Source: Macrostomum lignano (taxonomy: Eukaryota). From it: a DNA stretch of 64,000 bases. Where the stretch lies: positions 44,815 to 108,814 of the forward strand of contig NIVC01001542.1 in the NCBI GenBank assembly GCA_002269645.1. Direction: 5' to 3'. Positions 1 to 64,000 of the stretch are shown here, piece by piece (the stretch's first letter is position 1; each line of letters opens with the position of its first letter). The notes beneath the pieces were generated by a model. The model worked only from the letters and a program-made list of their open reading frames with translations. It searched no databases and was not told the origin of the DNA. A program made the translations under genes and the position numbers.

Positions 1-475
1 ATTGCTTGATAGTTTAAAATCGAATTAGCTTGAAGTAGAATTTGAAGAATAGTAGAATAACTGGTACAGGTAATCGAATGTGAGACCACTTTAGAGGGGG
101 ATTCACAAATGTGTGAAGGAATTCAACGCAAGAGTCAGACGCTTAATCGCTCATTGGCTCTGTGTGCAGGTCCCCTAACGAGGGCAACAACAGCAGTATT
201 TTAAGGTCTTTCTCCACTTTTAGTATTCGTATCGAATCCAATGGCTAAACTACATTTGAGCTGTAATGACCCGAATGAGTTCTCCAGTTTATTAATTAAT
301 TTTTTCAGAACGAAGGTAGGAAAACTATAACTTAGAACTTTAAGTTCCTGAGGTCACTAACCGGGCAATGAGCTAGTAAGTTTTCGGGTTGAAAGAAAAG
401 TTCAGTTGAACGTTAGATTATGTATCATTCATGGATGTGGATATGCATTCAGTATTGTTCACCCAAGCTTCAGCT

Positions 476-662
476 TCAGTCAATGCTCATCAGAAGCAGA
501 GCAGGAGCAGTCAATGGTACTGCAGCTGGTCCACTTTCACTGATTGAGTCGGCATCGTCTCCATTTTCGGCGCGCTCGTTTCGGCCTCCGGCCTCGTTAG
601 TCCTTCCAGATTGCACAGACTGGGCTGGTTCAATCGGTATTTCGTCCAGCACTGTGTATTGA
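476..662 (-). CDS. Possible terminal exon of the ankyrin gene
   Basis: The phase-2 donor AC|GTAGGC at 1250 matches the phase-2 acceptor TGCAG|T at 662, and the frame stays open (QYTVLDEIPIEP...SID*). No homology support. Confidence 0.4.
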
Positions 663-1246
663 CTGCATTGGTCGAAGTGTAACAAACGATGTATTTTATT
701 TTTGCTAATCGACTGGGTTGTCACTATTACGAATAGAAGCATTTAAATGTAAGCAATAGGAACTGCATATCTGGATCTTAAATGCCTTTTCTTAAGTATT
801 CGCAAGATCGTCATTGCCTGCTCATATTTGAAAATATCTCTTCTACTGGTTTGTCGAGAATAGACGATGACTGGTCAAAGAGCTGATAAAACCCAGCACC
901 TTAGATCTACTGCATTCCGTAATAAATATTATAATGTTCACCGACCTCAGTGAGAACTAAGGCCACACTTGTATACTGCATTTGTTGCATTTGTTTTAAA
1001 TCGGTCTTTAAGAAAACCGAAGTCAGTTGAATGCATTTTGCCTTGAATGCCTTGAAACAGATCGGGAAAAACTAAAGCCGAACCTACCGTAAATGAGATC
1101 GGTTCTTGATGGCTGTGAGGCTAGCCTTACTCAGGAAAAATCAAAGAAGCAACAGTTAAAACCACATGTTCATGTATACGATAGCTATGAGTACTCTCGT
1201 AGCTATCCCTAACCCCCAATAAAATCAATCAATAAAACTTGAGCGC

Positions 1247-4200
1247 CTACGTTCGGGGAAATTCCGCTTCGCTCGTCATCCGGTTGCACTCGGACGATTC
1301 GGATTCTGGCGGCCCTGAAGGCCCTGGCGGACCTAGCGACCCTTGCGGATGAGAGACGTCAACTCGTCGAGGTTCTGGTGTGTCATGTTCCATTTTGACG
1401 TCTCTAACGGCCAGTTCGGGTCTGAATAGTTTAAAAAATTCCATTGAAAAAATTGACACGGAAAAACTAATAATAGTACATACAGATATATTTATAATAC
1501 AGCTGTGTACTCGAAAACAAAACTCCCCACCTCTCTCCTGTGGCAGCTGGCAGCTGAACTTCCAGCAGTCGCTCGACCTCCTGATGCACCTCGGCGCTCG
1601 CCCAGACGGCCAGCTCTCCCAGACGGTCTCTGCTGCTGCCTTCGCCGATACCCTCCTTCTCAGCCAGCAGCTTGACGCAGTCCAGGTTGTCGCGGTGCAC
1701 TGCGATCATCAGAGGAGTCGCACCGCTGCTGTCCTCAGCATCGAGTCGAGCTCCGTGTTGCGAGAGAGCATCGAGGATGTCAGATCGAGCGGCCATGGCT
1801 GCCAGGTGAGCTGCGGTTGATCCTTGCGTGTTGGGCTTGCTTGGGTCGCACTGACTGCTGGTCAGCAGGAAGTCCGCGATGTCCTTGAAACCCTGACGGC
1901 AGGCGTACATCAGGCCCGTGTTTCCTTGAACATCTTCTTCATCAAGCGGTAGATTTTGCTCATTGGCAAATCTCAGTATTTTCAAGTGTCCGGTTCCGTT
2001 CAAGCCAATGCAAGCAACGTGTACAATGCTTCTCTGTCTTTGGTTTTTATGCGTTGAATCGCAACCAAATTCGATGAGCATCTTCATCGCATCCAGATGG
2101 CCGTTTAAGGCACAGTCAAACAGTGGTGTGTCGCCCTCCGCGTCAGGAATGTCGAGCTGAGCACCTTGCTCTTTCAAATACACCAAAATATGCTTGAGAT
2201 CTCTGGCTGCCGCTTGTTGTGCCGGTGTGTTTCCGTGATTGTTGGCAGCATTCAAACTATTTAAGTTTGTGAATCGTTTAACTAAATGGAAGTTTCCAGA
2301 ACTGACAGCGGCTCTGAGAGATGTCTCACCTGTAGCAGGATCGATTGCAGATAGTTCAACGCCTCGCTTCTCCACCCAGTCCACCATGTGCTGGTTTCCT
2401 AGCTCCAGTGCCTGGTGCACGATGCACTCCGGAAGGGAGGGTTCAAGCTCGTACAGTAGATTCGCAATATTCTCGTGCCCGTTTAGTACTGCACATTGAA
2501 TCGGAGTAAATCCCGAGGTGTTTTTTTGGACTAGAATTTCTACTGCATTTCTATTTGCATCCCTGATGTGCTGCAGGACGTGCAGGTTGCCATGAATGGC
2601 TGCAAAGTGAGCACAGTTCATGCCGTCTTTACTTTTGGTAGCTTCAGAGAACCCCTTCTGCTCAAGAAACTTGAACACCTCTAGGTTTCCCTTGATCGCA
2701 GCCAGGTGTAGAGGTGAGCGGGTCTCTGGTTCGGCAGTGTCTGGTTGACAGGAGCTTGGACAGTTGTCGCAGACCCACTTCACCAGCGCCAGCTTGTTTT
2801 CGATTGTAGCGACGTGCAAAACGGAATGTTGCTTGTTGTTTCTGAGGTCCGTGCGGCATCCGAGCTGGAGCAGCACTCTCGCCATGTCCAGCCTGCCTCT
2901 CATGATGGCCAAATGAAGCGCTGTTTGTCCGTCGGCATTTACAAGGTCTAAGAGCTCTTTTGCTAAGTCATGGTTGCATTTGATGAACTCTTGAAGCAAG
3001 TTTACGTCACCAAGCAAAATTAGATGATGCAATAGAGTCAGGTCTTTTTGCATTTTCTTGCCGTCGAAGCCAAATGTCATCAGATACTTGAAGTGATCCA
3101 GGTTTCCTGCCTTGAATATTGCCTTGAAAGTAACATTCTTAAGAGCCACGTCTTTGTCGAACTGACCGTTCTGCTCTTGAAGAATATGAGTGATAACGGT
3201 TTCGTTCAGAGCCAACGCCACAGACATAGGCGTGTCTCCTGTCACACTATAGACGTTTGGATTTGCACCTTTTCGTAACAGAAATTGCACAGCGCCGATC
3301 TTCCCATGTCTGATTGCGGTGAAGATCGGGGTCTCTCCATTGCTGTCTGTGAGGTTTAGAGCTGCACCGTTTTTGAAAAGCAGATTAATCACTTTCCGAC
3401 TACCGCAGGCGCAAGCAAAGTGCAAGGCACTTCTTCCGTTTCTGTTGACTTCATTGGCGCTCACTCCGGCCTTTATAATACTGGTCATCTGCTCGATCAA
3501 TTCTTTCTTGCTGACGCAACCTTCTGGCAAACTCTTCTTGGTTCCCTGACTTTCAATTAGCTTAATCACTTGATTCTGATCCTTCTGCGAAAAGGATTGC
3601 TTGATTCTCTCTATCTGCTGCTGCTTGGATTCATTTTCCCGCTTGGCTCTGTCTGGGTGTGACGAGGAGTTTTTGCTGCTCAGAATGTGCAGCACGTTGT
3701 TGCCTTCACCGTCCTTCTCGCTAACTCGAATTCCCGCCTCCAGCAGCAAAGGAATCAAACTCAGGTGCGACTTCTGAGCTGCGATGTGAAGCGAATTCTG
3801 ACCGCGAGCATTTTTATAGTTAATGTTGGGCCGCTGCTCGAGCAAAAACTTCAAAACCTCCTCTTGGCCGTTCAGGCAGGCAATGGTGAGGCAGTTCTCT
3901 CCGTCAGCTGTGCGGCTGCTGATCGACAACTGGCCTTTCAAGTACTCTTTGAGCAGGCTAACATTTCCCTGCTGACAGGCGTAGTGAGCAGCGCTCCACG
4001 AATTGTTATCAAACATTTCGGTCAAATTTACTCCCTTGCTGCTCAGCAGAGACAGAATTGAATTTCTGTTCAATTTAACACATAATAGAACTGGTGAGGT
4101 CCCTGACTCGTCAAGCGCATTGGGATCGAGCCCTTTGCTGATGAGGAAGTCAATGACCGACTCATTGTTGTCACTTACTGCGAAGTGTAGAGCGGTCTTC

Positions 4201-6491
4201 ATCGAGTTGTCGGTTCTGCTCAAGTTGCATCCCTGGCTGCAGAGAAAGCTGAGAAACTCCTCATTCTGCTTGGCTGCAGCCAGCAGGATTGGAGTGACTC
4301 CGTCGAGGTCGGCTTTGTCCAGCTCAGCACTGTGCTCGTGAAGCAGCTTCAGAATTTCCAACGATCCGTAATAGCATACAAAATGTGCTGGGGTTCTTCC
4401 TTTGTGCGTGACCGTGTTTATGTCTGCTCCTTTGCTGATCAGGAATTCGGCCATCGCAGGGTTCTTCTTAAAGCATGCAATCATCAGAGGAGTGATTCCC
4501 ATCTTGTCCTCCTGGTCAATTCGGCAGCCAAACATGGCAAAGTAGCGAACGATTTTTGCATTACCGGTCTTCGCTGCCAGATGAAGAGCATTCTCACCGA
4601 GGAAATTTCTCCTGTTCACGTCGCCATTGATGGCACTGCTGATGATGGCGAGGGACTCGCTGCCCTGAGCTGCGCACAGCATGAACGGTGTTGACCCGGT
4701 CTCGTCCTGTGTTTCGGTAGGACATGCGGCTTCCAGAAGGACCATTGCTGCATCATTGTCTGCTTTGGTGCAAGCAATGTGTAGTGCGCTCTGCAGTTTG
4801 TCATTGGTGGCTTGCAAATCCTTATCACCTTGCAAGGCCAAGTACTTTAAAATTTCGAGGTTACTAGTATGGATTAGACAAACAAGCAGGGGTGTGTTTC
4901 CTTCTTCATCAACGACACTTAAATCTGCACCATTCTTGTGCAAGTGTTTGACAATATCCAAACTGCCAGTGACCACTGCATAATGCAGAGCAGTCCGTCC
5001 CATCGTATCTCGGTGATTGATGTCACAAGCGTGTGGCGTATCGGTCAGATACTTCGCAGCATCGAAAGCTTTGTTCCTGACAGCCATCATGAGCGGCGTC
5101 ATCCCAGTGATGTCTGCTTCGTCCAGTGTCACGTTTTTCTGCCGCAAATACCTCAGCAGAGGTGCGTTGTTCGTCCCGGCGGCGTGAAAAGCAATGGTTT
5201 TGCCGTTCCGATCTTTTGTAGTAAGTTTGATGCCTGCTTCTGCCAGTAGGCGGACCATTGAGTATGAGTTTTTTCTAGCTGCAGCTAGAATGGCCGTTTC
5301 TCCTGTATGCAGATTGGGCGTTACCAAGTCTGCGTTTTTCTCTGCTAGAATCTGCAAAATTTCCTCAAGCTTGCAGCTTGCTGCCCTGAGAGCTGGAGTC
5401 ACCCCTTTATGATTGCTGTGACTCGGATTGCAGCCTTTCTCCAGAAGAAACTCCACCACTTCAACAGGCCCTCTCTGACACGCTTCTAGTAGGGCAGTTT
5501 CTCCGTTTTTTGGGTCGATCTCATCAATGACCTCTGTGTTCTCAGCCAGGTATTTTAACACCTCAAGATTCTGCTTCATAGCAGCAATGTGAGACAGCGG
5601 TCCCATCCTCTTGCTTGACTCGAGAGAGCAACCCTGCTCAACTAAGTAGCTAAAGAGTTCATATGTTCCATATAGAATTGCAAGTTGGACAGGTGTGTCT
5701 CCATCTTTATCTGCCTCGAACAGAGGAGCTCCTTTCTCACGAAGAAGCTTCAGAACTGTACAGTGTCCACTAATTATTGCGACTTTGACTATCTCTTCAT
5801 TAGTTGTGACGTCACAGCCATTTTCCAGCATGTACTTCACCGTATCATAAAATCCATTTTGCACGGCTCCGCGTAGAGGGCTTCGTCCATCGGATGTTTT
5901 TTCATCGAATTTCACATCGAGCAACATGAGTATGTCGGTGTGACCAAGAAGGCCTGCAGCGGAGGCTACCATCTGCTTGCTGCTGTGAGTCACGTTGCAG
6001 CCACGATCTGTAAGCAACTTCACTACTTCTGACCAGTCTTCCTGCGTAGCCTTCAACATGATGTCTGTCAATTTCTGCTCATTCAAATCTCGAATACAGG
6101 ATTTCCGCATCTCAAGTTTTTCAGCAATTTTAATGTGTCCGTTGTACAAAGCATAGAACACAGCAGACCTACCGCCGATTTCTTTCTTGGAAACGTCAAC
6201 TTCTTTTGAAAGCAAAGTATTGATGGTGGCTTCGTTTCCCTTCTGGCTGGCGCACATCAGAGGTGTGATGCCTTGCTTGTCACTCCGCTCTGGGTCGGCT
6301 CCTTTGCTCAGCAGAGTGTTGAACACATCTTGATGACCGCCCAGAGCTGCCATGTGCAGGCCTGTTCTGCCTTGATGGTCTGAGACGTTTGGTTCAAGAT
6401 TTTGCGTCAGATACTTGTATACAGTCCGATTGTCTCCTGCCTTAACTGAAGCAAAGAATATGTCTCTAGCGGCTGTTGGTGCAGCTGCCAT
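1247..6491 (-). CDS. Very large ankyrin-repeat protein (~1710-1770 aa, an estimated 40+ ANK repeats)
   Basis: ORF 1467..6632 has recurring GxTPLHxA..G...V..LL..GA repeats. The likely start is ATG 6491 (MAAAPTAARDIFF). Exon 6491-1531 (donor AG|GTGGGG, phase 2) joins exon 1421-1247/1251 (acceptor TTCAG|A, phase 2) in frame. Confidence 0.85.
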
Positions 6492-7118
6492 GACTCTGCT
6501 GTTGAAAGTTCTAGCAGCAAAATTGCTTAGATTACAAGCCGACTGCAGTCGGTTCAAACAATCGTCTTTAAACTGCCATCCTACGGAATTAAATAAAATA
6601 CTATACAAGCTATGAAGGCAAGCAATGTGCACACAGTATTGTTCTGCTGTACAGATTAAATTGAAACACTGTATTCTAGGTGCAGTAATAGATGAACATT
6701 CACAAGTACAATGAGCCCAGCCAACCAGGGTAGAAATGGAAGTTCAGCTTTTTGATGCCTGTACAAGAGTACAGAGAGGGCTGTACGGCAAGCAGAGTTG
6801 CAGCACTCTATCCCTTGTTTCTACCAGTGCGCACAGACGGAAACACAGCTGTGCGGAAAACTATGAGCTAAATTTATCTTTAGTGATAAATAGCAAGATA
6901 AAAGCAATTGTACATGTATATATAAAATTTGCACTGAAATGTGTGGCAGTTAGAAACAAAATTAGCAAATGAACATTAAACAGTGTGATTAAAAATGACG
7001 TAAACATTTATCGCCGTGTGAAAATTACCAAAACTCGGTGTAATACAGTAGCGCATGCAGAAACTTTAACTGGTGGACGGCAACACTTATAAAAGATGCG
7101 ATTTAAAAATTCGACCTA

Positions 7119-7257
7119 TTGGTGGGCGTCCCCTGTCTCTTGGTGGGCGCCCCTGTCTCTTGGTGGGCGCGCTCTGTCTCTTGGTGGGCGCCCCTGTTTC
7201 TTGGTCCCCTGTCCCTTGGTGGACGTCTCTGTCTCTTGGTGGGCGTCCCTGTCTCCT
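7119..7257. repeat. 20-bp minisatellite (CTTGGTGGGCGCCCCTGTCT), ~7 copies
   Basis: Tandem copies visible in the spacer between the divergent ankyrin and WSC genes. Confidence 0.85.
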
Positions 7258-7681
7258 TCACTTAGGTCCGGGAGGAATGCAAGTTTTACTTTTATGAAAG
7301 GGCCGTACCTTTGAGGGGACAATTATGAGGGGTAACCTCTTTTGGGTACGCCACAGGTGTTTCCTTACATTAAACTACTGATAATTGATTTTTATACTTT
7401 TATACGTTTTGTAGGCTGTAAACTAATCTGTAAAAATTCTACTGTAAGTAGGATATGCACACAGCAAAAGCTATTTTTTGAAACTCCGCACATTTTGTTG
7501 AAATTTTATCTACGTCTGATATGATGCGAGCCAGTCTCATCCAATCTCAAAAGGCGGATCTCGAGCAGCGATTTCCATTGGTTTTTAGCTTGTCATGCCT
7601 TCTCTATAAAACCCCTCTCTTATGAGCTTAAAATTTGATTAACACAATTCTAAAAACTCTTATCAGTTGAAAATATAAAAA

Positions 7682-8557
7682 ATGCAACTGAAAATTATTA
7701 ATTGGGTGTCGATTATTTTGATTGCCGTCTGCCTGCTCGGCTCGTCTGTCTGCCTGGACAGAGCTGCCGCCGGCATCATTTCCGGGATCGAATTCGACTT
7801 ACTTCGACGCGCTTGTCCAGCGTCCGACATCGCGGCCGGAGTTGCTAGCTGGACGGCCCGGCAGAGCCACCTGATGCTGTGCCTCGGCCAGTGCGCCGCG
7901 ACCGCCGACTCCACATCGGCGCCGGGATGCTCGGCTGCCATCTACCGCGACTCCGACGGTCTCTGCGGCCTGTTGAACTCGAGCCAGCTGGCCAGCCTGC
8001 TCGCTGCCAAGACTGCCGCCGAAGTGTCCTCCACGGGATGTCCTGGACGGCAGGTCTGGGTGGCCAGTGCCAAGCCTGAAAATATGACAACTGTTGAAGC
8101 TACAACCACTGCGGTTGGTACTACAGAGTCGAGTACCACTGCAGTCAGCAGCACCACTGCAGTCAGGACCATCACTGCGCTATCTGGGGCCAGTAAGTCA
8201 GAGGTTGAGGCTCTGGCATGATTGTCATTATATTGCTCACCAATCTATATAATTTATTCCATGCAATGCTTTGCAGCTTACATTGGATGCTATGCAGACA
8301 GCAGTTCGAAACTCGATTTGGACAAGGATTACAAAACCTCGGCTTTAATGTCCCGTCTCGTGTGCCTGAGCTACTGCCGATCTGGCAAGAAGTCGTACAA
8401 GTACTTCGGCTTGCAAAACAGCAAAGATTGCTACTGCGACCAGAACTATGGACGTCACGGATCTGTTCCCGAGACCGACTGCCGGCTCCCGTGCAGCGGC
8501 AATCCCGCCGAAATCTGCGGCGGTAGGTCGCAGAATTCGGTGTACAGCATCCCGTGA
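7682..8557 (+). CDS. Secreted protein: signal peptide + PAN/apple-like Cys domain + Thr-rich linker + WSC domain (263 aa)
   Basis: Exons 7682-8192 (A|GTAAGT) and 8277-8557 (TTGCAG|CT), both phase 1. WSC motif YIGCY.D...C..YC...Y.YFGLQN..DCYC...C...CSGN..EICGG...NSVY. Confidence 0.85.
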
Positions 8558-8739
8558 TGTCACGGTGCGAATCAACGTTTTTTCTGAGAATTCAAAAATC
8601 GAAAAAGATATCAAAAATGTAAAACACAGAAATTTTAATTCGGTAACTTTGTTTGCGTTAGAAACCTATTTGATAGCTATCTGCGTCTCTTCTTTCTTTG
8701 TAGGATCTATCCTATTTATAAAAAATTCAGAAATTCAAA

Positions 8740-9000
8740 GGGAGTCGTAGTCTGGTGGTCAGAGCATCAGACTGGCGACTTGAATGTAAAATTTGTGTTT
8801 TTGAGCAAGACAAGATACGAGCATTGCTTCAGTTCACCCAGCTGTAAAATGGGTTGCCAGCATTAGCTGGGGTAATTGAAGGTGTGTGGCGACCCCCCAG
8901 TCCTTGGACTGAACAGCCGTACGCAGCCTTCAGATGCTCCGCGCAAATTGCTGCGGCTGAGCTGTCGGTAGCAAATCTGCCCATTGGGGCAGGTGTAATC
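8740..9000 (+). mobile_element. tRNA-derived SINE (degenerate)
   Basis: tRNA-like head GGAGTCGTAGTCTGGTGGTCAGAGCATCAGACT; central TTGAGCAAGACA...CATTGCTTCAGTTCACCCAGCTGTAAAATGGG resembling CORE/Meta-type SINE domains; 3' part repeated inverted at 13780-13880. Confidence 0.55.
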
Positions 9001-9633
9001 AAATAAATTATTAATATTCTTTTACATTCTCATTGAAGAATCGGACCTGTCGAGGGACATTGGGATGGTCAGTTGACCCCCTTGACTCCCCTGTGTAGCT
9101 GGCATAACGGACTGTTAAGATGGATGTCTGGATAAATTATTTGAAAAATAAAACTGCCTCAGTTAGTGTTGAACAACTTTATTTTGCGTAAAACAAAACA
9201 CACTTAGTCAAGTTTTTGTGTCACTCAAATGTATCTTCAGCAGAGAAGGCAATTCTCTCTTCAAGCAAATCTCCATAGAAACGGCAGATCAACATGCATG
9301 TAAAGTTTTTTTTAATTTCCGTTTGTTATACAAAGATTTATTATCTGAAACATTTTACCGCAAAGTTTGTTTAACATTTAATTTCCCTGGTTCAACAGCA
9401 TGTTTCAACCTCAGAAACTTCACGGCTATGGGAAAAAGGAAGTTTGCTGTAAAACAAGTTTGTTCAACACTCTTCCTTTGTTATAATTTTTGGAAGCCTC
9501 TTTCCACAGAAATTGACAAGAGATTTATCGATTATTTTATAGATAGCAGCACTACAAGTTTTGAGACTGTGAGAAAGAAACTGCGATTAAAAAACTTGCT
9601 TTTATCACTTAGTTGCTTTGATCAGCTGCATGT

Positions 9634-10312
9634 AAGCTGACTGAAGAGAGGGTGAAGCTGACTGAGGAGAGGGTGAGGCTGACTGAGGGGAGGGTGAAGC
9701 TGACTGAAGAGAGGGTGAAGCTGACTGAGGAGAGGGTGAGGCTGACTGAGGGGAGGGTGAAGCTGACTGAAGAGAGGGTGAAGCTGACTGAGGGGAGGGT
9801 GGAGCTGACTGAGGAGAGGGTGAAGCTGACTGAGAAGAGGGTGAAGCTGACTGAGGGGAGGGTGAAGCTGACTGAGGGGAGGGTGGAGCTGACTAAGGGG
9901 AGGGTGAAGCTGACTGAGGGGAGGGTGAAGCTGACTGAGGGGAGGGTGGAGCTGACTGAGGGGAGGGTGGAGCTGACTGAGGAGAGGGTGAAGCTGGCTA
10001 AGGGGAGGGTGAAGCTGACTGAGGAGAGGGTGAAGCTAACTGAGGGGAGGGTGAAGCTGACTGAGGAGAGGGTGAAGCTGACTGAGGGGAGGGTGAAGCT
10101 AACTGAGGAGAGGGTGAAGCTGGCTAAGGGGAGGGTGAAGCTGACTGAAGGCAGAGTAAAGCTAACTGAGGAGAGGGTGAAGCTGACTGAAAGGAGGGTG
10201 AAGCTGACTGAGGAGAGGGTGAAGCTGACTGAGGAGAGGCTGAAGCTGACTGAAGGGATGGTGAAGCTGACTGAGGAGAGGCTGAAGATGACTGAGGAGA
10301 GGGTAAAGCTAA
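9634..10312. repeat. 21-bp minisatellite (AAGCTGACTGAGGAGAGGGTG), ~32 copies
   Basis: Tandem array. It produces the KLTEERV heptad ORF 9652..10338, which has no ATG. Confidence 0.95.
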
Positions 10313-10574
10313 CTTTAGAGTTGGGTAAAGGTAGATAGATGTACGTACAAGCGTATTTAATCGTGAGCTAAAATAATTTAACTGGATGGAGTTATTTGAT
10401 GTCTATGGAAGTTAAAAATAAAATAGAATTAGCAAGCTTATTTAGCTCAAAAATTATAACAGAGTAAAGAGCCACAGTGCAGTTGCACTTCAGGTAATCA
10501 CACATACGAGTATACCCTGATATACACATGATTTTTGCTTTATGTTCTTCGTACTGACTGCGTCAAAGCAGACC

Positions 10575-11744
10575 ATGACGGAATCCTTCCAAGAAGTGTT
10601 TGTTTTGTTTGTCGTAATATTAGCGGGTTTTGGTATCAACGTATCAGGTAAGTTGTGTTTGAGTTGCGTATACACTGACCGAAGTTACTGCTGAAGTTCC
10701 CGAGTGTTGACGGCACTACAACAGCCAACTCTTCCACACAGCTCTGACGCACTCAGCAGACTCTGGCGACGGCTTTGTGGTGATCAACGACGAGCAAGAC
10801 TTTCTCGTGAAAATCGGCCGTGCAAGTGTCGACTGCGACTACGGCGTTCGCGACCCGTACGAAGTCTGGGCGCGAGCCGTTGACATTGTGATGTGTCCGA
10901 AGACGTCTAGGTGCGCCGAATTAGAAGGGCCATCAGTTTTTGGCGATGGTAGATACGTGGTGAGTGGCTGTGTGGAGAGGTGATGCTATAGATGACGGGT
11001 CATGAATGTGCAGATCAGAGGTGATGCTCTGAATGACAGCTCAAAGGTCTGGAGATTAGAGGTGGATGCTCTGTAGGATAGCTCAAAGGTCTGGAGATTA
11101 GATGTGATGCTCTGTAGGATAGCTCAAAGGTCTGGAGATCAGAGGTGATGCTCTGTAGGATAGCTCAAAGGTCTGGAGATCAGATGTGATGAAGGCCGTT
11201 GCAAAATAATGTCCGTTATTGTCTTTTGTTAGGAATTCAAGAGGCGTTAAGAGATGAAAATATTCGAAAGACAATTTGGGAATTGTGGGTACTCTTTGAA
11301 AAATCGAAGCATTATAATATTATGTAAAATTTAACATAGGACGAGTTAAAATGTTTCTTTAAACTTCTTTTCCTGCAGAGCTACAAGGCCGGCTGCGAGG
11401 ATATTTGTCCTAAACAGCTTCCACCGGGCTACAAATGCCGGCTGTGCCATGCGAGCTTTTGCAATCTGAAGCTGCAGGGTGAGATAGTTAATAATACGCT
11501 GCGGTGTCTCAGCAACCTCGTGCAGCCCTATCGGATGGAGAGCGCCGTGGCGTACTTTTGCAGTCGAGATGTGCAGTACTGCTACCTGAGACTGGCGGCC
11601 ACCGTAGGTTGGATGGACGGATGGATGGATGGATGGACGGATGGATGGATGGATGGACGGATGGATGGATGGATGAATGGACGGATGGATGGATGGATGG
11701 ATGGACGGATGGATGGATGGATGAATGGATGGATGGATGGATGA

Positions 11745-11776
<32 letters not shown>

Positions 11777-11788
11777 ATGGATGGATGA

Positions 11789-11820
<32 letters not shown>

Positions 11821-12062
11821 ATGGATGGATGGATGGATGGATGGATGAATGGATGGATGAATGGACGGATGGATGGATGAATGGACGGATGGACGGATGG
11901 ATGGATGGATGAATGGACGGATGGACGGATGGATGAATGGACGGATGGATGGATGGATGAATGGATGGACGGATGGATGGATGGATGAATGGATGAATGA
12001 ATGGATGGATGGATGGATGAATGGATAGATAAATGGATGAATGGACGGATGGATGGATGGAT

Positions 12063-12095
<33 letters not shown>

Positions 12096-12280
12096 AATGG
12101 ATGGATAAATGGATGAATGGATGGATGGATGAATGGATGAATGAATGGATGAATGGATGGATGAATGGATGGATAAATGGATGAATGGATGGATGGATGA
12201 ATGAATGGATGGATGAATGAATGGATGGATGAATGGATGGATAAATGGATGAATGGATGGATGGATGAATGGATGGATGG

Positions 12281-12316
<36 letters not shown>

Positions 12317-13063
12317 ATGGATGGATGAATGAATGGATGAATGAATGGATGAATGGATGGACGGATGGATGGATGAATGGATGGATGAATGGACGGATGG
12401 ATGGATGAATGGATGGATGGATGAATGGATGGATGGATGGATGGATGGACGGATGGATGGATGAATGGATGGATGGATAGATGGATTGGATGGATGGATG
12501 GATGGATAGATGGATTGGATGGATGGATGGATCAATCGCGAGTTTAATTAATTAATTGTCAAAGTCTACTAGTAAAAATCGATTAATTGATTGATTGATA
12601 CTCGGATTGTGTGCACTTGCGCGCCTAAGAATTAGCTCTCATACCGCGCACCAACTTGCAGAAGGACCGAATACTTGGCGGCTGTTACCAGAGCAGCGAC
12701 AAGAAACGGCTGTGCGAAGGTCCGGACGGAACCGGTGCCTGCGAATTCTGCTCTACGAACGAGTGCAACAAGCCGTCCGGTCGAATTCTGCGCGAACTGC
12801 AGGCTCATCAGGCTGCAGGCAGGGGCCATGGCCCGTCTGCAGGCTCAAATGCGGGTCCAGCAAATCATGCATCTGGTTCCACCGGTTTCCAGCCGATCCC
12901 TCAAGAACCAACAAAGCCGCCAGAACCCATTGACTTGACGCTGTACATGGATCCAGATCTGAGCTTTGCCCCAGAAGAAGTAACTCAGGCGGCTGTAGCC
13001 ACTGGCGGATCGCCTCGAAGCGTTCTGGTTGTTGCTACAATCTTGTTAAGTCGGTGCCTCTGA
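10575..13063 (+). CDS. Ly6/uPAR (three-finger)-like protein with two LU-like domains and a probable GPI signal (305 aa)
   Basis: Exons 10575-10647, 10742-10959, 11379-11603, 12662-13063, with consistent phases 1,0,0. Signal peptide [25 protein letters not shown]; two C..C....CN motifs ([20 protein letters not shown]); hydrophobic C-terminus [14 protein letters not shown]. Confidence 0.75.
11017..11190. repeat. 41-bp tandem repeat x4 in Ly6-like intron 2
   Basis: The motif AGA(G/T)GTGATGCTCTG recurs at 11017, 11058, 11100, 11141 and 11182. Confidence 0.85.
11610..12532. repeat. (TGGA)n microsatellite filling Ly6-like intron 3
   Basis: Starts immediately after the donor GTAGGT at 11604. Confidence 0.97.
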
Positions 13064-13687
13064 TCTGATCGCGCTATATATGAACCGCTACATCACTATA
13101 GGCTTAAACTACACAGTACACTTGCTTAGTATACGTTTAAATCTCGTAAAGAAGGACTAAAAATGCATTCATAGCATGCATGTACAGTGGCAGAAGATTG
13201 GCGTCTTGACGGCCTCTCTAATCTAGACTATATTTATAAGCATTTAGCTTACCTCGAGATTATTTATTATTCTGGTAATTCAACTTAAAATGCTTATGTT
13301 GCGCACGCGTACCTTGATATGCATTCAGCAAGCCAAAACTTTGAGAATACTCAAAAATAATTGCTAAAGTATATGTACCCAAGGATTGTTTTTAGGCTTG
13401 CGGGAAAACTTTTTTGAATCACATCCCTAAACCGGTATACTAAGAGTACATGTATACGGTTACTGTGATGTACGTTATAAAACTTACATGTGGAAATGTT
13501 GATCAAGTCTGAATCAACGGACACCAAAAACGTAAAATAGTAATTTTTATTTAAAATTCTTGTGTCTGCAAACGACTGATATGCATGTTTGGAGAGAAAA
13601 AAATCATGTAATATATACATACTTTGCATGCATGACAAGAGAATTTCCTTTCGGACAATGTATTCATTATGTAGATTCATGATACAT

Positions 13688-13747
<60 letters not shown>

Positions 13748-13880
13748 TTAAATGAATATTAATATAAAATAATTGATAATGCCTGCCCATGGAGAAGATG
13801 TTAAACCCCGACGGCTTAGCCGCAGCTATTGCGCAACGCATCTGAAGGCTGCGTACGGCTGTTCAGTCCAAGGACTGGGG
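13688..13880 (-). mobile_element. 5'-truncated SINE/LINE 3' tail ending in (TTA)n
   Basis: The reverse complement matches 8895-8995 (43-bp exact core CCCCAGTCCTTGGACTGAACAGCCGTACGCAGCCTTCAGATGC), followed by a (TAA)n run at 13688-13745. Confidence 0.65.
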
Positions 13881-14883
13881 CCGGTCTAAGGTACCCCACT
13901 AGTAAAGGCTATGTACAGCCTACAAGGTCCCATTAGGCCATAGTTAGCTTGAATTTGTCTTATAAGTCCAATTGAGGTGCACAGATATTATGAACCGATC
14001 GTATTACTAGTACTAAAGCTAAAATTGAAAATTCGGCAGCGTTTACAGTGTCTTTTCTTAGATACTGCACACTTCTACATAACACTTTTGTTATAGTTAT
14101 GAGGCTTTTTAGATAAAATCCGTGGGAACTGCACGAACGAACTCGAATTCGTTGGCAGCTTTTATACAGACCCTGTGAACTGCACGAACGAACTCGAATT
14201 TAATATTTGGCGGCCGGTCCGCAAGTAGTTCAACTCAAACAACTTAGGCTAAGTCCTAAGAGTTGCATCTTGAGGATTTTTTATATTAAACCAACCAAGT
14301 CTATATTGTAGTTGACATAATTTTTGCTTCACTTCAAAATTGCTTCATTTCATGGTAGGCTTAGGCTAGGTGCATAGCTTGGCTGAGAACCAGTTATTTT
14401 GGTGACAGTTCAGTGACAGTCACTTCTATGCCTGCCCTGGCTTTTGCTTTTTTGCCTTTTGAAATTATTAATTACGGGGTTAAGGGCATAAGCTTTAGAC
14501 CAATAGCAATGGTTAGACCTATGCAGGCCTAATGGAATGGGCTAGGTTTTTTTGTCACCCTAGCGCCTAGACAAGGTGCAAAATTGCTTGCACCTTATGC
14601 CTAATTTTAACTTTCAAGGTGCAATTTTAAGGTTCAGAGTGCAATTTCTCTTTTTTCTTGTTTTTTTTCTTTTTTTAAAATAGACCTAGTGCAAGTGAGG
14701 CTTAAAAGGAAAAAAGGTTATGTTATGAGACTACACCTAAAGTAAACCATACACTTTTTCAATTTTAGGGTGTGATTTCAAAATTTAGAGTGCCTACATA
14801 CTGTGCACAAAAACCTAGCTAGGCCCTAGGCCTAATGTTTACAATTTACAAATGGCCTTGTTTCATTATCCTGACCTAAGCTA

Positions 14884-15354
14884 CCATAGCTGGGAAGGTG
14901 GCAGTTTTTGGTGAATTTTCCAGCGCAAATTGGCCCTTTTTTTTGGCACACACAGCGCACACAGGGTACAAGGAAAAATTGGAAATGCTCTGGTGGCGCA
15001 CATGGCGCATGGTGCTGAAAAAATATATAGTTACACTTCGTTATACTTAGCAAAATATATAGTGTCAGGCCTAATTCCATAATTTAAAATAAAATATTAT
15101 ACTATCAAAGAGTACTAAAATTAGGTAAATCATGATATAAAATATGTAAATGAAATTCAAATTTGTCTACCATAAATTCACATTTGTTTACCAGTGAATT
15201 ATTAATTACCTTACCTTGGCTTACCTTACCTTAGACTTACCTTATCATGGCGCGCTGCGGCGCACAATATATTTTCTTCACGGCGCACGGCACACAGTGC
15301 TCAAAAGCCATCAAAATAGTTCCGGCGCACACTATGCCACCTTCCCAACTATGG
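14884..15354. mobile_element. hAT-like MITE, 471 bp
   Basis: 20-bp TIR CCATAG(C/T)TGGGAAGGTGGCA and a perfect 8-bp TSD CTAAGCTA (14876-14883, 15355-15362). Confidence 0.85.
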
Positions 15355-15482
15355 CTAAGCTATACTTTTATAGTTATAAGATATATTAAATTTAGTTTCA
15401 AATTATATAGGCCTATGACTGACTAGTCTGACTTCTAAGTTCTAAAGTTTAAGTAAGCCCATATGGCAAATAAAGTGAATAC

Positions 15483-15889
15483 TAGAGGTCAGATAGGATC
15501 TTGATCCCAAACCCAAAATCTTAGGATCCTGAGGAAAATTGGATTCCTGTGGGACTAGAATCTTGACCTTAAAAAACAAGAATTGAAAACAGGTCTTTTG
15601 ATTAAAAATTTATAGAATTAGTGATTACTTAAAAGTATTTTGTTTTATCTTGTACTCATTACATTATTACTTTGTTGGTTACAAAACTTTGCATCAATTT
15701 TGTTGTGTTTTACTTTTTGATCTTGACATTTTTTGCTTAAATTTGTTTAACTTTTTTGGGCCTATGAGCTACAATACACTAAAGGACCTGATCCCCACTC
15801 CTGAATCTTGATCCCAATCCCAATCCCAAGAAAAAAATTATTCCCTATCCCAATCTTGCCCAAAAAAAATTTATCCTTTCTGACCTCTA
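15483..15889. mobile_element. hAT-like MITE, 407 bp
   Basis: TIR TAGAGGTCAGA(T/A)AGGA; 8-bp TSD GTGAATAC/GTGAATAT (7/8 match). Confidence 0.75.
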
Positions 15890-15957
15890 GTGAATATAGT
15901 CAAAGTTGTCATTCAAAATAATTGTATAATAATATCATGATCAATGATTTGAATTCC

Positions 15958-16521
15958 AGTTGTTTTGCCCCCAAACTGTTTTGGCCATGGACATTCCCCC
16001 CCCCCCTATACCAATTTGCCCATAGTCCATTTCACCCATAAACCAGTTTGGCTATATGTAGGCATTTTGGCCAAAATAGTGATTATTTAATTTAGAGATA
16101 CAGCCATACGTGCATCTTTCTTTTCTTTTTTCAATGTAATTTTTAGTTTTAAAGTGTAAAAAATGATGATCTGAATTGTTGCTACAACAATTGTGTTATT
16201 GCAATTTTGTTTATTACAATTGTAAATAATACAAGTTTTTTAAAAGTCATTCCTTTTGAAAGTGTGACAATTAAAGCCAGTTTGAATAGCTGAGAATGAG
16301 AAAGGGTTTTGGTTACAGCAAGGTAAAGCCAGAAATACAAAAGGAATAAGATTTGTCACCAAAATTGAAAATCAAAGCACAGAGTTTAAAACTATAAAGT
16401 TTAAAAATGGTCCATGGCTGAAATGGTCTATAGACAAAACAGTCTGGGCAAAACAGTCTGTGGGCAAAATGGTATAGGAGCAAAATGTCCATGGCCAAAA
16501 TAGTTTATAGGCAAAACAACT
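15958..16521. mobile_element. MITE/foldback element with ~40-bp TIRs
   Basis: AGTTGTTTTGCCC..AAACTGTTTTGGCCATGGACATT is mirrored at 16485-16521. TSD not resolved. Confidence 0.55.
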
Positions 16522-17885
16522 AATTATCAGTGATTTGACCAAATCAATAGAAAGTCCTAGGCCTATGTAATAAGACTAAACTAAACATTTAAATATGATG
16601 ACTTTGACTATAAGAAAAATAGGCCAACATTTTTAATGAAATTAAATTATTAATGTCTTGATATTTGTATTTGTGTTAGCCTCCCCTATCTTCAAATTAT
16701 TTTTGCCAATTTAAATATTTATAAGGTTATATTATGTATGGAAGGTCTCTTTTTATTCTTTATTTAACAAAAAATTATAAAACTTTAATGCATTTTAAAT
16801 CTAGGCAAATCTAAGATAAACTTTTTGTTTAACTATTTGTATTTCCCAAAATATTTTCCCAATTTAATTTTTGTTTTAAATAGTTAAAAAATAATATAAA
16901 TAGACAAACTTTTGATGAAGAAAAGACAACTTGTCTTGACTGGTTCAAGCTTCAAATCAGCTTTCAATCCTTTATGGTTAGTTGAAAAATCTATTAGGGC
17001 TAGGCCTAGTAGTATATAAAAATGAAAACTTTTATTATTTTAATACAGAATAGTTTAATATTGCAAAACTTTAAAACTAAAAATCAGTTAATATGGAATA
17101 TAGCATTTTTTGTTTAGAAAAGTGGTTATATATACTCAGCAACATATTAAAGTTTTCACCCCAAAGCCAATGGTCAACTTCTGAATTATTCATCAGTTGA
17201 ATAATGAATAAATAAATAAATAAATTAATTCTTATTATTAATACAATAATATCAGTTTATTTTTCTTCATATCAACTTGATTGCAAAATTAGGCCATATA
17301 AGCCTGCAGATTTAGTGTGAACTGCATCACCCGGGTCTAAGATCTGAGAAAACTTGACCACTAGTTTTGAGGTAAAAACATTAACATATAAATTTTAAAA
17401 TAAAAATGTTTATCTTCAGTTTGTAGGAAACTGTCATAGATTTAAATGACCTCTTTTTTAAAAAAACACTTGTTTGAGTTAAATGACCTTTTTAGGGAAA
17501 ACTTTGATAAGGACTTCACTCAGTAAGGGTCCTATGTATAGGCCCATGACTTGCCAATATGCATGCAAAAGGCAAATTCAAATATGAAAGAATTTGATAC
17601 TTTTGTCTTGTAAGTTTCAATGATAAACAATTCTATCTTACTATATTATGTAATGTTTTGTTATATTGCTTAAAAATTAAACTTTCCATAAAGTGCTAAT
17701 ATTTGATTCTATTCATTTAGACAGAACACAAAGATTTATAAAACACAAAGCAGTTGTTATAATTTATTACTCTCTGGCATTAGTGTGAGTTTAATTAAAT
17801 TTAATGTACTCTATGTAATCAATTTCAGCTAGTCAAAATTAGCAGCCCTTAGCAGCTCTCAATCAGCTCACAGAGAAAGCAAATC

Positions 17886-19483
17886 ATGTCACAGTCTGCT
17901 ACCAGAAAAAGCAATTCGTCTTTAGTCCTGACAGCATCTGCACCACCTGATGGAGTGTTTCAGGTTGGCATTTTCTTTAACTATTATCATATCTGAGGCC
18001 TAGTGGGCGTACTAATTGTACTAATTGTACTAATTGTACTTTATTGTACTTCAATTGCCTTCCTCAGAGTGCCAAAGTGTTCGAAGCCATTCGCGCTGGC
18101 CTAGCCGAAGAGGGCAAAGAACTTGTGAACCGAATCAAGGGCGTCTTCGCCTTCAAGGTTACTGGGGGCAGGGATGGCGCTGAAGGACTTTGGATTGTTG
18201 ACTGCAAAACTGGCACCGGCTCTGTGGAGTTTGGCGGGAAAGGTGAGTGAGTCCATTGGATTCTCCTTTATTGCTGGGCCACCCTCCCAGATCCTCGGTT
18301 GCTGGGCCAGCCTCCAAGATCCTCCTTTATTGCTAGACCAGCCTCCAAGATTCTCCTTTATTGCTAGACCAGCCTCCAAGATTCTCCTTTATTGCTAGAC
18401 CAGCCTCCAAGATCCTCCTTTATTGCTAGACCAGCCTCCAAGATTCTCCTTTATTGCTAGACCAGCCTCCAAGATCCTCCTTTATTGCTAGACCAGCCTC
18501 CCAGATCCTCCTTTATTGCTAGACCAGCCTCCAAGATTCTCCTTTATTGCTAGACCAGCCTCCAAGATCCTCCTTTATTGCTAGACCAGCCTCCAAGATC
18601 CTCCTTTATTGCTAGACCAGCCTCCAAGATTCTCCTTTATTGCTAGACCAGCCTCCAAGATCCTCCTTTATTGCTAGACCAGCCTCCAAGATCCTCCTTT
18701 ATTGCTAGACCAGCCTCCAAGATCCTCCTTTATTGCTAGACCAGCCTCCAAGATTCTCCTTTATTGCTAGACCAGCCTCCAAGATCCTCCTTTATTGCTA
18801 GACCAGCCTCCAAGATTCTCCTTTATTGCTAGACCAGCCTCCAAGATCCTCCTTTATTGCTAGACCAGCCTCCAAGATCCTCCTTTATTGCTAGACCAGC
18901 CTCCAAGATTCTCCTTTATTGCTAGACCAGCCTCCAAGATTCTCCTTTATTGCTAGACCAGCCTCCCAGATCCTCAGTTGCTGGGCCAGCCTCCCAGATT
19001 CCCAGTTGCTTGGGCAGCCTTCCAGATCCTCAGTTGCTTGGGCAGCCTACCAGAGTGTCAGTTGCTGGGCCAACTTCCTAGACCTGTTGCTGGGCCACCC
19101 GCCTCCCAGATCCTCAGTTGCTGAGCCACCAGCCTCTCAAATCCTGTTGCTGGGCCACCAGCCTCTCAGAACCCCTGTTGCTGGGCCACCAGCCTCCCAG
19201 ATCCCCTATTGTTGGGCCACCAGTCTCCCAGATCTCCTGGGTCCAGTGACCAGCGCAGATCCATACTGCTGCACCATACTAGGTAACAATTGAAGGTGAA
19301 ACCTGTCCCGCAGGCAAGCCAGACGTGACCCTCACCATCAGCGACGTGGACCTGCTGCAGCTCATGAGCGGCAGGCTCAACCCCCAGCAGGCCTTCTTCA
19401 CTGGCCGATTAAAACTGCAAGGCAACATGGGGCTGGGCATGCGGCTCAAGGAGTTTCAGACGAAATTGTCTGGAAAGCTCTGA
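17886..19483 (+). CDS. SCP2: Stand-alone sterol carrier protein 2 domain protein (140 aa)
   Basis: Exons 17886-17963, 18068-18242, 19314-19483 (phases 0,1). Motifs FQSAKVFEAI, WIVDCK, DVTLTISD.DL..LMSG.LNPQQAFFTGRLKLQGNMGL; C-terminal GKL. Confidence 0.85.
18258..19235. repeat. 31-bp minisatellite (CTCCTTTATTGCTAGACCAGCCTCCAAGAT(C/T)) in SCP2 intron 2
   Basis: Homogeneous to ~18965, degenerate afterwards. Confidence 0.95.
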
Positions 19484-19901
19484 GCTTTAAAGCTTTTGTC
19501 CATCCTGATATTGACTGCCAGGTGGCTAGGTGCTTCAATCTAGAACTGATCCTTAGTGCGCATAATCATAGCAATAAGTTTAGTCTTTAAACTACTCACA
19601 ACCCTTTCAAGAGATTTTTCCCGCTTTTTTTAATTTTGATTTTACAAGTTTTTTACACAAACTGTCTCGTGTTTAAATTAATTTTCAATTTTCAGTGCAG
19701 TCAGTATTGTACACTCGTATTCATTTTGCTTATTTAAGGTCAAGGCAACTTCTGTTTTGAAATAAATATGATTGATTTTAAATGATTTTACTATTGATTG
19801 ATGTCCGTATGTTTCCTGTGTGGGCTTGGTGTATTTTTGTAGGTTCCCTATTAATATCCTAAATGCAAACATAATCTACTATTGAGCATCTAAATTCGGA
19901 T

Positions 19902-21168
19902 TAGACACTCAGATAATCTCATTTAAAATCCACCCAGACACTCAGATAATCCCCCATCCAAAATCTGCCAGACACTCAGATAATCTCCCATCCAAAATCC
20001 GCCAGACACTCAGATAATCTCCCATCCAAAATCTGCCAGACACTCAGATAATCTCCTATCCAAAATCCGCCAGACACTCAGATAATCTCCCATCCAAAAT
20101 CTGCCAGACACTCAGATAATCTCCCATCCAAAATCCGCCAGACACTCAGATAATCTCCCATCCAAAATCTGCCAGACACTCAGATAATCTCCCATCCAAA
20201 ATCCGCCAGACACTCAGATAATCTCCCATCAAAGTCGCCCTAGACACTCAGATAATCTCATTTAAAATCCACCCAGACACTCAGATAATCTCCCATCCAA
20301 AATCTGCCAGACACTCAGATAATCTCCCATCCAAAATCCGCCAGACACTCAGATAATCTCCCATCCAAAATCTGCCAGACACTCAGATAATCTCCCATCC
20401 AAAATCCGCCAGACACTCAGATAATCTCCCATCAAAGTCGCCCTAGACACTCAGATAATCTCATTTAAAATCCACCCAGACACTCAGATAATCTCCCATC
20501 TAAAATCGCCCAGACACTCAGATAATCTCCCATCCAAAATCTGCCAGACACTCAGATAATCTCCCATCCAAAATCCGCCAGACACTCAGATAATCTCCCA
20601 TTAAAAATCGCCCTAGACACTCAGATAATCTCCCATCAAAGTCGCCCCAGACACTCAGATAATCTCCCATTAAAAATCCGCCAGACACTCAGATAATCTC
20701 CCATTTAAAATGCACCCATACACTCAGATAATCTCCCATCTAAAATCGCCCCAGACACTCAGATAATCTCCCATCCAAAATCCGCCAGACACTCAGATAA
20801 TCTCCCATCCAAAATCCGCCAGACACTCAGATAATCCCCATTAAAAATCGCCCCAGACACTCAATCTCATTTAAAATCCCAAACACTCAGACAATCTCTC
20901 ATTAAAAAAACGCCCTAAACACTCAGATAATCTCCCATCCAAAATCGCCCCAGACACTCGGATAATCTCCCATCCAAAATCGCCCGAGACACTCGGATAA
21001 TCTCCCATTAAAAATCGTCCCAGACACTCAGATAATCTCCCATTAAAAATCGCCCCAGACACTCAATCTCATTTTAAATCCCCTAAACACTGAGATAATC
21101 TCCCATTAAAAATCGCCCCCAACACTCAGATAATCTCCTATTAAAAATCGCTCCAGACACTCAGATAA
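19902..21168. repeat. 34-bp minisatellite (CAGACACTCAGATAATCTCCCATCCAAAATCCGC) between SCP2 and THOC5
   Basis: Tandem array ending ~30 bp before the AG preceding the THOC5 ATG. Confidence 0.95.
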
Positions 21169-21205
21169 TCTTTGGGGAAAACATTGCAGCAAAATTCAGG
21201 TTGCC

Positions 21206-24200
21206 ATGCCAACCAAAACGGACGCCTCGGCCGCAGCAGCTGGCACAGTCAAGCGAAAGATCTCTCGCAGATCAGCTGCACAGTCAACTACTGCTAGTAG
21301 TAATGCTAGTAGTAGTAGTGCAGCAGCTGCAACTCAGCCCGATGCTCCTGCAGCTAAGGTGACAGTAACTGAGGAACCAACGCCTAGCACAGCCAAGCCT
21401 GCAGTTAGCATCGATCCAATTAGAAAAGCATTCTTCTTTGAAGAGGAAGGCAGCGCTGGTATCGGCAGCGCAGATAACGATTGCACTGACGCAGCTGACA
21501 GAGACAGCAGCCCGCTTGTAGCTTTCATGGCTGTGAAAAACACCCTGCTAGCCCGCCTGTCTGAGGTGGCTCAGTTGAAAGCGAAGTCTGCCATGGAGTC
21601 AGCTGATCAAAGCCGTCTGGAAGCCCTGCGCACCGGCTGCATGACGGATCTGATGGTTATGAAGCGGCTGAATCGCGAGGCCCAGTTCCGATTGAAACGA
21701 GCCCGCGAGCTGACGGCCAGTTCTAAACTCGAAGCCGATTCGCGACATTTGCAATTGCAGAATTTATTGTACGAATGTCGGCATTTGCAAAGGGAAATCA
21801 CCAGATGTCAGGTTAGTTGATAGTTATAGTAGGTAAATTCGTATTTAGCATTTGTTTTTTAAAATAACAAAAAAACGGTGATAATATGGCCATTTTTTGT
21901 ATAGTAGGCTTGAGTAGTATAAAAAGCGTTTTGTGATAAAAATTATTTAAACTAATAAAAAAATTGCGCAATTTTCCTTTTCAGTAGTTTTAAGTAGTAG
22001 TATTAGCGTTTTTGTCGGAATCTTTTTCTTACTCAAAAAATTCTCCATTTTTCACCACTCTTTCAAGGACTTTCGCTCTCGCCACGAGACAATCACCCTG
22101 GCGCCATTGCATCAATTCGCTCGCGAATCTGGCGTCAATCCGGACGAACTGTCCGAGCACGAGTGCACTCTGGCCAGGCTGCGCTGGGAGCTCAAGCAGC
22201 GCGAACAGCTGGCTAAGCAACTCCGTGCCGGCAAACGAGAAGCTGCCGCTGTTCAGGCCGACATCGCCGAGAAGCGTCGTCGACTTCACTCGCTGGCGCC
22301 GCTGCTGGAGACGGTGGCCAAAGCGGCCGAGCCGGTGGAATCGGCGCTCGGTTTGGACTCCGGCCCAGGCGCCAGCGCCAATGCTCGATGGAAGGCCGAG
22401 TCTGCCGCTAAACTGCTGCCGGCGCCGCTGTACCTGCTCTACTGTCAGCTGAGCGCCTATGCTGACAGCGGCTGTCTAGGCGAGGATGATGCCGATAAAC
22501 CCCCTGCTATGCTGGTTAGTCTTAGTATTTTAATTACTAGTGCTGCGTTTGGTGCCGATATGTATCGAAAATTGGTTTTAAGTATAGTTGTCAATAATGC
22601 CGATATGTATCGAAATTATAATATATTTGTGAATAGTGCATATATATATCAGCGTCGATGCCGATATGTATCCAGGGTTTAATATCAGCGTCGATGATGC
22701 CGATATGTATCGAGGGTTTAATATCAGCGTCGATGGTGCCTATATGTATCGAGGGTTTAATATCATCGTCGATGGTGCCGATATGTATCGAGGGTTTAAT
22801 ATCATCGTCGATGGTGCCGATATGTATCGAAAATCGGATCTAATGTAAAAGTTGTCAGTGGAGCCGATATCCATCCGAAATTGGGTTTATTATCGTCGCC
22901 AATGGTGCCGATATGTATCGAAAATTATATTAAATAAATACATATATGGTTCCATATATATGTTCAATATAATTATTTAAACTAAATTATTTTTTCATTA
23001 TATGTATTGACTATTGAAACTGCATCAAATACTTTGCCGATATGTATCGAAAATTATATCATTTTTAGAATTCCTGTCGGTTTTTTATAAAAAATGTGTA
23101 GCTGCTGGTTTAAATTTGTTACTGGAACGTGTATACCGATATGTATCGAAAGGTAATCTAAATACACTAAATTTCACTAACTACCTTTCTACCATGTCAA
23201 TCGCAGGTTGAAATAATCGGCGATCAAGACGAAGCCGCTGCTATTCGTCAGGCCGAGCTTGACCGATTGAAATCGGCCAGCTCTGCAGACCCGACAAAGA
23301 CGGCCGGCTGCGGCGGCAAAGTCGGCAACAAAGACCCGGCCTTTGAAGATGAAGACGATGAAGAAGAAGAGCTGGCTAAAATCAAGAAGAAAAAGAAGAA
23401 GACAAAGAAAGACAAGATGAAATCTGGCAATAATTCCAAGAGTAAAAAGTCGGCCGGCAAGAGAGGCCACGATGAAGCTGATGATGAAGAAGAGGCTGGG
23501 ACTGACAGCGGCGCCGAGGAGTCGGCAGTCCGCCAGCTGCTCAGCCCGCACCCGCTGAGTGTCCGGCTGAGCCTGTCCGTGCCCAGCTGTCCGGACAGGC
23601 GCCTGTCGCTGCAGTTCTACTACCTGACCGGCTGCAGAGTTGTGACAGTGCGTCACGTGACTATTGAACCGGCGCCTGCGGCGTTTAGCTCTAAAAACTC
23701 GTTGATTATTGCTGATGACGCCGGCGGCACTGGGGCGGACAGCGACATGCAGCGCCTGCTGGACTGCCTGTACCCCGGCGACGATGCCCGACGGGCTCCC
23801 GGCTACGCCGTCAGGCACGCCCTTGGAGGCGTTGGCGATGATTTTCTCTGGCTCCGTCGGCGAGATGTCGGCCTGGCTTACGGCTGGGCCCAGCGGCTGG
23901 CCGGCATTGTCTGTCAGTGCGGGGCCGATAGCAACGGTAGGCCTACTTCTTTGTCAAGTAGATTTGCCGATATGTATCGAAAATTGTGTTTTTAATATAG
24001 GCGGACTACATTGCCGATATGTATCGAAAATTGTGTTTTTTATATAGGCCGACTAGATTGCCGATATGTATCGAAAATTGTGTTTTTAATATAGGCGGAC
24101 TACATTGACAATATTTATCGAAAATTGTGTTCTTAATAAACGCCGACTAAATTGCCGATATGTATCGAAAATTGTGTTTTTAATATAGGCGGACTACATT

Positions 24201-25538
24201 GCCGATATGTATCGAAAATTGTGTTCTTAATAAACGCCGACTAAATTGCCGATGTATCGAAAATTGTGTTTTTAATATAGACGCACTACATTGCCGATAT
24301 GTATCGAAAATTGTTTTTTAATATAGGCGGACTACATTGCCGATATGTATCGAAAATTGTGTTTTTTATATAGGCCGACTAGATTGCCGATATGTATCGA
24401 AAATTGTGTTTTTAATATAGGCGGACTACATTGACAATATTTATCGAAAATTGTGTTTTTAATAAACGCCGACTAAATTGCCGATATGTATCGAAAATTG
24501 TGTTTTTAATATAGACGCACTACATTGCCGATATGTATCGAAAATTGTGTTTTTAATAAACGCCGACTAAATTGCCGATATGTATCGAAAATTGTGTTTT
24601 TTATATAGGCGCACTACATTGCCGATATGTATCGACAATTGTGTTCTTAATATAGGCGCACTAAATTAACTATATTTATCGACAATTGTGTTCTTAATAT
24701 AGGCGCACTAAATTAACTATATTTATCGACAATTGTGTTCTTAATATAGGCGCACTACATTGACTATATTTATCGAGAATTATGATAATACGATTGAGCA
24801 GAATTGGCTGAAGCAGGGGGGGGGGACTGGCATTGGTCCGTACAGCAGTCAGTATAGAATAAGACCTAACATATGCCCCACCCCCTCCCCCCCGCTAACC
24901 TACTCCCAGCCTCAATCGATATCGTGCTGGACTCCAAGACGTCGTTTCGCGGCGTCGCCGATTGCGTTCGCCGGCTTCGACGTCGCGCCGATGCTCGCCT
25001 GCAGCTGCTGGCCCGGCTGGAGGACCTGACAGCCGGTCACTTAGCAACCAAACTGCCTGCGATTGGCCTGCCGCCCATCGCCAGTTGCACTTTGTCGCGT
25101 CCTTGGCAACGCATCAGCTACGACGCCTATTGCGAGTTGAGCTGCACAGCCAGGCTGCGGGAGCTCGCGCTGCCGTCAGATTTGTTCTTCTCCGCTGCCA
25201 TTCGCTGCAGTCAGCAGCGAATTGCCTTCCTGGCTCTGTGCGTGCCTGTTGACTATCCCGATCGTCTGCCACTGTTTGGCGTCGGTGTCGCTCCAGCCGC
25301 CGCCGCCGACAATCCCAGTTCGGCGATGCTCACCTGTTCGAGCGATCTGGAATTGCACGAGGTCGAGTCCGAGATCAATGTTCATCCGCTGGAGTTCCTG
25401 CCTGACGAAGCTGACAGGCAGAATGTTCTGCCTGTGCAACTGCACCGGCTGGCCCTGGCTCTGGAGATGTACTTTAAGCGGCATCAAAGCGGCGGTGCAA
25501 ACCCGCCGAATCGTTCCGGGCGACCTTATCGACCTTGA
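21206..25538 (+). CDS. THOC5: THO complex subunit 5 (FMIP) homolog, ~803 aa
   Basis: Exons 21206-21811, 22068-22514, 23207-23936, 24910-25538 (phases 0,0,1). Motifs MKRLNR...LQLQNLLYEC.HLQ.EI.RC.DFRSRH, LARL.WEL.QR, LP.PLYLLY.QL.AY, HPLSV.L, WAQRLAG. Confidence 0.88.
22553..22925. repeat. 39-bp repeats with GCCGATATGTATCG core in THOC5 intron 2
   Basis: Period 39 at 22661/22700; scattered cores extend to ~23150. Confidence 0.85.
23965..24780. repeat. 47-bp minisatellite with GCCGATATGTATCGAAAATTG core in THOC5 intron 3
   Basis: Period 47 (23966, 24013, ...). Confidence 0.92.
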
Positions 25539-25903
25539 GTTAGCTTGAAGTTTGAGTAGACAGTCTGAACAGGTTCTCAATGCTAGCTAATTAGTTACTA
25601 AATTGTGGCTCTGTTGTTTCAATTTGCAACATCTTTGAAAAATGCGTTTACTCTAATAATATTACTAATAGTAGTAATAATTAATTATAAATAAACTTCG
25701 AACATTTTTGCTAGCTGTTGGTAATTTCATCGTGTGGTTTGCAACTTTCCTTTAAGTCTGTCTTGATAGGTCTTCTGTGACTATAAAAGCTCAATTTTAT
25801 TGGCAATTAATAAATCTCGCCGCAATTCCTGCTCGAATCCCAACTAATCTACATAAAAGTACATCGGCAAGCTCCTATAGTCACTGTCTCGCAACAGTCT
25901 GAC

Positions 25904-28900
25904 ATGTCCGGTCGCGGTTCTCAGAAGCAGCAAGGCGGAGCCGCCAGCGCAGCAAAGCGACGTCGATTTAACGATGATGACGATGATGACGAAGATTACG
26001 GCAGGTCCACTTTTGAGCAGGTTGGTGGTTGCTATGGTGATTGCTCAGGGGAGCTGCTACCACTGCTGTGTTGTGGGTGTCGGTGTGAACATTTTCTCAT
26101 GTTTTTAGCTGCTCGTGTCATGGTCCTGATCTCGTGTCTTCTAGTCCCTTGATCCCGTGTCTTCTAGTTCCCTGATCCCGTGTCTTCTAGTCCCTTGATC
26201 CCGTGTCTTCTAAGTCCTTTGATCCCATGTCTTTTAGTCCCTTGATCCAGTGTCTTCTAGTTCCTTGATCCCGTGTCTTCTAGTCCCTTGATCCCGTGTC
26301 TTTTAGTCCCTTGATCCCGTGTCTTTTAGTCCCTTGATCCCGTGTCTTTTAGTCCCTTGATCCCGTGTCTTCTAGTCCTTTGATCCCGTGTCTTCTAGTC
26401 CCTTGATCCAGTGTCTTCTAGTTCCTTGATCCCGTGTCTTCTAGTCCCTTGATCCCATGTCTTCTAGTCCCTTGATCCCGTGTCTTCTAGTCCCTTGATC
26501 CCGTGTCTTTTAGTCCCTTGATCCCGTGTCTTCTAGTCCTTTGATCCCATGTCTTCTAGTCCCTTGATCAAATGTCTTTTAGTCCCTTGATCCCGTGTCT
26601 TCTAGTCCCTTGATCTCGTGTCTTTTAGTCCCTTGATCCCGTGTCTTCTAGTCCCTTGATCCAGTGTCTACTAGTTCCTTGATCCCGTGTCTTCTAGTCC
26701 CTTGATCCCGTGTCTTTTAGTCCCTTGATCCAGTGTCTTCTAGTTCCTTGATCCCATGTCTTTTAGTCCCTTGATCCCGTGTCTTCTAGTCCCTTGATCA
26801 AATGTCTTTTAGTCCCTTGATCCCGTGTCTTTTAGTCCCTTGATCCCGTGTCTTCTAGTCCTTTGATCCCATGTCTTCTAGTCCCTTGATCAAATGTCTT
26901 TTAGTCCCTTGATCTCGTGTCTTGTAGTCCCTTGATCTCGTGTCTTTTAGTCCTTTGATCTCGTGTCTTCTAGTCCCTTGATCCCGTGTCTTGTAGTCCC
27001 TTGATCTCGTGTCTTTTAGTCCCTTGATCTCGTGTCTTGTAGTCCCTTGATCCCGTGTCTTTTAGTCCCTTGATCCCGTGTCTTTTAGTCCCTTGATCCC
27101 GTGTCTTCTAGTCCCTTGATCAAATGTCTTCTAATCCCTTAATCCTATGTCTTAAAGTCCCTAATCTCGTGTCACAGGATGGATGGATCAAAGGCTTTGA
27201 GATGTTGGATCAGTAACTAAAAGATACTGGATCAAGGACCTACAGTAATGGAATCAGAGGACTTTCAAGAAACTTAGTCAGGAACTTAAAGACGCGGGAT
27301 CAAGGGATTTAAAGACATTAGTTGCCTTCAGCTTAATAAATCCTGTGAAAAAACTCCCCAGGAGCTGGCCATGTTCGAGGAGGAGGCGGACGCCGCCGCA
27401 GCCGAAGCCGCCGACGCCGCCGATGTCGCTGCGATCATCGACGCTGACGCCGCCTCTGCAGCGGCGGCTAGCGCCGGCGCAGATGCCAAGAAATGGCGCC
27501 GGGCGCCGCTGCCGCATGCCGCAGACCCGGCCACCCAGCCGCTGATGTTCCAGCAGATGGACTTGGACTGCTACACCCTGCCTGCGGCTGGCTCGGGCTC
27601 CGGCGCCAGCCCCGTAGTCCGCATGTACGGCATCACCGAGGCCGGGCACTCAGTCCTGGTGCATGTGCACGGATTCAATCCCTACTTCTTTGTGCCCGCG
27701 CCTGAGGGCTTCTCGCCTGCCGATTGTCATTCGTTTAAGCAGGCGCTCAATCAGGCTGTGCTCAAAGATCTGCGCGGGAATCGCGAGGGAATTGTTGAAG
27801 CCGTGGTTGCCGTCAGGCTGGTTGATAAGGAAAGCATCTACGGTTTCCATAGGAACAGGAAGCAGCCGTTTCTACGGGTGACCGTAGCGCTGCAGCGGCT
27901 GATGGCGCCGGCTAAGAGGCTGCTGGAGCAGGGGTTCTCCTGGCAGCAGGGCCGCGGCTCTCACTGCTTCAGCCTGTATGAGGCTAATATCGATTTTGAG
28001 ATCAGGTTTATGGTGGATACCGGACTGGTTGGTTGTTGCTGGGTGAGTTGTGATTGTTTATCATGTGTATTTTTAATGTATTTTCGTGTGTTTAGCATGC
28101 GTATTTGATGTGCTCTCTTGTGTTTATCCTGTGTATTTTTTATGTATTTTTGTGTGTTTAGCATGCGTATTTGATGTGCTTTCTTGTGTTTACCATATGT
28201 TTATCATGTGTATATCATGTGTTTTCGTGTGTTAAGCATGTGCATATTATGTGTTGTCCTGTTTTAAACATGTGTATATCATATGCTTTCTTTGTTATAA
28301 GCATGTGCATTTTATTTTATTTTGTGTTTCAACATAATGTGCTTTCCTGTGCTCACCAGGTGGAGCTGCCGGCGGGCAAGTACACCCTGCGCGAGAAGGA
28401 GAACCGCTTGGCGCCTCAGTCGCGCTGCCAGCTCGAAGCCGACGTGGCCTCCTGGTCCGATGTGGTGGCGCACCCAGCCGAAGGCGTCTGGAGCAAAGTG
28501 GCCCCGCTGAGAATTCTCAGCTTCGATATCGAATGCGCTGGCAGGCGCGGGGTGTTCCCCGAACCCGAGCGGGATCCAGTCATCCAGATTGCCAACATGG
28601 TGGTGCGGCACGGCGAGACCGACCCGTTCATTCGGAATGTCTTCACCTTGGGCACCTGCGCTTCCATTGTTGGCTCTCAGGTGTGTTTTAGCTACTGTCT
28701 TGCTTGATCCCCGAAATCCCACTCCCTTCCCAGGTGTAATCCGATCTCTGATCCCTATAACTAATCCCCATCTCTTCCCAGGTGCAGTCGATCTCTGATA
28801 CCTATAACTAATCCCCATCTCTTCCCAGGTGCAATCAATCTCTGATACCTATAATTAATCCCCATCTCTTCCCAGGTGTAATCCGATCTCTGATCCCTAT

Positions 28901-31900
28901 AATTAATCCCTATCTCTTCCCAGGTGTAATCCGATCTCTGATCCCTATAATTAATCCCCATCTCTTCCCAGGTGTAATCCGATCTCTCATCCCTATAATT
29001 AATCCCCATCTCTTCCCAGGTGCAATCGGTCTCTGATCCCTATAATTAATCCAATCCTCAAGTTTACCCCCCCCCCCCAAGAAAATATCCAAATTTCATT
29101 AATAAATTCCTGTGATATATACTAATCTCCAAGTCCTCCAACCCTAACCCAACTCACGCAGGTGCTGTCCTTCAAGACCGAGTCGGACCTCCTAGCAGCC
29201 TGGTCGGCCTTCGTTCGCGACGTTGACCCGGACGTGATCACCGGCTACAACATTCAGAACTTCGACATGCCCTACCTGTTGAAACGGGCCGCCACTCTGA
29301 AAGTGCAACAATTCCCATTCTTAGGCCGAATCTCGGCCACTAAGTCCACCATTCGCGAGGCCCAGATCCAATCCAAGCAGATGGGCCGCCGCGAGAACAA
29401 ATGGGTGAATATGGAGGGCCGGGTCCAGCTTGACCTGTTGCAGATTCTATTTCGAGACTACAAGCTGCGCAGCTATTCGCTCAACGCAGTGTCCTATCAT
29501 TTCCTGCACGAGCAGAAGGAGGATGTGCAGCATTCCATTATCACCGAACTGCAGAATGGCAACGAGCAGACGAGGCGCAGGCTGGCTGTCTATTGTCTCA
29601 AGGATGCCTACCTGCCTTTGAGGCTTATGGATAAGCTCATGTGCCTGGTTAACTATATGGAGATGGCCAGGGTCACTGGAGTGCCGCTCACCTTTCTGCT
29701 GTCTAGGGGGCAGCAGGTGAGACTGCTTTTCTAATTGGCGGGAAATTGGGTAAATGGTATAGGGGAGAGAGGGTAGAGGGGAGAGGGGAGAAAGGGTAGA
29801 TGGTAGAGGGGAGAGAGGGTAGATGGTAGAGGGGAGAGAGGGTAGATGGTAGAGGGGAGAGAGGGTAGATGGTAGAGGGGAGAGAGGGTAGATGATAGAG
29901 GGGAGAGAGGGTAGATGGTAGAGGGGAGAGAGGGTAGATGGTAGAGGGGAGAGAGGGGAGAGAGGGTAGATGGTAGAGGGGAGAGAGGGTAGATGGTAGA
30001 GGGGAGAGAGGGTAGATGGTAGAGGGGAGAGAGGTTAGATGGTAGAGGGGAGAGAGGGTAGATGGAAGAGAGGGGAGAGAGGGTAGATGGTAGAGGGGAG
30101 AGAGGGGAGAGAGGGTAGATGGTAGAGGGGAGAGAGGGTAGATGGTAGAGGGGAGAGAGGGTAGATGGTAGAGGGGAGAGAGGTTAGATGGTAGAGGGGA
30201 GAGAGGGTAGATGGAAGAGAGGGGAGAGAGGGTAGATGGTAGAGGGGAGAGAGGGTAGATGGTAGAGGGGAGAGAGGGTAGATGGTAGAGGGGAGAGAGG
30301 GTAGATGGTAGAGGGGAGAGAGGGTAGATGGTAGAGGGGAGAGAGGGTAGATGGTAGAGGGGAGAGAGGGTAGATGGTAGAGGGGAGAGAGGGTAGATGG
30401 TAGAGGGGAGAGAGGGTAGATGGTAGAGGGGAGAGAGGGTAGATGGTAGAGGGGAGAGAGGGTAGATGGTAGAGGGGAGAGAGGGTAGATGGTAGAGGGG
30501 AGAGAGGGTAGATGGTAGAGGGGAGAGAGGGTAGAGGGGAGAGAGGGTAGATGGTAGAGGGGAGAGAGGGTAGATGGTAGAGGGGAGAGAGGGTAGATGG
30601 TAGAGGGGAGAGAGGGTAGATGGTAGAGGGGAGAGAGGGTAGATGGTAGAGGGGAGAGAAGGTAGATGGTAGAGGGGAGAGAGGGTAGATGGTAGAGGGG
30701 AGAGAGGGTAGATGGTAGAGGGGAGAGAGGGTAGATGGTAGAGGGGAGAGAGGTTCAATAGTACAGGGGAGAGGGCAAATTGTAGAAGGAAAAAAGTTAA
30801 GTGTTGGATGGTAAAGAGGGTGAATGGTAGCAATAAAAGCTGGTGAATGGTAGAAGGGAGTGACTTGAACTGGTTAATGGGTAGGTAAATGATAAATTGA
30901 AAAGCGGGTGAATGGTGGAATCGGGAAGGTAAATGGTAGAGACGAAGCGGTTAAATGGTAGATGGTGAATAAGAGTGGTGCTACATTTTTCAGTATCGGC
31001 GCTATGATTTCTTTAATGGCGCATGCATTGCCTTAGTCTAATAGTGGTCGGTCATCAATTCCGATATGTTGTGTAAATAACTTGCAACATTGCTTTATTT
31101 CTCATTCCCAGGTAAAAGTAATCTCTCAGCTTCTTCGCAAAGCCAAAGAGCAGGATCTGTTGCTGCCTACTCAGAAAGTTGAGCAGGGCGATGAGTACAC
31201 GGGTGCCACAGTGATCGAACCTGTGAAAGGCTACTACACCACACCGATTGCTACTCTGGACTTCTCTTCTCTGTACCCATCAATCATGATGGCCCACAAC
31301 CTGTGCTACACCACCCTGCTGGACCAGGCCTCCATAGCCAAGTACAGCCTGCAGCCAGACGAGTACATTAAAACACCATGCGGATCCTACTTTGCTAAGA
31401 AGAATGTTAGGAAAGGCCTGCTACCAGAGATTCTTGAGCAGTTGCTCAACGCTAGGAAGCGAGCTAAGGACGATTTGAAGAATGAAACTGACGAGTTTAA
31501 GAAGCGGGTAATTTATTGCTGCTGCTGCTGGGTTCTAGTCTAAAAGTTTTCCCTGAGAATATTCCTTAATTCTCCCTGAGATTAGACCTTAAATCTGTCT
31601 GAGAATAGAGCTTTGATCTCTCTAAGAAAATACCTTAAATCTCTAAGAAAATACCTTAGATCTCCCTAAGAATAGACCTTAGATCTGCTTGAGAAGAGAG
31701 CTTGGATATCCCTGGGAATAATAGACCTTAGATCTCTCTAAGATAATACCTATATCGCCATGCGAATCAAATTAAAGCGACTAGACCTCAAATCCCAGTG
31801 AGACTAGACTTCAAATGAGATTAGACCACAAATGAGACTAGATCTCAAATGAGACTAGACCTCAAATCCCAGTGAGACTACCTCAAATCCCAGTGAGACT

Positions 31901-34900
31901 AGACCTCAAATCCCAGTGAGACTGGACCTCAAATCCCAGTTAGACTAGATCTGAAATCCCAGTGAGACTAAACCTCAAATCCCCAATCCCAGGTGCTGGA
32001 CGGTCGCCAGCTGGCCCTGAAGATCAGCGCCAATTCCGTATACGGTTTCACCGGAGCCCAAGTGGGCAAGCTGCCCTGCCTGGACATCTCTTCAAGTGTC
32101 ACCGCATTCGGCCGGACCATGATTATGGAAACTAAGCGATACGTTGAAGAGCGCTACACCGTTGCCAATGGCTACGCTCACGACGCCAAGGTGATCTACG
32201 GCGATACGGACTCGGTGATGTGCCGGTTCAATGCGGCCACGGTGGCTGATGCCATGAAGCTGGGCAGGGAGGCTGCGGATTACATTAGCAGCAAATTTCC
32301 ACCCCCGATTAAGCTGGAGTTCGAGAAGGTGTACTGTCCCTATCTGCTTATCAACAAAAAGCGGTGAGTCGGGTTGGCTTTGAGTTGGCCTGAGAAATCG
32401 CCCTTCAATATCACCTGAGAATCGACCTAAATCTCACCTAATAATCGGTCTAAATCTCACCTGAGAATCGTCCCCAAATCTCACCTGAGAATCGCCCCCA
32501 AATCTTACCTGAGAATCGTCCCCAAATCTCACCTGAGAATCGTCCCCAAATCTCACATGAGAATCGCCCCCAAATCTCACCTGAGAATCGCCACCAAATC
32601 TCACCTGAGAATCGTTCCCAAATCCCAAATCTCACCTGAGAATGGCCCTCAAATATCACTTGTAAATCGCTCCCGAATCTCACCTGAGAATCGCCCCTGA
32701 ATCTCACCTGAGAATCGCCCCTGAATCTCACCTGAGAATCGCCCCGTAAATCCGCACAATTCTGTAGCTACGCAGGCCTGTACTTCACCAAGCCGGACAA
32801 GCACGACAAGATGGACTGCAAAGGCATTGAAACGGTTCGCCGGGACAACAGTCCACTGGTTGCCAATCTGGTCAACGCCTGTCTGCACAAGATCCTCATC
32901 GATCGGGATCCCGATGGCGCAGTGCAGCACGCCAAGAGCGTCATTAGCGACCTGCTGTGCAACCGGGTTGACATCTCCCAGCTGGTGAGATGGGGGAATC
33001 GGTCAAAATATAGCCGTGTACTCAATTGGGAATTATTAGGAAATCAATATACTGTGTACTAGTATAAATTAATTTTAAGTCAATCTATTTTTGAGTACAA
33101 TGTGTTACTTTCTGCTATAAGTAGGTTAAAAGCGCACGCCACCAATTTATTATATTCATAAATTCCCGGCCAGGTAATCAGCAAAGAGCTCACAAAAACT
33201 GATGACGAATACGCTGGCAAGCAGGCTCACGTGGAGCTGGCCAACAAGATCAGGAAGCGCGACCCCGGCTCCGCCCCTCAGCTTGGCGACCGGGTGCCCT
33301 ACGTGATTGTGTCTGCCGCCAAGGGCACCCCGGCCTATCAGAAGGCCGAAGATCCCATCTACGTCCTGGAGAACAATGTACCAATTGATACGAATTATTA
33401 CCTGGAGAACCAATTGGCTAATCCACTACTGCGTATATTTGAGCCTATTCTAGGCGACGGTAAAGCTCGCTCAATGCTGCTAAGCGGTGAGCACACTCGG
33501 GTGAAAGCTGTGGTCCACTCCAAAGTTGGTGGTTTGGCCGCTTTTGCTACTAGGAGAGCCGCCTGCCTCGGCTGCAAGGCGGTGCTGCCGCAGGACGCCG
33601 CCAATGGGGCCGTGTGCAAGCACTGCGAGCCCAACGAGTCGGCGCTCTACCAGCGGGAGGTGCGTTGAGTTTTTCGATACACATCGGTAGAATGCTCCAT
33701 TTGATACATGTCGGTAGAATTCTTCATTCGATACATCTCAGTAGAATTCTTCATTCGATACATGTCGGTAGAATTCTTCATTTGATACATGTCGGTAGAA
33801 TTCTTCATTCGATACACGCGGTAAAAATCATTCATGCAGTACATATCGGTAGAATGCTTTATTCGATACATATCGGTAGAGTGCTTCATTAGCTGCATGT
33901 AGCTAGGGTAGAAAGTTTTTTTTCGATACATATCGGTAGAGTGCTTCATTAGCTGCATGTAGCTAGGGTAGAAAGTTTTTTTCGATACATATCGGTAGAG
34001 TGCTTCATTAGCTGCATGTAGCTAGGGTAGAAAGTTTTTTTCGATACATATCGGTAGAGTGCTTCATTAGCTGCATGTAGCTAGGGTAGAAAGTTTTTTT
34101 CGATACATATCGGTAGAGTGCTTCATTAGCTGCATGTAGCTAGGGTAGAAAGTTTTTTTCGATACATATCGGTAGAGTGCTTCATTAGCTGCATGTAGCT
34201 AGGGTAGAAAGTTTTTTTCGATACATATCGGTAGAGTGCTTCATTAGCTGCATGTAGCTAGGGTAGAAAGTTTTTTTTCGATACATATCGGTAGAGTGCT
34301 TCATTAGCTGCATGTAGCTAGGGTAGAAAGTTTTTTTTCGATACATATCGGTAGAGTGCTTCATTAGCTGCATGTAGCTAGGGTAGAAAGTTTTTTTCGA
34401 TACATATCGGTAGAGTGCTTCATTAGCTGCATGTAGCTAGGGTAGAAAGTTTTTTTCGATACATATCGGTAGAGTGCTTCATTAGCTGCATGTAGCTAGG
34501 GTAGAAAGTTTTTTTCGATACATATCGGTAGAGTGCTTCATTAGCTGCATGTAGCTAGGGTAGAAAGTTTTTTTCGATACATATCGGTAGAGTGCTTCAT
34601 TAGCTGCATGTAGCTAGGGTAGAAAGTTTTTTTCGATACATATCGGTAGAGTGCTTCATTAGCTGCATGTAGCTAGGGTAGAAAGTTTTTTTTCGATACA
34701 TATCGGTAGAGTGCTTCATTAGCTGCATATAGCTAGGGTAGAAAGTTTTTTTCGATACATATCGGTAGAGATTCTGTATCTATCTAATGTTCTTCAATCA
34801 ATCAATGCAGGTCGGCGTTCTTCGCGTCCTCGAAGAGAAATTCAACCGTCTGTGGACTGAGTGCCAGCGCTGTCAGGGCTCCCTGCACGAGGACGTCTTG

Positions 34901-35008
34901 TGCACCAGCCGGGACTGCCCAATCTTCTATATGCGCAAACGGCTGCAGAAAGACCTGGCTGATCAGGACGCTCTGGTTGGACGGTTCGGGGAGCCGTGCG
35001 ATTGGTGA
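25904..35008 (+). CDS. POLD1: DNA polymerase delta catalytic subunit (1113 aa, 9 exons)
   Basis: Exons 25904-26020, 27362-28042, 28360-28680, 29162-29716, 31112-31507, 31993-32363, 32768-32984, 33174-33659, 34811-35008. Motifs [43 protein letters not shown], CysA/CysB (CLGC..C..C; CQRC...C...DC). Confidence 0.97.
26130..27175. repeat. 23-bp minisatellite (CTTCTAGTCCCTTGATCCCGTGT), POLD1 intron 1
   Basis: Tandem array of >40 copies. Confidence 0.95.
28727..29050. repeat. 47-48-bp minisatellite, POLD1 intron 3; each unit begins GT and ends CCCAG
   Basis: AG|GT junctions after 28733, 28781, 28828, 28875, 28923, 28971 and 29019. Confidence 0.95.
29762..30750. repeat. 23-bp purine-rich minisatellite (AGATGGTAGAGGGGAGAGAGGGT), POLD1 intron 4
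   Basis: Tandem array; source of spurious ORF 29703..30833. Confidence 0.96.
31790..31990. repeat. Degenerate 23-bp repeat (GAGACTAGACCTCAAATCCCAGT), POLD1 intron 5
   Basis: Runs up to the functional acceptor at 31992. Confidence 0.8.
32392..32750. repeat. 24-bp minisatellite (CTCACCTGAGAATCGCCCCCAAAT), POLD1 intron 6
   Basis: Tandem copies fill the intron. Confidence 0.92.
33672..34770. repeat. 59-bp minisatellite with TTTTCGATACATATCGG core, POLD1 intron 8
   Basis: Period 59 (33962, 34021, ...); shorter precursor units at 33672-33880. Confidence 0.95.
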
Positions 35009-35576
35009 CTACTGGCTCTGGGTGCCTATTTTTTGGATTTAAAAATATGCGAAAACACGTAAAGCTCTACTTATGACTGATTTACTAGTAGCATGTGTAG
35101 AATGCTAAACTATTTTTTCAATTATAATAAAAATAAATACTCAAAATGTTTTCTACTCTACTTGCAAGTAATTTTCTAGTAGCGTGTTTCGGATGTTGGG
35201 ATCTTTAAAAATGGTGTGTTTTCAACAAGCATTTAAATTGTAATTTCAGCTCTATTTTGTAATATTTTGAGTAATGTTTATTAAAGTGGCTCGATGACCA
35301 ATGCGTATTTTGCTATGAAATTTTATTCCAGTTCCTTTGAAAACTGAACGCGCTATTTCAATTTGTTCTATTCTTTCAATTTCGCTATTTTGTTGCATTT
35401 TGTAATTTCAATTTTAAGCATTCAACTATAATTATAAAGTATTGTTTTATGACTTATTGTGCGTTTACATTCTTTAAAGCTGTATTTGTTAGTCAAACGA
35501 ATAATCGGAAATACACTTAGTTTATGGTTAGCTAATCGGGTTTTGTTTGATTTTTAACGATTCCTGTGCGTATCAA

Positions 35577-36100
35577 TGACCCAACCTACCCTTGACCCAA
35601 CCTACCCTTGACCCAACCTACCCTTGACCCAAACTACCCTTGACCCAAACTACCCTTGACCCAAACTACCCTTGACCCAAACTACCCTTGACCAAACTTA
35701 CCCATGACCCAACTTATCCATGACCCAACCTACCCATGACCAAACCTACTCAGGACCCAACCTACCCTTGACCCAACCTACCCTTGACCCAACCTACCCA
35801 TGACCCAATCTACCCATGACCAAACCTACCCTTGACCCAACCTACCCTTGACCCAACCTACCCTTGACCCAATCTACCCATGACCAAACCTACTCAGGAC
35901 CCAACCTACCCTTGACCCAACCTACCTTTGACCCAACCTACCCTTGACCCAAACTACCCTTGACCCAACCTACGCATGACCCAATCTACCCATGGCCAAA
36001 CCTACTCAGGACCCAACCTACCATTGACCCAACCTACCCTTGACCCAACCTACCCATGACCTACCCTGTAAATGACCCAGGCTACCCATGACCAAACCTA
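35577..36100. repeat. 16-bp minisatellite (GACCCAACCTACCCTT)
   Basis: Period 16; C-rich on the + strand. Confidence 0.93.
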
Positions 36101-36205
36101 TAATGACCAAAATGCAAATGATGAACCAAAACATGATCCAGGGTTTAGAGCCTCCCTATTTACTATAGCAATTATCTAACAGTGCAAATCCAATGACTGC
36201 TGCAG

Positions 36206-36583
36206 GCTGCACACAATTGGCAATGGAAGTCGTGCCAGAGGCACTGCTTCAATGACGGTTTCTGCTCCGAGTGTCTGCTGGTCCGCCTGTCTGCCAGCGA
36301 CAACACCAGCGTGGCCCGCTGCACCCAGTGCCACTGCTACAGCCCGTTCAAGGGCGACAGGTGCGAGATTCGGACTGGCGAGTCCTACGAATCTGGCGTG
36401 GTGTCCACTTCGAAGGCTATGGCTGTCATTCTGCCGCTGATGGCCCTGCTGGTCCTGATTGCGGTCGGGCTGGTGCTCTACCACAGGCACCGACATCTGA
36501 GGGGCCGCTCTAGGGAGCACCGCATCATCTACAATGAGGAGCGGGTGGATATGGACTCCGCCAGTGTGGCCAACGAGGCCTGA
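36206..36583 (+). CDS. Exon encoding EGF-like domain + transmembrane helix + short cytoplasmic tail; 5' part of gene not found
   Basis: Acceptor CTGCTGCAG| at 36205, phase 0. Reads AAHNWQWKSCQRHCFNDGFC...CHCYSPFKGDRCE...MAVILPLMALLVLIAVGLVLYHRHRH...*. In-frame stop upstream at 36194. Confidence 0.7.
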   Translation, partial: AAHNWQWKSCQRHCFNDGFCSECLLVRLSASDNTSVARCTQCHCYSPFKGDRCEIRTGESYESGVVSTSKAMAVILPLMALLVLIAVGLVLYHRHRHLRGRSREHRIIYNEERVDMDSASVANEA

Positions 36584-36664
36584 ACTTGTGGGCTTGGGTT
36601 GCTCTGAGTTGCTAGGGAGTTCATTAGGCTAGTTTAAAGCTTGGGTATGTTTTAGGCTTGTTTG

Positions 36665-37655
36665 GGGCGGTTGTTTAGGGTAGCTTAGGGCGGTTATTTA
36701 GGGTAGTTTAGGGCGGTTATTTAGGGTAGTTTAGGGCGGTTGTTTAGGGTAGTTTAAGGCGGTTATTTAGGGTAGTTTAGGGTGTTAGTGTAGTTTAGGG
36801 CGGTCATTTAGGGTTGTTTAGGGCGGTCATTTAGGGTTGTTTAGGGCGGTTATTTAGGCTTGTTTGGGGTGGTTATATAGGGTAGTTTAGGGCGGCTATT
36901 TAGGGTAGTTTAGCGTGGTTTTTTAATGGTAGTTTATGGCGCTTATTTATGGTTGTTTATTGCGCTTATTTAGGGTTGTTTATGGCGGTTATTTAGAGCT
37001 GTTTAGGGCGGTTATTTAGGGTAGTTTAGGGCGGTTATTTAGGGTAGCTTAGGGCGGTTATTTAGGGTAGCTTAGGGCGGTTATTTAGGGTAGCTTAGGG
37101 CGGTTATTTAGGGTAGCTTAGGGCGGTTATTTAGGGTAGTTTAGGGCGGTTATTTAGGGTAGCTTAGGGCGGTTTTTTAGGGTAGTTTAGGGCGGTTATT
37201 TAGGGTAGTTTAGGGCGGTTATTTAGGGTAGCTTAGGGCGGTTATTTAGGGTAGTTTAGGGCGGTTATTTAGGGTAGCTTAGGGCGGTTATTTAGGGTAG
37301 TTTAGGGCGGTTATTTAGGGTAGCTTAGGGCGGTTATTTAGGGTAGTTTAGGGCGGTTATTTAGGGTAGCTTAGGGCGGTTATTTAGGGTAGTTTAGGGC
37401 GGTTATTTAGGGTAGTTTAGGGCGGTTATTTAGGGTAGTTTAGGGCGGTTATTTAGGGTAGTTTAGGGCGGTTATTTAGGGTTGTTTATGGCGGTTATTT
37501 AGGGTAGTTTAGGGCGGTTATTTAGGGTAGTTTAGGGCGGTTTTTTAAGGTAGTTTAGGACGGTTATTTAGGGTAGTTTAGGACGGTTATTTAGGGTAGT
37601 TTAGGGCGGTTATTTAGGGTAGCTTAGGGCGGTTATTTAGGGTAGTTTAGGGCGG
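36665..37655. repeat. 23-bp telomere-like minisatellite (TTAGGGCGGTTATTTAGGGTAG(C/T))
   Basis: Two TTAGGG hexamers per unit. Confidence 0.93.
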
Positions 37656-38547
37656 GCTGTTATAAGCTTCTTATTTTACAATCAAATATCCAATTTCAAG
37701 CTACATTGTTAACAGATGAGTCAGTTCTCTCACATTCTGTATTGAGGCGTGTCAGCCTATTTTTTTACTTTCTACTACTCGTAATTCCTTATTGATCTGT
37801 GCATAAGGAGCACCTGTTTTGCAATCAAAGCAATGTGTTGTTATAACTTGTACCGCTGTGATCTCATCGCCTCATACTACTTAGTTGTAAGTAGCAGATT
37901 TTGCTGGTTTGCTTTGGAGAATTTTTTATCAAATTTCCGACAGTCTGTTAGTTTTGTCATTGCACTACTAACAGTAGGAGTAGACCCCAAGCTTTTGTTG
38001 TCTTTTAACACAGCGCTATTTTTTACGAGATTAAACATGCCTTGATTTTGTCTGCTTTTAATCTTGTTCCCACTGTTTCATAGCATTGCTAGATAGCGTA
38101 GGGTTCCCGCTTTGGCCTATGCTGACCCTACATTTGAAAATGTTATACTGTTATAAAAAACTTTGTCTCTACTGTCAGCAATAAAATTAGCGTTTTTTGT
38201 CTATTTCCTGTGTGCATGTCTGAATTGAAAGTGAAGCTTGATTGACTGATTTTGATTGTCAAATATTTTTATTTTTTGAAACTAATGTTTAATCTTAATT
38301 GACATTGTGTCTGCCGCTTGTGTTCACGTGGTTTTGTCCGCTTTCGCTTTTATTAATTCGACTGATTTTGCTTATAAAATTGAATATTGCATCTCTCATC
38401 ACGAGTTGTTTGTATTATTAATTAATTATATCTTTGCTGTCCCACTGAGGACATTGTGATCCTGATGATGTACATGTATGCTTTGTAATGATTCACTTCC
38501 TCTGCTAACCTCAGTTTTTGCTGAGTCAGCCTTCGATAGTAATCTCT

Positions 38548-39195
38548 GATTCTCATGTCTCATGTCTGATTCTCATGACTGATACTCATGTTTTATGTCT
38601 GATTCTCATGAATGATTCTCATCTGATTCTCATGTCTCATGTCTGATTCTCATGACTGATTCTCATCTGATTCTCATGTCTCATGTCTGATTCTCATGAC
38701 TGATTCTCATCTGATTCTCATGTCTCATGACTGATTCTCATCTGATTCTCATGTCTCATGTCTGATTCTCATGAATGATTCTCATGACTGATACTCTTGT
38801 TTTATGTCTGATTCTCATGAATGATTCTCATCTGATTCTCATGTCTCATGTCTGATTCTCATGACTGATAATCAGGTTTATGTCTGATTCTCATGAATGA
38901 TTCTCATCTGATTCTCATGTCTGATTCTCATGACTAATTCTCATGGTCTCATGTCTGATTCTCATGACTAATTCTCATGGTCTCATGTCTGATTCTCATG
39001 ACTAATTCTCATGGTCTCATGTCTGATTCTCATGACTAATTCTCATGGTCTCATGTCTGATTCTCATGACTAATTCTCATGGTCTCATGTCTGATTCTCA
39101 TGACTAATTCTCATGGTCTCATGTCTGATTCTCATGACTAATTCTCATGGTCTCATGTCTGATTCTCATGACTAATTCTCTTATCTGATTCTCAT
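38548..39195. repeat. CTCATG/CTGATT-based complex tandem repeat upstream of PES1
   Basis: Repeating TCTGATTCTCATGACTAATTCTCATGGTCTCATG blocks. Confidence 0.9.
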
Positions 39196-39361
39196 CATGC
39201 CTCTCTATCTGAATCTTCTGTGATCCCTTCTCCTAATTCTCCTGAGATATCCCGGCGTCTCCTGTTGCTGGGCACGGGATTAACATTTCTAAGAATCCAC
39301 TCGCCCACCCGCCACCGCAGAGACCAGCTCAGCAGCCAGTCTCCAAGCTGCTCCATCAAAA

Positions 39362-42290
39362 ATGACCAAAATGAAGAAGAAATTCACTCGCGGCGAGGCC
39401 ACCACCTTCATCTCGCGCAAGCAGGCGCTGAAGCGGCTGCAGCTCTCGCTGAACGACTTCCGCCGGCTGTGCATCCTGAAGGGCGTCTACCCGCAGGAGC
39501 CGGTCAACAGGCGCCGGGTGAACAAGGGCTCTTCAACGCCAAAGGTGTACTATCACCTGAAGGACATCCAGTTCCTCGGCCACGAGCGGGTCATGCAGAA
39601 GCTGCGCGACATCAAGGCTCACCTGAAGAAGGCCAAGCGGGCCAAGGAGCGCGGCGAGATGCACACGGTGGACCGGCTGCAGAGGAATTTCCCCGCCTAC
39701 ACCCTGGACCACATCATCCGGGAGCGCTACCCGGCATTCGAGGACGCGGTCAGGGATCTGGACGACTGTCTCTGCCTGTGCTTCCTGTTCTCCCGCCTGC
39801 CCAAAGAGCGCGGAGTCCCCGTGGAGCAGATCCGGCTGTCCGCCCGGCTGACTGTGCAGTTCCTGCACTGGGTCATCGCCGCCCGGGCCCTGCGCAAAGT
39901 GTTTGTGAGCATCAAGGGCTACTACTTCGAAGCGGACGTCAACGGCGTGTCCGTGGTGTGGTCGGTGCCGCACCAGCTGGGCCTGCACGACCCGGCCGAT
40001 GTGGACTTCAAAATTCTGCGCACTTTCAACGATTTTTACACCACCATGCTGGGGTTCGTCAACTACAGGCTGTACAGCAGTCTGGGACTGGCTTACCCGC
40101 CTGCGCTGGCTAACGAGGTGAGCTAGTCTTTGTTTCGTGCTTTCCTATTGTACAATTCACCATACTGATCCTAAAGGCCGTGTGATAATTCCAAAATCCA
40201 GTCTCATTATCCCAAAATCTCATCTCATAGTCCCAAAATCCCATCTCATGATCCCCAAATCCCATCTCATGATCCAGAAATCCCATCATAATCTCTAAAT
40301 CCCATCTCATGATCCCAAAATCCCATCTCATGATCCCAATTTTTATCTCACGATCCCAAAATCCCATCTCACAATCCCCAAATCCCATCTTACAATCCCA
40401 AAATCCCATCTCATAATCCCAATGCCTAACTCATGATTCAGAATCCTATCTCGTTCTCAAAATCTTAACTCGTGATCCCAAGATCTCATTCTCATCTCAC
40501 AATCCCAATCCAAAGTACATGCTGAACTAAGCCCCTCCGAACGCCGCTCCGCCCAGGTGGACCCCTCCGACTACTGCCAGACCGGCGAGGCCCACGAAGA
40601 GTTCATGGCGTCGCTCAACCAGCCGCTGTTGAGTCGCCGTGGCGGCGAAGCCGAGGGCAACCCGGCCGAGCCGGACGACTTCCCGGACGAGGAGGCCGAA
40701 GGCGCCGAGGCGGCCAGCGCCGCCAGGCGGAAGGCGCGCGCCCAGCAGCGGCTGTTCAACGGCTGCCGCTTTTTCTTGAACAGGGAGACCCCCAGGCAGA
40801 TTCTCTGCTTTGTGATTCGCTCCTGCGGCGGCGAGGTGAGCCACCAGCCCACCCACACCCCATCAGCCCATCCCACACCCCACCAGCCCATCCCACACCC
40901 CATCAGCCCATCCCACACCCACCAGCCCATCCCACACCCCATCAGCCCATCCCACACCCCACCAGCCCATCCCACACCCCATCAGCCCATCCCACACCCC
41001 ATCAGCCCATCCCACACCCCATCAGCCCATCCCACACCCCATCAGCCCATCCCACACCCCATCAGCCCATCCCACACCCCATCAGCCCATCCCACACCCC
41101 ACCAGCCCATCCCACACCCCATCAGCCCATCCCAAACCCCACCAGCCCATCCCACACCCCATCAGCCCATCCCACACCCCACCAGCCCATCCCACACCCC
41201 ATCAGCCCACCCACACCCCATCAGCCCATCAGCCCATCCCACACCCCACCAGCCCATCCCACACCCCATCAGCCCGTCCCACACCCCATCAGCCCATCCC
41301 ACACCCCACCAGCCCATCCCACACCCCACCAGCCCATCCCACACCCCATCAGCCCATCCCACACCCCATCAGCCCATCCCACACCCCATCAGCCACCCCA
41401 CACCCCACCAGCCCATCCCACACCCCACCAGCCCATCCCACACCCCACCAGCCCATCCCACACCCCATCAGCCACCCCACACCCCACCAACCCACCCACA
41501 CCCCATCAGCCACCCCACACCCACCAACCCACCCACACCCCATCAGCCACCCCATGACTCTCCCAATGCCACGCGCATTTTATTCCCATCCCAGTCGCCC
41601 CGGTTCTCCCTAACCCCCCCCCCCCCAACTGCCGCGCCGACCCTGCAGGTGTCCTGGTCGCCGCTGAGCGGGCCGGGCAGCCGCTACCCGGAGTCGGACC
41701 AGCGCGTCACCCACCAGATTGTCGACCGGCCGCTCGGCGACAGCCGGCTGTCCGGCCGGGCCTACGTGCAGCCGCAGTGGGTGTTCGACTGCGTGAACAG
41801 CGGCTCGCTGCTGCCCACCGGAGACTTCGCGCCCGGCCTGCCGCCGCCGCCTCACCTCAGCCCGTTCGCCGCCTACTCAGCTGACGATGCCGACGGAGGC
41901 GATGAAGCCGCCCAGCTGCCCTACTCGGCCACTCGGTCGGCGCCGCCAGACCCCGTGGAGCTCCGGCGACCGTCCGCTGCCGCTGAACTGGAGGAGGAGG
42001 ACGATTATGAAGCTGAGGATGCTGCGAAGCGGGAAACTGCCGCTGCCGATGCAGCTCAGGTCGGGAAGCAGCAGAAAAAGCAGAAAAAGCCGTCCGTGGT
42101 TGCCGAGGGAACTCAGCGTCGAACTCAGGACGCCAAGCAGGCGGCGGCCGAGGAGCGCCGGCTCCGGGAGATGATGCTGCCGAAGAAGCACAAGCAGCTG
42201 TACAAGAAGATGGTCTTCTCCCGGAAGCGGCAGGCTCGCGAGTCCGCCCAGCTGGCCGAGAAAAAGCAGAAACGGCAGCGAACTGCCTGA
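39362..42290 (+). CDS. PES1: Pescadillo homolog (558 aa, BRCT domain)
   Basis: Exons 39362-40117, 40557-40835, 41649-42290, all phase 0. Motifs [77 protein letters not shown] at 42297. Confidence 0.96.
40190..40510. repeat. ~21-bp repeat (CCCAAAATCCCATCTCATGAT), PES1 intron 1
   Basis: Degenerate tandem copies. Confidence 0.85.
40840..41555. repeat. 20-bp minisatellite (CA(T/C)CAGCCCATCCCACACCC), PES1 intron 2
   Basis: Starts right after the donor GTGAGC at 40836. Confidence 0.95.
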
Positions 42291-42539
42291 GACTGCAATA
42301 AAACTCGTTGCCGCATTTTCAGCATTTTCTAACGCGATGCGATATGGGTGACCTGCGACTTCAGCTTGAAGAATAAATACAAATCCTATCGATTGTGGCC
42401 AGGACCGGAGCTGCAGAGCTGGCGGTCGGTGCTCTGATAATTCTTGTGCTTCTGAGGCCTCGGCTTGCAGACTTTTCTTCTTTTTTGGGTGCACCGTTGT
42501 GGAAGAGCTCAGCTCTGACACTGCTGAACTGATGGTTTG

Positions 42540-43495
42540 GGGTGGCTGCAGTGTCAGAGCTGATGATTTTAGGGTGGCTGCAGTGTCAGAGCTGATGATT
42601 TTAGTGTGGCTGTGGTGTCAGAGCTGATGATTTTGGTGTGGGTGGCTGCAGTGTCAGAGCTGATGATTTTGGGGTAGGTGGCTGCAGTGTCGGAGCTGAC
42701 GATTTTGGTGTGGCTGTAGTGTCAGAACTGATGATTTTGGTGTGGCTGTAGTGTCAGAGCTGATGATTTTGGGGTGGGTGGCTGCAGTGTCGGAGCTGAC
42801 GATTTTGGTGTGGCTGTAGTGTCAGAACTGATGATTTTGGTGTGGCTGTAGTGTCAGAGCTGATGATTTTGGGGTGGCTGTAATGTCAGAGCTGATGATT
42901 TTGGTGTGGCTGTAGTGTCAGAACTGATGATTTTGGTGTGGCTGTAGTGTCAGAGCTGATGATTTTGGTGTGGCTGCAGTGTCAGAGCTGATGATTTTGG
43001 GGTGGCTGCAGTGTCAGAGCTGATGATTTTGGGGTGGCTGCAGTGTCAGAGCTGATGATTTTGGGGTGGGTGGCTGCAGTGTCAGAGCTGATGATTTTGG
43101 GGTGGGTGGCTGCAGTGTCAGAGCTGATGATTTTGGGGTGGCTGCAGTGTCAGAGCTGATGATTTTGGGGTGGCTGCAGTGTCAGAGCTGATGATTTTGG
43201 GGTGGGTGGCTGCAGTGTCAGAGCTGATGATTTTGGGGTGGGTGGCTGCAGTGTCAGAGCTGATGATTTTGGGGTGGCTGCAGTGTCAGAGCTGATGATT
43301 TTGGGGTGGCTGCAGTGTCAGAGCTGATGATTTTGGGGTGGGTGGCTGCAGTGTCAGCTGATGATTTTGGGGTGGGTGGCTGCAGTGTCAGAGCTGATGA
43401 TTTTGGGGTGGGTGGCTGCAGTGTCAGAGCTGATGATTTTGGGGTGGGTGGCTGCAGTGTCAGCTGATGATTTTGGGGTAGCTGCAGTGTACACT
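42540..43495. repeat. 31/35-bp minisatellite (GTGGCTGCAGTGTCAGAGCTGATGATTTTGG)
   Basis: Tandem array downstream of PES1. Confidence 0.95.
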
Positions 43496-44223
43496 GACGT
43501 CAGAGGTGATGATTTTGCGCACATTATTTCACATTCCACATCAATCTGAATTCCGAACGCAGCAGCTCCCTGTTCGCAGGGATTGCAGCAAAAATCAATC
43601 CTGTTTGCAGAGACTGGAGGAAAGCAGTGTTTTGTTTGCTTTTTTATCCCAGCTGTATCAGATACCGGAGTGGGGATTTCTGATTTCATGGGGCTGCAGT
43701 GCCTCATCGCTATTCATCAAAATCTGCCTGTAAAAGGGCGGCAGGATATGGGAGAATTATCCCATATTTGTAGAAATCTGCAGTTGACAAATCTGCTGTT
43801 ACTGATATTGGGACACTGTGGGAGGCAATTCAATTGCAAGGACTATCGGTAATTGATTGCATTCAGGTGTTTGGCCATGGCGTGAGCACGTGTGTCACCG
43901 GGGGATGCATTTCTATAGCTCAGTTTGGCTGGGGCGACACGTGATTTCCTGCTGTCTCCCGTCTGTATCGGCTGGTCTGGGGATGGTCAGCATGCCCGTG
44001 TCAGTTTTTGCGGGGCTTTTTAGCTTCGTTTTTGTAAGCCTTAATAGGCTTTTAGTTTAATTTGGGCTACTCGGGGTTTACAGTTTAAAGGGATTTAGAA
44101 ATTAATTAGGATTAAGCTTAGGGTCTGGACAGTCCACTATACTAAAAAAGTGAGTTGTCTCTCTAGGTAGATATGATACCTATAGATATACGAAGATCAA
44201 AAATCAACCATAAAACAATTTGT

Positions 44224-44690
44224 CATGTCAAACCTAAAAGAAGCGTCATGTCAAACCTAAAAGAAGCGTCATGTCAAACATAAAATAAGCGTCATGTCAG
44301 ACATAAAAGAGGCGTCATGTCAAACCTAAAAGAAGCGTCATGTCAAACATAAAAGAAGCGTCATGTCAGACATAAAAGAGGCGTCATGTCAAACCTAAAA
44401 AAAGCGTCATGTCAAACCTAAAAGAAGCGTCATGTCAAACCTAAAAGAAGCGTCATGTCAGATATAAAAGAGGCGTCATGTCAATCATAAAAGAGGCGTC
44501 ATGTCAAACCTAAAAGAGGCGTCATGTCAAACCTAAAAGAAGCGTCATGTCAAACCTAAAAGAAGCGTCATGTCAGACAAACTAAGCGTCATGTCAAACC
44601 TAAAAGAAGCGTCATGTCAGACATAAACTAAGCGTCATGTCAAACCTAAAAGAAGCGTCATGTCACACAAAAGAATTATCGTCATGTCAA
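44224..44690. repeat. 23-bp minisatellite (GTCATGTCAAACCTAAAAGAAGC)
   Basis: Tandem array. Confidence 0.93.
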
Positions 44691-45540
44691 ATCCATATAC
44701 TAAAAATGTAAGACTAAGACTCGTGGGGGAGCTCACGGGGGATTTCAGAAATGCTAGGTGGCTCAAGGCTCATGCGGAATCGCTGAGAAGGGTCAATGGG
44801 AGTTGTTGGTAGAACGGTAGGTCAAGCCTTAAAGGAAGGCTTTGATGCCAAAGCTCGCAGAGGTGCTGATATCTTAGGCTAGACAGCTGCAGGCTTTCGT
44901 GCAGGATTTTTATTCATAAGCATCATCTTACTGAAGAAACTAACAATCGCGACAGTACAGGGTCAAAACCTAGCATGCAGTTTATGTAAAAAAATTTATT
45001 GATTTCAATCGTTGCCTCCCAACGGGGGGCGCAGATTGCTAGTTTAGAAACCAGGTTTCTGAGCGCACACGCAAGGGTCCGTAAATTTTCGGGTTCCAAC
45101 CAGAGTGTACAATTTACATGTTGCCGGCTTCGAGAAGCTGCAAAGTGATGAAGTTTCACTGGCTGAATTCCCAGCAGCCAATCGGCAAACGGCCCCATCG
45201 CGCTCAGCAGCCATAAGTGGGGATGCCGCGGGCGCACGGCCCGTGCTGGCACCGTCCATCAGACAGCAGCCGTTCACTCCCACGCCAAGGCAAACACAGG
45301 ACCCGCTCGGCACCAGGCAATTACAGGTGAGCTGAGCTGCTAATGGGGGCCTGAGACACTCGACACACTGCAGATTAGACGAGGGATTTTTCTTAATTCT
45401 AAGCAAATTAATCCCAAACAAACACACAGCCCCCCCCGCAGTTGACTGCCGCTCCCACCGCTCCGCAAATTAATTTCAGAAAACGGAATTCCCACCAGAA
45501 TTTGTCCAGCTCGGAGACCAAAGCCACACATTTTGAGATT

Positions 45541-46411
45541 ATGTCGGCACCACTGCGCTCAGCAATGCTGCTCCTCGCTGCCACCCTCTGCCTGCTCTCG
45601 GGCACCTGGACCGGCGTGTCCGCTCACGAGACTGCCGTCCAGCGAATCTGCGGCCGGAACCCGTTCTCCCAGATGAAGCAGATGGCCGAGCAAATTCTCG
45701 GCCGCTATCTTGATGCGTGTAGGTGAAACAATTTCTGAAGTATACCGTAAAACGGCCCTATTAGAGCAGAAACTCTATATGTGGAAATCTTACTTTGTAC
45801 GTGTCGTTTAATTATTTTTTTTATCCTGTCTACCACAAAACGGCCCTTTAAGGGCACAAAGTTGAAAAATGAAAACGATTAGGCGTAGTTGTTCCTCGAG
45901 TTCTCTGACTTTAGTGCCATAAAACGGCCCTTTCAAGGGCACAAACTTAATCGATTAGGTGTAGTTTTTCCCATAGTTATCTCTGACTTAAGCGCCATAA
46001 AACGGCCCTTTCAAGAGCACAAAGTTTGAAATAAAATCGATTAGGTTAGTTTTTCCCAGAGTTCTCTGACTCAAGTGCCATTAAACGCACAAACATAAAA
46101 AATAATATATATTAGGTGTAGTTTTCCTGACTCAAGTGCCATTAAACGGCTCTTTTAAGGGCAAAAACCTAAAAGCAAATTGGTTAGGTGCAGTTTTTCC
46201 CCCAGAGTTCCCTGACTAAAGTGCCATAAAACGGCCCTTTTAAGGGCACCAAATCCGAAGTCAGTAATCGCATCGCATAGCATTTATTTCAGACGAGTTC
46301 AACGCGATATTCAACCGCGCCCTGAACGACAAGTTTCGCGGGCGGCGCCTGAGACAGCTGGTCACCCAGTATCAGGACTGCCGGCTGGCGGTGGAGAACG
46401 GGCACTTCTGA
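45541..46411 (+). CDS. Unknown small secreted protein (98 aa)
   Basis: Exons 45541-45718 (T|GTAGGT) and 46293-46411 (TTTCAG|AC), phase 1. Signal peptide MSAPLRSAMLLLAATLCLLSGTWTGVSA; GC-rich coding bias. Confidence 0.72.
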
Positions 46412-47194
46412 GCTGGCCCTAAAGATTCTTATTAAAGGCTTTGATATAATCTCTGGAAGCCCAGACTGACGATCCTGACAGCAAATCCGGCAGCGGATAA
46501 TAAAATTAATTTGCCGTTCACTGTGAACCGCTTCACTGTGAAAACCTTTTTGAGAGTCACAGTTTCAGACTACAATTCTAATAAAAACCGACCAAGACCG
46601 ATCGCCACTGTTAATTTTATTTTCGCATCACCGAGTTCGAAGACGGACAATCGATAAAATTTGTTTAAAATCGATCGATAGCGAGCCTTGAGCAGATTTC
46701 AGAGCTTTGAGGAATTAACGCTGCGCTTCCCCAGTAGGAAAGGGGATTTCTTTGCAAAGGCGATTGCCCTCTGTGTCCTGCCTGCCCGCTTGGACAGGGA
46801 GCCCGGGCCGGAAATGAATCCCGGGGAGCCTTCCAGCCTCAGTTGCCCTTCATCATGGCCAAGGGATCATCTTCATAAAATTCTGGAGTGAGGCTGCTCC
46901 GTGACGCCACTGCTTTCTCCTTTGTTGGCGACTCTCTCAGAAGCGCTCCCTGCTCAGGCTCTGGACGACCTGCCGTTTGACTCGAGAGCGGGGCCGCTCT
47001 GACAGCTGAGCACTCCAGTGACTGAACTAAAGGCTCAGAGTCATAAAATTATTGGCTAAGTCTGACCGCAAAAGAATATCCCACAGCTCTTGACTGCCTC
47101 CAATAACCGCTTTTATTTATATCCCCTTGAGCACTCGCGGGCACTTGATGGACTACAGATATCCCACCTGGGGATTTGGCTTCTTATTCCCCAT

Positions 47195-47785
47195 AATCCC
47201 ACCTGAGCATTCATCATCCTACACATTCCCCATAATCCCACCTGAGCAATCAGCATCCTACACATTCCCCATAATCCCACCTGAGCATTCAGCATCCTAC
47301 ACATTCCCCATAATCCCACCTGAACATTCAGCATCCTACACATTCCCCATAATCCCACCTGAGCAATCAGAATCCTACACATTCCCCATAATCCCACCTG
47401 AGCAATCAGCATCCTACACATTCCCCATAATCCCATCTGAACATTCAGCATCCTACACATTCCCCATAATCCCACCTGAGCAATCAGAATCCTACACATT
47501 CCCCATAATCCCACCTGAGCAATCAGCATCCTACACATTCCCCATAATCCCATCTGAACATTCAGCATCCTACACATTCCCCATAATCCCACCTGAGCAA
47601 TCAGAATCCTACACATTCCCCATAATCCCACCTGAGCAATCAGCATCCTACACATTCCCCATAATCCCACCTGAGCATTCACCATCCTACACATTCCCCA
47701 TAATCCCACCTGAGCATTCACCATACTACACATTCCCCATAATCCCACCTGAGCATTCACCATCATATACATTCCTATCCCATAA
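47195..47785. repeat. 39-bp minisatellite (CATTCCCCATAATCCCACCTGAGCAATCAGCATCCTACA)
   Basis: Tandem array; source of 13-aa repeat ORFs on both strands. Confidence 0.95.
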
Positions 47786-48244
47786 CTTCTCTTATTGTGA
47801 CTGTAACAATATCAGGCAGAAACGAATTAACAAACAGAATCAAAGCAATACAAATCTCATCACGTGATCTCACGCTGGCAGAAGTATGCTCATGCTCATG
47901 GCTCATGGCTCATACAAAGAGAGCAGCCAGCAGTCAGACTCAAACCGCTACTCATTTCCGCTACAATGCAACACGGCTTGCTCCTCTGCACACGTCATCA
48001 AGTTTCCCATACAGAAAGGACGCGAGTCCCGGCTCAACCGCGGTCAGCTGGTCAGCCAAACTGGCTGCATTTCTGGCCACACGCGATGCCGCACTCAGCA
48101 AGCAGGGCAGTTCAGGATGCAAGATGCTTCTTAGACTCAACACTGTGTTTTCAACTAACTATTTACTGTCTTTGTATCCGAAAAAACTATTCCACCTCCC
48201 TTTCAGGCCATTCTCCCCTTTCATATGCATTTCCTCCCAGCATA

Positions 48245-48780
48245 TCCGATCCCTGCATTCCCGATCCCTGCATTCCCGATCCCTGCATTCCCGATCCCTG
48301 CATTCCCTCTCCCTACATTCCCGATCCCTGCATTCCCTCTCCCTACACTCCCGATCCCTGCATTCCCGATCCCTGCATTCCCTCTCCCTACAGTCCCGAT
48401 CCCTGCATTCCCTCTCCCTACATTCCCGATCCCTGCATTCCCTCTCCCTACACTCCCGATCCCTGCATTCCCAATCCCTGCATTCCCTCTCCCTACATTC
48501 CCGATCCCTGCATTCCCGATCCCTGCATTCCCTCTCCCTACATTTCCAATCCCTGCATTCCCTCTCCCTACATTCCCGATCCCTGCATTCCCTCTCCCTA
48601 CATTCCCGATCCCTGCATTTCCTCTGCCTACATTTCGATCCCTACATTCCCGATCCCTGCATTCCCTCTCCCTACATTCCCGATCCCTGCATTTCCTCTG
48701 CCTACATTTCGATCCCTACATTTCCAATCCCTGCATTCTCTCTCCCTACATTTCCGATTGCTGCATTCTCTCTCTACATT
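48245..48780. repeat. 15-bp two-variant minisatellite (CCCGATCCCTGCATT / CCCTCTCCCTACATT)
   Basis: Alternating variants form a higher-order pattern. Confidence 0.93.
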
Positions 48781-48997
48781 CCGTCCCTGAATTTACAATC
48801 CCTGCAATGCCTTCCTGCATTTTCCCTTTTCCATCGCCATCATAAATAAACAGACAAGACAGCAGTCAGCAGCAGTTACTAGTACAAAATGAACTTATAT
48901 TTTGCTAACAAGCGCATGAAATTGCTGGCAACAATATTTTTATCAAGCAAGCGGATTACAAGCTGAATTATTGATTTGAATCTTTGTATTCGGGTCC

Positions 48998-49900
48998 TTA
49001 ATCCCCTTGTTTCTCGGACTGCTGCTTCTGCTGTTGCTCCCGGACCCGCTCCACCAGCCGGCCCTCCATCTCTGCCTTCTTCTCCGCCTTCTTCTTAGCC
49101 TTCTTCTCTTTCTTGGCCTCCTCCGAGCGGGCCTCCTTCAGCCGGATGAACTTGTCGTCCTGGGCGTCAACCCGGAAGCCGAAGTGGTCCCTGGCCTCCT
49201 CCAGCTCGGCCAGCTTGGCCGCCGCCGCCTCCTCCTTGGCCTGGCGCGCCCTGGCCTGGCGGGCCTCGAACTTGGCGAGCTCCTCGGGCATCCGGGCCAG
49301 ACCGGCGTCAATCCTGGCGTCCAGCTCCGCCAGCCGCCTGCGGCGCTCCTCAGCCGCCTCAGCCCGCCTGCTCAGCATCCCGGCCAGCCCGGAGCCGTCC
49401 AGATCGCCTTCCAGCCAGCGGTCCCTGGCGGTGGCCTCGGCCAGTTGGTCGGGTTCCGGCCAGCAGGCCGAGGGTTCGAGTCCCGTGGCCGCGGCGCCGA
49501 ACCGGCCGATGCAGGCCCGCTGGTAGTCGCGGCCGGCCTCTTGGGCGTTGGCCGGCGGCGGGAAGCCGGACTCCGCCCAGCTGTTGAGGCGGCGGCGCAG
49601 CCGCCGCGGCAGGCCGCTGATGTCGGCCACCAGGGCGGCGCTCTCCGCCGCCGCCGCCGCCGGTTCGACTTCGCCGAATTCAACGGCTTCGTCCAGCTGC
49701 TTGAGCCGTTCGCGGCGCTCCGACATCCACTGGTCGTGAATGTCCGGCTGGCGTCGGCGCAGGTTGAAGTCGTCGACAAGCGAGTGCGGCCGATGCCAGC
49801 GAGAGGCCACGTGCTTGTAGGCCAGGCCGCGGCGGGGGCAGCGGCTGCGGACCGCCCCGTGCTTGAGCAGCCCGCCGAGTTTGGCTTGCAGTGAGCTCAG
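48998..49900 (-). CDS. GADD45GIP1: CRIF1 / mitoribosomal protein mL64 homolog; main exon, start codon unresolved
   Basis: Y...[21 protein letters not shown]; RMPEELAKF; [12 protein letters not shown] and a Lys/Glu-rich tail match the CRIF1 family. Acceptor CCTTCAG| at 49901, phase 0. Confidence 0.8.
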
Positions 49901-49992
49901 CTGAAGGTGCAACGGGGGGAGTTGGTTCTGCAACCGGAATCGAGCTCGGTACCTTCTAAAGGTTTAAAGAGTTTTCTTGAACTATTCAGTAA

Positions 49993-50017
49993 GTCTGTCT
50001 GTCTCTCTCTTTCTGCC

Positions 50018-50092
<75 letters not shown>

Positions 50093-50208
50093 ATCTGTCT
50101 GTCTGTTTGTATCTGTCTGTCTGTCTGTCTGTATCTGTCTGTCTGTTTTATCTGTCTGTCTGTCTGTATGTCTGTCTGTCTGTCAGTCTGTCTGTCTGTC
50201 TGTCTTGG

Positions 50209-50243
<35 letters not shown>

Positions 50244-50285
50244 ATGTCTGTCTGTCTGTCAGTCTGTCTGTCTTGGTGTCTGTCT
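49993..50285. repeat. (TCTG)n microsatellite
   Basis: Direct inspection. Confidence 0.96.
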
Positions 50286-50342
50286 ACAGTGTGCACAGCA
50301 GCCTTCAGACATGTACACTCTTTGAGCATTGTGCGGTTTGGC

Positions 50343-50866
50343 ACTCATTGGCGTGAATAGCATCCGGGAGAAGTCTAGATCACTCATTGGCGTGAATAGC
50401 ATCCGGGAGAAGTCTAGATCACTCATTGGCGTGAATAGCATCCGGGAGAAGCCTAGATCACTCATTGGCGTGAATAGCATCCGGGAGAAGTCTAGATCAC
50501 TCATTGGCGTGAAAAGCATCCGGGAGAAGTCTAGATCACTCATTGGCATGAATAGCATCCGGGAGAAGCCTAGATCACTCATTGGCGTGAATAGCATCCG
50601 GGAGAAGTCTAGATCACTCATTGGCGTGAATAGCATCCGGGAGAAGTCTAGATCACTCATTGGCGTGAATAGCATCCGGGAGAAGTCTGGATCACTCATT
50701 GGCGTGAATAGCATCCGGAAGAAGTCTAGATCACTCATTGGCGTGAATAGCATCCGGAAGAAGTCTAGATCACTCATTGGCGTGAATAGCATCCGGGAGA
50801 AGTCTAGATCACTCATTGGCGTGAATAGCATCCGGGAGAAGTCTAGATCACTCATTGGCGTGAATA
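50343..50866. repeat. 39-bp minisatellite (GGCGTGAATAGCATCCGGGAGAAGTCTAGATCACTCATT), left arm
   Basis: Interrupted at its TA by the mariner. Confidence 0.96.
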
Positions 50867-52189
50867 CGAGGGGTGATCAAAAAGTTCTGCAACCTTTTGT
50901 TATAGCTTTTAGTTATAGAATCGGCAAAAGCCAAAAACTTACACATATGCGGCTATATCTGTTTGCTATATTTATATGCATTTTTGGGTTCCAAATGTGC
51001 TCCAGTAAAATTTCACAGCCATATATTTTCCATGTGTTTTCAGTAGCTGATGGAAACATCAAAAGACAGTGTTCGCTTCTATATCTTTATGCGCATGCAA
51101 CTTGGTTGCAAAGTGACTGAGACTCACACCGATCTGGTGAATGTTTTAGCTGACTCTGCTCCATCATTTGACACGGTTGCCCGCTGGCTGCGCTATTTCT
51201 TGGAAGGCTGGGACAGCTTCAACGACGAACCGAGGTCTGGCCGACCCCGGACATCTGTGACCGAAGATGTCGTGGCCCATGCCGATGCAATACTCGTAAT
51301 TCGTGAGGATTGGAGCATTATGCTGAGATTCATTGCCTATGAGCTTGGTGTCAGCTATGGAAGTGCCCATAACATCATGCATGAGCAACTGGGCCGCACA
51401 AAGACCTGCGCTCGGTGGGTACCCCATCTTCTCACTCCGGAGCAGCAAGCAGAGAGGGTGCGCATCTGTCGCTTGTGGCTGCAAATGTTTGAGCCCCACG
51501 GCCCACGACAACTGTCGGATGTCATCACAGGAGACGAATGTTGGATCTCCTTCTTTACCATGAAGGATAAGCAGTCCAACATGGTCTGGCTAGCAGAAGA
51601 TGAGCCAAGGCCTGAGGTGCTGAAGACCGGATTCCGCAGTCCGAAGCGGATGTTCACCATTTTTTCAACTCTCAGGGTGTTGTAGCGGTGAACATCCTTC
51701 CAGCGGGTGCCACAGTGACTGCCAGGTACTACACAGACACTGTTCTGCCAGGCGTGCTGCAGGAGCGGCAGGAACGTGCGCGAACTAGGCATGGACCTCG
51801 ACTCCTGCTGCACCATGACAATGCGGCACCGCACAGAGCGGCCTCAACCATGGCGTACCTGGAGCAGCAGGGGGTCCGGCTGCTGCCCCATCCACCCTAC
51901 TCTCTAGACCTAGCACCGTGCGACTTTTGGCTGTTCCCGAGGATCAAATCCGTCATTTCTGGGAGGCCGTTTTCACGCATGCAAGACCTTGCCCAAGCGG
52001 TAAATTCAGCTCTACAGGGTATACCAACTTCGGAGTACCATGACTGCTTTCAGACATGGTGCACACGGATGCGACGGTGCATAGATAGTGTTGGAAAGTA
52101 CTTGAAGGGAATGTGACACTGATTAGACGCCTCGGCTGCTGTAGCACAGAGTTGTGAGGTCACTTGCAGAACTTTTTGATCACCCCTCG
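50867..52189 (+). mobile_element. Tc1/mariner (DD34D) transposon, 1323 bp, full length
   Basis: Perfect 26-bp TIRs CGAGGGGTGATCAAAAAGTTCTGCAA; TA TSD at 50865-66 and 52190-91. Confidence 0.96.
51050..52116 (+). pseudogene. Mariner transposase, ~355 aa if a single missing T (T6 run at 51660-51665) is restored
   Basis: WVPHLL, TGDECW, HHDNA-(34)-CDF. ORFs 51050..51685 and 51688..52116 join as MFTIFFNSQGVVAVNIL. The conserved YSPDL reads YSLDL. Confidence 0.85.
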
Positions 52190-53500
52190 TAGCATCCGGG
52201 AGCAGTCTGGATCACTCATTGGCGTGAATAGCATCCGGGAGAAGCCTAGATCACTCATTGGCGTGAATAGCATCCGGGAGAAGTCTAGATCACTCATTGG
52301 CGTGAATAGCATCCGGGAGAAGTCTAGATCACTCATTGGCGTGAATAGCATCCGGGAGAAGTCTAGATCCCTCATTGGCGTGAATAGCATCCGGAAGAAG
52401 TCTAGATCACTCATTGGCGTGAATAGCATCCGGGAGAAGTCTAGATCACTCATTGGCGTGAATAGCATCCGGGAGAAGTCTGGATCACTCATTGGCGTGA
52501 ATAGCATCCGGGAGAAGTCTAGATCACTCATTGGCGTGAATAGCATCCGGGAGAAGCCTAGATCACTCATTGGCGTGAATAGCATCCGGGAGAAGTCTAG
52601 ATCACTCATTGGCGTGAATAGCATCCGGGAGAAGTCTGGATCACTCATTGGCGTGAAAAGCATCCGGGAGAAGCCTAGATCACTCATTGGCGTGAATAGC
52701 ATCCGGAAGAAGTCTGGATCACTCATTGGCGTGAATAGCATCCGGGAGAAGTCTAGATCACTCATTGGCGTGAATAGCATCCGGAAGAAGTCTAGATCAC
52801 TCATTGGCGTGAATAGCATCCGGGAGAAGTCTGGATCACTCATTGGCGTGAATAGCATCCGGGAGAAGTCTAGATCACTCATTGGCGTGAATAGCATCCG
52901 GGAGAAGTCTAGATCACTCATTGGCGTGAATAGCATCCGGGAGAAATCTAGATCACTCATTGGCGTGAATAGCATCCGGGAGAAGTCTGGATCACTCATT
53001 GGCGTGAATAGCATCCGGGAGAAGCCTAGATCACTCATTGGCGTGAATAGCATCCGGGAGAAGTCTAGATCACTCATTGGCGTGAATAGCATCCGGGAGA
53101 AGTCTAGATCACTCATTGGCGTGAATAGCATCCGGAGAAGTCTAGATCACTCATTGGCGTGAATAGCATCCGGAAGAAGTCTAGATCACTCATTGGCGTG
53201 AATAGCATCCGGGAGAAGTCTGGATCACTCATTGGCGTGAATAGCATCCGGGAGAAGTCTAGATCACTCATTGGCGTGAATAGCATCCGGGAGAAGTCTA
53301 GATCACTCATTGGCGTGAATAGCATCCGGAAGAAGTCTGGATCACTCATTGGCGTGAATAGCATCCAGAAGAAGTCTAGATCACTCATTGGCGTGAATAG
53401 CATCCGGGAGAAGTCTAGATCACTCATTGGCGTGAATAGCATCCGGGAGAAGTCTGGATCACTCATTGGCGTGAATAGCATCCGGGAGAAGTCTAGATCA
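52190..53500. repeat. 39-bp minisatellite, right arm
   Basis: Resumes in register (TA|GCATCC) after the mariner. Confidence 0.96.
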
Positions 53501-54049
53501 ATGCATGCATGGCTTGTGATTTCCGTATGCATATAAAGTACCCAGAGCTAAGGACAGCAGCTGGCACTGTTCCACGCCCAGAAGCGTTCGCAGATCAGAT
53601 TCGATAAGGCAAATACCTGAACTGTAAAAACTGAAGCGCTGGGAGACAATGGAGGGGAGATTCTCAAGCCCCGAACAGATTGGCATCAGGGAAACAGAGG
53701 CAGGGACAGGCATTAACAAAGGCTTCCATGCTTATCACTAGGCTAGCAGCACTGGCACAATGAGACCAGTGACGCCTTACTGCATGCAGTGTTGTGCTTG
53801 ACAATAACTATGAAATAAGCGAGTCCAACGGTTAAATTATCTGCAAAACGTTGGCTCTTACACAGCCCAGTGATTGCGAATGTTGCTGCAGTTTATTTAT
53901 AGCAGTTAAACGCTTACAAGCATTTCTTTAGCGAAAGATAGTCGCGTGTTTTATTAGTGCTAAGAGGCGTATTTGGAGACTCTGCGGGATGGGAAAGGAG
54001 CCTTGGTTATAAGCAGTCATTGCAACACACTGTGGAATGACAGAGGAGG

Positions 54050-54500
54050 GGCCTTGGCAATAGACAACAGCCACTGCAACACACTGTGGGATGACAGAGC
54101 AGGGGCCTTGCATGGCCATAGACAACAGCCACTGCAACACACTGTGGGGTGACAGACGGACCTTGGCCATAGACAGCAGCCACTGCAACACACTGTGGGA
54201 TGACAGAGGGGCCTTGGCCATAGACAACAGCCACTGCAACACACCGTGGGGTGACAGAGGGGCCTTGGCCATAGACAACAGCCACTGCAACACACTGTGG
54301 GGTGACAGAGGGGCCTTGGTCATAGACAACAGCCACTGCAACACACTGTGGGGTGACAGAGGGACCTTGGCCATAGACATCAGTCACTGCAACACACTGT
54401 GGGGCGACAGAGGGGCCTTGGCCATAGATAAAAGCCACTGCAACACACTATGGGGTGACAGAGGGGCCTTGGCCATAGACAACAGCCACTACAACACATT
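54050..54500. repeat. 51-bp minisatellite (GGCCTTGGCCATAGACAACAGCCACTGCAACACACTGTGGGGTGACAGAGG)
   Basis: ~8 copies. Confidence 0.92.
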
Positions 54501-55271
54501 GTGTTGCGACAGAGATATAGTGGCGTTGGTGATAAAACAAAAAGGCTATTTAAACAAATAACCATAAAAACGGTATCATAAAAAGTTTAAGCCACAAAAC
54601 TTGATAGGCTAAGGATTAGCTGAATGCAACGCTAGACAAAGAATGATAAAATATGATTTGTTAACACGAGCCAAGCTATTTTTGAGAAATTTGTTTTTGA
54701 GTACAAAAAGTATATAAAAGAACAATATTACTGACATTAAGAAGATAAAAGTGCACAGGAAAAGTCGCAGATAATGCAATTTTTTGGTGCTAGATAAGAT
54801 CCAATTGTACACTACATAAATAGAAAAGAAAACATAAAACCAAGCACTTCGTATTCGGTTGCAGAGTCGGCAAAAGGCATTAAAAAAGTTGCTTATAAGA
54901 ATAAGATTAACCAGACGATATGTTTAGAAAAAAACTTTTTAAAGCAGAATTGAACGCAGAGACGCAAAAGGAAAATCAAGAAAAGGAATGGAGGATAGGG
55001 CGGAGGAAGGTGAACCGCTTTGGTCCAGATGAAGTTTTTTCAATGTTGCTAAAATAGTAAACACTAAAACAATTTTTTTTACTTAAAAAAACATACAAAA
55101 CGGAACTAAAAATAAAATTTCTACTAGAGACAGAAGCATTACAGAACGACAGAAAAAAACAGCCGAAGGAGTACTGTACATTATTTTACACTAAAGTACA
55201 GGCTGTAACGCCGTCCTACAGACTTTTTGTTGCAGACTTTAACGCACACTGCTACAGATAAGTAGATTTTC

Positions 55272-55825
55272 ACAACCTACTACAGACCCTTAAAGACAGT
55301 CACAACCTACTACACACCCTTAAAGACAGTCACAACCTACTACAGACCCTTAAAGACAGTCACAACCTACTACAGACCCTTAAAGACAGTCACAACCTAC
55401 TACAGACTCATGAAGACAGTCACAACCTACTACAGACCCTTAAAGACAGTCACAACCTACTACAGACCCTTAAAGACAGTCACAACCTACTACAAACCCT
55501 TAAAGACAGTCACAACATACTACAGCCCCTTAAAGACAGTCACAACATACTACAGACCCTTAGAGACACTCACAACCTACTACAGACCCTTAGAGACACT
55601 CACAACCTACTAAAGACCCTTAGAGACAGTCACAACCTACTACAGACCCTTAGAGACACTCACAACCTACTACAGACCCTTAGAGACACTCACAACCTAC
55701 TACAGACCCTTAGAGACACTCACAACCTACTACAGACCCTTAGAGACACTCACAACCTACTACAGACCCTTAGAGATAGTCACAACATACTACAGACCCC
55801 TACAGACCGTGGCACTACTACAGAC
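55272..55825. repeat. 30-bp minisatellite (CACAACCTACTACAGACCCTTAAAGACAGT)
   Basis: Tandem array downstream of the PARP stop. Confidence 0.93.
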
Positions 55826-55871
55826 CCTTACAGCTCCTCACTGCACTTTGGGACAGTCGCATCTTACTACA

Positions 55872-56000
55872 GACTATAACGCACTATAGACTATAACGCA
55901 CTATAGACTATAACGCACTATAGACTATAACGCACTATAGACTATAACGCACTATAGACTATAACGCACTATAGACTATAACGCACTATAGACTATAACA
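55872..56000. repeat. 17-bp repeat (CTATAGACTATAACGCA)
   Basis: ~7 copies ~30 bp after the PARP stop. Confidence 0.92.
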
Positions 56001-56033
56001 GCCAAAATAAGCAAAGCTGCAACGAGTTGCGCC

Positions 56034-59000
56034 TCATTTAAAGTTGAACCGCACCTGCACCAGGTACCTCAGACGCAGCTGATTCACATTGTACACAACG
56101 TACTCATTATAATTGAGCACAGTTGACAGGTTGCTGGCCACCAGCTTGCCAATGGGAACTTTGCACCCGTCGGCCAACTGCTCTGCAGACGAAGGATTTG
56201 GAGTCAATTCTCCAATGCCTTTGACGCTGTTGAATCCGGCAGGCAGCTTGGCCGCCTCATAGTCGGCCTTGTTCAGCTCTCGACTGGTGCCCAGGGCCAC
56301 TTCGCATAAGGCCAGCACACCTGTTGGCTTGCTTCTAGTAGCGTACAGGTAATTGGCCGACTTGCTGCTCACGTCGGCAAAGTACACGCCTTTGCCGAAC
56401 ATGTAGCCTGTGGCCGGCGCCTCGGGGGGCGCCACGCGGAGGCCCTGCGAGATGGGAGCGGGAGATTTGGGGCTGCTTGAGGGCGATTCTTGGGGCAATT
56501 TGAGGGCGATTCTTGAGGCTGTTTGAGGGCGATTCTTGAGGCAGTTTGAGGGCGATTCTTGGGGCAGATTCTTGAGGCAGTTTGAGGGCGATTCTTGGGG
56601 CAGATTCTTGAGGCAGTTTGAGGGCGATTCTTGGGGCAGATTCTTGAGGCAGTTTGAGGGCGATTCTTGGGGCAGATTCTTGAGGCAGTTTGAGGGCGAT
56701 TCTTGGGGCAGTTCGAGGGCAATTCTTGGGGCAGTTCGAGGGCGATTCTTGGAAGGGATTGTCGCTAGATTCTCAAAAGGCTACAGATTAGGCGGTAAGC
56801 GGACTCACCTGAGACAGAATTCCAGCCCAGTTAGACAGCCGAGACCCGTGCCACAGCAGCATCCGGTTAGGCAGATCCGATCTGAACCGAGCAGTCTCAG
56901 GCGCACGCTGCACTTTAAACAGCGCTCCCAAACTCAGGGTGTACAGACTGTGAGTCGGACCGTGAGTAGTCTGCAGGTACCTGTCAATCATGGAGAACTC
57001 CTCAGAATTGGAGTCCACAGGCTCAATATCGCAGGCCAGCCGCCTGTAGCACCGGTCCAGCGGGTGCTCAGCAGCTGCCGAGTCCCCAGACTCCTCCGCT
57101 CCATCGCTAACCACTTTCAGAGCAGTTTGAATCTGCTCCAAGGCCTGCAGCAGATCTGCCTTGGCCTGGATCTCTTCTAGGCTGCGAATAACGGGCGGTA
57201 CCCGCATGCCGAAGTCGTGCGGTATTCGGGTGTAGAAATCGTTGCAGGCCGACACGAGCTTCTGGCCGGAGCTGTGCCCGCCTCGGACCAGCGCTTCGAT
57301 AGCTTTGAGGGCTACGAAACCGGCTTTGATCTGGGCGGCGGTCAGCTTGCCAAGAGGCATCCGCTTGGCATCGTAGCGCATCTCAACCACCGTGTCCTCC
57401 ATCTGCTGCACATCGCAGATCATGCCCAGCAGGGCCTGCAGTGCCGCGTGCAGCCGGCTGGCCGCCTCAGCTTTCCGCTCAGCGGCGGCCTGTTTCTTGG
57501 CTGCTTTGTCAGCTTTGTCGTCACCTGCGCCGCCGTCGCCGCCAGCCTTGTGATCCCGGTGCACCAGATCGTACTTGCCAGCCACCTACACAAATTAATT
57601 TACATTATTTTTAAGCGTTTTTTTGGTAGAAAAAAAACTTTTATTTTCTACTGACAGTAGAGCTATAAGAAAGAGCATCAAATTTCTGAAAAGTTATTTT
57701 AAAAAAAGGTTTCAATTTCGTCTTTTTAGAACCAGAATTTCCCAGGTAAGGTACCACGAGGTACCACAACCCGAACCCTGAACCAAGGTATCACAACTCG
57801 AACCCTGAACCAAGGTACCACAACTCGAACCCTGAACAAGGTACCACAACTCGAACCCTGAACAAGGTACCACAACCAGAACCCTGAACCAAGGTACCAC
57901 AACCAGAACCCTGAACCAAGGTACCACAACCCGAACCCTGAACCAAGGTATCACAACTCGAACCCTGAACCAAGGTACCACAACCAGAACCCTGAACCAA
58001 GGTACCACAACCCGAACCCTGAACCAAGGTACCACAACCAGAACCCTGAACCAAGGTACCACAACCAGAACCCTGAACCAAGGTACCACAACCAGAACCC
58101 TGAACCAATGTACCACAACCCAAACCCTAAACCAAGGTACCACAACCAGAAACCTGAACCAAGGTACCACAACCCGAACCCTGAACCAAGGTACCACAAC
58201 CCGAAACCAGCAAGACCAACCTTGGTAAAAGTTTTAGCAGCCACAGATGCCCATTCATTTTTTGTTTTATCCTCGAACTTCTTGCAGAAGAGCGCCTTGG
58301 CCCGGTCAAGGTCGGGACCACAAGGCACCAGACTGTGCTGACCGGTTTTGCCCACCCGGCCCCAGCGGAACCAGACCCAGTAGTCTCTGGGCGCCTTGTG
58401 CAACAGCTGCAACAGGTAGAACTTGTTGTTGTTAAACTGCAAGTTGGTCTGGTTCAGCATAGCGTCGTACACTGTGCCGCCTTCGGCGTGGACTCGAACT
58501 GAAGCTGCCGACAGGCCCGTCAGCTCGGAGTCCACCGCGGCGCCACGCGGACAAGCACCACCTTCTCGTCTGAGCCGTCTTCATCCTCCTCAGCTGCTGC
58601 TGATGCTGCTGCACGACCGCTGCTACCGTTCTTCTGCTTCTGGCGTTTCTGCTTTTGCTGCCGCTTCTGGGCTTCTTCGTCATCACCGACATCATCATCA
58701 GATGGTGGAGGCGACGGAGACGCGGCTGGCCGCTTGCGAGCCCCAGCTGCCAGACGGCCGCTGGTTCGGCGGGTTGGCGCTGAAGGCGCCGGCGGAGCTG
58801 CTGCAGAGGTTTGCGAGAGGGGAAAGAGTGACGGAGTGACAGACAGTTAACAGAGTGACAGGTAGGTTTGGTGAGTGACAGACAGTTAACAGAGTGACGG
58901 ATAAGTGAGTGACAAGCAGTCAAGACTCGAGAGTGAAGGATAAGTTGGGAGAGTAACTGACAGAGCGACAGACAGCCACCAGCTCACCCGCCCCAGTAGA

Positions 59001-60243
59001 CTTGGCCGCAGCGGTTGCACTTTTAAATTCCCGCTCGGCCAGAACTCTTCGGCGAATATTTCTACGAAAGCCGGTCCTGTCGTTGGTCTGGTGCAGCTTG
59101 CGCAGGTCCACCGTGTAGGAGTTGCCGCCGATGCTGACGGAGACGGAGGCGTCACCCCGGCTGTGCGCGGCCTCCAGCTTGTGGGCCGCTGACGGGGGCA
59201 TGTTGGACCACGGCTTCAGGTCAGCCTGCCACAGCGCTGCGACCTCTGCGAGGGCGACGGTTCATGGGATACTGACAGTCTGACATAGGCTACTGACAGT
59301 CTGACATAGGCTACTGACAGTCTGACATAGGCTACTGACAGTCTGACATAGGCTACTGACAGTCTGACATAGGCTACTGACAGTCTGACATAGGCTACTG
59401 ACAGTCTGACATAGGCTACTGACAGTCTGACATAGGAGCTACTGACAATCTGACATAGGAGCTACTGACAATCTGACATAGGAGCTACTGACAATCTGAC
59501 ATAGGAGCTACTGACAATCTGACATAGGAGCTACTGACAATCTGACATAGGAGCTACTGACAATCTGACATAGGAGCTACTGACAATCTGACATAGGAGC
59601 TACTGACAATCTGACATAGGCTACTGACAGTATAGGAGCTACTGACAATCTGACATAGGCTACTGACAGTCTGACATAGGCTACTGACAATCTGACATAG
59701 GGTACTGACAGTCTGACATAGGCTACTGACAATCTGACATAGGGTACTGACAGTCTGACATAGGCTACTGACAATCTGACATAGGCTACTGACAATCTGA
59801 CATAGGGTACTGACAATCTGACATAGGCTACTGACAGTATAGGAGCTACTGACAATCTGACATAGGCTACTGATATTTCCAATCTGAGATTTTAAAACTC
59901 ACCACGAGTTGCACTATTGCCTGACTGTAGCACAAACACAACTCGAACTTTACGCGATGACCCAGTCGTGCCACCTTTCCGAGTCTGAATGCCTTTGTCA
60001 AAGTCGACCGAAATCTCATAATTATTGGGCAGCTTCAGATCGCACTAAATCAAATATTGTTTTGATTGTTTCAAATTCAATATTTCGATAATTCTTTGTT
60101 CAAGTTATAAAAATGTGCAATCTACGAGTACTTACAGTATTACTATTAGCAGCAATAGCAGCATTCAACGCTGTTATGTGTTTATCTGAGTAGTTTCTCC
60201 AAACATCAGGCCCATCTTCATATTGCCACAATGGTTTAGCCAT
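56034..60243 (-). CDS. PARP2-like poly(ADP-ribose) polymerase with two N-terminal WWE domains (~758 aa; one apparent 1-nt frameshift near 58546)
   Basis: Exons 60243-60136, 60044-59903, 59245-58988, 58800-58221, 57585-56809, 56444-56034 (phases 0,1,1,0,0). WGR (YDAMLNQTN..NNNKFYLLQLL..WGRVG), HD (MPLGKL...FYTRIPHDFG), catalytic H-Y-E (LWHGS, GVYFAD..SKSANY, YNEYVVY). Confidence 0.9.
56475..56752. repeat. 36-bp repeat, PARP intron 5
   Basis: CAGTTTGAGGGCGATTCTTGGGGCAGATTCTTGAGG, period 36. Confidence 0.9.
57762..58205. repeat. 27-bp minisatellite (AACCAAGGTACCACAACCAGAACCCTG), PARP intron 4
   Basis: Tandem array. Confidence 0.93.
59270..59875. repeat. 21/23-bp minisatellite (CTGACAGTCTGACATAGGCTA), PARP intron 2
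   Basis: Blocks of 21-bp units and 23-bp (GGAGCTA) units. Confidence 0.94.
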
Positions 60244-60879
60244 TTTAGATGTTTAGTTTTCTTTTATCTGCAATAATGAAATTTTATATGGTTTCAACCA
60301 TAATTTTAACAGATATTAATAGATATATATATATAGATATTATAGAACTGAATTCTAGTTTACACTTTTTAAACCTATGCTAAATGTGTCAAGATAGTCT
60401 ATTTTTGCATTTTTGCCTTAGCATCATTTTATCACTGAGAGTATTAAAATGGATGGAGGTTTGCAGAAACAGGAGCCAAATTCTGATAGTCTAACACAGG
60501 CCAATACGCAGATATTAAATGATCCAGCAATGCAAAGATATTTTTTGTAAAGTGGCATGAATGTATGGTATGAGCATTGCAGTTAATGCAATATAGTGCT
60601 TGGTGTATACCACTTTCTGTGGCATTTGGCATAGCCACAGTGCAGCCCTTGGCAAGAATACTTTGCATATGGTATTCTTCAGCATTTGTTGCATAGAAAA
60701 AAAAATTCTATCCATTAGACTTCACCAGTCTATCAATAACCCTTTAAGAACTCTGTGCCATATCTTTAATGCAAGGTCAGCAGACTCTGACCCGCAGGCC
60801 ACATGTGTCCACAAGGTCTCTCTATCTGGCTTTTAGGTCCATTGAAAGTTCACAATAGCAATCTAGCCTGCTCAAGGTT

Positions 60880-61230
60880 TGTGTCTTTTCTAAGTTCTCT
60901 CCTCTCCTTTCTCTCTTCTCTCATCTTGTCTCCTTTTCTCCTTTCCTCTCATCTATTATCTTCTCTCTTCTCTCATCTCTCTTTTCTCCTCTCATCTCTT
61001 ATCACATCTCTTTTCCTCTCTCTTCTCATCTTTTCTCCTCTTTTTTCCTTTCTCTTCTCATCTCCTCTTTTCTATCCTTTCATTGCCTTACCTTTCTCTC
61101 TCTCCTATCTTTATCTTTTCTCTTCTCTCATCATGTCTACCATTTTGGCTCTTATTTCTCCTCTTTTCTGTCATCTCTTATCTCCTCTTTTGTCTTTTCT
61201 CTTAACTATTCCATCTCATTTCCACTCTTA
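60880..61230. repeat. Pyrimidine-rich (TC) low-complexity tract
   Basis: Direct inspection; source of spurious ORF 60803..61273. Confidence 0.8.
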
Positions 61231-62025
61231 TCTAGCCCATAGAAATGACCTAGATTCCTTATCAGGCCCTTGAAGTAAAAAGTTGGTCAACCCTCATTTT
61301 AATGAATATTTACGCATTTTTAGAATTTTAGCAAATAATCTTGGCTAATGGTTAAGCTTTAGCTAACTAAGCTTAAGGTAGCAATAGACTAGCAAAGCTA
61401 ATCAGCCAGTTATCACATGATTAATACAAATTTTTAGCAAGCCATTAGCATTTAATAGTTGAATTTGCACTTGCATTAACAATAACAAACTAATGATAGC
61501 TACCTAAAATAACTGGCTAAGGCTAAGCACTATCTTTATATTCAGTAGTGTTCCGCCGTAAGGAGGGTCCATGTACCGTAGCCGTAGCCGTAAGCAAAAC
61601 TACTGCTTACTCCAATTCTCCGTGTTCCGTAGCCGTAGGGACCCCGAAATTACCATATTTCCGTAGTTCCCGTAGCCGTAGCCGTAGCCGTAGTTTTAAC
61701 AAAAAGTCTACAAAACAAAACATTTTGACTCAAGAAGATAACCTAGTGCTTAAACAACTGCAAATTAAATTAGAAAATAAAAGAAACACTTAATTGTCTT
61801 TGTAATATTATATTTTGTCTTTTTTCAGAGCAACAATACTTAATCGTTATTGAAAGTACTAACGCTAGACTGTTTCACATTAATAAAAATTGGAGTTTGC
61901 TAGTGTTTTATTGTACTTTTTTAGGTATATTTTATAAGTTTCTAGGTTTATAATATAGTTTACTAAAAGTATCTTTGTTTTACTCTACCTGTTTCGAATA
62001 TTTTTTCAATTTTTAACATTAATAA

Positions 62026-63000
62026 TGTGGTAGGGCGATCTACCACTGACCGACGAACGTGATGACGCCGTGTGGTGACACTTGCTCATGACTCTCTGTT
62101 TTTCCGTCACTCGGTGCGCCGTCCCTTGCCCCATCCCTCACCCCATCTTTTGCCATTGCTCAATTGTTTGTTAATTCCCGTTTGCGGCTTTAGTGTCGTC
62201 CGCTGCCCCATCGTCTGCCCCATTCCTTGCCCCATCCTTCGCCTTCCTGCCCCATCTGTTGCCCCATCCCTGTCCGGACGACATTGTTTCCCCTATTTAT
62301 AAGACCATTTCGGGCTGCCTTTTGGTTTGTTCGCGCGCGCGCATTTTTTTCCGTATTTGTCGTTTTTCCTCGTGTAAACTCCGTGGTTTGTGCTCGTTCA
62401 TTAGTGTTTGTGTTTATCCAGTTTCTGTTTAGTGTTTATAGTTTTTGCCTCTGCTAAGTAAGTTTTAATAGTTTCGCTTAATAGTTAGTCGTTCGGCACC
62501 CGGCACCGGCCGTGGACATCTTGTGAAATTAATATTTTTCTCTAATAACTACCGCCTGCGCAATTAACAATTGAGGCAGAATCCTTATAAACTATTTAAA
62601 CTATAAAACTATAAACTATTTATAAAGTTTAGTTTATAGTTTAGTTTAAACTATAAACTATTTATAAACTATTTAATCCTCCGACCCTAAGGAAGCCGTA
62701 CAGGCTAACAATAGACATTAGGCATTAAGAGATTAGGTATTAGGGAAGTAGATTAGTTACCGCTAGACAACCTTGATGCCCGGAAAACGCTAGACTTTCG
62801 GACTGAACTAGGGAATTAGACAGTGTCTTACCACTCGGGCACTACACGCTATCACAAGGTTTTCTAAGAAATCGTGTGAGTTAGGAATTCCTAGGAAAAA
62901 TTCATAGTTTTGAATATTTAAAGTAGAAATTTAGTAATTTTAGACAGACAACTAGGTCTGCAGCACGTGAAATAATAGGACAGGAGTTTCCCCTGGAACA
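62026..63000 (+). mobile_element. 5' LTR of a Gypsy-type retrotransposon (TG...CA, ~975 bp)
   Basis: Begins TGTGG and ends GGAACA, 3 nt before the PBS. The left edge is inferred from the TG and a composition change only. Confidence 0.6.
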
Positions 63001-63003
63001 ACT

Positions 63004-63014
63004 TGGTGGCAGCG
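63004..63014 (+). promoter_or_regulatory. Primer-binding site TGGTGGCAGCG (complementary to tRNA-Leu-type 3' end CGCUGCCACCA)
   Basis: Canonical TGG start just after the LTR CA and upstream of gag. Confidence 0.7.
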
Positions 63015-63060
63015 TAAAGGGATCAAGAAACCAGCGGAAAACTAACTAGATAAGTGAAAA

Positions 63061-64000
63061 ATGGCAGGAATTAATGACGCACTAGCGTTACTAGCCGAAG
63101 AACTTAGGAATCGTCTAGAAAAGGACGGCAGGCATGTGAGAATTCAGAAGTACACGCCAAGCCAAGACATTAGGATCTGGTTGACAGCTTTTGATCAGAG
63201 GTGTGAATCAGAAGGAATTGAGGAGAATCATAGGAAAACTGAGCTATTAGCTAATTTAGGCTTAGCAACAGCGTTCGCCGTTACACGACTTAATCTGCCA
63301 GAAGATCTAGGGTATGAAGAATTCAAGGAGCACTTGATCGAGAGATTTGGTAGAATAGGAAATGCGTCAGAGTTTGGAAGAGTTTAGAGCAGAATGCAAG
63401 GAAGGAATGAGTCAAAGGACGCTTATGCTGATGCTGATTGAGCTATCAGATAGGGCCTTCCCGAACATGAATGCAGAACAGCGAGGAAGAGATAGTAGAG
63501 CAGTTTATTAAAGGAGTTAGGATTCCGCCAGATACTAGGGAAGTTAATCTTCGCCCAACCTGCGAATCTGCAAGAAGCTAGGCGAATGCTAAGGCGAATT
63601 GAGGCCGCATGGCAACTATCGCACAAAGGAGGTGTTAGGATGATGAAAGGGAGAAGGAGAGCAAGAGAAGAAGCTCCAAGATTTAGTTCAACAGCAGAAG
63701 AGTGAGTTAGAGCAACAGAAGAAGCTGATTCAGGAGCTGATGGTGCACAAGCCACCACCTATGGTTAGACCAGCCATGCCCAGCTCAGATGCCGCGATGG
63801 AATTATCAGCAGCCGCGCAGCTCGAGATTTGCGGCATATTATCAGCCTAGACCTAGGAGAGAGTTTCCGATTCGTCTTATTCGCCGCAGCAGGAAGGTGC
63901 GCCGGGCATTTCAGCCGAGATTTCCGCATATTATCAGCCTAGCCTAGGAGAGAGTTTCCGATTCGCTCTTATTCGCCGCAGCCAGGAAGTGTGCGCAATT
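63061..64000 (+). pseudogene. Degenerate Gypsy gag (stops/frameshifts), element runs off the window
   Basis: IQKYTPSQDIRIWLTAF...GYEEFKEHLIERFG...RMQGRNES..AYADALIEL..RAFP, broken by a TAG at 63385 and by indels. Confidence 0.7.

Follow-up and report, generated by a model that had tools for sequence, protein, structure and literature searches.

A PARP2-type locus of Macrostomum lignano with the WWE pair typical of animal PARP2 outside the placental mammals

The window analyzed here, a stretch of 64,000 nucleotides that is 100% identical to contig NIVC01001542.1 of the Macrostomum lignano assembly GCA_002269645.1, contains a minus-strand gene of six exons (ATG at 60243, stop codon ending at 56034), which is very likely one of at least three near-identical copies of a single PARP2-type gene family with the ancestral animal PARP2 layout and a reading of 758 amino acids (Table 1). 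The predicted protein opens with two WWE domains, continues through a charged, disordered linker to a WGR domain, and ends with the helical regulatory and catalytic domains. Outside the placental mammals, animal PARP2 usually carries a WWE pair ahead of the PARP core; this architecture is already known, both in databases and in print since 2014, and placental PARP2 is a derived, WWE-less form. The textbook view that DNA-dependent PARPs have no WWE domains is human-centered and describes the derived state. For this window alone, the significance is small, as the architecture is normal for animal PARP2.

Both WWE domains were matched by the Pfam profile PF02825 with scores exceeding its gathering threshold of 21.1 bits (WWE1, 42.4 bits, E 9e-11; WWE2, 50.2 bits, E 3e-13), in agreement with a previous sequence-only reading of the locus, which had assigned WWE1 to exons 1 and 2 and WWE2 to exon 3. 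The remainder of the protein was covered by matches to the WGR domain (PF05406, E 6e-23), PARP_reg (PF02877, E 3e-40), located directly before the catalytic domain, and the catalytic domain itself (PF00644, E 2e-69); there were no Pfam matches in the predicted protein to zinc-finger, PADR1, or BRCT domains. In an alignment of 26 sequences, W316-G317-R318 was invariant and the H-Y-E triad (H609, Y643, and E736) was intact, with all 3 residues in invariant columns. The core belongs to the PARP2 type: it is closest to human PARP2 (538 bits versus 375 for PARP1 and 205 for PARP3), and the protein is a clade 1 PARP with the full H-Y-E triad. The domain order and the PARP2-type core with an intact triad had both been correctly recognized from the sequence, and the domains and exons were found in place, with all 5 introns conforming to the GT..AG rule; what had been overlooked is a frameshift in exon 4, so that the joined exons amount to 2276 nt (2 mod 3).

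Table 1. Coordinates of the PARP2-type gene and associated features within the window.
Feature	Position	Strand	Details
PARP2 orthologue gene, locus BOX15_Mlig024608g1, NIVC01001542.1	56034..60243	-	Conceptual product, 758 aa
Exon 1	60136..60243	-	ATG and first half of WWE1, aa 1-36; GC 39%; donor GTAAGT
Exon 2	59903..60044	-	Second half of WWE1, aa 37-83; phase 1 end
WWE1	60231..59943	-	aa 5-70; Pfam PF02825
Intron 2	59246..59902	-	657 nt; nearly all 21-nt minisatellite, ~29 copies
Exon 3	58988..59245	-	WWE2-coding; carries W89, Y127, Q136, N138, R145
WWE2	59234..59049	-	aa 88-149; Pfam PF02825
Exon 4	58221..58800	-	Charged linker, aa ~150-255, then WGR
Frameshift	58545..58546	-	One G of codon 255 missing; window CGCG-TGGC, paralogues CGCGGTGGC
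Premature TGA	58520..58522	-	In upstream frame (frame A) when the window is read literally; product 262 aa
Internal AG/C acceptor	58504..58505	-	Alternative exon start 58504; in-frame 659-aa product; A0A1I8HDZ1-type UniProt models
WGR	58469..58242	-	aa 281-356; W316-G317-R318; PF05406
Intron 4	57586..58220	-	635 nt; contains 27-nt minisatellite, ~17 copies
Exon 5	56809..57585	-	PARP_reg, aa 406-543, and start of catalytic domain, including H609 at 56850-56848
Intron 5	56445..56808	-	364 nt; contains 23-nt minisatellite
Exon 6	56034..56444	-	Remaining catalytic domain; Y643 at 56384-56382, E736 at 56105-56103
Stop TGA	56036-56034	-	In exon 6

All 115 non-Macrostomum homologues listed share the combination of WWE, WGR, PARP_reg, and PARP domains (PF02825, PF05406, PF02877, and PF00644); most of them are named PARP2, and they range from sponge to marsupials. 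Because these homologues and the non-mammalian PARP2 proteins with WWE domains reported by Perina et al. 2014 (PMC4245714) show the same architecture, it is already widespread. The sequence-only reading had overlooked that the domain combination is not new, and its statement that WWE domains do not occur in PARP1/2/3 holds for placental mammals only. Among the orthologues scanned with Pfam, 8 of 9 contained at least 2 WWE stretches (3 in sponge; 2 each in brachiopod, starfish, annelid, bivalve, shark, frog, and marsupial), and the teleost orthologue contained 1.

Non-placental PARP2 proteins, exemplified by those of Xenopus tropicalis, Scyliorhinus canicula, Trichosurus vulpecula, Lingula anatina, Patiria miniata, and Dysidea avara, aligned to the M. 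lignano protein with 40-48% identity over 88-100% of the length. Apart from the sponge and teleost WWE numbers given above, they are collinear with it (2 WWE domains, charged linker, WGR, PARP_reg, and PARP) and agree with it in the H-Y-E triad and in the ligand residues of WWE2. The M. lignano protein is distinguished by the lack of the ~30-aa basic leader found ahead of WWE1 in most orthologues compared, by a divergent WWE1, in which the stacking residue is Tyr and 2 inserted aa precede the TG motif, and by a longer linker (113 aa). Its C-terminus, FNFK, resembles those of other invertebrate orthologues, whereas the vertebrate xLW tail is absent. An alternative 3' exon in the GenBank g1 model (~53928; ending ...LVQ followed by SLQIRLLALIKHATIFR) was rejected as the true C-terminus because the read-through end VRFNFK agrees with the orthologues.

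Comparison with human and mouse PARP2 (PDB 7AEO, 6X0L, and 1GS0) extends over the entire WGR-HD-ART core, which aligns end to end (538 bits), and includes the catalytic residues and the conserved motif preceding the WGR domain. Placental PARP2 has no WWE domain and, in the 590-residue PDB chain 6X0L_P, 98 residues precede this motif. The basic and acidic linker of the predicted M. lignano protein retains the motif, for which the orthologue comparison yielded the consensus VKTVVxKGKAPVD, and the N-terminal region of human PARP2 aligns to the linker of marsupial PARP2. Judging by this alignment, the placental N-terminal region is the retained linker. The proposal that the WWE pair replaces the PARP2 N-terminal region is at odds with both observations.

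WWE2 retains all 4 canonical ligand-contact residues (W89, Q136, Y127, and R145) when aligned with the WWE domains of TRIP12 and RNF146; the roles of these positions, namely an adenine-stacking aromatic residue, an adenine-binding Gln, a phosphate-contacting Tyr, and an Arg, were described for WWE domains of E3 ligases (PMC11269756, PMC10877565). Across 26 orthologues, there is no variation at W89, Q136, or N138 and next to none at Y127, and R145 is kept in most. Within the WWE family members compared with WWE2 (TRIP12, HUWE1, DTX1, and RNF146; PDB 9BKR, 6MIW, 8R5N, and 3V3L), the TRIP12 domain aligned with an E value of 6e-6 and shares with WWE2 the stacking Trp, the phosphate Tyr, the adenine-binding Gln, and the Asn, Thr, and Arg. 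In the W-x-W motif of WWE2, the first Trp is replaced by Ala. Because the ligand-contact residues are kept, reading of PAR by WWE2 is plausible. WWE1 has Y8 at the stacking position (cf. Y107 of RNF146), Q56, and R67, and its phosphate-Tyr position is occupied by Ile47, the equivalent residue being aliphatic in most orthologues.

The 4 E3 ligases join the WWE domain to a ligase, whereas in M. lignano it is joined to a PARP core. The clade 3 mono-ADP-ribosyltransferases PARP7, PARP11, PARP12, PARP13, and PARP14 resemble the M. lignano protein in having WWE upstream of the PARP catalytic domain but, unlike it, have neither a WGR nor a helical regulatory domain. In clade 3E, to which PARP7, PARP12, and PARP13 belong, another residue stands in place of the catalytic Glu (PMC2964712).

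The frameshift at window position 58545 (~103359 of the contig) consists of a missing G between the linker and the WGR domain, within the conserved motif just before the latter, and a literal reading of the window yields a WWE-WWE-linker product of 262 aa. Two near-identical copies in the same assembly, L002 and L003, both have the additional G. With codon 255 set to X, our model differs from the 758-aa GenBank protein PAA66648.1 (copy g2) only by S65P. The 758-aa fusion would read ...VVLVRGGAAVDSE.... Over 10.4 kb, the window differs from its twin copy L003 by 7 mismatches and 41 gap openings, of which 27 are of 1 nt. Given that the G is present in 2 copies and that indels exceed substitutions 41 to 7, the missing nucleotide is probably a long-read assembly error; together with this reading, we infer that the locus makes the 758-aa protein. 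A 38-nt GT..AG intron (~58563..58526) would also restore the frame. It was rejected on 2 grounds: the other introns are far longer (91-657 nt), and the conserved AAVDSE motif would be lost.

It is unlikely, in our assessment, that the frameshift is genuine and the copy a recently disabled duplicate, a young pseudogene among several redundant copies. The deletion does stand in the deposited assembly, the GenBank model of this copy (PAA66680.1) is truncated, and at least 2 other copies could supply the function; however, the gene bears no further damage, with all splice sites intact and zero substitutions relative to L003 in 2.3 kb of coding sequence. Moreover, L003 has another 1-nt deletion of its own, located within a run of C, and an indel-to-substitution ratio of ~6 to 1 is the signature of consensus error rather than of mutation. 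Slightly less probable still is the use, by this locus or its paralogues, of the internal acceptor, which would bypass the frameshift and produce a WWE-WWE-WGR-HD-ART isoform without the linker, with the junction STGA|ASVRVH. The window as deposited keeps the reading frame across this splice, which also occurs in UniProt models (659, 651, and 562 aa) derived from a different M. lignano assembly. The acceptor (ctgtcggcag) nevertheless has no pyrimidine tract, unlike the 5 constitutive acceptors, and the splice would drop the basic patches and the pre-WGR motif, which is recognizable in all 25 other orthologues compared. One of the linker-less models (P0003) has additional local frameshifts. Gene predictors often create such introns to bridge assembly indels.

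It is highly improbable that the WWE exons and the PARP core form 2 independent transcription units, one for a small protein with the WWE pair and the other for a PARP with a shortened N-terminus. In keeping with such a division, the upstream frame stops at 58522-58520 when read literally and GenBank annotates a 486-aa product (PAA66680.1, MLNQTNL...) from 58460. The latter, however, begins in the middle of the WGR domain, and in the frame of the core no ATG occurs between the upstream stop and one inside the WGR domain. Furthermore, GenBank annotates the intact sister copy as a single protein of 758 aa, and each of the 115 non-Macrostomum homologues listed, among them contigs of mRNA size from sequencing runs, shows the collinear fusion. 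With the assembly-error reading retained, the WWE exons are hidden from the PAA66680.1 model by what is probably a 1-nt error, and the model is correctable.

Activation by DNA breaks is presumably the same as in human and mouse PARP2: the WGR domain would detect the break and lift the autoinhibition that the helical domain imposes, as it does in the human protein. WWE2, and perhaps also WWE1, would bind ADP-ribose or iso-ADP-ribose units of PAR previously made by PARP1, and this binding would recruit PARP2 to the damage or retain it there, a role played by the basic N-terminal region in human PARP2. Feed-forward recruitment to PAR, as envisaged in the sequence-only reading, is plausible and would parallel the PAR binding of the human N-terminal region, which binds PAR and drives branching (PMC6089979). 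Searches of the open-access literature found no binding or activity data on any WWE-bearing PARP2, no functional studies of a non-mammalian PARP2 WWE domain, and no test of the broader idea outlined below.

We tentatively suggest that PARP2 may act in most animals as a "second-wave" polymerase primed by PAR, the WWE pair of which would read PAR made by PARP1 and thereby recruit or activate the enzyme, and that placental mammals may have lost the pair, with the task passing to the basic N-terminal region; we regard this as a possibility somewhat short of probable. Ancestral PARP2 would have had a putative dedicated pair of PAR readers, the function of which could explain both how PARP2 follows PARP1 to sites of damage and why placental mammals can manage without the pair.

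Six-frame translation of the window and inspection of splice sites resolved the PARP2 orthologue into six exons (see table), separated by introns of 91, 657, 187, 635, and 364 nt, all five of which are bounded by GT..AG. The conceptual product of 758 aa, to which residue numbers refer, carries 2 WWE domains, which, each scanned alone, score 42.4 bits (WWE1, exons 1-2) and 50.2 bits (WWE2, exon 3) against Pfam PF02825 (cut-off 21.1); the rest of the protein matches WGR (E 6e-23), PARP_reg (3e-40), and PARP (2e-69). The catalytic residues H609, Y643, and E736 are present, and all 3 columns are invariant in the orthologue alignment. When compared with human PARPs, the core scores 538 bits against PARP2, to which it aligns end to end, versus 375 against PARP1 and 205 against PARP3, and is on these sequence comparisons a PARP2. 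The coordinates, exon assignments, and domain order proposed in the sequence-only reading are borne out by the exon calls and Pfam matches.

Features of the window (approximate position marked ~)
Feature	Position	Strand	Remark
Ankyrin-repeat ORF	1470-6632	-	intronless, 1721 aa
THOC5	~21206	+	
DNA polymerase delta catalytic subunit	27371-33668	+	
Pescadillo	39362-42290	+	second large exon passes through proline/histidine-rich repeat
GADD45GIP1/CRIF1	48998-49933	-	
PARP2 gene	56034..60243	-	six exons
Exon 1	60243-60136	-	
Exon 2	60044-59903	-	
Exon 3	59245-58988	-	
Exon 4	58800-58221	-	
Exon 5	57585-56809	-	
Exon 6	56444-56034	-	

Minisatellites with periods of 21, 19, 27, and 23 nt occur in 4 of the 5 introns (introns 2-5), 3 introns being largely filled. 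Further tandem arrays (periods 51, 30, and 17 nt) crowd the region downstream of the gene (54014-55999), and minisatellite copy numbers vary between the paralogous loci. The GC content is 39% and 48% in exons 1 and 2, near the AT-rich upstream flank, and 56-64% in exons 3-6.

The combination of WWE domains with a PARP2 core, put forward as novel, is already known: Perina et al. 2014 (PMC4245714) described WWE domains on non-mammalian PARP2, and the homologue search (871 proteins at E <= 1e-20) recovered the same architecture widely. Among the matches listed, all 115 non-Macrostomum proteins possess PF02825, PF05406, PF02877, and PF00644, and most carry the NCBI name “poly [ADP-ribose] polymerase 2,” so that the premise of WWE domains being absent from PARP1/2/3 is valid for placental mammals only. 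That premise may stem from the survey of Citarelli et al. 2010 (PMC2964712), in which WWE was confined to clades 2 and 3. The 115 include vertebrates (teleosts, gar, sturgeon, sharks, lungfish, frogs, salamanders, turtles, lizards, and marsupials) and invertebrates (molluscs, echinoderms, a brachiopod, annelids, and a sponge). Rescanning of 9 orthologues revealed 2 WWE stretches each in the brachiopod, starfish, annelid, bivalve, shark, frog, and marsupial, 3 in the sponge, and 1 in the teleost.

Human PARP2 has only 98 residues before the conserved pre-WGR motif (PDB chain 6X0L_P, 590 residues), and this region aligns to marsupial PARP2 residues 205-270, an alignment that serves as a lead rather than a test. 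Marsupial residues 205-270 constitute the linker that follows the WWE pair. Together with the wide animal distribution, this alignment indicates that the WWE pair is ancestral in animals, with placental PARP2 as the derived form; rather than the pair replacing the PARP2 N-terminal region, as had been suggested, the placental region would be the remainder after the pair was lost. This loss appears placental-specific, since marsupials retain both domains; teleost and gar PARP2 keep only the second. The M. lignano protein begins directly at WWE1, without the basic leader of ~30-40 aa that most orthologues compared possess. At the C-terminus, the vertebrate orthologues compared carry an additional xLW (or PW) tail, e.g., FNFTQLW, and the invertebrate ones, M. 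lignano included, terminate at FNFK or a close variant. In the human enzymes PARP1 and PARP2, the terminal Leu-Trp belongs to the surface on which HPF1 docks.

The sequence-only reading overlooked that exon 4 is 1 nt short. The joined exons total 2276 nt (2 mod 3), and the frame breaks between the linker and WGR, where the window has CGCGTGGC. Taken at face value, the frame upstream of this point meets a TGA at 58522-58520, yielding a 262-aa product, and the PARP-core frame has no ATG before one inside WGR. The window is 100% identical to NIVC01001542.1 (GCA_002269645.1), and the assembly holds 2 further copies, L002 on NIVC01001545.1, annotated as PAA66648.1 (758 aa), and L003 on NIVC01003024.1, both with CGCGGTGGC at this site. 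With the frameshifted codon as X, the window translation is identical to PAA66648.1 but for S65P, and its coding sequence shows no substitutions relative to L003, which has its own private 1-nt deletion in a C run of exon 6. Over 10.4 kb (53561-64000), there are 7 mismatches between the window and L003 as against 41 gap openings, most of them 1-2 nt long, a ratio resembling uncorrected long-read consensus errors; we therefore regard the frameshift as quite probably an assembly artefact, the main alternative being a genuine lesion in a very young pseudogene copy. The observation of the domains is real, though this copy has a broken reading frame, and the gene, correctly read, is itself ordinary. 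By the same ratio, single-base indels are likely elsewhere in the window, so other reading frames there may be falsely broken.

The GenBank model for this copy, PAA66680.1 (486 aa), seems to have been spoiled by the frameshift: it begins at an internal Met within WGR (58460) and hence lacks the WWE exons. It spans 53928-58460, and the additional 3' exon with which it ends, close to 53928 and coding for ...SLQIRLLALIKHATIFR, sits within a 51-nt tandem array; we rejected this 3' end, the orthologue-matching end being VRFNFK at 56034. An internal acceptor at 58504 would restore an in-frame product of 659 aa, and UniProt models from another M. lignano assembly use it; however, it has no pyrimidine tract, and the splice deletes the pre-WGR motif (consensus VKTVVxKGKAPVD), recognisable in all 25 other orthologues compared. 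We consider it more likely a predictor's workaround than a genuine isoform.

In human PARP2, WGR binding to DNA breaks releases the helical-domain autoinhibition of the catalytic domain (PMC10450202), and the domains and triad required for this mechanism are present in the M. lignano protein. Solved WWE-ligand complexes share an adenine-stacking aromatic residue and an adenine-hydrogen-bonding Gln, with Tyr and Arg on the proximal phosphate (PMC11269756; RNF146 contacts from PMC10877565). By sequence alignment, WWE2 has all 4 contacts (W89, Q136, Y127, and R145), and its N138 and T141 correspond to TRIP12 N820 and T823; across the 26 orthologues, W89, Q136, and N138 are invariant, Y127 and T141 nearly so, and R145 is found in most. 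In WWE1 the stacking residue is Y8, like RNF146 Y107, and Q56 and R67 are present, but its ligand competence is uncertain because Ile occupies the phosphate-Tyr position, which is aliphatic in most orthologues. Plausibly, WWE2 would recognise PAR at sites of damage and help to recruit or hold PARP2 there, a logic shared with the N-terminal region of human PARP2, whose PAR binding activates chain branching (PMC6089979). Our search of open-access literature found no paper testing the function of PARP2 WWE domains. The earlier interpretation is right in part as regards mechanism and wrong as regards novelty.

The gene neighbourhood is ordinary nuclear. Two adjoining ORFs at 51050-52116, whose sole profile match is a weak one to HTH_32, under the curated cut-off, look like a mariner-type transposase remnant, and a 39-nt repeat forms long arrays on either side of them (50259-50855 and 52160-53532).
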